DNA of 60,187 nucleotides from Catajapyx aquilonaris (GCA_000934665.2 KZ538593.1:1-60187); one strand, 5' to 3'; numbered from the stretch's first letter, positions 1 through 60,187 are shown. Made by a program: numbers and translations. Notes: a model not told the origin generated them from the letters alone.

Positions 1-351
1 CTACATTATTGTTTTGTTGTTCTGCGATGTCAAAAAAGATTGAGCATTTAATAATATGTGCACTTGCAATAAAGAGAAGTAAATGACACGTTATATGGTT
101 TGCCTATACGACTTGTGAGAAGAAAGTACGTGTACAATATTTACAATCGAGCGTAACCTTTGGATAATATTTTCGCGCTTTTCTTCATGGCCCTTTCAGC
201 TATACATTACAGTTTTACAAGCGGACTTTTTCAACTACGCATGTTTCTAGAGTTTTAAGTCGCAGATACAGTGCCCATTATTTTACACGTCATTGCGCAA
301 TTAAATGACTGTAAAAGTTGTTTTCTTCATAAAAATTGCTCTCACTTTACA

Positions 352-1146
352 TTCATACGATAATAATCTAAAGTTTGTTTGTGAGTGAGTTTGTTCGCGG
401 CTATATAAATCCTGGGAGGAATGCCCCTACACATACCGCGGGGTTACTTTTTACGAGGAATTTAATGCCGCATGTTTCAGCTCCCGAAAATAAGCCCATC
501 TCGCCCAACACACATAATACCTCTCATTGCTCCCCTCAACAATATTCTACTTAACAATATCAATATCAATATCAAAAATATCTAACTCAAGTTCCCATGG
601 AAAAATAATGCCCTCACGCAACAATAACACAGATTTACTGCCATCCATCATAAGTCTCGCGACTCTCTTTTTTACACGTCCTATCGCCATAAATTCAGCG
701 CATACGTCAGCGGTCAGCTTGCTAACCGAGGTGCGATGCCCACCTCACTTAAGTTCGTATTGTGTAGTAATTCCCGGGGAAAAAAACACAGGGGATTTAA
801 TGATATTTGGAAGTAAACTTCCAGCCACAAATGCAACCCGACATACATTACCCACGTTGAAAACAATATTTTCCACCATCATGCATCTGTACATTTCTTC
901 AAGGGAAACTAGGGGGACGAGGTGGGGGTGGGAGGGGGTGGGCGTGAAGGGGACAGAAATTTTGGCCTGTAGGTCCAGTTTTAGGCATATCTAATATACA
1001 ATCGTGTATACTGTAGATAGTGTAGATGAAGTACATAGTAGGCTACTATGTATGTTATAATGAAGTGTATTTCATTCTTACATACCACAACCAATACCAC
1101 GATAATACACCACAATACACCCGGGCAAAGCCGGGTGACCTGCTAG
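352..1146 (+). mobile_element. Non-autonomous Helitron
   Basis: 3' end has hairpin CACCCGG-GCAAAG-CCGGGTG (1118-1137) followed by CTAG (1143-1146) and T, the canonical Helitron terminus. The 5' part (TCATACGATAATAATCTAAAGTTTGTTTGTGAGTGAGTTTGTTCGCG) resembles insect non-autonomous Helitron starts. 5' boundary approximate. Confidence 0.7.
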
Positions 1147-2779
1147 TTCTTAATAAATGCAAACAACCGACATAAACACAATTGTTGCGCAGCTTCCTAC
1201 AGTAGGATTTATTGTACGAAAACATCGAGTTCAATTTCCTCAATTGATCAGGCATACACAACTGGCATCAATGTTTGTTGCCGTCAGCAAAAGAATGAGG
1301 AACAAATATGATGGCAATCTACCAACATTGAACCAAAACTATGTGGCTTGGTAGCTTTCTTTTGCTCCCTAATGAAAGGGCAAACGTTCAGAAAAGGAAT
1401 TGTTGCCAACCTATTCTTACAGAAAAACAGCAGTTTTCCTTGCCCCTGCCACCGAATTGATATTTCCTGCTACACCAAAGCAAAATAATGGCACCCGTCG
1501 GTGGTAAGGGGAAGTGTATTCCACTCAACGGTTTTACCGTAAGGTCGACACTGACGTACGGTATCGTTTTTTACTGAACAACCAGTATTTTATTCCCAGT
1601 GTTTATTATTTTTTATTATAATAAAGTGTTTCTATGAATGTGCATATTAAGTTATAGTATTTATTTATGGAACTAGTACTTTAAAATTATCCCTTGAGCA
1701 ATTTTTGAACAATAACTCAGAATGAAATGATACCTCAGTTCGAAGAACTTCCCGCAGGACATGCAGTATAATTGAATGGAGCACCGCGATAATGATAATG
1801 AAGTAATGTAACATCTAATCCCTTAAATGCTCTTGGTGCTTTTTTGATTCAGTCTCCTGATCAACTTTCTCACACGCGATTTCTCCATGAGTAAAATTTT
1901 GGGACAAAAGCTGGTTTTTAAATTAGGAAATGAATTCCTCAGTTAATTGCATGGGCAGCAAAAGTATTAACTCTAATATTTCATGAAACAAAATCCTTGC
2001 TTGCTAGTTCAGGGAGTTTGCTAGTGGGAGGAGTTCTCATAGAAACCTTGGAAAGGACAGTAAGTTAATGACTGCACTTGTTTATACCCAAATGCAAAAA
2101 CACGAATATTTCTGACCTTCAGGCTGTCACTGCATTGATACCACGTAATCTCATCTTTGGGTGTGACCAATGTGCCTGAGCAATTTGCATCTGAAGTAAA
2201 GATATATATGATAGTGACTCACAGACTCCACTTCATCTGTCCAAGAAGAGCATAGCAGAGTGAAATATTATTTTGAGGACAGTCTAGAACCGTAATGAAC
2301 ATCAATTCATTTGAATAATTTGCGCAATGTGTTGCACGTGGGAAGATATGCCACAGCGGGTACAATACCCTTTAGTCCTTGTCGAAGTCCTTACGGACAT
2401 TCATTATTCTAGCCGATTTCAGCAAACTTGCTTGCATGCAGCTGAGCATCGAGGATACTGGTGGGTACAAGGTGACCGCCATCAGGCCATTCAACTTATA
2501 ATTTCTGACCAACTTTTTGCATTCCACATCAGGTACGAGTTTCACTTTGTTCTTCCATTCGTCCTATAGCGCTGTAATTACAATGTGTAACAAGACGAGG
2601 ATGCTACCTTGTCATGATTGGGTAACATGTTAAAAACCCGACATATATAGGGCCTACGTAAGTATGTTACACAATGTGTCACTTGATTGCATCTTTTTCT
2701 CACTTGCAAGTAGGGAAAATTCCAGCCATAAAGGCGTAAACAGTATAGGGATAAAATGTTTCTGAAGGTAGATATCCCT

Positions 2780-5700
2780 TGCAATTACTAAGGCCGGTAG
2801 TGGTTGTGTTTGGCGAAATAACCTGTTGGAACCCATTAACCTTGCAAGTGAGCGTTGCCACTATCAGAAGCTTAGTGCAACGGACCATTTGGAGGACGCA
2901 ATTTCCGACACCAATTATTGCTAGGAGTACTTGACGTAGCAACAACATCGACGTTATACGCTCATTTTTTTGCGAATCAATATGAATCAGATAATAACTC
3001 CATAAAATCAGGGAAATGCTTTGGACTTCCGTAAAGCAATAAAAGTGGCGTCATGGAGGCGGTTTTTCCATTATGGCATGACCTCAGCCGAACGTGATTG
3101 GAATTATAGACGCAATCTCGTAGCCATGTCTACAGTACATACGTTTGAAAGCAAATCCCTGCTGGCATTGCATGCTGACCAAGTTAATCATCGCTCCGCG
3201 CATGACCTACAAAATTACCGGTTTTTGGCAAGGTCGCGTACAGATGGGCGAAAACGTAACTTGCTATATCCCAGGAACATTTACTTTGGAAGAGTTATGT
3301 AACGTTACTTTACATTTGAATAATAACAAAGTTAAAGGATTTGCTTGTAAAAATGAGTGAAGGGAAAACGAGATAAGATTGTGTTAGCTTTGCTGTATAG
3401 GCGAGTGAGATTTAAGCAGTTAAAATAATTAACATTGTCACTTCCGCCAGACTTAATATGCTGAATGCAACTCTCTTTCGACCACCTTGTACATGAATAT
3501 TTTGGCAAAACTGGTATTATAGAGCCAAATATCTTCAAACTTTTCTTACCATCTGCAGGCATATTATCACATATTGTGAAGATGAATCGTGCTTGAGCAA
3601 GGTAATGAGGCATATTTGACATCATGGCCCTACAGACCCTGTAACGGAACCCATTATTTTATGTCTTTCTCAACTTGCAAGAGCAATTGTCTTTGAAACA
3701 AATTATATGGGGTGTATAATGACACAGCTGAGTCCGGGCAGGGTGACAGTAATTACTTCCGAGTCGGGAAGGACACGTGTAGGTAGACGTTATCTCCTAA
3801 TTCTCGGGTCTGGGGCATTAAAATCCCGAAAGCGGACAAGGTAAGGCTGGGCCCTCCATTTCTCAGGAAGACGAAGTAGGTCCACATCCACTTTCAATGC
3901 TATACGTAACGGATATGCGGAAATAGCGATAATATGGTGACACTTTTTTCAATGGAAAAGGTATACCATGACCCTCTTGGGTCATTGTAGGACTTTTGTG
4001 AGAGCGGGAATAATAAAAACACTAAGTAATATTCTTCTTGTGAAATGACTTTCATCATATATTTTCTCTCTCTTACAGTATATAGGTATATAGTCCGGTA
4101 CCTCTCATGTACCTTGTTGTTTACTTGGCCCTTCCACTCCACACCAAGCCGTCTCGAACTCTACCCCCCCCCCCCCCCCCCCCTTTCTTCAAATAGCCAA
4201 TCAGATCGGGTAATTTTACTCTTGGATCTATTCCATATTTGCCAGCATAAGCGAGGTCCTTAATGACTTGAGGACTGGTCATTCTTGGCCATATACCGGT
4301 CGGTGACCAGTCGGATTGCTATTATATCTGTGGCCAATGTAATGACTTCGGGTACTAAGAGTTACAGTGCTGACATTTCGGGACTTTACCAGTGTCAAAG
4401 GAATAGGTCCCCCACCAGAAGTGCCTCTACAGACAGGTTTATATTATACCTTTCGGTGAGTTAAAAAGTTGCGACGGAACCCCTGACGATTATTATACCT
4501 TGCTCCTGGATTACACCTCACATGACTGTACTGCACTATGTGAAACTAGCTAGGCATACTCTGCATCCGATTTTATTGACCCAATATTATTTAGATGAAA
4601 GTGGAACATGTTTGTAATATGCAGGCGTGCAAATTTTTGTGAAAACTTGGTTTTAGGCCGCAAAAACACATTCAGATGAATAGCACACAAACAGTCCACA
4701 AAATTAGTACAGTACCGTATAGAGTTTGAGTCGCATTCTAATATTCATGTGAAAATGAGAATTCATTCGCTTCTCTATAAAGTAAGTTATGCCATGCACA
4801 TTTTTTTCGGAACTCTGGAGGGTGTTTGTCTTGGAATGTCGGTGGTGGTTAGCGATATTTTGGCAATAAGCTGCTTATTTTCAAGCATTTATTTCATAAC
4901 AGCTAATTTTAGCACTTACCAAAAGTCATCATTAATCCCACTTCTGAATGGTATTGCATATCCGATTACTCACATTGCAGCTAAAGTCGAGCAGAACATC
5001 CCGAGGAACATGGTGTGGTTGCCTAGGGAGCAGGATATCAGCCACTCTGCAAGAGGTGACGAGCACTGCCCGCGGGATCTTCCACTAGTAAGAAACATCT
5101 GGTATGCATAAAACTTCTTTAATATTCTATGTCATCTATGAACATTATTTTTGTATGCTGTTTGGTTCGCCTCCAAATTGCAACCTGGGTCTCACAGCAT
5201 GATGGGAATAAAGATGATGAAAAAGGAGAACTTGACGAGTGTCCTGGATGACATAACATTTAGTAAAGCACTCAGTGCTTACACATTTGCACCTTACATA
5301 TGTGACACTCCATAACTATACTTTTCCAGGGCAGTTGAAGTGATCCCCAATTTGTCCTCAATACTAAATCAAGTTGAGGAGTGAGTTCTGGAGGGTATCA
5401 ATGTTGGTGGACAATCAGGGCAACAAACCCGGAACACTTGGCCGCCGGCAAATGCCGTTGGGACCGAACATAGCACAACATATAGGGTTGTGGATTACAA
5501 CATATCAGGCGGTTAGTGAGATAATTCTACAATGCGATTCTCAGAGCCGTTACAGGTCAAAGGCCAACGAGAGCTTGTAACTTCCTCCTTCAGCATGATT
5601 CTGCTGTTGATGAGTGTGAGTACAGCTGGTAGTACACCTTCAGTATACAGGGTGTTTCATAAGTCTACCAACGAACTTCTAGCCTGGGGAACTTCTGAGC

Positions 5701-8700
5701 GTCAATAGATCACTGTCGGGTGCCACTTGGTCCCGGCAGCCTAGTTACCGAGATAATGGGGTCCTATAGCCTAATTGGCCTGGAATTTGGGTAATTTGTA
5801 CACGAATAGCTCAACCAATACATATAAATTGTAGACATGCATTCCACCACTTTTCGGCACCAAAATGTCATTAAGTTACTCGATAAATAATTATCGGGGG
5901 CTTAAAAGTCACTCGAAAATTGGCCGGAAAAACGGGGGCATGGCCTAAAAATCGCATTCCCACTCCTGCCTAACTAAGCTAACAACAGTGACGTCAGCAG
6001 GCCTTTGCCTCGCTGTCGTTCGATTCCGTTGTTAGGCAACAAACAAAGGAACAAAGCATTCCTGCCTCTGCACTGATCTGTTTACCAACAGTGACGTCAG
6101 AGGTCAATACGATACCGTATAATATATTATTATGATCTTAGCTCGGTCATAGCTCGAAAACTATTGTGGATTTCTTTAAACAAAAAAACAACACCAAAAT
6201 TCATTTAAAATTAAGGACGATTTTTTACATGGGTTTGCAAAATGTAGGCTATAGGGCCTTATTAGCATTAAATAAAGTGTGCATTACACCATCCGGCTTC
6301 TAAGATCGTGGGATATAGGATATATCCTGCGGTGCTATACATCTAATTGGATCATGATATGTTTTTAATTCAAATTTCTTAGTAACACCCAAAATCTAAG
6401 TTTAAAAAGAAGGTCGGGCGGAGGGACGCACACCTGCCATGATATATTATAGGCTACCTTGCGTTTAAGGCCCATTATCTCGGTAACGAGGTTTTGGAGG
6501 CCAAATGACAAGTCTATTTACAATTCTACATGAAGTGATTCTCTGAACCTCAGAAATTTATCCTAGAAGTTTGACTGTCGAAATATGTCATACCGGTACT
6601 TCTCATACTCATGTCAGAACTCAGAACGGAACCAGAAAAAGATCGGCTATGATCTTCTGTTTTTAGCTTCATTTACAAGCAATGCGTATTATCCTGTGAT
6701 TCCATTTTGTGGCTAAAGGAACACATTGCCTGCTACCTATAGCGTAATTATGTTTTTATGTTCAATAAGGAACTGGCTGTTTATTATCTAAGGTGTTGTT
6801 GCATGATTGTGTGGCTTTCTGGCTATTTTAGTGCTGTACATACGTTGCATGTTATACTGCGAGCAACAATTGCGACATCAAAGCAGTTGTAAATCTATCA
6901 TGCTCCGAAGGTAAACAGGATTTTTTTTGTAGCCCAGTGGGGAAGGTCAGTAATGTCACTTTTTCATGGAAAAAATTGAATACTATATAGTCGTATATAC
7001 GTCTGTGAGAGTGAAAGTATTTCTGTCTTCTATAAAAAAGCGTAACTCTCTCAACGCAGTGTAGCCTAAACAGTCCAGATGTGGGAAATCCAATTTTTTT
7101 ATACATAACACAATCAATATCTCAGTATAAGTTTGCGGAGTAATGATGCACGTTTTTAATTACAAAATATAAAAACAGCACGACTAATTAAAATGCCCCC
7201 CCCCCATACCACCTTATTCATATAATTCACGAATACGAATACTGCATCACGACGGTATTACGCACTAGTTCATTAACCCACCCTGTTGCACAATGGTCTC
7301 CAGCTTTGAAAAGATTATAACGATTAGTCATGTGGATTGCAACGTGAACATGCGATGAAAAAGTAGTCACTTTATTAATGCGCAATTTCAACGCCTCCAA
7401 ACAAGGCCCTTAATTATTGAGATGCTAACGAAGTTCGAGTATAATGAACTAGTATGCCTTTAGCAATGAGTAAGATTAGTAGCTTTGTTGACATGAGAAT
7501 TATTTATGTGGCCATGTGGAAGGTGAGGTTCAGTGTCTGCATAAATTACCGATATAGCTAGTTTACAAGTATATAGACAAGCAAGATATCCATTTCTGGT
7601 AAGTCAGGGCAACTAATAGGGCGGCTTCTACTATTCTTTGTGTACATTTTTTCTGAGAAGCCAGGATGAAACACAACTTTATGAGCGATTCACGCAGAGG
7701 GAATTCCTTTGGGGAAACTCGGAACAGTTATACCGGTTGTAAAAAAAAAAGACGTAAGTGTGTCCTTGTCTGATTACGACATACCTGTCCAGTCACAAGT
7801 CGGATGTATAGATTTATCATTATGCACGTCTTTTTATACATTACAAGTTTTTGTGCACCAGACTTGAAAGACGCGGTAAACATAAACAGGCGCTAGTTAG
7901 TGTGCATGCCTGTGTGAGCGTATGTGCATGCAACTGCGATAAGAAAAGTCCTTGTCGCTCATAAGCCATTAAAAATAGTAATTCTCATTAAAATGAAAAT
8001 TCGCACCATTAATGGCATAAAAATAGAATCAACTTTTGGTAGCGATCATGAAGTCGTATAATACTGACCATGTTATTATTAACCCATTATTGTGCTATAG
8101 TATAAATTGTTTGTTATGTCTTACCACGTTTATGAGAAAATGTTCAGCCATGGATAAAATAGGCTATATTAATTTATTAGCCTAACACAATTACAATAAG
8201 TTGTGGGCCCAGGGTTTTAAAATCGGCTTTTCAATATGGTTAACAGGCTGTTTTAAACTTAAATATTTACTTAAAGCCAACAGCAACGTGTGATGACATA
8301 CCGGTATTTTATAACAGTTATGACGCATACATAATTATTTTAGGTGCATTGCATAACTGTTGATGTCACTGTTTCACGTCCAATAATAATTGGCACATGA
8401 AGTTTTGGTCTATATAGCCTTTATACCTTGACGGTGATTCTGTCTATATAATAGGGCCTACCGCACTCTTTTTTTCTTGTGAAGGACAGCCCACAGACAG
8501 CCCGTAAACAAAATATCGCCACTGAATTACAAAAACCGGTAGAAAAGTTAGTTTTTGTATAGCTATACTGTGCCTTCAGCCTTCAAATTTCACGTTTGTT
8601 ATACCAAATGCCCTTTAAATCTGACCACTACGTATTTATATAAGCCTACGCATAATAATTATTAAAAAGATATATTCCTTCAAAAAATGTAACCTATCTC

Positions 8701-11700
8701 GAACAATTGTGATATATGCCATTTGTACACTATAAGTAACAGCCACTTTTATATCCAATTTTATAAATTTAAATAAATCCCACAAGTATATTCCAGTTGA
8801 TGTTGTGAGAAAAAATATTCATAATTATAACTTATCCCGAGCTTGTGGGAGCTCCCAGCGAACTGTGACACACTACTCGCTCACGTACTCGAGAGGTGTG
8901 GGTGTGGGATTCGAGGCCAGCATGTGAAGACCCCCTTATGTAGAGTATTTTCAAGGACAGAAACATGTATCACAGCAGAATTTTGAGGATCTTTTCCTGG
9001 ATTTGGACATCGAGATGACAGAGTCCTACAATCATGTTAGGATTTTAAATGTAACAGTGTCTCGGTGTACTCATACAGGTGATTAGGTTAGGTCCAGTGA
9101 GATATGCAGTGGGATTTGGTTTATGGTTTGCGTGCATTTGAAACTTTATATTCACTGTGGTAGTCATGCTAACGTTGGGTAGGTTAGGGTGTGAGTATTC
9201 GGAACGGGATTGTGAATTTGTGTGTGTGTGTGTGCATGGCCTCAGTAACCAGGAAGACCTGGAAAGATGGATGTCCTCAGTGTAGGCTTTTCTTTAACCA
9301 CAACTTTCCCAACTTGAAGGATTTATTTATCCAGACTTTCCCGAGAATTAGGCAAAAAATGATTTTTACAAGGTTGTTCTAACTCTTCATGACTGCACTT
9401 GACAGTTTCAAGAGGTACTTATTATATGGTAGACTACATAGTATTTTCATGAATGGTTTAGTTTACTACTTCGGACTTACCCGCAGTGGTGCAACCATCA
9501 TCATCAGTGCTAAATGTGACCATGCTAGTAAAGCTTCAGCCTTATACATGTTCATATTGCCACCATAATTATTAACTATACAGGCACTGTTTGTTTGTTT
9601 GTTTGTTTTTATTACCCCGTTCTGGAGCGTTGCTATAGGGGGACAAACTACAGGCACTGCAACTCAAGTAATGACAGTGTGTCAGATTCTCATAGACCTT
9701 ATTATACATTTACAGCTCAAGAAAGGTATATAGCTCAAAATAATACAGTAGATTACAGGTACGAATGGAGTTACGTTCCTGAAAATGTCACCCTGAGGAA
9801 CAGCGCAGATACAGTATACAGCGTAAAGATGCTGCTCCAACGAACCGCAGATTTACATCATGTGTGTTTGTTTACATGCGTGGTAGAACGTAGTTTCCCA
9901 ATCATGTATTATAATTATACAGTATATTGAACTTGATGTCGGTCAACGTACGCACTACGCAGTAGTGATTGAAAGTGGAGGAATATAATACGCTCGTATA
10001 TATAAATTCTCCGAGAAATTCTTCTTCTGGGGAGCCAGTTCGTAACTCGGGTCGTTCGTAAACCGAGGACTGCTACGATGGGATTCTTTTAGAAAATGTT
10101 GTATAGGTGCTGTGTAATTATTGCTCTAATCCGTAAACTGATTTGACTATATTAGACACTAGGTGTCGAGGACCATTTCACAATCTGCACTAAACTCAGT
10201 TTCAACCAAAATGTGACTGGTCAAAATGTGATGGATCTGGTGCTTCACTTCTTCCTTTATTTTTACCTGATGGATCGCTTTTTTATTGCCTAATACACAA
10301 TATGCATATAGTTCGTAGTCCCAAGTCTGTGTGAAATTTCTTTCAGCACTCTATCTATATGGATATTCTCATCATTACAGACTGTAAGTTCATGAGTACA
10401 GATACGAGTATCTCAGGGAGTCTCCATCCATGCATGAATTCCCAGAAAAGCCAGTGACCGTTGATACTGTACTCTACGCACCACTGCAGACCTACCTCAA
10501 TGTCTTTGTCATGCCTGCTTGCTTCAGCTGACCATGGAAAGAAGCGCTATGAATACTTGCAGGTAATTACACAGCGGACTCAATGCCATCTTCAGGAAAC
10601 ACAGGGATATAAAGCAGCAAAGCGAAAAAAGTTCTTAATTATATGAACCGAATAACTTTGCAAGACTTTGCAAAAAATAAATTGGTTATATTATAACATA
10701 TATGCACTCCCTTTATTTTTCCTCTATTCTATTCATCGTGAAAAGTAAGTTATTATTTATTTATTTGTTTGTTTGTTTATTTATTTATTATGAGGGCGTG
10801 TTTATAATATGGGTGTGCGAAGTAGGATACAAACGAAGGTGAACATGTGCAGGTTTGAAGGTGAATAATATTACTCTGATATTGGGCTGCACCGCCATAA
10901 TAATAAGAACATTCCAGTACGGTAACGCAAAAAAAACTGCACTCAGCTGAGGACGTCTGCTTCCAAATGACTACATTACCAAAATCTGCCCTTGATTAAG
11001 CATCTGCTTCAGGCTGGAATGTTGGCGTCGATGCAGCAGTTCCGGGAAAGACACATTCCTACACACACGCCCACGAAGTTGCATCTAGAGGGCAACTTAC
11101 ACACATAAGGATGACATTCTGACCTCATATTATGAGGAGCACATTCAATGGGTAGACTGCATAATCCCTTTAAGGTGGAGCCGATTCACTCATTTCTACC
11201 TGTAACTTTAGGGCAAATAAAGGTGACTACCAAGGTGACAAAAAACTTAAATATTATGCCTTGTGAACTGTTCCCCTGACCACTAGCCAATTTGGGGAAA
11301 GAAAAGAGAGCAAAAACTATTGGGACTACAAGGTCATTTCTTCACATGCTTGTATGGTTTTTCCTAGCAATAATAAATTATTAACCCAGCAAGGAACGAC
11401 TGGATTCACAATGGATTTGAAAACCAGTTTTTTTTTCAGACTTTGTCTCATGCTTACTGTTTATTTTGACTTTTGATCAGCTTTTGATGCACTCTTCAAT
11501 GATTAGAAATCCACAGCTTAGGTACTAAGTACTTGCAGGTGGATAGCTGGCCGACGCCCACTTTCACGGTGACCTCCACGATTATAGTGACCAACAGGGT
11601 CCCGGCTAATGACCCTGCTCAAATGTTGCTCAAGTACCGACGAGTTGAAATTGTCGCTAATTGCTGACTAACAATATAATACGTATTTTCGTTTATTAAG

Positions 11701-12310
11701 CAATTATTACTTTTGTACAGTTACTTTACTTAGGTGCTGTCGAAAGTATTAAGTTGAAGAGAAACATCCACTTTTTTAACCTGAATTTCAAAGAATTTTT
11801 CAGATGAGGTCATTGGGAATCTCCCATTTGGGACCGCTGGCTGTTTTCTCTCTTTTTTGCACACTCTGAACCATCTCTTTTGCAAACAACACCCTTTTGC
11901 AACAGGTTAAAAAGAATGTCCCAGTCAACCTTACGAAAGCAGCCTATATCTAGTAACACTCAAAGTATAACAACAGAGCAACAGCAAATTAGGGCCAAAG
12001 ACAATAATTTATTAGGAACAAATGAGCCACGCCATATTTTTTATAATGAAAAACACTTGCAGCAAAATTCATAACCCTTTTCTCCCAAAGTCTTAAGAGG
12101 ATATTGTGTACTTATTTTCGCCATTTACAACGACCACCAATGTGCCATAAAAGCTGTTATTTCAGCTACAACAATGCACCTGTATAGGACGCTAAATCTG
12201 GGGCTGGTAGAGCGCCAAGGAAAGCTTATGTAAAGCCAAGCCGGGCTTTGTCTTATTCTGACGCTGATGACGATAGGGTAGCAGATGCAGAGGATTCTTG
12301 TAGGCTTCAA
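2780..12310 (+). pseudogene. Probable decayed large lipid transfer protein (vitellogenin/apolipophorin-like) pseudogene
   Basis: AG/GT-bounded exon-like blocks with in-frame stops or frameshifts. ~3245-3345 ENVTCYIPGTFTLEELCNVTLHL and 3451-3601 QLSFDHLVHEYFGKTGII resemble the LLTP segment after the helical domain. 5330-5511 has one TGA at 5382. 11539 onward reads WIAGRR/PTF/HGDLHDY..PCS, like a VWD start (WIAG..TFDG..Y...CS). 11804-11905 reads DEVIGNLPF and ~12190 reads IWGW. Similarity judged from memory of family motifs; boundaries approximate. Confidence 0.4.
5648..6596. mobile_element. Degenerate TA-flanked Tc1/mariner-type MITE
   Basis: Begins TA|CAGGGTGTTTCAT. Left-arm GTTACCGAGATAATGGG is inverted at ~6471-6487 (CCCATTATCTCGGTAAC). 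Degenerate right end CATACCGG|TA. Two internal AACAGTGACGTCAG copies (TGACGTCA at 5989 and 6092). Confidence 0.6.
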
Positions 12311-13822
12311 CTGTCTTCATCGCTTCCTATTATTATTATTTTTAAAAAGATAAATATAACTTATGCAATCCATCAGTTGATTTGTATGCAAGCTGATCAT
12401 AAACTGAATATTTCCTCACAGCGATTTTTAAGAGAAGGGGTAGCCTATATTCATTGAAATGTATTATCAACACAGAATACACAAGCTATAATGACCGTGT
12501 AAAATACTTTTATGCATATCTTGGCTCAATGGAGTCCATGCGACAGTACCGCTTAAACCTGTACTTGCACAACTTCTAGTCAGTTTTAAAACCGAAATTT
12601 GGAATTGCCTACACGCAATACAAAAGACTATGCTCCACACCTCCGCGACACACTGAAGATTCCAAATATTTACAAGCAGAGTAGTGTGTATATCGAAACA
12701 GTTAAAGGGAGTGCTTAATAAGGCCAAGAGATAAGGCATGTAGTTGTGTTAGGAGCAATTGTAATAAAGAAAATGTTTTTCTATGTGATTTTAGTTATTG
12801 TTAATGATTATAACGTTCTTTGTACAGTACAGCAGTCGAGCAGTGTATGTCCACCTGATTTGAGAAGCAATAGCTTGCTATATCCCTGTTGATATAGCCT
12901 GCTGTAGCCTATTATAAGATTTATAACAATTATAATCACAACTTCTAGTGGCTAAAGTAACTGCTAAAAATTTCTGCTAGTGAGTAGCTGATTTATATCA
13001 TATGATGACTATCATGGCGTCTGTTTTTTTTTCTCTCTCTCTCTCTCAAAAAAAGCCCGCTGTTAAAATCTCAGGTTAAAACTACTGCTCATACTGGGAG
13101 CGTGATTATCCGAGACTACACTTTCAGCACCATCTATGTGAAGTAATTCCACCTCCATGAGTGAGATGGCTTTACCCCACCTCCCCTGATTGCGAAAGTG
13201 CTGCCAACCTTGGCCATAAAAACTACTGCTTGAAAAATCTGGACGAGAACAAACGTGATTGTCAATAGCGACCACTGCACAACGCGATTGCTTTTTTTGC
13301 TACAAGCGATTTCAACGAGCGATTTGGTGATAATCTTGTCTCTCTAAATTGCAATGGAATTATAATCAACTACCTATTAATATATACTCCAGCTGATGTG
13401 GTTTGTTTTAAGGTACGTAGCCACATTAACAGCTTCCAAAACGTTATTGGCGAGTAAAATGTCAACGAAAATTGGACCCGTCAGATCCGGCCATCACTTC
13501 ACAGCGAGGGTACTGGATAGTTATAAATAGATATTAGGACAGGAACCAAGACGAAAATGTAGAGGCACAAAATTCAGTGCAAATGATTTCAGCTACGCAT
13601 CTAACAATGTCCTGCACAATAAGTATGACTATGTAGCCTATATTTGTATATTACTCTAGCTCTAGCAGACCGAAGCAGGTTGGTGTGGTGGTTAAGGAGC
13701 CCGACTGCTAATCGGGAGGTCCTGGGTTCGATTCCCGGGGCCGGCGATCCTGTGCAGGTTTCCCACGGTCCCCTCAGCTCAGGATAATTCCGGGGTCGCT
13801 TCCGTATATAATAGGCCACAAC

Positions 13823-14525
13823 CGAAGCAGGTTGGTGTAGGGGTTAAGGAGCCAGACTGCTAATCGGGAGGTCCTGGGATCAAATCCCGGCCGGGCCGGC
13901 AACTCTGACCGTGGTTTTCTGCGGGTTCCCACGGTCCTTCCAGGAAAATTCCGGAGTTGCTTCCGTAATTAATAGGCCACAGCCGCTTCCTTCCATCCCT
14001 ATCCTATCCCAAAGAGCCCAGTAAAATGAAAAGCAAAGAGTTCCAGGCAAAACAAACTTCCCTCATAAAGAGCCGAAAATGGCTGATAACCAGAGGCGGA
14101 TTACCCATAAGGCCACACTAGGCCATGGCCTAGGGCGGCATATTTTGAAGGGCGGCAACCGGCAAGTTTAAATAAAGCAATATTATATAAATATATTAAG
14201 CCTTGAACGAAAAAAAAATTCGCCTGCGGCGGGCTTCCTCCCCGCCATTTCCGACGTGTTCTACTCTTTCATTGAAGGATATTTCATTTAAATTAACTCT
14301 CATTTTAATTAAATACGCGATTTTGGCAATGGCCGTGAGCAAGGTGTAGCGTCTATCTTTGAACGGCATCTATCACCCCTGGCATGGTATAGGGGGTGCA
14401 ATGACGAGGACCAACTGTCTTCAAAGGGGTGCGGAGGCCCGAAAAGGTTAAGAACCACTGGCCTAAACCGTATCCACCGTGCCCCCCCCCCCCCNGGCAA
14501 TTTCAGGACTGGCCTAGGGCGGCAA

Positions 14526-14588
<63 letters not shown>
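13823..14588 (+). mobile_element. SINE family A, copy 2, inserted inside copy 1
   Basis: Second head at 13823, body matching copies at 25974 and 50841, (ATT)n tail at 14526-14590. Flanked by duplication ATAGGCCACAACC (13811-13823 and 14589-14601). Confidence 0.85.
14091..14525. mobile_element. hAT-like MITE fragment(s) inserted in the 3' end of SINE copy 2
   Basis: Starts CAGAGGCGGATTA with repeated GGCCTAGGGCGGCA. Contains a second hAT-like end GGTTAAGAACCACTG finishing at 14460. Right end truncated. Confidence 0.55.
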
Positions 14589-14591
<3 letters not shown>

Positions 14592-15039
14592 GGCCACAAC
14601 CGCTTCCTTCCTTCCCTATCCTGGGTCCCACCCATGTGTGAAAAAAAATCTTCAGAAAAATTGAGTGGTAAAATGGTGGTATTCCACCCCACCCCCCACC
14701 CCCATAATGGAGCGCCGATTCTCACTATCATTTTTGTTCGGCTTCTTTTTGAAACTCGGCCTACCCATTCATATAATACTGGTGCATTAAACCACAACGC
14801 AACGCAAATCGGATTATGGACCATTTGCATATTGCGCCATAAGCAGATTACATCCACAGATTCGTGAGCCATCTCAATATATGGGGCGAAGCCCAACAGG
14901 GGGTGTGTGGCAGTGTGGGCGGACGAAGCCCCACCGCCGAGCGTAGCGAGTCTGACCCTGTATTAGCTCTAATAAATAAGAACGCTTTTTCCACGTTTCC
15001 AAAAATCGCCCCCAAAATTGAACGCGCTTCTTTGTAACA

Positions 15040-15392
15040 GCGACGCGTTTAGTGCCCCAATCCTTTCCTTCCTGAAGACGGCCATTGTTGCGTCGTCTTC
15101 AAAAGAAAGGGCGAAAAAAATGCTGTGCGTGACGTGAGGAGACCCTGTCGTCGACGTCAATCTGGTTATTTACCACTGCACCATTGGATGCGGGTGACGG
15201 ATCTAGTGACAGACGCGGTTTATAATCGGTCACTAATCAGGTCACGGGTTGGAGTCACCCCGATCTGAGTCAGATACATTGTAATTAGGGTGTACGACGT
15301 GGTTGCTTCTGGATCTGGATACTGAGGCTGAAGGGCGTCGCGACGGAGGAGGAGGTGACACGGAAGAGAAGACCTCAAGGAGGTTAATCATG
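15040..15392 (+). promoter_or_regulatory. CpG-rich promoter and probable first exon of the ClC gene
   Basis: Local CpG/GC enrichment in AT-rich background, repeated GTGAC/GTCAC and GACGTCA motifs, and a strong donor ATG|GTAAGG at 15392/15393 upstream of the first coding exon. Confidence 0.6.
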
Positions 15393-17741
15393 GTAAGGTC
15401 ATGCAAGCAAGGTCAACTACACTGCTATAGAGATTAATGCGGTTGGGTGGAAATAGCGTTGTAATCCTGTCTGGTGCTTACATTATGCTATGATACAGGT
15501 GACAATGTCATTTTTAATTGATAGTGAATGTAGGTTAAATGTAATTAATGTTGCATACCTAGAGGTATTACAAATTTTAATTGGTATCCTGTATGATAAC
15601 CGCGGGAGAAAGTGTTAACTACTTTTCTGATATTTTGAACCGGTGATGATTGCAAAATAATAATAGCCTACTCATTAATATTTATGAGCATTAGGCCTAG
15701 TATTGTATGGACAAAGTGACATAAAATATGATGGGCCTGTGAGACGCTAATCACTTGCAAGTTTATTGATCTCGAAATCAAATTTTTTGTCTGAAATGTG
15801 TGCATGCCCAATTTCCCTAGCCCGTTTTTAAATAACATAACTCTAAGCTAGATGTGTTTCATTTAGCCCTTATAACGTGCTACAAGTCGTGGATACAAGT
15901 GTAGATACTGAGCTGTTCTGGAGTACCAGCCAGTTTGCACTTACAATTCAGTATGAATTTAAGAGCAATTTTTTTGTGTGTCGAGTAATTCTTCTGCTTC
16001 AGAGAACTTGAATTGTTTTAGTGCAGTCATGTGGAAATAGAAAGTGTGACTGTGACAGTTATTATTTATGCATCATGTAGCTTGAAGTCAAAATTAGTCA
16101 TTCAGAGCAAGATAAATTAGATATACAATAATACGATTAATAACAAAAATCAGTGCTGGAGCTGAAGATATAAACTTTGTAATACTTTAATCAGATTGAC
16201 CTCGTCATGTTGCCATGTTCACAAATGTGTCGGCACCAACGAGAAGTGTACATGACGTTCCCTGTAAACACAAGTTGTTCTTGACACTGGGCCAAATACA
16301 TTTTTACCATGTTTACGACCTCAAAAATTAGCTAGAGTGCATCTCACTTAATCTGTCCTGAGAATCCTTATCACAGGAAAGGTGTGCGTTGGTTGATTAC
16401 TAGACCTTGTGCATCACTCACATGATGCACTTATGAATATTGCAAGCTCTATAAGAAGAGCTCTGGCAACCTTGAATCAGTCTTGATCCAGATTTGCATT
16501 TTGACTGGGACTTTTTGACTCTTCAGGACAGTTGCCCAACTTGGCTGGGGTTGGCAGGATAATGTTCAGGTTGCGGAGTGAATCTCGTAAGTGGATGTAT
16601 TTTGTGGCAGATATGTGTATTTGCAAGAGAAGAGCATTTCTTAAAATGGGTTTTGTTAATTGCCACAAGTTGTGTAAGTGTAAGTGTTTTTTGGTGTTGG
16701 CAGAGATGGAGCAGTTGATTTTTGGCAGCGTGTTGACTGTAGTTTTGTTCCTTTGCCAGGTCTTTCCGAAAGGGATCTGGGTAATTACGCTAGTTTTTAA
16801 GGTGCAGTTTTTTGGCATTGTTTGCCTTTGCTAGTGATTTGCATGATCCATTGTTGTGACCAGGGCACAGCATTAGTGTAGTTAGTTCAAATTTGTGACT
16901 TAATTTCACTGTCAAGACTAAGGAACAATTTATTTTTACTCATGCAATATTGTGTGCTGGTTGTAATGAAGCCTGAAATTTAAATGTGAGGATATATTTA
17001 TAGTGGAAAGTGTTATACTTAAGTTAAGCTGCCTGATGCGGAATTAATTTTAGGCCCTCGGCATATTTAAGAAATACCTAGTCAATTATGTAGGTGCAAA
17101 TATTGTATGTAAATAGTTAAAGCTGTGGAAATTTAAAGTAATGCAGTAGAGCTTAACACAACATTTTGTTTCTTTAAATTACAATATCTTCAAAATTGTA
17201 TACATCTTGTTTAGGTATGGTTTATCAGGAGATTTTGGACAGTAACTGCTCGACCTGTTCATAAACTTGATTTAGGCAGAAGGCAATGACATGCTTTGTA
17301 TACGTCATCTGTTGAAAGGCAATCCCACCCACCACTTTATCTGAATGCGACCCATTCCAGACAACCCAACTTGATAATTAAAGGTGCTTACAAGCTAGGA
17401 AGTTCATGGAGTTGTCATGCCTTGTGTATGATTATTCCAAGATACCGTGTATGACTACCCTATGTCTTGCTGAGCCTCGCATCACCTTCAGTTATCATGT
17501 TTGGTTTTCCAAGGTGGGTTGCATTCAGGCAAGGTGATGGGTAGAAGTTGAATTTTAACAAAAGGTGTTTATAATATCCTCATTGAGAATTATAACTTCA
17601 AGTTAAATCATTTTCCATTGGTGTTGGGGTTTTCTGAAGTTGAATGTCCTGCCACAGACTGCGAGAGCAAAGTGTTACCTAGTGGTGTAGCCAGTCAAAA
17701 GATGCAATTTGTAAATGGCATAATTGAAACTGCCATATACA

Positions 17742-18415
17742 CAGTGTTCCAAGTATCGGGGTCATTTTAGTTAGCTTTAATACCGCTAGAAGTAGGTATT
17801 TTTGTGTAGCTTGATGCAACGCAATCTGGGTTCCCAATTACTCCTAGGTGGTTAAATGTAACAGTTACTATACAGGGTGAAGGGAAATTCGTGGACAATC
17901 CCCAGGTAGACTGATAGTACTTATAAAACTAATATAGGGATGTGCAATTAGTTTTGTGCGCCATTGCGGAGTTAATGCGTGCGGTGCCGTCAAAGTTTCA
18001 TGACATCACATCCATTCCGCCAGCTTCAAAGAAGCAAAAGCCAGCTCAAGGGCCTCTGAACAATCCAGCCTTGGGTCCGTAACACGTCGTCCATGTACAA
18101 TAGGTGATCAAATCCCGTGAGAGTAAGAATCCGGGTGCGACACCCGTGCACTTTGTCGTTTTTACCTCATATTTTACCGTCCGGCCCTCGACACTTTAAA
18201 GGCGTTGTACGCATTAACTATGCAACGGTGCCCAAAACTACTTGCACATCCCTAGATTAGTTTTACGAGTACTATCAGTCTACTTGGTGATTGTCCACAA
18301 GTTTCCCTTCACCCTGTATAAAAGGGCATCTAGATCATGGCGCATCAAGCTACACAAAAAACATCTTTGAACAAAATTTCCGAAACTAAAGTGACCCACA
18401 TTCTTGGACGTATAT
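17742..18415. mobile_element. Older MITE hosting a nested MITE
   Basis: Inverted arms TTTTTGTGTAGCTTGATGC (17799-17817) / GCATCAAGCTACACAAAAA (18342-18360) and TCCAAG..GGGTCATTTTAGTT / AACTAAAGTGACCC..CTTGGA. Ends approximate. Confidence 0.65.
17873..18316. mobile_element. TA-flanked Tc1/mariner-type MITE
   Basis: TA|CAGGGTGAAGGGAAA ... TTTCCCTTCACCCTG|TA with imperfect TIRs of ~100 bp. Confidence 0.9.
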
Positions 18416-18459
18416 TGCACCAATCTGCATTTCAGTTGTATCTTAAATATCTTTCTCTA

Positions 18460-18767
18460 GGGCGACACGGTGGTGTAGTGGTTAATGCCACAGCCTTCCA
18501 CCTCTAAGGTCCTGAGTTCAATCCCCAGGTCGGACGGAGGACACTTATGTGGAAGAGGTTTGATGGGTTATTGCCGTGTTTGCGTGGGTTTTCTCTGGGT
18601 TCTCTCATTTCCTCCCACTACCAAAAACCCATCACATGCCAGATAGCCTTTGTTGCTTTGGCACAACCAACAAACCAAACCAATATCTTGCTCAAATGTG
18701 CAGCGCATGTCCTCTATGCTATCAGCATGCATTATAGATCTTTTTCATGTCAAACTATGTGATAATG
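18460..18767 (+). mobile_element. tRNA-derived SINE family B, copy 1
   Basis: Head GGGCGACACGGTGGTGTAGTGGTTA..GCCTTCCACC..GAGTTCAATCC (tRNA-Gly(TCC)-like). Core GTTTGCGTGGGTTTTCTCTGGGTTCTCTCATTTCCTCCCAC. 3' limit uncertain. Confidence 0.8.
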
Positions 18768-19044
18768 AATATAAATAATAAATAATAATGGATACCCCAT
18801 GATAGGCCTCCCTGGGCCTCTTACGGGATAATCTTTTAATTGACCGTCTTTATTCATTGCCTGTCATGTGATAGGTTTGGATAGTGGGAGGAAAGGGAGA
18901 ACCCTGAGAAAACCCACACGAACACGAAGAGAACCCATCGAAACTCTTTCCACATCAGTGTCCTCTGTCCGACCCGGGGATCGAACTCGGGACCTTAGAG
19001 GTGGAAGGCTGTTGCCCTAACCACTACACCACCGTGTTGCCCAT
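18768..19044 (-). mobile_element. SINE family B, copy 2 (full length)
   Basis: Reverse-complement copy of the family B head and core, (ATT)n tail at ~18775-18789, and 18-bp TSD TCAAACTATGTGATAATG at 18750-18767 and 19045-19062. Confidence 0.9.
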
Positions 19045-19488
19045 TCAAACTATGTGATAATGGTACCGTAATGCTTTACATAGCCTAGTGGCAAAATTTT
19101 AAACATATCAGAGTACCAAGCTGGTTTACACGATGATGTTTGCAGGGTTTGTAGGAATCACGAAGTTTATTGATTTAAGAACTCCTGAAGTCCTCATTGC
19201 TGTATTAAGATATTGTTGTGAGAAAAGGGAAGACTCTTATTGACCTGAAAAATAAATTCAGCTTTTTTTCTACATCTGTTGCAATTGACACATTTAGTTG
19301 CCAGGTATGATCCTCTTTCTCATGTCAGTGCACAATTATCAGATGGTTTGACATGGAATGACGCATATGCTTGTGTCTAACCACTTCTGAGCATATTCTT
19401 GAGATGATGATGTTGATGGGGGGACGGGGGAAAATTAGACCTTTTCTCTAACAGACCTTTTGCAGTTCCAGCTTCCCTTCCGGAAGAC

Positions 19489-19566
19489 ATGGAAAGAGAG
19501 CCTCTAAGAGGTCCACCTACGATGACCACAAGTTTTCCTCCTACATACCAATCAGTTGGTGATCAG
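19489..19566 (+). CDS. ClC-c: ClC coding exon 1 (MEREPLRG...YQSVGDQ)
   Basis: ATG at 19489, donor CAG|GTAAAT, phase 0 into 19627. Confidence 0.75.
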
Positions 19567-22500
19567 GTAAATAATTTTTAGTGCCCTCAAAAATGTATAT
19601 TGTTATTAATATAGTGTTTTTGGCAGACTCCAAATGGACAGCATTATCGTACCGGGTCATTAAGCTCAGACGACGATATGATTGACATAACCACAACCGG
19701 TACCATCACTGAGCGTACCATCACAGAAGATGAACGAATGGCATCTCAAAGTAAGGCAAAACATATTTTTGCGTGCAAAATTGGTTTTGAATGGCATTAT
19801 TTAGATACTTCTTAACCACCACTAGGTACGCATGTTGTTCCAGTAAAGCAGATTAAAAATTGACTTTGGTTGTTACTAATAATTAATTAACATGGGCTGC
19901 ACTTACACCCTTTTTAGCTGTGCTTAGCATGTTGGATTATTTTGGGGATACTTTTCTTTTGCATAGCTGGACCTACCTGGGTATTGATTTAAAAGTAAAG
20001 AAACCAACTTAGTTTCCCTTTTTTTCTTTCAAGTGGCTATTTCCTACAACCGAATGCATCCGGGTAAGTTTGCTTCTTTTATCCCAGACTGTGGTTTATT
20101 TTTTTTTCGTCAACCTGACACATTACTCACTTTGGCTTGTTTGCAATTGACATTAGTTAGGTAACTGGTAAATAGGTGACTTAGTGCTATCTTCTTCGTC
20201 TTTTTTTGGGAAAGGTGAAGTGACTTTCGTAGGATTAAATAATGGTAAGTGCAAAATGTGAAAGGAATGCACTTTAACATGCACAGTTTCTTCACTTACT
20301 ACTCTTTTTTTTACCATCTGATGGGCAAATTGCATTGCATTAAATTGTTTTAAAATGGAGTTGACTTTCTATTTGACCACAGGTAAATAAATCTTCTGCC
20401 TGCAAATAGATTATGCAAGTGTTCTTGTTGCAAAGTATGGTTAGATTTTATTGCATTCAGTTGCACTTCTGTCTGCTGCTTGTTCACAATTTCTTGGCAG
20501 TTATCCCACCTACCTGTTAGGAGGCATAAATTCTAAGAAATTATGGGGAAGTAGTAGCAGTGTGTATTGCTGATGAATTTTGTTGACCTATCGGATTCAA
20601 TAATTGTGCACCTTGTATTTGAGTAATGATTGCAAATTCTGACAGCTGATTGCGCTGTACATTGGCCTCGTAATCTTGGTATGCACACAATTATGCACAT
20701 ATTTTCTTCTATGCACTACTAAAATGATAATCACCAACTGTATGCAGTGAAATGTATTTAAATTCATGGCTATTTTTACTGCTTTTAATATTTGGCAATT
20801 TCTGTGCTAACCCAGTTTTAGTTTTAACTGATTAATTTGTGGGCATCTCAAAGTGTCTTATTTGCATTTGGTAGCCTAACTGCTAGTAACTGAACTGGCG
20901 AACAAGGTGTAAAAATGGTAGTACCTGGGTATGCTACATAAATCAACAAATAAGTAGGAAAGTGGTGAGAACAAGTGGACTTGTTTCATTGCCACTGATT
21001 TCTTTTTATTATGTAATTTACCTATTAATGGATGGATATTAATTGATATGCATATGTAATTTTCCATTTGTGATATCTCTGGTTGGAGTCATATTTTGGC
21101 ATCTGCCCATCATTTAAAAAAATGTGATGGTACACCTTGAATTACAAAAATTAATAAATTATTAAGTGTTACGTGTGATTTCTCAATATAACAAAATTAG
21201 TGTAATGTGACAATTGAGATGCCTAGATTGGAAATTAGTTTGAGACCTGAAATACTGCCTGCCTCTTTCCTCACACCCCAACCCCTCTTAGGCTACACGG
21301 AATCAGATGACATCCCAGGAATTGGCCAGTATGAGGACTTCCACACAATTGACTGGCAGAGGGACATCGCACGTGATCGCATGCGACACAGATATATAGT
21401 GAAGAAAAAACAGGACTCCTTGTGTGACCTAATCAAAGGTGCACATGATGCATGGTCAGGGTGGGTATGTGTGCTGCTGGTGGGCCTGCTCGCTGGCAGT
21501 GTGGCAGGAGTCATTGACATCGGGGCCAGCTGGATGACCGACCTCAAGTTTGGGATCTGCCCGCAGGCCTTTTGGCTCAACCGCGAGCAATGCTGCTGGT
21601 CATCTAATGAGACCAGCTTTGACCATGGAAATTGCTCACAGGTATGGGCATACAGATTTTGTATGGTTGGCTTCACTTATGAGGGAACCATGCCAGCTTT
21701 ATGAGACCAATTTTAATTCAAACCAGTCTCATTTCATGGGGGAAATTGATACAAAAAAGGGTCCTATTAACCCCTTGAGCCCCAGCTATATTGCCATGGC
21801 CTAGATTTTCATTTCTGTTAAATTTACATGTACTCTGAAGATAAAAAATAAGATATTTGACCAATAATAGCAGCTATACTTACACGTTCATGCTCTACTC
21901 TATGTATGTGTTTGGAACCAGTTTCATCGTCTAGAAGTCCCTAAATTAATTTCCTAAAGGATCGCCACAGAGTATAGCTATACTGCGAGTGCCTAGTTTT
22001 TGGCTTGAACGTACTCTGAAGATAATTATAACATATTTTACAAATAATAACAGCTATACTTACACGTTCAGGGAAAACATAACGTATATCTTGGAAACTA
22101 TTTTCCTTGTCTAGAAGTCCCTAAATTAATTTCCAAAAAGATCGCTTACACTTACTCTGAAGATAAGGACAAGATATTTCACAAATAATAACAGATACAC
22201 TTACACATTCATGCTCTACACCATGAATGTGTTGGAAACAATTTTCACTCGTCTAGAAGTCCCTAAATTAATTTTCAAAAATAATAACTTGAAATTCAAT
22301 TACTACTGGCCAACCGTTAGGCCACCGCCTAGATTGGCCCTTACACGTACTCTGAAGATAAGGACAATAAATTTTACAAAATAATAACAGCTATACTTAA
22401 ATGCTCCTTGAAAATGCTATGAATGTGTTTGGAACAATTTTCCTCCTCTGGAAGTTCCTAAATTAATTTCCAAAAAGATCGCTGTAAAAAAAAACTCGAA

Positions 22501-25500
22501 ATTCGAGAACTGCCGGCCAACTGTTAGACTGATTTAATTATGAAATACATTAAAATATACGGAATATTAACCTTGAGAACCTTGCCAGACAAAGTTGCTC
22601 GTCGTACTTCGTGAGAAATAAATGAATTAGGGAGATTTCTGAAGTAACAAGAAAGCCGCATATCAGAAATAATTTATTTCTCGCAAAGTACGACGATTTC
22701 AACATATTCGTCTGGCACTATTCTCAATATTGTTATTCTGTGTATTTTAACGGATCTCATAATTAAATCAGCCAAGTAGTTGGACCGGAAGTACTTGAAT
22801 TTCGAGTTTTACAGCGATCTTTTTGGAAATTAATTTAGAGACTTCTAGACGAGGAAAATTGTTCCAGACACATTCATAGTGTTTTCCCTGATCGGGTAAG
22901 TATAGCTGCTATTTTGTGTAAAATATCTTGTCCGTATCTTCAGAGTACTCGTAAGCAGAAAACTAGGTTCTGGTGGGTATAGCTGGCGCTCAAGGGGTTA
23001 ACTAGATGCGAGTGGGCATTGGTTTGGGAGTTGGGACACCTGCTATGCAAAAGGTGCACCCAGTCTGAATCTTAAATAGCTTGTAACTCCCAAACCACTT
23101 TTGCATGACCTTTTCTAATTTGCATCGAAAATTAAAATGCGAAATTTCGCTTCTGGAACACCTTGTAGATGAATTTTTTCGGCATTTTACATTTACAAGG
23201 ACCACGACAAGTTGAAATGATAAATATTGGAGCATATTGTTTTTCATTAATATCACTCCTACTACAAATTTTGATCAAGAAAAGAAAAAAACAGCCCAAG
23301 AAACCCAGCCGTCAAAGGGTTAAGCAAATTAGTGAAAATTTCAGACTGCGCATAGATATTTAGCTGGAGCACAGTTTTTACTCTCGGCAGGTCTGCGAGT
23401 CTTTCTTTTTTTCTTTTTTTTTTGTGGGGGGGGGGGCGNGGGGAGGGGGGGCGTGAGGGGAGGGGGGGCGTGAGGGGAGGGGGGTTCTGGGGGTTTTCGT
23501 TTTGGATTGGAATTTTCTTTTAGACTTAAAGGTCTCATGGAAGTAATTGGGAATTGGGGGTTCCTCTGGCCGTTTTCTGTCGGGGGGCTTTTTGCATTGA
23601 GCCGGGGGCCATAACGCTATGTCTGGGAGGTCCCGTTAAACTTAAATTTAAAATGTGCATAAGTGTTCAGGATAAAATCTGACACAATCTGAAACTACCT
23701 TCCTTAACTTGTGAAGATGCAACCAGCCGATGTGGCCAATAGTGTATTTTTATAGGTGGAATCCGACTATGCTAAAATTGCACCCAGCTCAAAACTTAAA
23801 TTGCTTGTAACTCCCAAACTAAGCCCCACTGGTGTATAGTAATAGGTTTTTTTCTGATTAAATTTTACATGTGAAATATGATTGGTTTCAAGAAAATCAG
23901 GTTGTAACATCTGGTGCCATTCCCTTGTCAGGGGAAGCAATTTCATACGTCAACAGTAATCTACTTAGCACTTACATCCTCTTTAGTAAACCTGTCAAGG
24001 ACCAAAGAATGGTATAATCCCTCTTCTATCCTCTAAATGACTTTACTGATTTAAATCAGTGATACTGTATTAATGTTTGACTAACCTAGGTGCCACTTGC
24101 CATTGCCTGTCAGCAGAAGATAGAAATTAGGATAAAATGAAGTTGAACAGGGGGCCAGTATACTCGACAGGAGTTACATTACATATTGTTCATTGTGACT
24201 TACATTTCAAATGTATGTGTAGATCAAAATTTATTGCCATTTTTGCCATATGTGAAGTTGAGGAGGTAGTTGGGAAAAAAATGTAGAATAATATTTATCT
24301 CTCGGTTCTTTTAATTTTTTGCAGTGGTTGACCTGGCCAGAAGTGTTTGGTCACACAGGCAAAGGAGCTGGCGCATATATAATCTCCTATATATTCTACG
24401 TGCTGTGGGCCCTGTCATTTGCATCACTTGCTGCCTGCTTAGTGCGAGTCTTTGCACCATATGCATGTGGATCTGGTATCCCTGAGGTGAGGACTTTCAG
24501 TGCCCAGTACATTAGCATATTGATCTCTACATTTTCTAGAAGCCACAAATTACATTTAAATGGTTATTGAATTTGATAATTGTTCAATTATTAGATACAG
24601 TGAACATGAGGGAGTCTTCAAGGGGGAAAAGTTGTCTTGCTTGGCCTAGTACCTGGTTGAATTGAGACTCATTTACTGGATTGACTTGCTCCTGAACATA
24701 ATGCAACAAATTTGTATTACAGATCAAGACAATTTTGAGTGGATTCATTATCCGCGGATATTTGGGCAAATGGACCCTCCTGATCAAGTCAGTGGGCATT
24801 ATGCTAACCTCTTCATCCCCACTGAGTCTGGGAAAGGAAGGACCCATGGTGCACATTGCCTGCTGTATTGGTAAGATATTTAATATCTAGGTTTTAAGTG
24901 TAAAATATTTTATTGACATTTATTTTAACCAAATCCCCAATTCTTCAATGTTTAGTTGTCACAACTAAAATAACTGATAGTGGTCTAAGGGTATTATATG
25001 TTGCACAAAATGTCCAGTACATTATTTGCACATTTCCAGTAATCGTTGGAAAAATGGGCGGTCATTGTTCTGAAAAACCTTTTTTTACATAAATTCTACC
25101 ATGAGAGATAACAGATTTCATCACAAAATTTGCCTATCAGTGTGTCTATGCCAAGAAGGGTTCCTTCAATATTTTTAAACTAGAACGTTTTGGTGTTATC
25201 CAAGAATATTAACAGGATCTGTCTGGTTTTTTAGGAAACATCCTTTCATACTTATTCCCGAAGTACGGAAAGAATGAAGCAAAGAAGAGAGAAATTCTAT
25301 CGGCAGCTGCAGCAGCTGGGGTGTCCGTTGCTTTTGGGGCACCCATTGGAGGGGTGCTATTCAGTCTTGAGGAAGTGAGTAATTTGAGTTTTCAGCAAGA
25401 GGTCTTAAAACTCCAGCATCACCCATAAGATAATCCTACACTATAAAGGACTACAAATCTGGGCAAATGGGAAATGTGCATGTGCCTAATCATGTGTCCA

Positions 25501-28184
25501 AACGAAAGTAGAAGGTACTGAAAACATGGTTAATCAACTGTAGCAAATATTCGCAGAGGTTGTTTGTTAGACTGATCAATGTATATGATGTTTTCTTGGC
25601 CGCTCTCTGATAATTTTATAATCAGGTCTCGATTGTTTGATGCCACTTCATTACCAAAATGATTAGCTTTAATAGGAAGGACAGAAAATTGTGCCACTGA
25701 GCAAATGGCTTGCCTTCAGAACTTATATTCTTTTCTGCATCTGGCCATTACACCTGATGGGCCTGCAGTTGCACAATGCACAATGCGTATTAAATTGGCT
25801 AGATTGAGAAAAGGGATGCACGTTTGCCTGGTCATTCTAAACCTTGCATTTTAAGCACATTATCTAAAGAATGCGCGATGCAAACTATACGTACATATAT
25901 GACACCAAATCATGACATGAACTTCGAGTTACCAGGAGTGTATTGTACAAGATAGTGAAGTTAAGAGGCACTGATAATAATAATAATAATAATTGATACC
26001 CCATTATCAGCCCTTTGGGCTTTATTAGGGGGGGGATTTCTCCCAATTTTTTGTCTGGAACTCTTTCCATTTTTACTATACTTTTTCATCGGAATTGAGG
26101 CAAGGATAGGTAAGGAAGGAAGCGGCTGTGGCCTATAATTACGGTAACGACCCCGGAATTATCCTGCAATGACCATGGGAAACCACAGAAAACCATGATC
26201 AGGGTCGCCGGCCTCCGGGATTCGAACCCAGGACCTCCCGATTAGCAGTCGGACACCATACCACTCCACCACTACTGCTTCGATAGTTAAGAGGCACTGT
26301 ATGCTATACGCGAATTAGGCACAAGTAAGATTTGGGGTCAGGAATGCTAGAAAATATTTAATCTTACATCATGTTTTCATAATGTATCTCTTGCTCATAT
26401 TGATATAATTTTGTCTAATTCTTGCCCCTGCAAACTCTCGTCTTTTGGTGTGGAATCATACATGCCATTGGAAAGCCCTTGAAATGAGCTTTTAAACTCT
26501 CTGTTACACTTGAAGTTGAGGCAATAGGAGCAAGTGTAAATAGGCATCTGCAAGATGTAGACATTCTAGGATGTTTCTAAGATTGTAGATCACATGATAA
26601 TAATCATCATGGCATGATTTGTCTTATACATCTTGGTATTAGTGGGAATTGTACAATAGTTATTGGGGCAGAATATGAAGGTGCCGGGAGGGATGGCTGA
26701 AGATTTTAGGAGTGTTTTGAGTTGTCACTGATAAGATTGGAAAGCACCATGCAGCACAGTTTCAACACCTATTGAAATCTTGCTAGGGTGTGTGGTCTAG
26801 GAAGTGTCGTGTCATCTATGACGTAGCTTGGGGGTAAGACAGTGTTCTAAAGTTCACCTATTATTACTCTTTCTGTTGTCAACAGGCCATGTCATGGAAT
26901 ATTTTCCCACTAGATTGCAAGAGACCTTAAAACTGTGCCGGGTTTACTTATGCTCTGGCATGACCAATAATTTAGTACTTGCAAGTGTTAATTTTAGCCC
27001 AGTTTCTATTGCACAAAATGTGGACCTAAGAACAAAAAATTGTACATATTTAAAAAAGACTTTCAAACCAGTTTCAAAGTGATGAGTTAAAAGATGAAAA
27101 TAAACCATATTAGCTCATTTTTAAATGGGAAGCATAAGCACAAAAATAAATTCACAGTTCCAGATGGCTACATCCAGTACATATAATGTTCACTTCCTGA
27201 ATTTTCATTCACAGGGTATTCTTTAATTACGAGGTAAATTCGTAGGTAAATTATGATGTGTATTGTGCATTCAATATGGAATCAATTTAGTGGGCCATAA
27301 AATATTTGATATAATGCCTACTTGGTAGTAGTGTTGCTGAAAATTGTTTTCAGTTTTAATGGGTACAATTTTCCTCTGCACAATAAATTGTGCTGGTGGA
27401 AGCAAGCATGATAAATTACCCTGTAATTGACACTGCTCTAATTGCTTGGCAGGTGAGTTACTACTTCCCCCTGAAGACACTGTGGCGCTCCTTCTTTTGT
27501 GCCCTGGTGGCAGCATTCGTGCTCCAGTCAATCAACCCATTTGGCAACGAGCACTCAGTCCTCTTCTATGTCGAGTACAACAAACCATGGATATTCTTCG
27601 AGCTGATCCCATTCATTGGGCTTGGCATACTTGGTGTAAGAGTTTCATATTCTTATCCTCTCCTCCTCATCCTCTCACCTGTCATGTTCCCTGTTGATTT
27701 ACAAATTCCAGAAATGAGATTTTGAACATCAGGGGTCAAATCTTGAATTTTTTTTGTCCAGGTGCAAAGTTTGCACTCCAGACTTTCATTTGAAGTGCAA
27801 GTAACGTACATGGATTGCTTAATTTTTTGTTACTGGGTTTCGCCATGTTAAAAATCAGGACCAACTGGAGTGCGAACTTGGCACTCCAAGGCTCAGTTTG
27901 GAGTGCATATAACAATTTTGGTATGCAAATTTTACCTGTGCATCCATATTTTGACCCCTTGAATGTGACTTGTGCTCATAATATTCACATCCAGTTTTTC
28001 AGGAATTTTAAAGTTGCTAATTGCTATCATGAAGTGAGGGTTTTTTCACATTAGTGAGGGACATGTAATGTGACAAATACGGCATGCTGCAGTTATAAGC
28101 TTCATGAGAATGTGCTCACAAAGTATAGTATGTCACTCATATGGAACAAATGAAAGCAACTGATTCACTAAAAACTTGTGAACC

Positions 28185-28248
<64 letters not shown>

Positions 28249-29930
28249 TTTTTCAGGAAGAAAGTGACTAAACAAATTAGAAAGCATATTAATGGATGTG
28301 CAAGGTGATCTGCAGTATGCTGTTTTGCACTGTCTTAAGGCCCATACACACAGGCCGTCGACGGTTTTGGTCATTGGTCATGTTGACGCCGCGGACCAAT
28401 CATGACTCGATGTAAACAAGCTCAACACTTGTGTTGCGCTTGTTGATTGGTCCGCGGCGTAAATGCGACCAAAGACCAAAACCGTCTACGTCATGTGTGT
28501 ATGGGCCTTTAATTGTTAGCAGCTCCAAACTTAGTTAACTTTACTGCAATTTGGGTTTGATAAGTAACACCAACTCATTGTGCCCTAAAAGACTAAAGAC
28601 TGAAATGCTCGAATTCTAAAGAAGACTTCAGTATCTAACATTAGAAAGTGACATTTCGATTGTTATTTGTATGACTTTTCCTGGAATGACCCCTTTGCTG
28701 CCGAGTTGGTCTGTACTTTTAATTGTTCTTTTAATGTTTCTGTTGTTCTGTTTTATCCAGGGCTTGATAGGGACATTCTTCATCAAAGCAAACATCTACT
28801 GGTGTCGCTATCGAAAGGTGTCCCGCCTGGGCCAGTACCCTGTGTCTGAGGTTCTTACTGTGACCCTAGTGACCTCCATCTTGGCATATCCCAATCCATA
28901 CACACGGATGCCAACAAGTCAGCTCATCTACTTACTCTTCAGCCAATGCAGTGTTTCCAATACAGATGATCTCTGGTTTGTTGAATGTTTTTATAAATAA
29001 GCATGCTGAATAGGGGGCTCAAAAGAATAAAATAGAGTGTGTTTCTTACTAGAATAGCCAACGGCCATCAGCGTATTCCTCGGACCAAAACAAGTCAAAA
29101 ATGTAGGGGTGAGAAATATCGAGGTGCCCACCAATAACAAAGTAAATGACCAGAAACATTGACCAATGGTTGCCTAGGGAGTGATATGAGGGTGATATTC
29201 ACTTCTGTGAAAGAGGTGATCTCACAAACCCCAACAGTCACAATTATCACCCTCATATCCTGCTTCCTAGGCAACCATTGGTCAATGTTTCTGGTCATTT
29301 ACTTTGTTACTGGTGGGCCTCTCGATATTTCTCCCCCCTACATTTTCGACTTGTTTTGGTCCGAGGAATACGCTGACGGCCGTTTGCCATACTAGTAAGA
29401 AACTCCCTGTATACAATGCTTCGTGTCTCAGACTAATATGCACATCTTGTTTCCCTTTAGTGACTACAACCGCAACTTCACGAATGTGAACTCTGCAATC
29501 GAGATAGCTGCTGCAGGGTCGGGCGTATTTCGTTCAATCTGGCTCTTGTCCCTCGCCTTTGCCTTCAAGCTGGTCATCACCATCTTTACTTTTGGCATTA
29601 AGGTTCCTGCTGGACTATTCATCCCTAGCTTGGCACTGGGTGCCATTGCAGGCAGGATCGTTGGGATTGGAGTTGAGCAGCTTGCATAGTAAGCCTATCT
29701 CCTCCATCATTCATGAAACTGCATCTCATTTACATGTGGCTGTTTTATAACTTGTTTAATATTGTAAATTTTTAGCAACTACCCAACACTGTGGTTCTTC
29801 AGTGGTGAGTGCTCTACTGGAGATGACTGCATAACTCCTGGACTCTACGCTATGGTCGGCGCTGCAGCAGTATTGGGAGGTGTTACACGGATGACTGGTC
29901 AGTCCCCTTCATGAAATGTCTCTCTCTCTC

Positions 29931-29963
<33 letters not shown>

Positions 29964-32205
29964 TCTCCTATAATTCATTTTCTCCTCCTAAGCTTAACCT
30001 AAATGCTTCACCAAGGGCCTTGAGATCCCAAGCAAGAAGTTAGTACATGTATATTGGGATAGAGTTGGCCTTACTGGCATGCGGGAGGGTAGTAGTCGGT
30101 GGGGGCAGCTCGCTGTGTCGCAAAGGCAAGGATAAAGGATGGGCCTGTATCCGCTGAAGATAGGTCTGTATCCACAAAGAAGGAAGGTTATACTTGGTTA
30201 GGTTAGGTTGGTACAGCATGCCCTTTCCAAAATCCAAAAAATCAATCCTTGCATCCTTGCCTTTGCGACACAGCCAAGCTGCCCCCAGCCACCACTCACC
30301 CTGCCACCTCCCGCACGCCAGTAAGGACTACTCTTTTCATATATTGTATGTCGTTGTCCCTGCTGTCACCCGCCCTTGTGGTGGTTGAGTGGTGGTCTGC
30401 TATTGAATTTTCTTTGGCAATGCTGTCATTTTGATATCAGTCATTTGGTCCATGGGTAGATAGACCTTACTGAAGCCCAACAAATTTATTTTTGTGATTT
30501 ATTTTCAATTGCATCTGCGTATGGTTGACTAGTCGGGTTGAATTTGACTTGCCCTTGTAAAATTCTCTATCTTTATTGGCAGTTTGATTATGCATATGCA
30601 GTCTCTGAGGGAAAAGTAAAACCTGAATCTCATATTGGATTACTTGATAGTGTGCCTTCTGATGATTGAGGACAAGCTTACTATTTACAAGCACACTGTC
30701 ATGAATGATGCAATCTATTAGGTGTACAGGTTTTCTACATGCTCACCACTGACAGGTGATGTGGGCATGGGTGTAGACTCAAAAGGCTTTTGCATAAATT
30801 GATCAGCACATTTTATTGACTCTGAGGTGTACAAGATTTAGGCCGGCTAGAGATTTCTCTTGGGATAGCCCCAAGAATCCCTAATATAGGGGCATAGAGT
30901 GCAGGCAAACAGGATTGGCTACCTGGCAGCAGGATGTGACAACACTTATGAAGTGCATGATGATGTATCCAGTAGATAAAAACTCTGCATGTCTTTTGAT
31001 TTTACATTTCTGTGATTACTAATCCTATTTAGTTGGATCTCCCTGATTGTATATTGACTGCATGTTATTTCTCCTTGCAGTGTCCTTAGTGGTGATCATG
31101 TTTGAGCTGACAGGTGGAGTTCGCTACATTGTCCCACTTATGGCAGCAGCAATGGCCAGCAAGTGGGTGGGTGATGCCCTTGGTCGACAGGGTATATATG
31201 ATGCCCACATCAACCTGAATGGATACCCATTCATGGACAGCAAAGAAGAGTTTGCTCACACAACACTGGCAACTGATGTGATGCAACCAAAGTTGAAGGG
31301 TCAGCTGAGCATCCTGACAGAGAGTTCCATGACAGTGGATGATGTGGAGAACCTCATGAAGGAGACAGAGCACAATGGCTTTCCTGTGGTTGTGTCTGGG
31401 GAATGCCAGTATTTGGTTGGGTTTGTGCTTAGGAGGGACCTGAATCTGGCCATCGCCAATGCCAGACGGTGTGTGGATGGGGCATGTGGAGGCTCTCTTT
31501 GTCTCTTCACCAACCACGCACCACAGGGTTACGATGGCCCTCCCCCTCTCAAGCTCAAGAAGATCCTGGACATGGCTCCAATCACTGTCACGGACCAGAC
31601 CCCAATGGAGACAGTAGTTGACATGTTCCGCAAACTGGGGCTCAGGCAGACGCTTGTCACACACAACGGGTAAGTGTTATGGAATACTTTTGTGGTAGAC
31701 CCTTGCTTGTTGAGACAAAGTGGTGTAACAGCACCTCAGGTTGTTCCTGTGCTTAGTGGTAATTTCAGCAAATTCAAGTGATGCATGCATGAGATTTACC
31801 TGTACTTGTCAAGGGAATTGATGGACTGGCCAAGCCTGTGAAGGCCCTGCAGCCCATGAGCTCGGAATTTATTCCACCTTTGATAATTACAACAATATTC
31901 TAACAAAATCAAAGCAATTCAATGAAAACAATTCTTCCACTATCCTCCTGACTCCAAGACACTATCCACTCCCGCCTCATCCAGTTCCAGCATAGTCCAG
32001 ATTGCTAGTGGCAGACCAGCTGCCTTGTCCGCCACCTTTGGTCCTCCTGTCTATATATATATATAGATTTACCTGTACTATTTTCTTTGTTTTGATTGTC
32101 ATGCCCCTTTCTAGGCGCCTGCTGGGAATCATCACAAAGAAAGATGTCCTCCGCCACATCAAGCAACTGGACAATGAGGATCCTAATTCAGTCCTTTTCA
32201 ACTGA
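19489..32205 (+). CDS. ClC-c: H(+)/Cl(-) exchange transporter, ClC-3/4/5 family (Drosophila ClC-c-like), spliced CDS
   Basis: Exons 19489-19566, 19627-19750, (20034-20063), 21292-21641, 24325-24486, 24723-24870, 25235-25374, 27453-27635, 28761-28975, 29461-29688, 29776-29897, 31081-31669, 32115-32205. All introns are GT-AG and phase-compatible: 2460 nt, 819 aa with the microexon. Motifs [20 protein letters not shown] (gating Glu), LFSLEE (proton Glu), GLFIP, IYDAHI and two CBS domains. Confidence 0.95.
19627..19750 (+). CDS. ClC-c: ClC coding exon 2 ([14 protein letters not shown]..)
   Basis: Acceptor GGCAG, donor [15 protein letters not shown] resembles the insect ClC-c N-terminus. Confidence 0.85.
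20034..20063 (+). CDS. ClC-c: Candidate 30-nt ClC microexon ([10 protein letters not shown])
   Basis: Long pyrimidine tract plus AAG acceptor, donor CGG|GTAAGT, phase 1-1 symmetric, no stop. Confidence 0.65.
21292..21641 (+). CDS. ClC-c: ClC exon ([18 protein letters not shown]...NCSQ)
   Basis: Within ORF 21207-21704; TTAG acceptor, CAG|GTATGG donor. Confidence 0.95.
21771..22997. mobile_element. TTAA-flanked piggyBac-like non-autonomous element with internal tandem repeats
   Basis: TTAA|CCCCTTGAGCCCCAGCTATA ... TATAGCTGGCGCTCAAGGGG|TTAA. Four ~140-195 bp subunits begin TACTCTGAAGATA (21831, 22012, 22153, 22348), with one inverted copy at ~22800-22947. Confidence 0.9.
24325..24486 (+). CDS. 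ClC-c: ClC exon (WLTWPEVF...GSGIPE)
   Basis: GSGIPE signature; AG/GT boundaries, phase 0. Confidence 0.95.
24723..24870 (+). CDS. ClC-c: ClC exon ([18 protein letters not shown]...[14 protein letters not shown])
   Basis: Translated by hand (not in the ORF track); carries the gating glutamate motif. Confidence 0.95.
25235..25374 (+). CDS. ClC-c: ClC exon ([10 protein letters not shown]...GGVLFSLEE)
   Basis: Translated by hand; [15 protein letters not shown] motif; AG/GT boundaries. Confidence 0.95.
25974..26284 (-). mobile_element. SINE family A, full-length copy
   Basis: tRNA-like head (GGTTCGAATCC on - strand), (ATT)n tail, and 15-bp TSD AGTTAAGAGGCACTG at 25959-25973 and 26285-26299. Confidence 0.92.
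27453..27635 (+). CDS. ClC-c: ClC exon ([15 protein letters not shown]...GILG)
   Basis: Within ORF 27390-27725; AG/GT boundaries, phase 0. Confidence 0.95.
28185..28246. repeat. (AAT)n microsatellite
   Basis: About 20 perfect AAT units. Confidence 0.95.
28338..28508. mobile_element. PIF/Harbinger (Tourist-like) MITE
   Basis: TTA|AGGCCCATACACAC ... GTGTGTATGGGCCT|TTA; almost the whole element is an imperfect inverted repeat. Confidence 0.85.
28761..28975 (+). CDS. ClC-c: ClC exon ([14 protein letters not shown]...TDDL)
   Basis: Within ORF 28671-29000; CCAG acceptor, phase-2 donor. Confidence 0.95.
29035..29409. mobile_element. TA-flanked foldback MITE filling a ClC intron
   Basis: GTTTCTTACTAG..AACGGCC (29041 onward) is inverted at GGCCGTT..CTAGTAAGAAAC (to 29403); arms ~160 bp. 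Explains mirror ORFs 29095-29298(-) and 29159-29395(+). Confidence 0.9.
29461..29688 (+). CDS. ClC-c: ClC exon (DYNRNFT...GLFIPSL...EQLA)
   Basis: GLFIP motif; AG/GT boundaries. Confidence 0.95.
29776..29897 (+). CDS. ClC-c: ClC exon (NYPTLWFF...[21 protein letters not shown])
   Basis: Translated by hand; conserved [18 protein letters not shown]. Confidence 0.95.
29919..29962. repeat. (CT)n microsatellite
   Basis: Interrupted CT run just after a ClC donor site. Confidence 0.9.
30046..30346. mobile_element. Foldback MITE
   Basis: CCTTACTGGCATGCGGGAGG..GCTGTGTCGCAAAGGCAAGGAT is inverted as ATCCTTGCCTTTGCGACACAGC..CCTCCCGCACGCCAGTAAGG; TA at both ends. Confidence 0.75.
31081..31669 (+). CDS. 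ClC-c: ClC exon ([13 protein letters not shown]...CBS domains...VTHNG)
   Basis: ORF 31047-31673; IYDAHI and CBS1/CBS2 motifs ([19 protein letters not shown]). Confidence 0.97.
32115..32205 (+). CDS. ClC-c: ClC last coding exon ([15 protein letters not shown]...SVLFN*)
   Basis: Typical ClC-3/4/5 C-terminus; TGA at 32203-32205. Confidence 0.95.
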
Positions 32206-32991
32206 GCATAATTTGTGCATTGCAACAATAGTGGCAGCTTAACCTTCTTTCAGTGAAATGGAAACCCCAAACTTTCATCTAGTCACACTCGAAAATGAGA
32301 CGACTAAAGAGGCCACGAGTCAAATTTTTTGAACGAGATTCAGGGATAGAGTTCAGTCATTCAGTCCATTAGGTAATTTTTCTCCCTTTGGGGCTTATTA
32401 TTATTATCATTTTTGGTTCCTAACGATAATAATATTGCATTCCAATAGTTTCGCATATCTGCAGGCAGATTTTGACTTGAAACTTGATTTATTTTTTTTC
32501 TATTGGAGATGTATCTAAAAGATTTGAACTTGGGACAAAGATGACTGAATCTCATGAGATTGGGAGTTTTTAACAAATTAAACCAATGGGAGAGTTAAGT
32601 CGGACAATATGTGGCATAGGAGGGCTGTACATTTAGCTGAGAGCTGCAGCAACTGCTGATCCTGTAAGTTATTTTTGGCATGAAATTAGAGAAGAGGCCA
32701 ATTTTGTCATAATTTATAATTTTATTAGTCTAGAAACACATGCTATTTAATATATAATATTTACCTATGGCAATTTGCAATGTTGGACATCATTTATGGA
32801 AGTGTAGTAAGTTACAATGGAATTGACCGCAGTTACCTGCATTGTCAAAATGCATATCTACACCACTTTCCACAAGTAATGTTCTTGTATTAAGTTTTAT
32901 GAAGGCCAAATTGTAAAGGGATCAGATATTGTCTTCCATTCATGACATTTGAAGCTAGTGACAATTAATGGTGGTTGCTGCAGGTTATTTA

Positions 32992-32997
32992 AATAAA
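32992..32997 (+). terminator. Candidate polyadenylation signal of ClC
   Basis: AATAAA ~790 nt after the stop; an alternative lies at 34882. Confidence 0.35.
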
Positions 32998-33892
32998 AGA
33001 TCAAACGTAACCCTTAATGCACATTTGACTTGGAAGATTCCCAGAACATTTTTAAAAGTCTGCTGAAAGGGTAGTTTTGTACACAAATAGGCTGGGACGG
33101 TAATTAATACTCAATCTGCAATTGTTTTGGGGACGCCCGCAATTTAAACAAAGACGTGTGCTGCTCAGATGAGATGGCCCTCCTAAAATCGTGAAAACCA
33201 AAAGAATAATACAAATATTAATTATTTAGGTGGTAGTAGTTTCCCCAAAATTTCCTTCTTGTTTAGTCAGGTATGTTTTATGTACCATATAATTTATCGA
33301 CGTAATGTTGCAAGCATAATAATTCTGTTGATTATTTTTAGTGGCTGTGTTTCAGTCGTCATTAAGTCTGATTACATCCCCAATTTTTTTCTGCCATATG
33401 TATATATGTTATAGTGTGTACAATTTATGTGCCGAGCGCAATTTTGTTCATATGATGAGAGGATTTGCAAAAATTGTACATTATCCTTCGTTTACATTTT
33501 TTTTCTCTCTCCCCTCACGCTTCTTCCCTTGCACCTGTATAATGTACTGTATATTGGAACAGCGTAAATTATTGCAGCCACTGGGTGTTTTATTTCCCTT
33601 GCATAATTTCAGTCACCTTCATTAGCAAGTAATTGAGAATTCATTATGTACGAGTATGTGAAATGTGCGTATGTAGCTCTTGATGCAAGTTAAAACTGAA
33701 TCCATGTTACAATCGCATACTAATGAAGTTAATATTATTATTTTGTTCCTTGAGAAATTATCCTCACTATGACCATAAAGCAATTTGAAGCCACTAAGTG
33801 AAATATAGCAGAATGTCTCGAGCTTGAATAGTCACTCCCTCCGCAAGTTCTTGACTACCTTAATCACAGAGGCAGAGCAGTGGAATCACCTA

Positions 33893-34648
33893 CAGTATTG
33901 GTCGTATATCGAGGCAACCGCCAGGGACATCTTCCGAAGCGGCAGAAGAAGGAATCTTGCTCGCCCGGCTTGTAAGTACAGTAAAACCTCTATAAGTCGA
34001 ATCTCCATGGGACCGGGAAAAAAACTTCCGAGTTATAGAAGATTCGAGTTGGAGAAGTTTGGAATTTTTTAAGCACATAACTCTATAAGGAAGCCTGCCT
34101 TTATATCCAGACACGAAAGGTGTTCAAACCTTAAAATAACTGTCACTATCACACTTACAATGTTCCTCGTTGTTTTGTTGTAAAAGAAATCTCGGTTATG
34201 GACATTTGCCTACTCTTAGATTCAAGGATTCAATTGTCACAATCGAGTCAAGCACTTCTTTCGGTACGTCTGGTAGACGGAGATCAGGAAATTGAGCCTT
34301 TCTGTGCATGTGGCCTACTTTTGACCCTTCGGCTGAGAAATGAGAAAATTTTCCTTACTCGCCCACATGAACTTCGACTTACGGAGACTGAAAATTAATG
34401 CATTGATATCCCATCATAAGGACCTGCCAGCACTTCGAGTTATGGAAAACTTCGAGTTGTAGAAATTCGAGTTAGGGAAGTTTATTTCCTATTATTTTAC
34501 ATTGTGACCAACCAAGCTCATCATTTTCTTCAACTTATAGAGAACTTTGATTTATAGAAGTTTTACTGTATTCTTATCTTCGATTCCTTCTTCTGCCGCT
34601 TCGGAATATGTCGCTGGCATCAGTTGCCTCGATATATGACCAATACTG
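33893..34648. mobile_element. TA-flanked MITE (outer) hosting a second MITE
   Basis: TA|CAGTATTGGTCGTATATCGAGGCAAC..TTCCGAAGCGGCAGAAGAAGGAATC is inverted at 34582-34648|TA. Confidence 0.88.
33979..34568. mobile_element. pogo/Tigger-like MITE (inner)
   Basis: TA|CAGTAAAACCTCTATAAGTC ... GATTTATAGAAGTTTTACTG|TA; repeated TTCGAGTT subterminal motifs. Confidence 0.85.
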
Positions 34649-35329
34649 TACCTGAACCTGGGAACATACTTCGACTTTTAGAATCTTTTTAAAATGCATA
34701 AATTCCATCATGAATTATTACCATCAGTTAGAATTCTGGAGAACTGCAACAATACCGTACTGGTCATTAGAGCCAATTGCATCAAATGAGCTGTCAGGTC
34801 AGTTGCTGGCCCCCAGTAGAGCCTTATCCCAATCGACTAGTCAGCTCCTAAAAATTTTGGTCGTTAGTTTTTTTTTTTTTTAATAAAAAGAATACGAGCC
34901 AGAAGCTGAATTTTGCAATAGTCAAAGAATTTTGGATATGTGCCTGGACCTTTCTGGAGCAGTATTGCTATTAATGTAGCCAGCTGTTAATTTTGTGTAT
35001 CAGGCCATTATTAGTTTTCTCTAATAAGATGTGCACATGTTTGATTGGGCTCACACAATTGGACGCTTAATTCGCGTGCTGCAGTCGTTTGATACAATTA
35101 ATGCCATTGAAATATGCACGAGGCATGAGTAGGTTTTTGTAATATATTAGTTCCGCTATATTTGGCCCCTTGCTCCATCTTTGCATGTGCTAACATGTGC
35201 CAGGAGATTCATAATACGCATGCGTTATTTTGGACACTACTGCGTCTATTGGCTGAAGACATTGCAATTGATTCATCTGATTGGCTATTGCGTGCCACTT
35301 CCACCTGTAGCTGGCACGTTAAGTGTTTC

Positions 35330-35540
35330 CACAATGGCGAAGTTTTGCAAGTTTTTTTGTCGGTTGTGTAGCCGTTTATGTTGTGAAATGCGAAATGAAC
35401 ATGTCGTCTTTTGGCGTGTACGTAACGACGGGTTATCAGAAGGACGGTGGCCTGTTGAGGATGACCATTTTCAGGAGGTGGACCAACAGGTAGGGAAATG
35501 TCATGAGGTTCAAAAGAAATCATGTGGGCGAAAAAGTACC
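35330..35540 (+). mobile_element. Degenerate mariner-like transposase relic
   Basis: Peptide FCKFFCRL...FWRVRNDGLSEGRWPVEDDH resembles the mariner N-terminal segment (W.RRFKEGRESVEDD.RSGRP). No intact ORF or TIRs seen. Confidence 0.4.
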
Positions 35541-36358
35541 ACGCATGGTCTTAGACCATGGTACCAGGTGTTAAATGTGCACCGCAGCCTGAACGTTTGT
35601 ACAGGCTTACAAGTAATCCCACTACCATGTTGAAAATATGCGCATATTATGAATTGTGCGTCGGTCATAAACATGCTGCCATAATTCCACAGGTTGGAAC
35701 ACCACATCTGAGAGTTGCTCATCATGGAGTAAATGATTACATCATGAGGAGGTGATCTTGGGAGCATTACAAGGTAAATACACTTTATTTTGGAACCTCT
35801 TACAATGGTGTGGTATGTAACACTCAGGTGAGCAAGGTGCAATGTGCCATCTTTGAACGATGAGGAAAAGTCACCCATATGAGACTACTCATCCAGTCAT
35901 CTGATTAATGGATTCTGAAAAGTTGTTATGCCTGCGTATAATTTTTGGTTTATTGGACACAATTATTGGAAAATATGTACATGTAGATCAAATCAGCCTA
36001 TATTTACCTAGTGTGCACATCTTGTGTGTGTTCTAGGCCATTAATAATACAAGGAAGCCAGCTGAGTCATATGGAATACTATGGGAATACACAGGGGCTG
36101 ATTGCATAAGAGGTGAATTCAGAGTAGGACACACACCTCTTCGCACTTGATCTTGACATGCCTAGCTATAAGTGATGAACTGCTGCCGAGTCTAATTTTA
36201 GGAGTGGCAGCCAGTGGACACAAGGAGAGAATGTGCACGTGTCTATGGCTGAAGTACTGGCCAACTTCCCACGACAGAAATAGGCACGCTAGAATTTTCT
36301 AACTATGACTTGCATGTGACAAAACTGTTTTCACATGGCATTGAATTATGTGATACTT

Positions 36359-36360
<2 letters not shown>

Positions 36361-36412
<52 letters not shown>
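36361..36412. repeat. (CAT)n microsatellite
   Basis: About 17 CAT units. Confidence 0.95.
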
Positions 36413-36413
<1 letters not shown>

Positions 36414-36572
36414 CCCTATAAGGGGTAGTCAGCAATGACGGGAGCCACAAACTAACCCAAAATTCTCATCAATCTTGCAAAATGTCTGCCTCGAGGTAGT
36501 ATTAGACATGGTGGTCAGTACCTCCCTCCCGTATGTTGGACATGTAGGTGAATTCTGTGATCCTTTTTTTAA

Positions 36573-37280
36573 ACCCTGGAACCGTGACGTGGAGTCTTTT
36601 GGGACCCACAAAGGAATTAAAATGCATTAAAATTACAATTACAATGAACTGTTTGCCATTTTAAAAAAAAGTATATAACAGGAAGTGCATGTTTATTTTG
36701 AATTCGCAATCATTTTAGGCATTGTTCAAAGAATGATTGGATATAGTCAATACATTGAAAAGTATTATATAAAAATTAATATATATAATATAATAACTGG
36801 GGTAGTGCTTTCACCCCCAACTGGGGGTATATCACACGTTCCTTTATTTTTGTTATTATTATTGTACAGTAGCTGGTGCAGGGACAGGGTAGGGATAGGA
36901 GGGAGGGACACTGGTGCATGTGCAATGTCTCAAGTTGGGGGTCGTGTGCAGTCCCTCAGGGGGTCCGTTCGCCATAGATGGCCCCCTAGATGCGGGTCAG
37001 AAACCCCCGACTGACCCGCATCTCCTCCAGGACAGGGAAAGGAGGGAAGCGGCTGTGGCCTATATTACGGTACGATCCCGGAAATTATTCCTGGAGCGAC
37101 CTTGGAAAACCACAGAAAACCAAGGTCAGGATCGCCGGCCTCCGGGGTTCGAACCCAGGACCTCCCGATTAGCAGTCGGATACCAAATCCCCTCCGCTAC
37201 CACTGCTTCGGTTATAAAAATTAATAAAAATTAAAATAAGGCATGGGGTCCTAAAAGACCCCATGGCACGGTTCCAGGGT
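36573..37280. mobile_element. TTAA-flanked MITE hosting a SINE
   Basis: TTAA|ACCCTGGAACCGTG..GTCTTTTGGGACCC ... GGGTCCTAAAAGAC..CACGGTTCCAGGGT|TTAA. Confidence 0.8.
36782..37212 (-). mobile_element. SINE family A copy with a different, longer 3' module
   Basis: Family A head and core at 37030-37212, unrelated 3' part 36782-37030, and 14-bp TSD TATAAAAATTAATA at 36768-36781 and 37213-37226. Confidence 0.85.
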
Positions 37281-38001
37281 TTAAAAAATTGTCATTTTTG
37301 GATGGGGGTGGTCATTAAGGTATGTTGTAATAAGGTCAAGTTACGTGATCAGGGTAATGATAGGGAATGTCAGGCTATTTCTGAAACCCCTAAATATCCA
37401 TAACAGTCAGATTTCCCATTTAGTAGGGGTATTCCTTATAATTTGCATGGTGATGTCACATACTTAATGACTGATTCCTGTAACAATGACATACCGTCCA
37501 AAAGTAATCATATTGTATTTGGATAATGGAATAGGCCAGGGAAAAGAGAATATAATATTTATTCACCATGTGGGATGGTCAGAGAATAACCATACTTGAC
37601 CATTATGTGGGAATGCTAGCTGACTAGCATTTTTGCAAGATTCTGCGTTCACCTTCAAGAATCCTCAACAAGCCTATCCTAAGAGGGAGGCCATGTTGTA
37701 AGTTAATGTATAGGAAAAAATCTGCATCCAACTATTACATTGCATACTGTAAGATCACAATGATCAAGGTTAAGGAACAAAAACTGAAATCATGATGAAA
37801 GATTCTCACATGACGCAAAAAGCTGGATTTTTTCTGCAGTCCAGGTAAGAAAATGCAGCCTGTTGCAATAAATTTGATTTCTTTAAATACAATACACTAG
37901 GTTATATGAAAGCATAGTATACAGGGCAGCCTTGGTTCGGCATAGGTGTAGTACCATAAACAGCCTCATCAGTTGTCTTTGGGTAAATACTCGTAATAAT
38001 A

Positions 38002-38177
38002 CAGGAGACTCCAAAAATCACAGACTTCAAGGGACTGCAGGAATCAGTCTGCTATATCCAAGGTCTGTTATAGCCAGATGCACAGGCCATATTTGGAAGT
38101 ATGGCAGGACCCGCTTTTATAGTCTGCTGTAACCGAGAATCTGTTATAGTTGAGGCTGTTATATCTGGAGTCAACTG
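38002..38177. mobile_element. Short pogo/Tigger-like MITE
   Basis: TA|CAGGAGACTCCA ... TGGAGTCAACTG|TA with repeated CTGTTATA motifs; same family as 53719-54141. Confidence 0.7.
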
Positions 38178-40806
38178 TAATTATAGCTTATTAATTGATA
38201 ATTTGCTTACCAAAAGTTGGAAAACTGGTTTAAGTGTCGCGTACAGTCAAATGCATTTCATTTGCTGCAACTATGCATAATAAGAGTTTAAAGATTTGAT
38301 AAGGGGGGACTGACCCAGCCAAGCCTTTCAGCCCCCGCTGTAACTATACAGGATGCAATTGGGTAATTGGTGAGCACATGCTAATGACCTGGCCAAAATG
38401 TAACCTGGTGACCACCATGGCAGGTAGAGGTGAATTATTTTTGTGGAGGATACACTAAGGACAAGGTGGTGGCACTGAACTATGGAGTTTGTTGCCTTTT
38501 CTATTGAACCTGTTACGGCTCAGGGGACTGCCTGCAATGCACCATATTGGGTGGAGCTATAGCATGGGGGTGGGGTGGGGGGTGGAGGTGGAACTTGGAT
38601 CCATGAAATTCTGCAGGACACTGCACTTTGGCCCCCTTTTTCACAAGTGCATTCTGGCCAGGATCCAAAAATCGAATTTTCTGTCTGGCCGTTATAAGGA
38701 CTCCTAGACATTGATAATAACAGATAGGACTAGTGACTCACAGGATGTGTGGAGCTCAATGACATTTGGATTTGGTGTGACCCATGACTCCATATGTATA
38801 TCATGAATGACTCCTAGGTTCCATTGATTCCTTGATACACACCAGATCATTGGCAACATCCGCAGCGGATTGAGAAAAACCTATATTGGTCACTTGTTGG
38901 TGCCGATATATCAAATGGTTTTTTAGGTACGTTGTTGCAGGTTGAGTCTAGTTGGGATGAACTTTGCTACCTGATACCCTGATATAATCGGAGTGTCTGC
39001 AATGGATCTGAGGATATCTTAAGGAGCTGTGAATGGACCGGTTCGAAGCAGCTGAACAGGACCTTGGAGATCGGTGCCAAACAACACAAAATAGCCCCTG
39101 ATTTTTTTTTTATAACACCCCACCCCCCACCCCCTCCTGGACTTATGCTCTTGTTTCATATGTCACCCTGCATGTGAGGTTCACGTGAGGAAGGTTGAGG
39201 ACCTTTCGCAAATGTCCCTTTTGGCAAGCAAACGCGCAGACGCAACATGGTTGCCACGTGGGGTGCGCGTGCTCCAGAAACTTTATGGCCGGATTAATTC
39301 CGAACCGGACCACCTACAGCCACGATTTTTGGCTAAAGTAACGCGTATGGAGCATTTGCAACTTTAGGCAAAATGTGTCCATAAGTGTGCATCCGTTTGG
39401 GTGCAAAAACGGATCCAAGTTCTGCAATATGGCGTTGGGTGTTGGCAACACCGCATGGGTTTCGACCAATCGGGAAGAGGGGTGGCCTATTTTTTTCTTA
39501 TTTTTTGTTCGGAGCTTCTTCTATCGGGCTGTTGTTGCGTCAGGGCGGCGTGTCCTCTTCGTCCAAAAGTCCAAGGGGCTTATGAGAGACTAGCGTCTGG
39601 CTTCCAACTTGCCACTGGTGCATTTTAAGCGGGACTTAAGTGAGATGGGACTAGTCTGGTCTTGACCCGGAGCTTGGTCGGTAAGCTCCATATTTAGTGT
39701 ATTTGTTTAAAAAAAATTTTTTTTTTTTGAAGTGTTTGTTTCCCATCTTTGCGTTTTGCGGTGTACGCAGATTTGTATTTTCGGAGAATTTTGTGGTGCA
39801 GAATCGGTTTGGGTTGACGCAGGGACGGTTTTAGGACGGCTCGATATTCGGCACAGTTTCGCCAAAATTGGGGCCAGCATTTACGGTACCGTATGCGCGA
39901 GCGGGATATTTCGTGACAATTAGCGTGCATGACGCTAGCAATTACTCACGGCTCTTTGCATCATAATATTCCACGTCATTTGCTTTTTTTAATTTAAAAA
40001 AAAGTGATCTTTGACCCAAGTTTTTGCGCAAGTTTTTAAAATTTTGTGTGAATTTTTCTCATGTGTTTTTTTTTGACATTGACTGAATCTCATTCAACCC
40101 CAAAAAATTTTGAGCCAGCCGGGCTCTGACGTAAGTGGTCACGTGACCTTCGACTCCTAATATTCGCGATGTGACAATCTAATCGCATACATATACAAGG
40201 ACACGTGTTCTCACATATAATAACTTGCAAAAGATCCTTCGAAAGCACAAGTAGCAATCGATAGTGCCTTTTTGGAATCCTGACAAGACTCAACGAAGGA
40301 CAAGGCGAAAGAATAAGAGGGGCCTTAAAAATAGGACCTAGGATACCGCTTCCCTGGATGTGGCACAAGTTCATACCCTCCAGTTTTTATGCCATTTTTA
40401 AAACTTTTTTTAAAAAATGTTTTGTACAAAAAGTGTGCCACCCAGGTCAGTGATGTCAGTTGGACCTTGCGCCGGGAACGGGTTCAAAATAGATTATATC
40501 CGGATCGGTGTGGATTGGCATGCCAACGCATGTAATTTCGCACATGTGATCAGTTGGTGCCCACACCTGCAATTAGATATGTCGCAACTGGTCGCTAATA
40601 TGCATGACCCAAGAGCAACCTTTACATAAGTTTTTTTTTTCTCAACATGATTGTTCACCCCAAAGAGGTCGTATTTAGCGTGCAAGGCGATGGGAACATC
40701 TTGGGAACATGTATAAAAAAAAGGAGGTGCATTGGCTGCTGGAGGTGAATGCGGCCTTGTGCTGAGTCAAAGCTGCAGTAACCTTGCTAGAGTGCTGTAA
40801 CTTGGC

Positions 40807-40943
40807 ATGGGCCAGAACCCCACCTCTTTAAGTCCGGTTGCTATTGTTGCTGGAACCGCAGTGTGTCAGGGTCCCACGATTACTTCATCCATGCCGGGTA
40901 TTTCCGTCTTCCGGGGGACAAACCATGGCCTCTTTTTAGGCCG
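40807..40943 (+). CDS. cu: Candidate alternative first coding exon of nocturnin (MGQNPTSL...GLFLGR)
   Basis: Open from ATG 40807 to strong donor CG|GTAAGG, phase 2, in frame with the exon at 47080. Confidence 0.45.
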
Positions 40944-42985
40944 GTAAGGACTTACGCGGCTCATTTGCTCTTATGGTTACGTAAGGCGGGGGCGATGGGA
41001 GGCTGGGTAAGGGGGGAATAGTATATTATGGTGCTTCAAGGCTGTGGACGAGGTTGTAGCAGCAGGGAAGTTTTGAGATGGTGGGTTCAAGGGTGGTGCC
41101 CTGGACCAAGGTGGACCTACTTTGCGACCCTCCAGCGGTGCAGATATGCCGTTTTTGCCGGGGAAGCGGTCAGTCGACTTAGCCTTGGGAGTTTCCGCTA
41201 CTAAGAATGAAAAAAAATAAATATAATGGGGAGGGGGTAATAAAATTAATCGGGGAGATATGTTGTAAGGAGTTTTGCAAATTGTAATCCGCAGATTCAG
41301 ATAGCTGAAGGCGTATTGAGGAAAACGGGGAGGAATATTGCGATTTAAATAAGTTTATATATGGGCGAGGATTAGGAGAACAATGGCCGCGGAGATTTCT
41401 TCATTGGAAATAAATTTGCAAGTCTGGTAATGGGATGAATGATGAATAAATAACTGGAATTGGATGGAGAAATGACGACCAATACTTGGGAAATAGAAAG
41501 GAAGAAACTAGACAAAGACAGGGAAGAAATTATTTTTTCCTGTACTATGTGATGAGAAGAAATCCTATAGTTCTTGGTGCTTGTCGTGAGACTAGCAGTG
41601 AGTAATGCATGTCACGCACGAAACGTGACGCGCAGCCATTAATGCACATACGTCACAAACTGCCAAAGACGTGTACGAAGGATTAGCCAATTAATATTGG
41701 TTGAAACCATACAATTAGGGGTGTGTGGCGCAGAATTTATTACCTGGTGTGTATGGGTCCAAGTGGGAAGCACTGTGATGAACGCATGAACCAGATATAA
41801 GAATACAACAAAATCATTTTCTGTTCCGCATTTGGCAGCATCAATGTTCAACGTATATTGAGGTCGTGAAACATTTGCTCATAATTGAGATTTTTGAGCA
41901 ATAATAATCGATGCAAAGATGTGATCGCCATTGACAGAGATGGACGAAGATGGACAACGAGCCGGTTTTATGTGTTATGACAGCGATGACATGAATGGAT
42001 GGCGGAGAACATGACTGGAAGGAAAAGTAGATGCACAAAATGTTGTGCAAACGACGATTACCGAAGTGCATAGCAAAGAGCAAGGTGTTAGGCCATCATT
42101 CAATACCATGACATTGAAAGGCTTCTCAATATTGTGGCCGTCGGCGTATATTTTGGTTTTTATCGCTTATATCCAATTTTATACGTCTACAATTACGTCT
42201 TATTTTGGGCTGAGCCACCTTTTCTTGTGGACATCGTGTACGGTACTGTCTTTCCTGCACCGACTTGTCCAGTACCCATTTTATGACGTCTTCGTCAGTG
42301 TCTCAAAAATGTGTGACGTATGTTTATAAATAATATATTTGGATGAGCAGCCGCTTTACGCGTCTATAGAAAGCCCATATTTTCCGTCACCATGTTTACC
42401 ACAGGATTGGAAGACGCAAGATATATGCACATTATTTCGTTCGTGATATTACGAAGTGAAATACAATCTGCAAAATTGCACTGATATGTGCAAAATCAAA
42501 CACAAAATCGAAATCAAATACTTGAATTGTCCAGGAAGGACAAAAGAGCCTAATCAAGAACAATGTTCGATTGTTGTGCGTGGGCACCAGCAGCCACACC
42601 TGACCTTCGCTGTGATTGGCCTGGGAGTGACCCTGCGCGAGGTGTCCTGAGATGATGGCCCGGAGGAGGAAGGTCCCCCCTCGCCATCAGGTACAATTAT
42701 TTGACTATTGGAGCAGGAGGAAGATGGCGAGGAGGGAGGGTGTGGGAGGATGGAGGCAAAGAAAAATAAAATGGTAAATGGTAAAGGGGAAAGGAGGAGA
42801 GGCCCCTCCTTCCCTCACCTTCTTCCCCCCCCGCCTTCCCCGGTGACCAGCACCTTGGTATAAAAAGGCAGGTGCGCCTCCATCAGGGCCGCTCTGGATG
42901 ATGCAAAGTTAAAAGGTGGAGCAGACAGAAGTGCATCATCAGACTCAACCAGATACACTGAAGGCGCACACCGGCACATTCCACC

Positions 42986-43134
42986 ATGGACCCCAGGGAC
43001 TTCAGGGAGTCGTTGGCTTTGGCCGAGCAGTTGGCCCGTGACAGCCTGAGCCGTACCCGTACCGAGAAGAGGAAGGTATCCAGGGAAGAAGCTGGATACG
43101 TGCCTCCCAAACAGCTGTTGCTGTATTTGGTCAG
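42986..43134 (+). CDS. cu: Nocturnin first coding exon (MDPRDF...YVPPKQLLLYLVR)
   Basis: CCACCATGG start with an upstream in-frame stop at 42959; donor AG|GTATGC, phase 2. PPKQLLLYLVR-MGSF resembles an insect nocturnin isoform N-terminus. Confidence 0.85.
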
Positions 43135-46100
43135 GTATGCTCCACTCGATTTGTCCCCGGAAGATTCCGCCCATAGATAAAAGCGCTCCATAAGCAGGAG
43201 TCTGGGTGTGTACCGGTACAAGCAATACATTGTCATAAGGAAACGCCACTTGCCCAAAACAAGGAAGATCATTCCAAATAATATCTTGCCAGGAGTTTGT
43301 TGGAATCCTCACACTGCTCTCCTGGCAAGATATTGTTTGGAATGATCTTGCTTGTTTTGGGCAAGTGACTTTTCCATTTGACAATGTATTGTGTGCTTGT
43401 ACCGGTACACACCCAGTCTGTTGGGAGGTCCTCACATTGATTCTACGCTGGGTTACTGTGCCACAAGGCTCAATGCATTATATCGCCGAAAAAGATGGAG
43501 AAAATTTGCATTGAAACCAAATGCAAAATCGTCTCCATCTTTTTGAGCGATATTACGTGTGAGAGCGACGTGTAACCGACGTCCTTGCACACGGGCATGC
43601 ATCCCTATGTACCTGGATGGACACCGAGGCACGTGTCAGAAGCGATCAACGCCCTTATTAACAGGCACGTAACAACACGGTCCGGAATGTGCCTCAACGC
43701 CCATCCTACAGGATGGACCACAGTTCAAGTTATATATTGTTTACTTCGTTGTAAACTGGTTGCTGGTAGTAAACAATCTGGAGCCAGGGATTTGGGCAGC
43801 GGACCACCCTGTGTACCATAGTTGACCAACAGCATTCTTCGGACACTGCTGGACCGCACGTCTATTTCCGGATTGCTTCCTTTTGCATAACTTCCGTGAC
43901 GTCCATCGGATGCCCTATGACCCCCATGGGCCAAGCAGACTTCGCCGCCAGATCTGATACAATTGTTGTGCATATGAACCTGTGTGCACACTGTCAAGGT
44001 GTTTATTTCTGGGGACATGCGTTTCGACAGAGATGGCGGGGAAACGAAACAAGACAAGGATAAATACGTCACGAGATTTCCGCGTGGCCTCAAATTACGT
44101 TCGCTTTTTTAATATATTTTTTTTTCTAAAGTCCTAATTATCACTTGCGGACGAAAGTGATCAGGGAGAAGGCATGGCCGGAAATCCTTGTCCTCAAGTC
44201 GGAGGACGATCAGTTTTCCCCCAAAAGCGCGGCGCACTGGTTCACCCTCATGGGCAACGGGAAATGAACGTTCGGTACACCATCGCTTTGGATAAAAAGT
44301 ATGGATGATTTACGAGCTCGGGACGTTTTTTGGGCCCGATTTTTATGGGAGGTCGATTGGCCCGTAGGTGATGTATGCGTCGTCAAAAACTGGCTGTTAA
44401 TTGGATTTCCTTCTGAGGTGGGGGGGTTTTTTCGATTCTGATGAGACCTTGGGGTGGCGCCTAACATGCCGGATAATTGACAACCACCCTTCCTGAAAAG
44501 GTACACCTGGTTTTTTGAAGCGCGCCGGTAATTAACATGAAAATGTGACCAAGGTCGAGACGCCTTTCTATGCCATTGAGGTCGGCTTCCTCCTGCTCTT
44601 GACCTTAGGCTATAAGGAAACTGTGCGTTTTTGGAGGTGTCCAGATGACGTGACTGATAGTACGAGTCTTAAAAGACTTACACCTGACGTCAATAGTGCG
44701 CATCATAGCGCATCATTTGCATATACTTTAGACTCTTTTTTTTACGTCACTTATTTGTGAGAAACGCAACAACCCGTAGGTTATCGTGGGTTAGTGGTCT
44801 GCGTGTAATTGGATGGGAAGCAATCACGAGAGTTGGTGTCTTGTGTGATGCAAACAGGGCAACATTAGATATGAATGATTTGGTCCCCAGGAATTTGGGA
44901 TTCGCGGTTGTCCCCCGTCCAGGACAGTAGCAAACAATGCTGGTCATCTTCAGAGTGGGGCGCCGATGCCCCACGTTGGTGACCCAAGCGTTGGATCAGG
45001 TCAGGTGAGTGTGCTGGTGCAGGTGATTTGTTTGCTGTTTTTTTCCCCGTATTTTTTTGTGGAAGTGGTGTTGATGTGCTCCTGATATGTGGAGGTCACT
45101 GACTGAGCGACACTGGGAAAGGGCAAAACCATTTCAGCAGCCTTGACCTTGGCTAGGCTCTTGAGCAGTAGTGTTTTTTTGTTTTGTTTGTGGGCTATTA
45201 ATTAAGGTGGTCACGGACATGACAGGATTACTGGTCTGGTGTTATCAGTTACATGTTGTTACTGTGAATATATGTAGTTGCTACATACTAGATGATGACA
45301 TTTCAATACCTTTTAGAAAGGTAATGGGGAAAGTGGCACAATTTTTACTAATGAGTTGTGTGCCATAATATTTATATCAAAAGGTTAGTTTCACCACGAA
45401 ATCGCGATTCAGGTGATTCATTCTATGCGTCATCCCAATTTATTGCTGTATATTTACAACAGTATAACTGTGCAATTAGAATATTCAGATGACTGCACAC
45501 CTGGATGAGTCAGAATATGTAGGCTTGCTACATTTCTGAGATTTCTTATATATTTATTGTGATAGGGTTACATCCTCTCAATATCTTGCCAATGTGCAAT
45601 ATGTTGTTCAGTGCTGTAAATGGTTAATTTTTGGATAGCGTTGGGTTGATAGGCATCGCGGAAGGCGGGAGGGTGAGTGTTGGCTGGGGGCTATGGCTGT
45701 GTCTCAGACACGGAGCAGGCAGGCTGTAGGATAGGCGTGTATCTGCTGAACATCACTCCTTCCAAATTTTTTACGTATATTATGTTTCACTTACGGCACT
45801 CTCTTCCCCACCAATGCACATGTCATAAGAACAAGGCGATAAAACATAAACACTACATTATTTTATAAATTGGGTACTTTAATTTGTGTGTTTATAAAAT
45901 GTACTTACCACAATAGGTGACCACATCAAGTCACACAGCATGTCAAATTGGCCTTTTAAGAGTGTAATGAAAGTATCCCTTCCAGGATTGATTTTGTTGA
46001 GAGGCATGATGATTTGTATTGGAAGTTGTTCCTAATAATATTAGATAAAACAGTTAAACTCATAGTGTTCAAATATCTGTTCCTTGAGTAGTGAAAACCT

Positions 46101-49100
46101 GGGCTTGAAAATTGAGAATTTGCAAAATTTTGCGCACTTGAAATGACATTTGAATATTCTAGGAACCTGCTAAAATGTTGATTTTAAATTTAATGACAAC
46201 AGTATATGATGACCCTTTTTTGAATTTCATGTTGTTCACTTATATTTAATAAAATCATTCATGGTTGAATGTGTCAACATCTGAAACGGAGTATTACAAT
46301 GGGGAATCATGCTTGCATGCATTTTAAATTTATTATAATTAATGTTCATAAGAAATATGCCTATCAAAACATTGGCCGTCATCTACTTTTGTCATAAAAA
46401 TAAAAATAAAAATTCTGGCAGTTTCCCCTCCGTAATTTCGACAATAATAGGGCTATTGTGAAAGTTATTTGAGGCACATTCCATGATAAACTTATTTTAT
46501 ATTTGCAAGTGTGTACAATTTTGAAGATGATATTTTTATTCTCATAGCATGAAGGTCTGGGAAATATGACTAACTTGTAACAGTTGTATAATAAAGCAGA
46601 TTTTCAAATACAGTATTTAAATCAGTTGTGATACAGGGCATATTTTATAATAAAACTATTATCTAGAAAAATACAGTGAAATGTTGCAACATTACATAGT
46701 CGCATAAATGCATAATGGAGGAATAAATTATGGTTGGAAAGTAACCACTTTCATTGCCATACTCACTCTGTCCCTTTAGCAAATATCGGCCTATACACTG
46801 CAACAAAGAAACTGATCCCCGCCCAGTATTTAGTTATGTAGAGTATTGCCCTCCCAGATTATTGATGTCTGATTTCATGTTCATATGGATGACTACTGTT
46901 GGTACCAATTGTTTGGGAGTAACCATGTTCCATTTAATTGCACCCTGTGTCATGGTGTTGGTTATTGTGGGGTCAGAATGGAATCCATTGGGCACAAGTA
47001 CAATCTATTCTGTAGCAGGTAGAGAGGGATGAGGTAAAATACTCAGGCATACTGTTATCATTGACTATTTTTTGTCCAGGATGGGAAGCTTCACATCAGC
47101 TCCCAAGATGCTGAATGATGACCTTCAGGACAGTGACATAGACTTGCCACCCCACCTGCACAGGGAGGAGTTGGTGTCCCGCTGCAGGAAGGAACTCGCC
47201 CACTTTCCGCCACTCCTCGGCAGGTCCTTCCAGAAGGTACAGTGGCAGATGAGTGACTCCTGGGAAGGAGAAGATCTGGCTGGTATGCCCCTATCACAGG
47301 CTGCCATGGGGCAGGGTGGCCCTTTGTCCACTCCTGTCAGGCTCTTTTGGTCTCAAGCCCCTCGAGGTAAGTGTATAGTTCATCTGCACTGTCTATTGAG
47401 TTGATGAAAGTAATATTAAGGCAAAAGTGTGATTCTGCAATGCTAACCTTGCCTATGCTTAAACTGTGGACAATTCAAGTTATTGACAGGAGTGTTTGAG
47501 GTGACTCACAACATATCTGTACAGTGAGGTTACACAAGCTGTGGGGAAAGAGTACCATTTTTTCTGCATTTACATTGACAAGTTTGTATTCTGGAATTTC
47601 ATGGCTAAGGGATGAGTGACAGTGGCACTACAGTGGAACTTCCATAATTCAGACATCTCTGAGTTGAAGAAATTATGACATTGGCGGGTCACAATGGAAA
47701 GTAGTAGAAATTCAACTTTCCCAAGTTGAAATTTTAAACCTCGAAGCTATCCATAATTTGAACTGAGGGCAATAATGTTGATTCTATGGTTTAAACTTCT
47801 TATTTTTTTGTTTCTGTGAGTTGATGTTTGTGCCATATTTGGGTGTGGGTTACACCACTACACTGCCTAAACATTAAGGCGGACCTAAACTTGTGTTACT
47901 TGACAGCGGCGTCAAGGAGGCATTTTTGCATTGCTAATAACATTAATCATTTATTTAGAGTGAAGATCACTGTCTGTGTCACCAGAGGTCTATCACAAAC
48001 TTTTTTTTACACTCCTTGCATTGAATATTATGGAACAACATTTTTGTTTATTTAACATTAGACAATGTGGATATAAAGTAGAGCTGGTCCTTGTGCAGTT
48101 TTGTGCCATAATAGTTTTAAAACTTCTCACAATGGAATCTTATAAACTGGAAGTTCTTTTTTTTTTTTGGTCGCTTGGATATTCGAGTTTTCCATAGAAG
48201 TTACACTGCATTTCAATAATAAGGAGGTGTTCTAACTAGACAATCATGAGAAGATGCAATTCACTACTCACATCTCTTGAAGTGGACGTCATTGAAATGA
48301 TGCTCCATAGTCTATGATAAATTGTAGGCCTAGTCTGGTTGTACACTGCTCCTGCGCAAAACTATGTGCATGGACCGAGATGGTTGAGACACCATAGTGC
48401 ACATCTCTATTGCATATATGCTGCCATTTGGGACAAAATATTTGGGAAGGGAACATTTTAATTCCCTTAAAATGCCCCCTCCTCTAATATTTTGCCTCAA
48501 AAGGATTTTCAGCGTAGGCGAGTACCAGACGGGCCTGTCACCTACAGAGTGCCAGCTACGGGTACAGTTTGCAGCAGAAAGTGATATGTGGAAGGAGATA
48601 ATAATTGGCCCACAATGGGTGCTGGTGTAGCGATACTGATCCTTACTACTGGATCGATCCTACCACAGCTATTGAGCATAATTTCAGTGACGTACACGTC
48701 ATTTGATGTGAGTAGAGTGAATTGCATCTTGGCGTGTAGTTGGAACACCACCTTTCATGGAGAATTGAGGTTTTATGTCATGTAGGCAAGTTTTACAGTT
48801 GAAGAAGCATGCAATGGAATCATCCAATAATTATTGTTGTTGTTGCCTGTTCCACTTCAGGCGTGTGGGCATTCCTCATACATATGTGACATGTACAGTA
48901 CCGCTCATAAAGAATGGTATGACTATTGACAAAATGTTTAACCTGTTCCCGACCCCTGGGTCACCAGCATGTTGATAGGGGTTGTGAGAAGAGCAGGGAA
49001 AAGGTAATTACATTGAAGAAACAAGAGAAGAAGAAAACAAGGCAAAGGGTAATAAAAATTTCGGGAAAAATCGGGGTGGGGTCATACGTATCGCCAGAGG

Positions 49101-52100
49101 TCGAGGAAAGGGTGTTCATGGTGTCGTGATGAAATCAGGTTGGAAATAATGCTAGACAGTCAGGAGGAACATTGTGTGGCCAGAGTCTTTATGAGCAGGA
49201 CTGTATAGTAGAGGCAACAGGCAACCAGGTATGATTTCTTTTTCCAAGTTGTCGCACGTTACCAATCTGTATTTCTAATGTTATAATTACAATACAGCTA
49301 ATCGAGTATATATAAAGCCCCTAGACGAGAATATAGGGAGAATATAGGGAGAATATAGGATATAGGAGGATGGAAAAGATGGGTGCAGGGACTGTATTAA
49401 TAAAGCTGGCTGAAGTATGTTTGGTACTGGGGAAGGGAAATCTCAAAGCTTGTATCCACTGTCAAGTTTACAGGACTGGAAAACTGGGACACTGGAGGTA
49501 AATTCAGTGCTTATCCAACACAAGAGCTAAGTGAGGCACAAGCTTGACTTTAGTCAGGGTTCACTTTCATGAGCACTCCTGAGTCATGACTTCTCATGCC
49601 ATCTCCTATGCTCTCACCCAGCACCCAGGTCAGGAGCTTCCCTTCCATCTCATAGCAGGTGAAGAAAGACAGAATCTCTGATTGGGTTCTGACCATGATT
49701 CCCCTGGCAAATTGATGAACTATTTCCAAGCACTTGCTGGGAGCATATCCATGCTACAGTACTCTTCACACTCTTTACAGGTTTGAACTCCTGTAAATTT
49801 GACAATGGATGTGAGCCTTCGTTTAATTACTTTGTTTGGCTTTGCCTTTTTAACATAATTACAATGGCTGTTATTTTCACAACTAATGTATGAATTTTTT
49901 CTTGCAGATGAATCTCAAGAAGGCAAACGCATTCGAATTTTGCAGTGGAATGTTCTGGCTCAAGGTGTGTTAAGTTGCTATTGATTGTAGGTATGAATGC
50001 AAAGTCTCAGCTTTCAACACCTGGGATTATATTACAGCTCTGGGCCTACAGAACGACAACTTTGTATGCTGCCCAGATGAGGCGTTGGAGTGGAAGACAC
50101 GTCGCTTTCGCATCCTGGAGGAGTTGCTGGAATATTCTCCAGACATAATCTGCCTGCAAGAAGTGGACCACTACAACTTCCTTAAGAAGTGCCTGGGCAC
50201 CCTGGGATATGTGGGAGCCTTTTTTCCCAAGCCGGATTCACCATGTATCTACGTGCAAGGGAACAATGGGCCTGATGGATGTGCTGTCTTCTTCCAGAAG
50301 GACAAGTTTGAACTGGTGCAGACTGTAACACGTGTTATGGAGGTGTGGCACGTGCAGAGCAATCAGGTGAGGAATTATTGTTTGGTGATGATCGGGGGGG
50401 GGAAAGGAAGTAAACGGTGAGCCTTACAGCTGTTTCACATAGTCAACATAAGTGTGAGTGGGGAAGAAGTGGGCGTTTAGGATGCGGAATGTGAGGGGTG
50501 ACTATTCACATACTCCGCACTTGGGCTGTGGGTGGCAGCTAAGAAGTATGAATTTCTTAACTCCATCCTGGTGTACTTTTGGCCGACAGGAAGTGAGGGG
50601 TTGTAGGAGTTAACGCGGTGACACCCAATAGCAAGCGAATGCATGTTAATGCAGAATGGACAGAGATGCTTATGGAACACTGAGCAAGGAGAAGTCAGCC
50701 GACCTACAAAGCATGGTCAAGTACACATGGCAGAAGTTGATAAGGCATATTTTGAGATCATACTGGGCAAAGAGTAAATGTACCATTGGAACCACTGTCG
50801 TTGCAGACTCATTGTAACCACAATACCCCCGTGTACCTATTTAATTCATACCCCATTATCAGCCATCGGCTCTTTAGGGGGGAAGTTTGTTTTGCCTGGA
50901 ACTCTTTACTTTCATTTTACTGTGCTCTTTGGGATAGGATAGGGACGGAAGGAAGCGGCTGTGGCCTATTAATTACGGAAGCAACTCCGGAATTTTCCTG
51001 GAAGGACCGTGGGAAACCGCAGAAAACCACGGTCAGAGTTGCCGGCCCCGGGATTTGATCCCAGAACCTCCCGATTAGCAGTCGGACACCATATCCACTC
51101 CTCCAAACTGCTTCGGTTACCCCCGTGTACCTATGTACTTTTCTATATGGAACATAACTAGTGAAAATTATTACCTTGTACTCCCAGGTTAATGACTAAA
51201 ACAGGTGTCGCCAGATAATCGGAAAACACGGATAATCGGAAAATGGTCCTAGAAACACTGGTAATGCTATGTTAGCAGTGTGTAGCAGTGATACGAAAAC
51301 CGAACCAATTTTTTCGGATTTTAATTTTTAATTTTATTTTTTGGCGATGCACGGGTAATCCGCAACACAGATAATAATCGGGAGTAGAGTATATATGGCA
51401 AAGTAAATGTTTTAAATGTCAATAATTGTAATTTTCATTTGACTTATCTCATGAAAAATACTTACAACATTATAATACTAAGTGTAAGCTGTAAATAGTG
51501 TCAGATATTGTCGTATGTGAAAATGCAATTTATTAATATTAAATGCATTTATAAAGCCATTATGAAAGTATTGCAGTCAAATAAGCTCATACTCCAGTTT
51601 GTTACTTTTTTTGCACTCACTATCCCTCTTTGCTTTGCTACAGCTGAGATTTAAGGAGTCAAACTTTCAAAGTGCTCCCATGTAAAATTGACTTTCATGC
51701 ACTTAAGACAAAATAATACTCAGGCGACGAAATGTTTACTTAGTTGCCAGGTAATGCCAGCGCCGCCTATGCCGAAAAGGAAACATTCAGGGACTGCTCA
51801 TATGTCCAGCACTCTACTAATATTGCTGTTTTTAACACTGTTTGCTTGCTAAACCTGATGCGAATTAAGTTTAAATTTAATATCATTGTAACAACTACGT
51901 TTTAAATGTAAAACAACAAAAGGTCTTGGCAAGGAATGCATACCTGCCAAGAGTTTTTAAAAATCCTGTGTTTGAAGAACATTTTTTCAGTAATGACATC
52001 TTATCTCAGACTCAAGAGATTAATACTCTCAGACTTAAGAGTGTTACTGGTACCATAGAACTTTGTGGGAATCATTTCAGAACAGCTCCTCTAAATTAAG

Positions 52101-55100
52101 TAGATATTATATCAAAAACTTTCCCTTCGGTAAAAAAAAGAGAAGTAAGACCTCCGCGGCGGAATAAAAGTACTGAAACAAGGCAGGCGCACGTAAGACC
52201 TTCACCAATTGATTTAAGCTGTATCATAGGTCTTACTCAAGCAATTTCCAATTCACTGCTCATGAAGTCTCCTTTCTGAAACAAATCTTTGGAATTTCTG
52301 TCGTACTACTAGTTACTTCTAACTTAGCAGTACCAGTGTAGTGCAATGGTACTGCTATAAGTTAGCAGTAACTACAGACCTATATTTAATAGTAATAATA
52401 GTAGTACGACGAAAATTCCACCCATTAGTTTTCCATGAGCCACTCCATATTAGTGTTTTATGAAATTAGGAACTTCAATATTAAGCACATTGAATTTCTA
52501 TGCGATTAGTGCGAATATTGCCATGAAACATTCATGCAGAATCGTCACCTCTTTTAGATGCGGATTTTAACTCTAATGTTTAATATTTCACATATAAATG
52601 TTAATTGGTGAATTTTAGAGGGTCTTTTTCGATTGGACCAAGTCTGTTAGAATGGGTTTAGTTTTTCCCCCATTTTTTTCTTTTCATAATAAAATCCTAC
52701 GTATACTGCTCTGAGTAGTGTGCAGCAGTCATTTTACGAGCCGTTCCGTACCGTACTTGAGAATTGCTTGAGTAAGACCTACGGTACAGCTTAAATCAAT
52801 TGGTGAAGGTCTTACGTGCGCCTGCCTTGTTTCAGTACTTTTATTCCGCCGCGGAGGTCTTACTTCTCTTTTTTTTACCGAAGGGGAAGTTTTTGATATA
52901 ATTTCAGTTCTTTTTTGACAGTACACATAACTTATGCTCTACACTATACAGTCTGCACTATGAATGCATTGGAGACGATTTTCGTCGCTTAGAAGTCCCT
53001 AAAATTATTTTCACAGAGATAGTCGTAAAAAAACGAAAGTCGAGTGCTACCAGCCAACGGTTAGTCTGATTGAATTATTATGAAATAGCCTATACGCTAA
53101 AATATACGGAATATATACATTGAGAACTGTACCAGACGAATTTGCTGAAATCGTGGTACTTTGCAAGAATTCAATCAATACTTATCTGCGGCTTGCCTCC
53201 GTCACATCTGAAAACTCCCAACCGTACTTAATTTTCGCGAAATGCGACGATTTCAGCAAATCAGTTCGTCTGGCACGTTATAATAAAATATGCAAGTACA
53301 TGTCTGCAAAACCCGCGTAACGAACGGACAGTATGTCTGTGTTTGCATGGAAATGCCCAGGACATGTATCTTTTCCAATTCCCGGACCCGCGGAAACCAA
53401 AACTAGACAACTGTCACCAATGTCACTTATAAGACATTATTCGGGGCAACCCTTCAATTATTATCTACATTGAGAACCAGCCGAATTGACTGAAATCGTG
53501 GAACTTTCCCAGAATTAAATCAATACTATGTGTGGCTTGCCTCTGTCACATCTGAAAACTCCCAAACTTATTTAATTTTCGCGAAATGCAACGATTGCAG
53601 CAAATATTAGTCTGGCACATTTCTCAAGTTAGATATTCCGCATACTGTAACATAATTTCATAATTAAATCCGCTTAAGAGATGGCTATATAGCAGGGAGC
53701 GAACGGGCTTAATAGTAACTGTTGAATCCGGATAAAACAAACTTCAAGAGACTGCGAAAAAAGTATTTTATAACCGAGGTCTGTTATAGCCTAATCGTCA
53801 CGCAACGTAAACATAAATTTCTGCTTTCAATGTAGCTGTACTATGCACTACTAGACTACATACCGATTAATGAAATCTGTCACAAATGCAATATTGGCTC
53901 ACCCGAAAATTATGCAGGACCAAAATATCCGAAATTTCCTTCTGCCGTCTCCTTTGTGCATACCTGGAAAACAATATTTTCCCACCGAGGGTCCAAGAAA
54001 TGGTCTGTTATACCGGAGGTGAGGTGAAAATGAGTCTGTTACATCAGGCTTGCAAATACACAGTGCCTAATGGAAGCATGCCGGGACGGCCTTTATAACC
54101 AAGTATGTTATAGCCGAGGCTGTTATATCCGGATTCAACTGTAAATCTGTAATAAGTGCAATGCGTTCACACCAGCGGCAGGGTATTTCGCTAATAACAA
54201 TATGGCTAGTGGGTAAACAAGAATTGACGTTTCTAGGTGATGGCATAATGAACAAATGAATTAATGACAGAAAAATTTGATGTAAAAAAATCACAGCTCC
54301 AATCCTGCAGCAGGTGGAACTGTGAGATTTTGAACATAGATCCGCACCATTCCACTGCACCTTCGGCCCGTTGAAGAAGGAACCGAATTCCGAATAGTTA
54401 TTGAGCAAAAAAATATAGACGGTTTTTTTGGTGGTTTTAAATTTTTTGCGGCGTTTTGAAGAGGAATTAAGTAAAAGTGTAAATAGTAAGAATGCACTTC
54501 ACGATGGTGGGGATCTGTGTTCAAAATTTGGAAGCTCTACCTACAGCAGAACTTGAGTTAGGGCGAATAAAAAAAACGTAACAACAACAAGAAGATGATG
54601 TTGAAGAAATTCATTGTTGAAATCTATGCTACGGTCTTACTAAGGGGCTATCGCCCCTTAAATACAGATTTTGGTTGAGGAAGAGGTGAGAGATGGTACT
54701 ATCAGTCCACCAAGAATTGTCGTAGCGGCAGCGCACGAACTACAGTGACGAGCACTTCTCCCCCCAGAAGTGCTCGTAGACTGTAGTTCATGCGCTGCAG
54801 CTACGACAATTCTTGGTGGACTGATAGTACCTATATTATTTTTTCAAATGGATGTTAGGCGAAATGTTCCAACCTTGCACTGGAAGCACTGTCCCTTTCT
54901 TCCTGCCAGCCAGTCATGAATATGGTGGAAGGTGATATTTATTCATGATTGGATGGAAATGGTTGGTGTTACCACAAATCTGGTGTAGATTGCATTATTT
55001 CAAGATGTATTAGTGAATGAGTCCACAGGTTTATATGTTTCCAAGAACACTTGAGAGAGAGACTATATATAGTATTTGACTCAGATTGGGGCTTTATATA

Positions 55101-56007
55101 TACTTGATGAATTTTAATGTGATTTTCCTTGTGGTTAATTACATTTCTGTACAGCATATGTGGCACGTACTCGTAGCATAATATGTTATCAATTTGTAAT
55201 CTTTTGTGGCATATTCAATGGACAATTCACGTTAATCTTTTTTGTAAATTGACAGTCAGATGCTGTAATCTTACATTTGCTTTATTTTCACTGGGTCTGT
55301 GCTTATATCAATTACATCATTTTTCTCCTTTTCATTTGATCCACCCTTGTATTTTCAGTTTTCAAAGGGGTAGTCTAGGATAAGTGCTTACCTCACCAGT
55401 TGATTCTGTGGGTGGGAGGGAAGGGGTAGGTGGGGGGAAGCTTTTGAATGAGTGCTAGTACAAAATTTCAACAGGCTGAAGACTTAACTGTAACTTCACT
55501 CCAATTTCTTAACAGGTGGTGGTCCTGGTTGTCTTGCGCCTGAAGTCAACCGGGCAAGAGTTTGTTGTGGCCAGCACCCACTTGAAGGCAAGGCAAGGTG
55601 CCTTACTTTCAACACTGCGAAATGAACAGGGGAAGGACCTTCTCGAGTTACTGGATCAGCACTGGGGAGGTCGACCTATTGTGGTGTGTGGCGACTTCAA
55701 TGCGGAGCCTTCAGAGCCAGTTTATTCCACCTTAATTAGTCAGCCTCGGCTTGGCCTCAAAAGTGCCTACACGGCCATTGACGGTGCCAGGGAGCCACCA
55801 TACACCACTTGGAAGATCAGGGAGGAGGGGGAATCATGCCACACCATCGACTACGTCTTCTATTCTCAGCGCCACTGGAGTGTGGATTCCTTGTTGAGCT
55901 TCCCAACAGCACAGCAGATGGGACCTGGGAGAGTACCATCACTGCAGTATCCCTCAGATCATTTCAGCCTGGTAGTGGATTTGGTCATGAAGCAGACCAA
56001 TTCATAG
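42986..56007 (+). CDS. cu: Nocturnin (curled; CCR4-like EEP family, NADP(H) 2'-phosphatase), spliced CDS
   Basis: Exons 42986-43134, 47080-47366, 49908-49964, 50038-50366, 55516-56007 (1314 nt, 437 aa), all GT-AG and in phase. Motifs RMGSFTSAPK, IRILQWNVLAQALG, PDIICLQEVDH, NGPDGCA, THLKA, GDFNAEP, YTTWKIR, TIDYVFY, YPSDHFSL. Confidence 0.95.
44937..45004 (+). CDS. cu: Alternative first coding exon of nocturnin, putative mitochondrial presequence (MLVIFRVGRRCPTLVTQALDQVR)
   Basis: CAAACAATG start, consensus donor CAG|GTGAGT, phase 2 in frame with 47080 (410 aa isoform). Confidence 0.65.
47080..47366 (+). CDS. cu: Nocturnin first common exon (MGSFTSAPKM...QAPR)
   Basis: TTTTTTGTCCAG acceptor, G|GTAAGT donor; ORF 47072-47404. 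Confidence 0.92.
49908..49964 (+). CDS. cu: Nocturnin exon (ESQEGKRIRILQWNVLAQ)
   Basis: Translated by hand; first EEP motif WNVL; phase 1-1. Confidence 0.92.
50038..50366 (+). CDS. cu: Nocturnin exon (LGLQNDNF...CLQEVDH...VQSNQ)
   Basis: ORF 50085-50420; catalytic QEVD. Confidence 0.96.
50841..51117 (-). mobile_element. SINE family A, full-length copy
   Basis: Very similar to the copy at 13823; 17-bp TSD TACCCCCGTGTACCTAT at 50824-50840 and 51118-51134. Confidence 0.92.
52106..52902. mobile_element. Non-autonomous DNA element with ~145-bp near-perfect TIRs
   Basis: ATTATATCAAAAACTTTCCCTTCGG..CAAGCAATT (52106-52247) is inverted at ~52762-52902; repeated GTAAGACCT motif; separate internal hairpin ~52291-52419. 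Confidence 0.88.
52930..53708. mobile_element. Degraded second copy of the piggyBac-like family at 21771
   Basis: Shares AGAAGTCCCTAAA, GCCAACGGTTAG, AAATATACGGAATAT..TTGAGAAC and TCTGGCAC segments with 22440-22760; degenerate right end TATAGCAGGGAGCGAACGGGC|TTAA. Confidence 0.7.
53719..54141. mobile_element. pogo/Tigger-like MITE
   Basis: CTGTTGAATCCGGATA ... TATCCGGATTCAACTG|TA with TGTTATAGCCGAGG-type repeats. Confidence 0.8.
54250..54662 (-). mobile_element. Possible Helentron-associated (DINE-1/HINE-like) element
   Basis: Terminal hairpin TAAGGGGC-TATC-GCCCCTTA (54641-54660) next to an A/T run, short (CAA) repeats, and an inverted duplicated core (54327-54350 vs 54504-54527). Left limit approximate. 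Confidence 0.45.
54695..54831. repeat. 137-bp near-perfect hairpin (MITE-like)
   Basis: GGTACTATCAGTCCACCAAGAATTGTCGTAGC...CGAGCACTTCT, C-run loop, AGAAGTGCTCG...GCTACGACAATTCTTGGTGGACTGATAGTACC. Confidence 0.92.
55516..56007 (+). CDS. cu: Nocturnin last coding exon
   Basis: THLKA, GDFN, TIDY and SDH catalytic motifs; TAG at 56005-56007. Confidence 0.97.
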   Translation: MVVLVVLRLKSTGQEFVVASTHLKARQGALLSTLRNEQGKDLLELLDQHWGGRPIVVCGDFNAEPSEPVYSTLISQPRLGLKSAYTAIDGAREPPYTTWKIREEGESCHTIDYVFYSQRHWSVDSLLSFPTAQQMGPGRVPSLQYPSDHFSLVVDLVMKQTNS

Positions 56008-56164
56008 CCACTTGAGTGCTTTTTTGTACATAGAGAACCAGGTTTTTTTGTACATAGTGTATGTATGGGTGTGTCAAGTCATGGTATGTCAGTATTACAC
56101 AAAGTGGGGTAGATTGTTGACTTTTCTTTCACACGGTTGAATTGTAATAAGCATTTGCATCGAA

Positions 56165-56170
56165 AATAAA
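56165..56170 (+). terminator. Candidate polyadenylation signal of nocturnin
   Basis: AATAAA 158 nt after the stop codon. Confidence 0.45.
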
Positions 56171-57160
56171 ACTGAGCTATTCACTCCCAGTTAGACAAGT
56201 TATTGAATTACTTTTGAGGTCTGCCCAGGTTTGCCTGTGTCTGCTGTGGCCTGTAGTTGGCCCGCCCTTTGGAACCACTGCCGCACTATGCGAAAAGTCT
56301 TACGGGAGAGGCAAAGAGGCGATGTGGTACGATATACGATACACGGTACTATACTTCCTTTTCATAATGCCAGCCACCTACTCTGCAATTCATGTTACAC
56401 CCAGGGCCACCTGAACAGCATTACAGGCCCCCTGGCAAAGCTGTGCACTGGGGCCCCTACCTACAGAACTACTCGTCACTCAAGTAAAATGTAAATAATC
56501 GATACACTTAAGATCCCTGTTCGTCCCAGTTTCACATGGAAAATCTGCCAGACAGCACCATCATCCCGATTATTCTGGTGCGGATAATCCGTGAGTTGCC
56601 AAAAAAGGTTAGAAAATAGTCAGAAAGAACGTCCGTCAGTATGTCTCGCAAAAAAAGAAATAACAGACGTTTTCTATGATAAGTGTTATTATTTTGATTG
56701 AACCTTATTCAAAGCAATACCGGTATATAGCCTACACTCCTACAGTATTTACCCAGTACGATAAAAACCTCCGAATAGGTCACTATTTTATGGTAGGCCT
56801 ACGTTCCTTGAAGCATTTGACCGTCAATGTTGCTGATTATTTTCATTTCTGATCTTATCCAGGAGTTGTACAAGTGTATTATACAGGGATTTCGGTACAC
56901 AGTGAGTCTCCGTTATTTGCCGGTTTGTTACCATCTGTTTGTGTATAAAATATTAAACCACAAACTACAATGATATAATTATGTCGTGGTGGCTGTATCA
57001 TATGGAGTACACCAATAATTAATCTAAACAAATCCGGTGTGCTCTTGAAGAACACCGGGTTTAACCCCTCTTAGAATTGATATAAAATTAATTAATTAGA
57101 AATGGTTAAAACTTAAATAAAAAATGGAGTTTGATTATAGATACGTATCCAAATGTTATA

Positions 57161-57722
57161 CAGGGTGTAAATGAATTCAACCGACAAACTTCTAGGGGTG
57201 ATAGAGGGGACCAAGACAAACATTTTTGACATAGGAAACCGTGTCCGGAAACGCCATCGAGAGGGGGTTCATAGACAAGGAATGGGTGCGCTCAGACGCG
57301 TCACGCGTGAGGCGCTAGGCGAGCGGACTGTGTTGTTGATAGATGGCGCTCGGATAGTAACCAACGATACAATGTGCCATAACGTGGCAACAACAGAGTC
57401 ATCTAGCAACTAAAGTCCGCCTCCTAGGAGACGCGCGGATAGTCAACAGCGGTTCTGTTGTTGCCAAGTTATGGCGTATCGTGTTGTTGTTTACTTACAA
57501 CGACGCGATACGCCATAACCTGGCAACAACTGCGCGCCATCTATCAACAAAACAGTCCGCTCGACTTGCGCCTCTCGCGTGACGCGTCTGAGCGCACCCG
57601 TTCCTCGTCTATGAACCCCCTCTAGATGGCGTTTCCGGACACGGTTTCCTATGTCAAAAATGTTTGTCTTGGTCCCCTCTATCGCCCCGAGAAGTTTGTC
57701 GGTTGAATTCATTTACACCCTG
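57161..57722. mobile_element. Young TA-flanked Tc1/mariner-type MITE with ~190-bp TIRs
   Basis: TA|CAGGGTGTAAATGAATTCAACCGAC ... GTCGGTTGAATTCATTTACACCCTG|TA. Produces twin ORFs 57171(+) and 57712(-). Confidence 0.93.
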
Positions 57723-58373
57723 TATAATATTATTTATTGATGGCATTTCTGTTGGTAGCGTAACCAACATGGGAGACAGTCAACAATAACTGGTAGTTGC
57801 CAATGTAAACACTATAGGCTTTCCGTAGCTTGATTTTGAGCTCCGAAAAAGTTTGATAATTTCTTTGGTTCCACCTGCCCCGGACCTTTTATCAAGACGT
57901 CCCTAGTGTTGCCTGGGCTGGTGCATTCCGAAGAGCCACGAAGTCGGCGCTTTCAAGGCTGTGCTGAGTCATACGTTGAGGTGTTGTGTTTTGAAGGAGT
58001 TCGATTTTTGGGTCTTTTGCTAGGTTGCTAGGGGCCGATTGTTTTAGCAACCACAGGATTCTCAAATTCATATTATTTGACTCCCTGGTGGTTTTTTCTT
58101 GGATAATGTTGACACTAGCTATTTAGGTAATGAGTTGTGCCAAGAGCTAATAACTGCCATTGGTCTGTAGATTTTAGTTCTTGGTCCAATTACCGGCATT
58201 TAAAAATAATTATATATATCCTACGTACCGATATCTACGGTAAACTACAGGGTGACCATAAATTCTGAAGCATAGGTTCAGTTGGCTGGAGTTAGATGTG
58301 GGACTGCTGCCGTGGTTGGTTCCCGCCAGGATCCGCCCACGTATGATCAGATAGTTGGGGGGGGGGGGGGGGG

Positions 58374-58404
58374 NNNNNNNNNNNNNNNNNNNNNNNNNNN
58401 NNNN
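58374..58404. other. Assembly gap (N run) after poly-G
   Basis: 31 N following a G homopolymer. Confidence 0.98.
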
Positions 58405-59111
58405 AATAGTGTCGAATCGGAATAACGTCGAATCGGATGTAAAACGCACCCACTTTTTTTCTCCGCCTCTGACTATCTCTCCCTGCTTTCAACCCAAGTT
58501 CCTCTGTCTGACGCTAGAGGTCACAAGAGTCCAGAATGATACCACGAGCGATACTATAAAATAATTATGTATAATTAGGTGTTTATTAGACCATAATTAT
58601 GTACCAGCAGACGCTCCCCTCCCGTTTACAATCAAGCGCAAGCGCAAAAGGGAGGCAGGAATACGAATTAGCGTGGGCGATTCCGACTCGCTTTGCGCCG
58701 TCACTGTGAGGCGCCTATTGGGACTAAAAATATGCAATGCAATGCGTATATGCAATGAAAGCCCCACTCAAGCCCCGTCTCATGCCGTGCATCTCCATCC
58801 GAGAGTTTGAACAGGGAATCTGCTACACGAGGACATACAAAACCCTACCCGTGGTCATTGCTTCTCGTCGCAATAGTGCAGTTTGTGTTACTACGCCTCT
58901 CAAACAACCACTTTAAAATTTTCCAAATTTTAATATGTTGTAAAGACAATCGTCCTCTACGTATTGCACCAACTCGGGGCCGATTATTGTCGAGGTTGAT
59001 TTAATTATTCGAAAATAAAAAAGTGATCATATGAGTGATATCGGAACTTAGGGTACATCACACCAGCTTGAGTTAGGTAGGCTACTGATGGGTCATCGTC
59101 CGTGCAAAACC

Positions 59112-59112
<1 letters not shown>

Positions 59113-59151
<39 letters not shown>

Positions 59152-59170
59152 GCAGCAGCAGCAGCAGCAG
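59113..59170. repeat. Compound (AAT)n(AGC)n microsatellite
   Basis: Directly visible. Confidence 0.93.
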
Positions 59171-59176
59171 TACTGA

Positions 59177-59232
59177 AATATTATTGTGACTTCCGACCCC
59201 ACTATAGTGGGGTCGGAAGTCACAATAATATT
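59177..59232. repeat. Perfect 56-bp palindrome without spacer
   Basis: AATATTATTGTGACTTCCGACCCCACTA|TAGTGGGGTCGGAAGTCACAATAATATT; all 28 pairs checked. Confidence 0.97.
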
Positions 59233-59637
59233 GCACTTCTGACAGAGAAGATGCCATTTACGGTGCTGATACTACATCCCTTCCTGAACGTAAATAACCC
59301 CAGGCCCAAAGTTTTTAGGCTCTAATTAGCCCGTAATTAATTCACCAAAAATGGCCGTCATCAAGAATAGTAGTATATTTCGGAATCCCGCTCTTATTTA
59401 TAGCTATTTATATGTATGTCATGTTATTTTCACACAAGTTGGAGTTCAAGACTCCATTGAAATTTTAAATAATGTTAAAAGCCCATTTGATCATTATAAC
59501 ATTAAATATGGCAGCCAAAAGTCGGCAAATAAACTTTTCAGCTACATGGTCGTGTTTGGTATAAAATCATATGTTTTTGAGGGTGCAGAATTCAGTGGTG
59601 GTACCGAAAATAGTACCAGACAATCCCAGAAGTAATA

Positions 59638-59740
59638 CAGTGAAACCTGTCTATAACGGACCCTGCTTACAGCGGAACCCTGTGCATTACGGAAAATTTT
59701 TAGGGTCTCGATTGCGCTATACACAGGTTTCATTGTAGCC
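59638..59740. mobile_element. pogo/Tigger-like MITE fragment
   Basis: TA|CAGTGAAACCTGTCTATAACGG with degenerate end TATACACAGGTTTCATTG|TA near 59736. Confidence 0.6.
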
Positions 59741-60187
59741 TACGTAATAAACGCTTTGAAAAGATGTACCTATGTTGGCACCATCGATTGTTTAAAATGA
59801 AATTTTTTGATTGAGCAGTTGTTACTTCCCCAAAAATTCTCAAATAGGCTTCATATGGCAGGGCCATTAAAAATTATTGACACTTTTTCTGTTTACTTAT
59901 TTATTTTATTTTTATTTTTATTTAATTTACGTTACCCCTTGCGAGGGCAGGGCCCTTTTGGGGGGACACTTTTTCTATGTTAAAAGTATCAAATCAGAGC
60001 GAACCTATTATTATTAAATTAGGTCTCCAATGATACTTATTGCTAATATTTTGGATTTTTCATCCATGAGATATTTACGGTCAAACACAGGGGCCAATAT
60101 TTTTCAAATGAATAGTATGGGAGGCAGATTAGGAGGTTGCATTAGCGGAAATCCACTATACAAACGACCTCGGCGGGGCCCTTTCGG

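Follow-up and report, generated by a model that had tools for sequence, protein, structure and literature searches.

At the 5' end of the nocturnin gene of Catajapyx aquilonaris, several first exons appear, as judged from the sequence, to be joined in phase 2 to one common exon that itself starts with MG, and so to give different N-termini, a pattern visible across arthropods. One coding first exon (42986–43134) is established by homology, a second (44937–45004) is plausible, and a third (40807–40943) is doubtful. The window, that is, the whole stretch of DNA analysed and the frame for all coordinates given here, is the 60,187-nt sequence GCA_000934665.2 KZ538593.1:1-60187, in which the region 39–47.4 kb probably forms the 5' part of a nocturnin (curled/NOCT) gene of arthropod type with the standard plan of its family. 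The original prediction had read this region as an array of four alternative first exons, through which promoter choice would select mitochondrial, charged, MG-starting hydrophobic and short forms of the enzyme; the sequence features of the array are confirmed, their excess over chance is not, and the promoter-choice interpretation is partly supported.

The common part of the gene

The exons shared by all predicted products are the following.

47080..47366, + strand: exon 2 (common), acceptor ttttgtccag/G at 47079/47080, ATG GGA AGC at 47081
49908..49964, + strand: exon 3
50038..50366, + strand: exon 4, first half of the EEP catalytic domain (PF03372, E = 4e-09; human Nocturnin 6mal_A, E = 2e-34)
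55516..56007, + strand: exon 5, second half of the EEP domain and TAG stop (PF03372, E = 2.4e-14; human Nocturnin, E = 2.8e-41)

By its alignments and domain content the locus is a true nocturnin orthologue. Exons 4 and 5 both belong to the Exo_endo_phos family (PF03372), and their best solved relatives are the human Nocturnin structures 6mal_A and 6bt1_A, far ahead of CNOT6L, PDE12 and ANGEL2. The 387-aa spliced short form is collinear over its full length with annotated nocturnin orthologues, residues 1–383 to 1–387 aligning with arthropod nocturnins at 57–60% identity (E ~1e-170). The available text of PMC6542800 reports NADP(H) phosphatase activity for the human and fly nocturnin proteins.

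We retrieved 120 nocturnin proteins, a set with no Drosophila nocturnin among them, and found an MGSF-type motif in 114; 15 of these begin at the motif and 99 have N-terminal extensions, which fall into several recurrent classes and end in R in 81 of the 99 cases. At the Catajapyx locus the ATG at 47081 in exon 2 opens the peptide MGSFTSAPK, the internal MG start found in nocturnins with alternative first exons, and this start matches what we take to be the N-myristoylation consensus. The principle of alternative heads on one body thus stands (99 of the 114 motif-bearing nocturnins are extended), as does the exon at 42986–43134.

Donors and reading frames of the candidate first exons

Four candidate first exons, which we call E1a to E1d in their order along the strand, and one associated promoter element lie upstream of exon 2.

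39570..39680, + strand: E1a, candidate non-coding first exon, donor TCG/GTAAGC; 39570 is not a mapped 5' end
40807..40943, + strand: E1b, candidate coding first exon, 45 codons and 2 bases, MG start; TATAAAA at 40712
42859..42865, + strand: TATAAAA box upstream of E1c, with TCAG 24–27 nt downstream of the box
42986..43134, + strand: E1c, coding first exon by homology, 49 codons and 2 bases, the arthropod class-A N-terminal module
44937..45004, + strand: E1d, candidate coding first exon, 22 codons and 2 bases, basic presequence-like peptide

The original prediction gave exact exon ends and no ATG coordinates. All four donors were found where it had placed them (TGGTCG/GTAAGC at 39680, AGGCCG/GTAAGG at 40943, GGTCAG/GTATGC at 43134 and GGTCAG/GTGAGT at 45004), and three of them indeed close ATG-initiated phase-2 frames, which begin at 40807, 42986 and 44937 and run for 45, 49 and 22 codons, free of stops, to their donors. 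Each of these frames leaves two bases that form an Arg codon with the G at 47080, and in all three predicted spliced coding products the frame stays open as far as the stop codon of nocturnin. The candidate exon ending at 39680 is non-coding in the needed phase, as had been claimed, since a TAG interrupts that phase ten codons before the donor; two tiny uORFs lie in it, and none of its three phases offers an ATG frame.

Donors were scored across 31.8–47.08 kb with a crude position weight matrix. On the plus strand of this region 34 donors score 7 bits or more; 5, 2 and 5 of them close ATG frames of at least 20 codons in phases 0, 1 and 2; on the minus strand the corresponding figures are 22 donors and 5, 4 and 3 frames. 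Phase-2 ATG frames at strong donors in 31.8–47.08 kb are therefore not enriched over the other phases or over the opposite strand. For the exons ending at 40943 and 39680 in particular, there is no support beyond chance.

Homology of the candidate N-termini

The E1c peptide ends LLLYLV(R) directly before MGSFTSAPK, and homology proves E1c to be a genuine coding first exon, conserved and in frame. The same module occurs in a Daphnia sinensis protein (P0001) and, as class A, accounts for 27 of the 99 extensions; among the retrieved nocturnins it is present in insects, crustaceans, one millipede and one horseshoe crab. When we scanned 918 donor-terminated phase-2 peptides, the class-A profile matched E1c with E = 1e-15, and in pairwise comparison with the 99 extensions E1c scored 116, against 33.8 ± 4.1 for the null, a score reached by none of 200 shuffles. 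Its codon score lies above the 99th percentile of background frames, and its ATG sits in the strong Kozak context CCACCATGG. The predicted charged N-terminus stands to the extent that E1c is found at the locus by homology. An AlphaFold2 model of a class-A orthologue (P0004, from a 25-sequence alignment; mean pLDDT 79.4) predicts a helix at residues 4–30 of the extension, a disordered linker and a short helix of moderate confidence at 59–69; the modelled extension gave no functional clue, and in the literature we found no described function for an exon of the LLLYLVR type.

E1d is plausible as a first exon on the strength of its donor and of the character of its peptide. At 12.82 bits the donor is the strongest of 50 in 31.8–47.08 kb, and the peptide (length 23, four K/R, one D/E, and a value of 0.75 for muH, our own hydrophobic-moment score) lies within the range of the 18 class-B peptides in every respect, with a codon score between the 90th and 95th percentiles. 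On the plus strand, 9 of 39 length-matched phase-2 frames share this composition, and on the minus strand 7 of 31 do; among the 39, E1d is the only one with a strong donor. Neither of the two profiles tested here, class B (Arg-rich, 18 sequences) and class D ('LQ..QR', 12 sequences), both classes having been grouped by eye, gave anything significant over the 918 peptides: the best class-B match (E = 0.063) was at a GC site at 35048, and E1d itself matched neither profile (class B, E = 10). Against the 99 nocturnin extensions E1d found no match either, its score of 24 lying below the null of 26.6 and being reached by 82% of shuffles. The predicted mitochondrial exon therefore fits the Arg-rich class of 22–28 aa in length and charge, and fails to match by class-B profile or by comparison with the 99 extensions.

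E1b and E1a are without independent support. The E1b donor, at 10.28 bits, is the fourth-strongest of the 50 in 31.8–47.08 kb, and a TATA box precedes its ATG by 95 nt; the codon score of its frame is near the 90th percentile, and another frame there scores higher. The peptide matched none of the nocturnin class profiles; in comparison with the 99 extensions its highest score was 37, where the null was 31.4 and 13% of shuffles did as well, so that no match was found there either. A phmmer search of the 40807–40941 peptide against 1.84 billion representatives returned three matches, each to a large protein that is matched in many stretches. A nocturnin domain is absent from all three; two have domains of bacterial surface proteins, and the remaining one matches nothing in Pfam. 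We judged these matches to be driven by repeats and composition. The MG-starting hydrophobic exon of the original prediction thus found no nocturnin relative by class profiles, the 99 extensions or phmmer. The E1a donor scores 7.69 bits, a value equalled or bettered by ~30 donor-like sites in 31.8–47.08 kb. We considered whether E1a might be a decayed duplicate of E1c; the only resemblance found was at the donor region (16 of 18 bases), a level that 2% of shuffles reach.

CpG-rich domain and motif clusters

All four candidate first exons lie in one CpG-rich domain that also holds two clusters of regulatory motifs.

39001..45000, no strand: CpG-rich domain (CpG observed/expected 0.71–1.05 per kb), containing all four candidate first exons
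39182..40207, no strand: E-box cluster, CACGTG at 39182, 39255, 40140 and 40202, flanking the E1a candidate
44646..44749, no strand: CRE cluster, four TGACGT half-sites, including one full palindrome TGACGTCA at 44685–44692

The flanks of the domain are CpG-depleted (observed/expected 0.27–0.52 upstream and 0.21–0.47 downstream). CpG richness is not unique to 39–45 kb, since 0–16 kb and 51–55 kb are also CpG-rich. We infer that the 39–45 kb domain may be the unmethylated 5' regulatory domain of the nocturnin gene.

The regions of both clusters were delimited after seeing the data, and the following figures are to be read with that in mind. The four E-boxes compare with 0.28 expected under a local Markov-1 model, and none of 2000 simulations reached four; with 11 CACGTG sites in the whole window, the chance that four would fall within 1030 bp under uniform placement is 0.0056. 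A TGACGT half-site precedes the E-box at 40140 by 7 bases. The CRE cluster, 190–290 bp upstream of the E1d ATG, has four half-sites where 0.18 were expected locally (P = 0.0005), and over 39.9–44.8 kb TGACGT occurs 11 times against 1.78 expected, a number that none of 2000 simulations reached. Both this cluster and the position of E1d at the 45.0-kb edge of the CpG-rich domain count in favour of E1d. The D-box-like motif TTAYGTAA was not enriched (7 observed, 5.79 expected), and Rfam found no family anywhere in the window.

A model of first-exon choice and its alternatives

The common exon starts with a single G followed by ATG-GGA-AGC, so any first exon whose last codon is left with two bases would join it in frame, the junction codon usually being Arg, from AG/G or CG/G. 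A first exon without an in-frame ATG would lead to translation from 47081 and a product with the N-myristoylation-type start MGSFTSAPK. E1c, which has a TATA box of its own and a start codon in strong Kozak context, instead adds a 49-aa module to the enzyme. In the predicted fold of the orthologue this module begins with an amphipathic helix, followed by a linker and by a short helix, hydrophobic in character, in PPKQLLLYLV; it buries the Gly, and the E1c isoform therefore cannot be myristoylated there. E1d may contribute a basic presequence of 22 aa and would be the best candidate for an equivalent of the Arg-rich first exons of mitochondrial type in other arthropods, and some non-coding first exon within the CpG-rich 39–45 kb domain may give the short form. 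Separate promoters would then receive different inputs, from the E-box cluster at ~39.2–40.2 kb and the CRE cluster at 44.65–44.75 kb. A more ambitious version, to which we give a low probability, takes the class-A exon as an ancient module that defines a third nocturnin state, neither mitochondrial nor myristoylated, with each first exon under its own promoter and a distinct input, such that clock and cAMP/Ca signalling route the enzyme to different compartments.

It is quite improbable that all four exons are real and that four promoters yield mitochondrial, charged, MG-starting hydrophobic and short forms. The four donors and three frames are all present, every candidate lies inside the CpG-rich domain, E1b combines its TATA box 95 nt before the ATG with the fourth-strongest donor of 50, E1a is flanked by E-boxes, and up to seven isoforms are annotated in other arthropods (e.g., 'isoform X7'); against this, neither E1b nor E1a has a relative, another frame of E1b has the higher codon-usage score, the E1a donor is weak (7.69 bits, with ~30 sites in the region as good), and chance alone supplies roughly as many phase-compatible frames. 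The converse, that E1c alone is genuine and the other three are chance coincidences of donor and ORF, is unlikely, if less far-fetched; the short form would then come from an unrecognised non-coding exon, from transcripts that start within the intron shortly before exon 2, or from leaky scanning. Homology supports E1c alone and the chance counts for donors and phase apply here as well. The intron frame upstream of 47081 (ORF 47033–47401) also has no ATG, and transcripts without an in-frame upstream ATG would therefore start at 47081. Yet nearly all well-annotated arthropods have more than one N-terminal class, the strong context of the E1c ATG speaks against leaky scanning, and the donor at 45004, unsurpassed over 15 kb, ends a frame of presequence-like character, a coincidence whose chance in the region we roughly put at 0.2.

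Some of the upstream exons might also be parts not of nocturnin but of another transcription unit, located between it and the chloride-channel gene: an RNA associated with an enhancer or promoter, or a small gene that has escaped annotation. In favour of this, the coding sequence of the chloride channel ends at 32205, 7 kb short of 39.5 kb, and 39–41 kb has an E-box cluster and a TATA box of its own. We nonetheless hold this to be very improbable: among 80 open frames (35 aa or longer) from the plus strand of 31.0–47.4 kb, only the channel's own exon matched a Pfam family, Rfam found no family in the window, and the upstream region shares no repeats with the rest of the window. We prefer the model in which E1c, plausibly E1d, and a putative non-coding exon within the CpG-rich domain feed the common exon.

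Relation to known nocturnin genes

Available portions of PMC12507031 name two NADP(H) phosphatases only, nocturnin and MESH1, so the location of nocturnin would decide which NADP(H) pool is drained. The idea of a promoter-encoded compartment switch is not new, being in print for fly and fish in what is accessible of PMC6542800 and PMC10779419, and in principle also for mouse; because of this the locus opens no new question. What it adds to the known principle is an LLLYLVR-type exon kept across arthropods and a CpG-rich 39–45 kb domain carrying clustered E-boxes and CRE half-sites, and the different motif clusters at the candidate promoters lead to a testable hypothesis of input-specific isoform choice.

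The arthropod orthologue curled of Drosophila melanogaster resembles the locus described here, at the level of principle rather than exon by exon, in setting several N-termini on one catalytic body; six isoforms, two of them with a mitochondrial signal, are described in the part of PMC6542800 available. Across arthropods, the shared part likewise has an MGSF-type start. Fish nocturnin shares the logic of a coding exon with a mitochondrial targeting sequence (MTS), a non-coding exon and a third coding first exon: in gar and goldfish, according to the sections of PMC10779419 at hand, exon 1a encodes the MTS, exon 1b is non-coding and leads to a myristoylated MG start at the first ATG of exon 2, and exon 1c is coding. 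The same sections place the introns between exons 1 and 2 of vertebrates in phase 1, whereas those here are in phase 2. The fish exon 1c is very short, and the class-A module ending LLLYLVR was met only in arthropods in this analysis. The paper also reports confirmation of the fish variants by mRNA sequencing, whereas the Catajapyx locus is known from genomic sequence alone.

Mammalian NOCT occurs in two forms, a long one in mitochondria and a short one in the cytosol, the latter beginning at an internal MG and being ER-associated and N-myristoylated, and mouse cytosolic NOCT in particular is myristoylated and ER-associated, as stated in the accessible parts of PMC13241770 and PMC12507031. The available text of bioRxiv 10.1101/2020.01.12.903534 mentions an annotated mouse transcript that begins within intron 1 and encodes four other residues in place of those from exon 1. 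For mammals, alternative translation initiation on one mRNA is the main way in which this choice has been described, whereas in arthropods, and apparently at the locus described here, it is encoded in separate first exons, which is useful for annotation and for the choice of constructs.

The nocturnin gene and its upstream neighbor

The 387-aa product read from the ATG at 47081 aligns end to end with arthropod nocturnins at 57-60% identity. The protein search returned no close relative (top identity across the last exon, 65-69%), and the top matches of both this gene and its neighbor are insects, chiefly Polyneoptera. The neighbor, upstream on the same strand, encodes a CLC-3/4/5-type H+/Cl- exchanger; its coding sequence stops at ~32205, leaving ~15 kb free for the nocturnin 5' region.

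Exons of nocturnin and the neighboring gene (coordinates, strand, description)
19477-32205, +, CLC-3/4/5-type H+/Cl- exchanger gene, ten exon segments mapped by tblastn
47080-47366, +, exon 2, common part, canonical splice sites
49908-49964, +, exon 3, common part, canonical splice sites
50038-50366, +, exon 4, common part, canonical splice sites; PF03372 match; human Nocturnin best solved relative (E = 2e-34)
55516-56007, +, exon 5, common part, canonical splice sites, TAG stop; PF03372 match; human Nocturnin best solved relative (E = 2.8e-41)

The exchanger gene shows 83-84% identity to polyneopteran insect proteins, measured across one exon. Exchanger and nocturnin bear consecutive locus tags in both Dendroctonus (D910_02304/02305) and Pyrocoelia (RI129_010582/010583), which points to conservation of this adjacency in insects.

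Candidate first exons and their chance background

The original prediction placed up to four alternative first exons, here E1a to E1d, upstream of exon 2, and all four donor boundaries were seen in the sequence exactly where claimed.

Candidate first exons and shared acceptor (coordinates, strand, description; slash, splice boundary)
39680, +, donor of E1a, TGGTCG/GTAAGC
40807-40943, +, E1b, candidate of 45 codons; donor at 40943, AGGCCG/GTAAGG, 10.28 bits; TATA box at 40712
42986-43134, +, E1c, class-A module (a recurrent extension type) in an ATG frame of 49 codons; donor at 43134, GGTCAG/GTATGC
44937-45004, +, E1d, candidate of 22 codons with a 23-residue peptide; donor at 45004, GGTCAG/GTGAGT
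47079/47080, +, shared acceptor, ttttgtccag/G, then ATG GGA AGC

The frames opened by the ATGs at 40807, 42986 and 44937 (45, 49 and 22 codons) also close in phase 2 as predicted, the two bases left at each donor forming an Arg codon with G 47080, and all three spliced products are open through to the nocturnin stop. E1a would, as predicted, be non-coding, with a TAG ten codons ahead of the donor in the joining phase and no ATG frame in any phase.

Donors were scored with a crude PWM. Between 31.8 and 47.08 kb, those of at least 7 bits number 34 on the + strand and 22 on the minus strand. The ATG frames of at least 20 codons that close at them in phases 0, 1 and 2 number 5, 2 and 5 on the + strand and 5, 4 and 3 on the minus strand. 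Because these counts are alike between phases and strands, the pairing of a strong donor with a phase-compatible ATG frame is not above background. Such a pairing alone, without homology or RNA, does not mark an exon.

Nocturnin N-termini across arthropods

For comparison, 120 nocturnins were retrieved with the last exon as query, and 114 have an MGSF-type motif inside the first 260 residues. Fifteen begin at the motif and 99 carry an N-terminal extension, whose last residue before the motif is Arg in 81 cases and Lys in 5, as would be expected from a conserved phase-2 junction (NN/G). The extensions sort into class A, ending LLLYLVR (25 by regular expression and 2 added by eye; hosts are insects, Daphnia, mantis shrimp, penaeid shrimp, millipede and horseshoe crab); class B, Arg-rich, of 22-34 aa and ending PR (18, grouped by eye); a looser group ending 'LQ..QR'; and lineage-specific forms. 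Since these classes recur, alternative first exons before a fixed MG-start exon are normal for arthropod nocturnin; isoform names already in databases reach 'X7' among the retrieved proteins. Literature searches aimed at subjects other than the motif itself turned up no published account of the class-A module of arthropods.

Support for individual exons

Judged by homology, E1c is a proven first exon. A Daphnia sinensis protein has the same module directly ahead of MGSFTSAPK. Run over the 918 phase-2 peptides that end at a donor in 31.7-47.08 kb, the class-A profile picked the 43134 donor at E = 1e-15 and, apart from overlapping E1c frames, no other peptide better than E = 7. The best pairwise score of the E1c peptide against the 99 extensions was 116 (shuffle null 33.8 +/- 4.1), and in codon score it outranks more than 99% of background frames. 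Upstream, TATAAAA stands at 42859; the ATG sits in the context CCACCATGG.

In the intron following E1c, a near-perfect foldback of ~220 nt (43199-43419) starts 65 nt 3' of the donor; complementarity is 92% in its 73-nt arms and 96% in its outer 26-nt arms (folded as RNA, MFE -159.3 kcal/mol, z = -22.3). It has no Rfam match, and may represent a MITE-like element or serve as a source of long hairpin RNA. A smaller inverted repeat follows at 43480-43553 (28-nt arms, 86% complementarity, 18-nt loop).

E1d is plausible, and we lean slightly toward its being real. Its donor (12.82 bits) is the top of 50 in the region, its peptide (4 K/R, 1 D/E) has a hydrophobic moment inside the class-B range, and its codon score falls at the 90th-95th percentile of background. 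Four TGACGT half-sites, of which one forms a full TGACGTCA, stand 190-290 bp ahead of the ATG, and the end of a CpG-rich domain at 45.0 kb was also counted in its favor. The peptide reached only E = 10 against the class-B profile and matched none of the 99 extensions (24 vs. null 26.6). Of 39 phase-2 frames of matching length, 9 share its composition, E1d being the only one with a strong donor.

The 11-nt GGATGGGAAGC spanning the exon 2 acceptor G and MGS start (47079-47089) is repeated, probably by chance, at 44811-44821; there, 126 nt ahead of the E1d ATG, it would start a short uORF beginning MGS. The sole similarity of the nocturnin 5' region to the rest of the window is a 51-nt match at 82% identity between 45658-45706 and 30264-30314 (minus).

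E1b and E1a are unsupported. The E1b peptide matched no class profile (A, B or 'LQ..QR'), its score against the 99 extensions (37 vs. null 31.4) was reached by 13% of shuffles, and a different reading frame outscores its own in codon usage; we think it unlikely to be a real first exon. E1a, with a 7.69-bit donor that ~30 sites in the region equal or better, draws its sole further support from where it lies, flanked by two E-box pairs at the beginning of the CpG-rich domain, and is just as doubtful. By profiles and the 99 extensions, conservation of the N-terminal peptide in relatives was seen for 43134 and not for 40943 or 45004.

A phmmer search of the E1b peptide against 1.84 billion representatives returned three large proteins only, with many matched stretches and no nocturnin domain. 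An AP-1-like TGAGTCA lies upstream of the E1b ATG at ~40773, and the intron between the E1a and E1b candidates has TGACGTAA followed after 7 bases by a palindromic GTCACGTGAC E-box (40127-40145).

CpG domain and motif clusters

CpG o/e is 0.71-1.05 in every kb of 39001-45000, vs. 0.27-0.52 in the 3 kb upstream and 0.21-0.47 in the 6 kb downstream. The pattern is consistent with a promoter domain free of methylation and, after it, a methylated gene body; because the window has further CpG-rich stretches, the signal is no more than suggestive. Strong CpG depletion of the exchanger and nocturnin gene bodies (16001-33000 and 45001-51000, o/e 0.2-0.6) suggests germline gene-body methylation in Catajapyx aquilonaris.

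Four of the 11 CACGTG sites in the window lie inside 39182-40207 (local expectation 0.28; four in 0 of 2000 simulations; uniform scan probability 0.0056), and TGACGT occurs 31 times vs. 15.9 expected, with 11 in 39.9-44.8 kb vs. a local expectation of 1.78; both intervals were picked after the sites were seen. Xenopus nocturnin is under CRE control. PMC6284557 cites E-box control of vertebrate nocturnin.

Alternative N-termini and known counterparts

The coordinates of the proposed four-exon array were accurate, but the array is not statistically special, with one exon proven, one plausible and two unsupported. Use of two or more alternative first exons at this locus is probable; that all four are real is very unlikely.

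A first exon lacking an in-frame ATG would leave translation to start at 47081, and the resulting MGSFTS start fits the N-myristoylation consensus. The class-A exon puts 49 residues ahead of that Gly, excluding its myristoylation; for the extension of a class-A orthologue, AlphaFold2 predicted an amphipathic helix joined through a disordered linker to a short hydrophobic helix, with no further functional clue. The 45004 exon would give a short basic presequence, with R just ahead of MG, that may be compatible with mitochondrial import.

In mouse, the 47081-start form would correspond to the cytosolic NOCT that is myristoylated and ER-associated (PMC13241770, PMC12507031), and in fish to variant II (PMC10779419). 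Goldfish and gar have alternative first exons 1a (MTS), 1b (non-coding, leading to a myristoylated MG start) and 1c (PMC10779419), and mammalian NOCT has two start codons, with an alternative 5' exon annotated in mouse (PMC12507031; bioRxiv 10.1101/2020.01.12.903534). The idea of alternative N-termini was therefore right in kind but already known from fly (PMC6542800), fish and mammals, to which this locus adds one more case.
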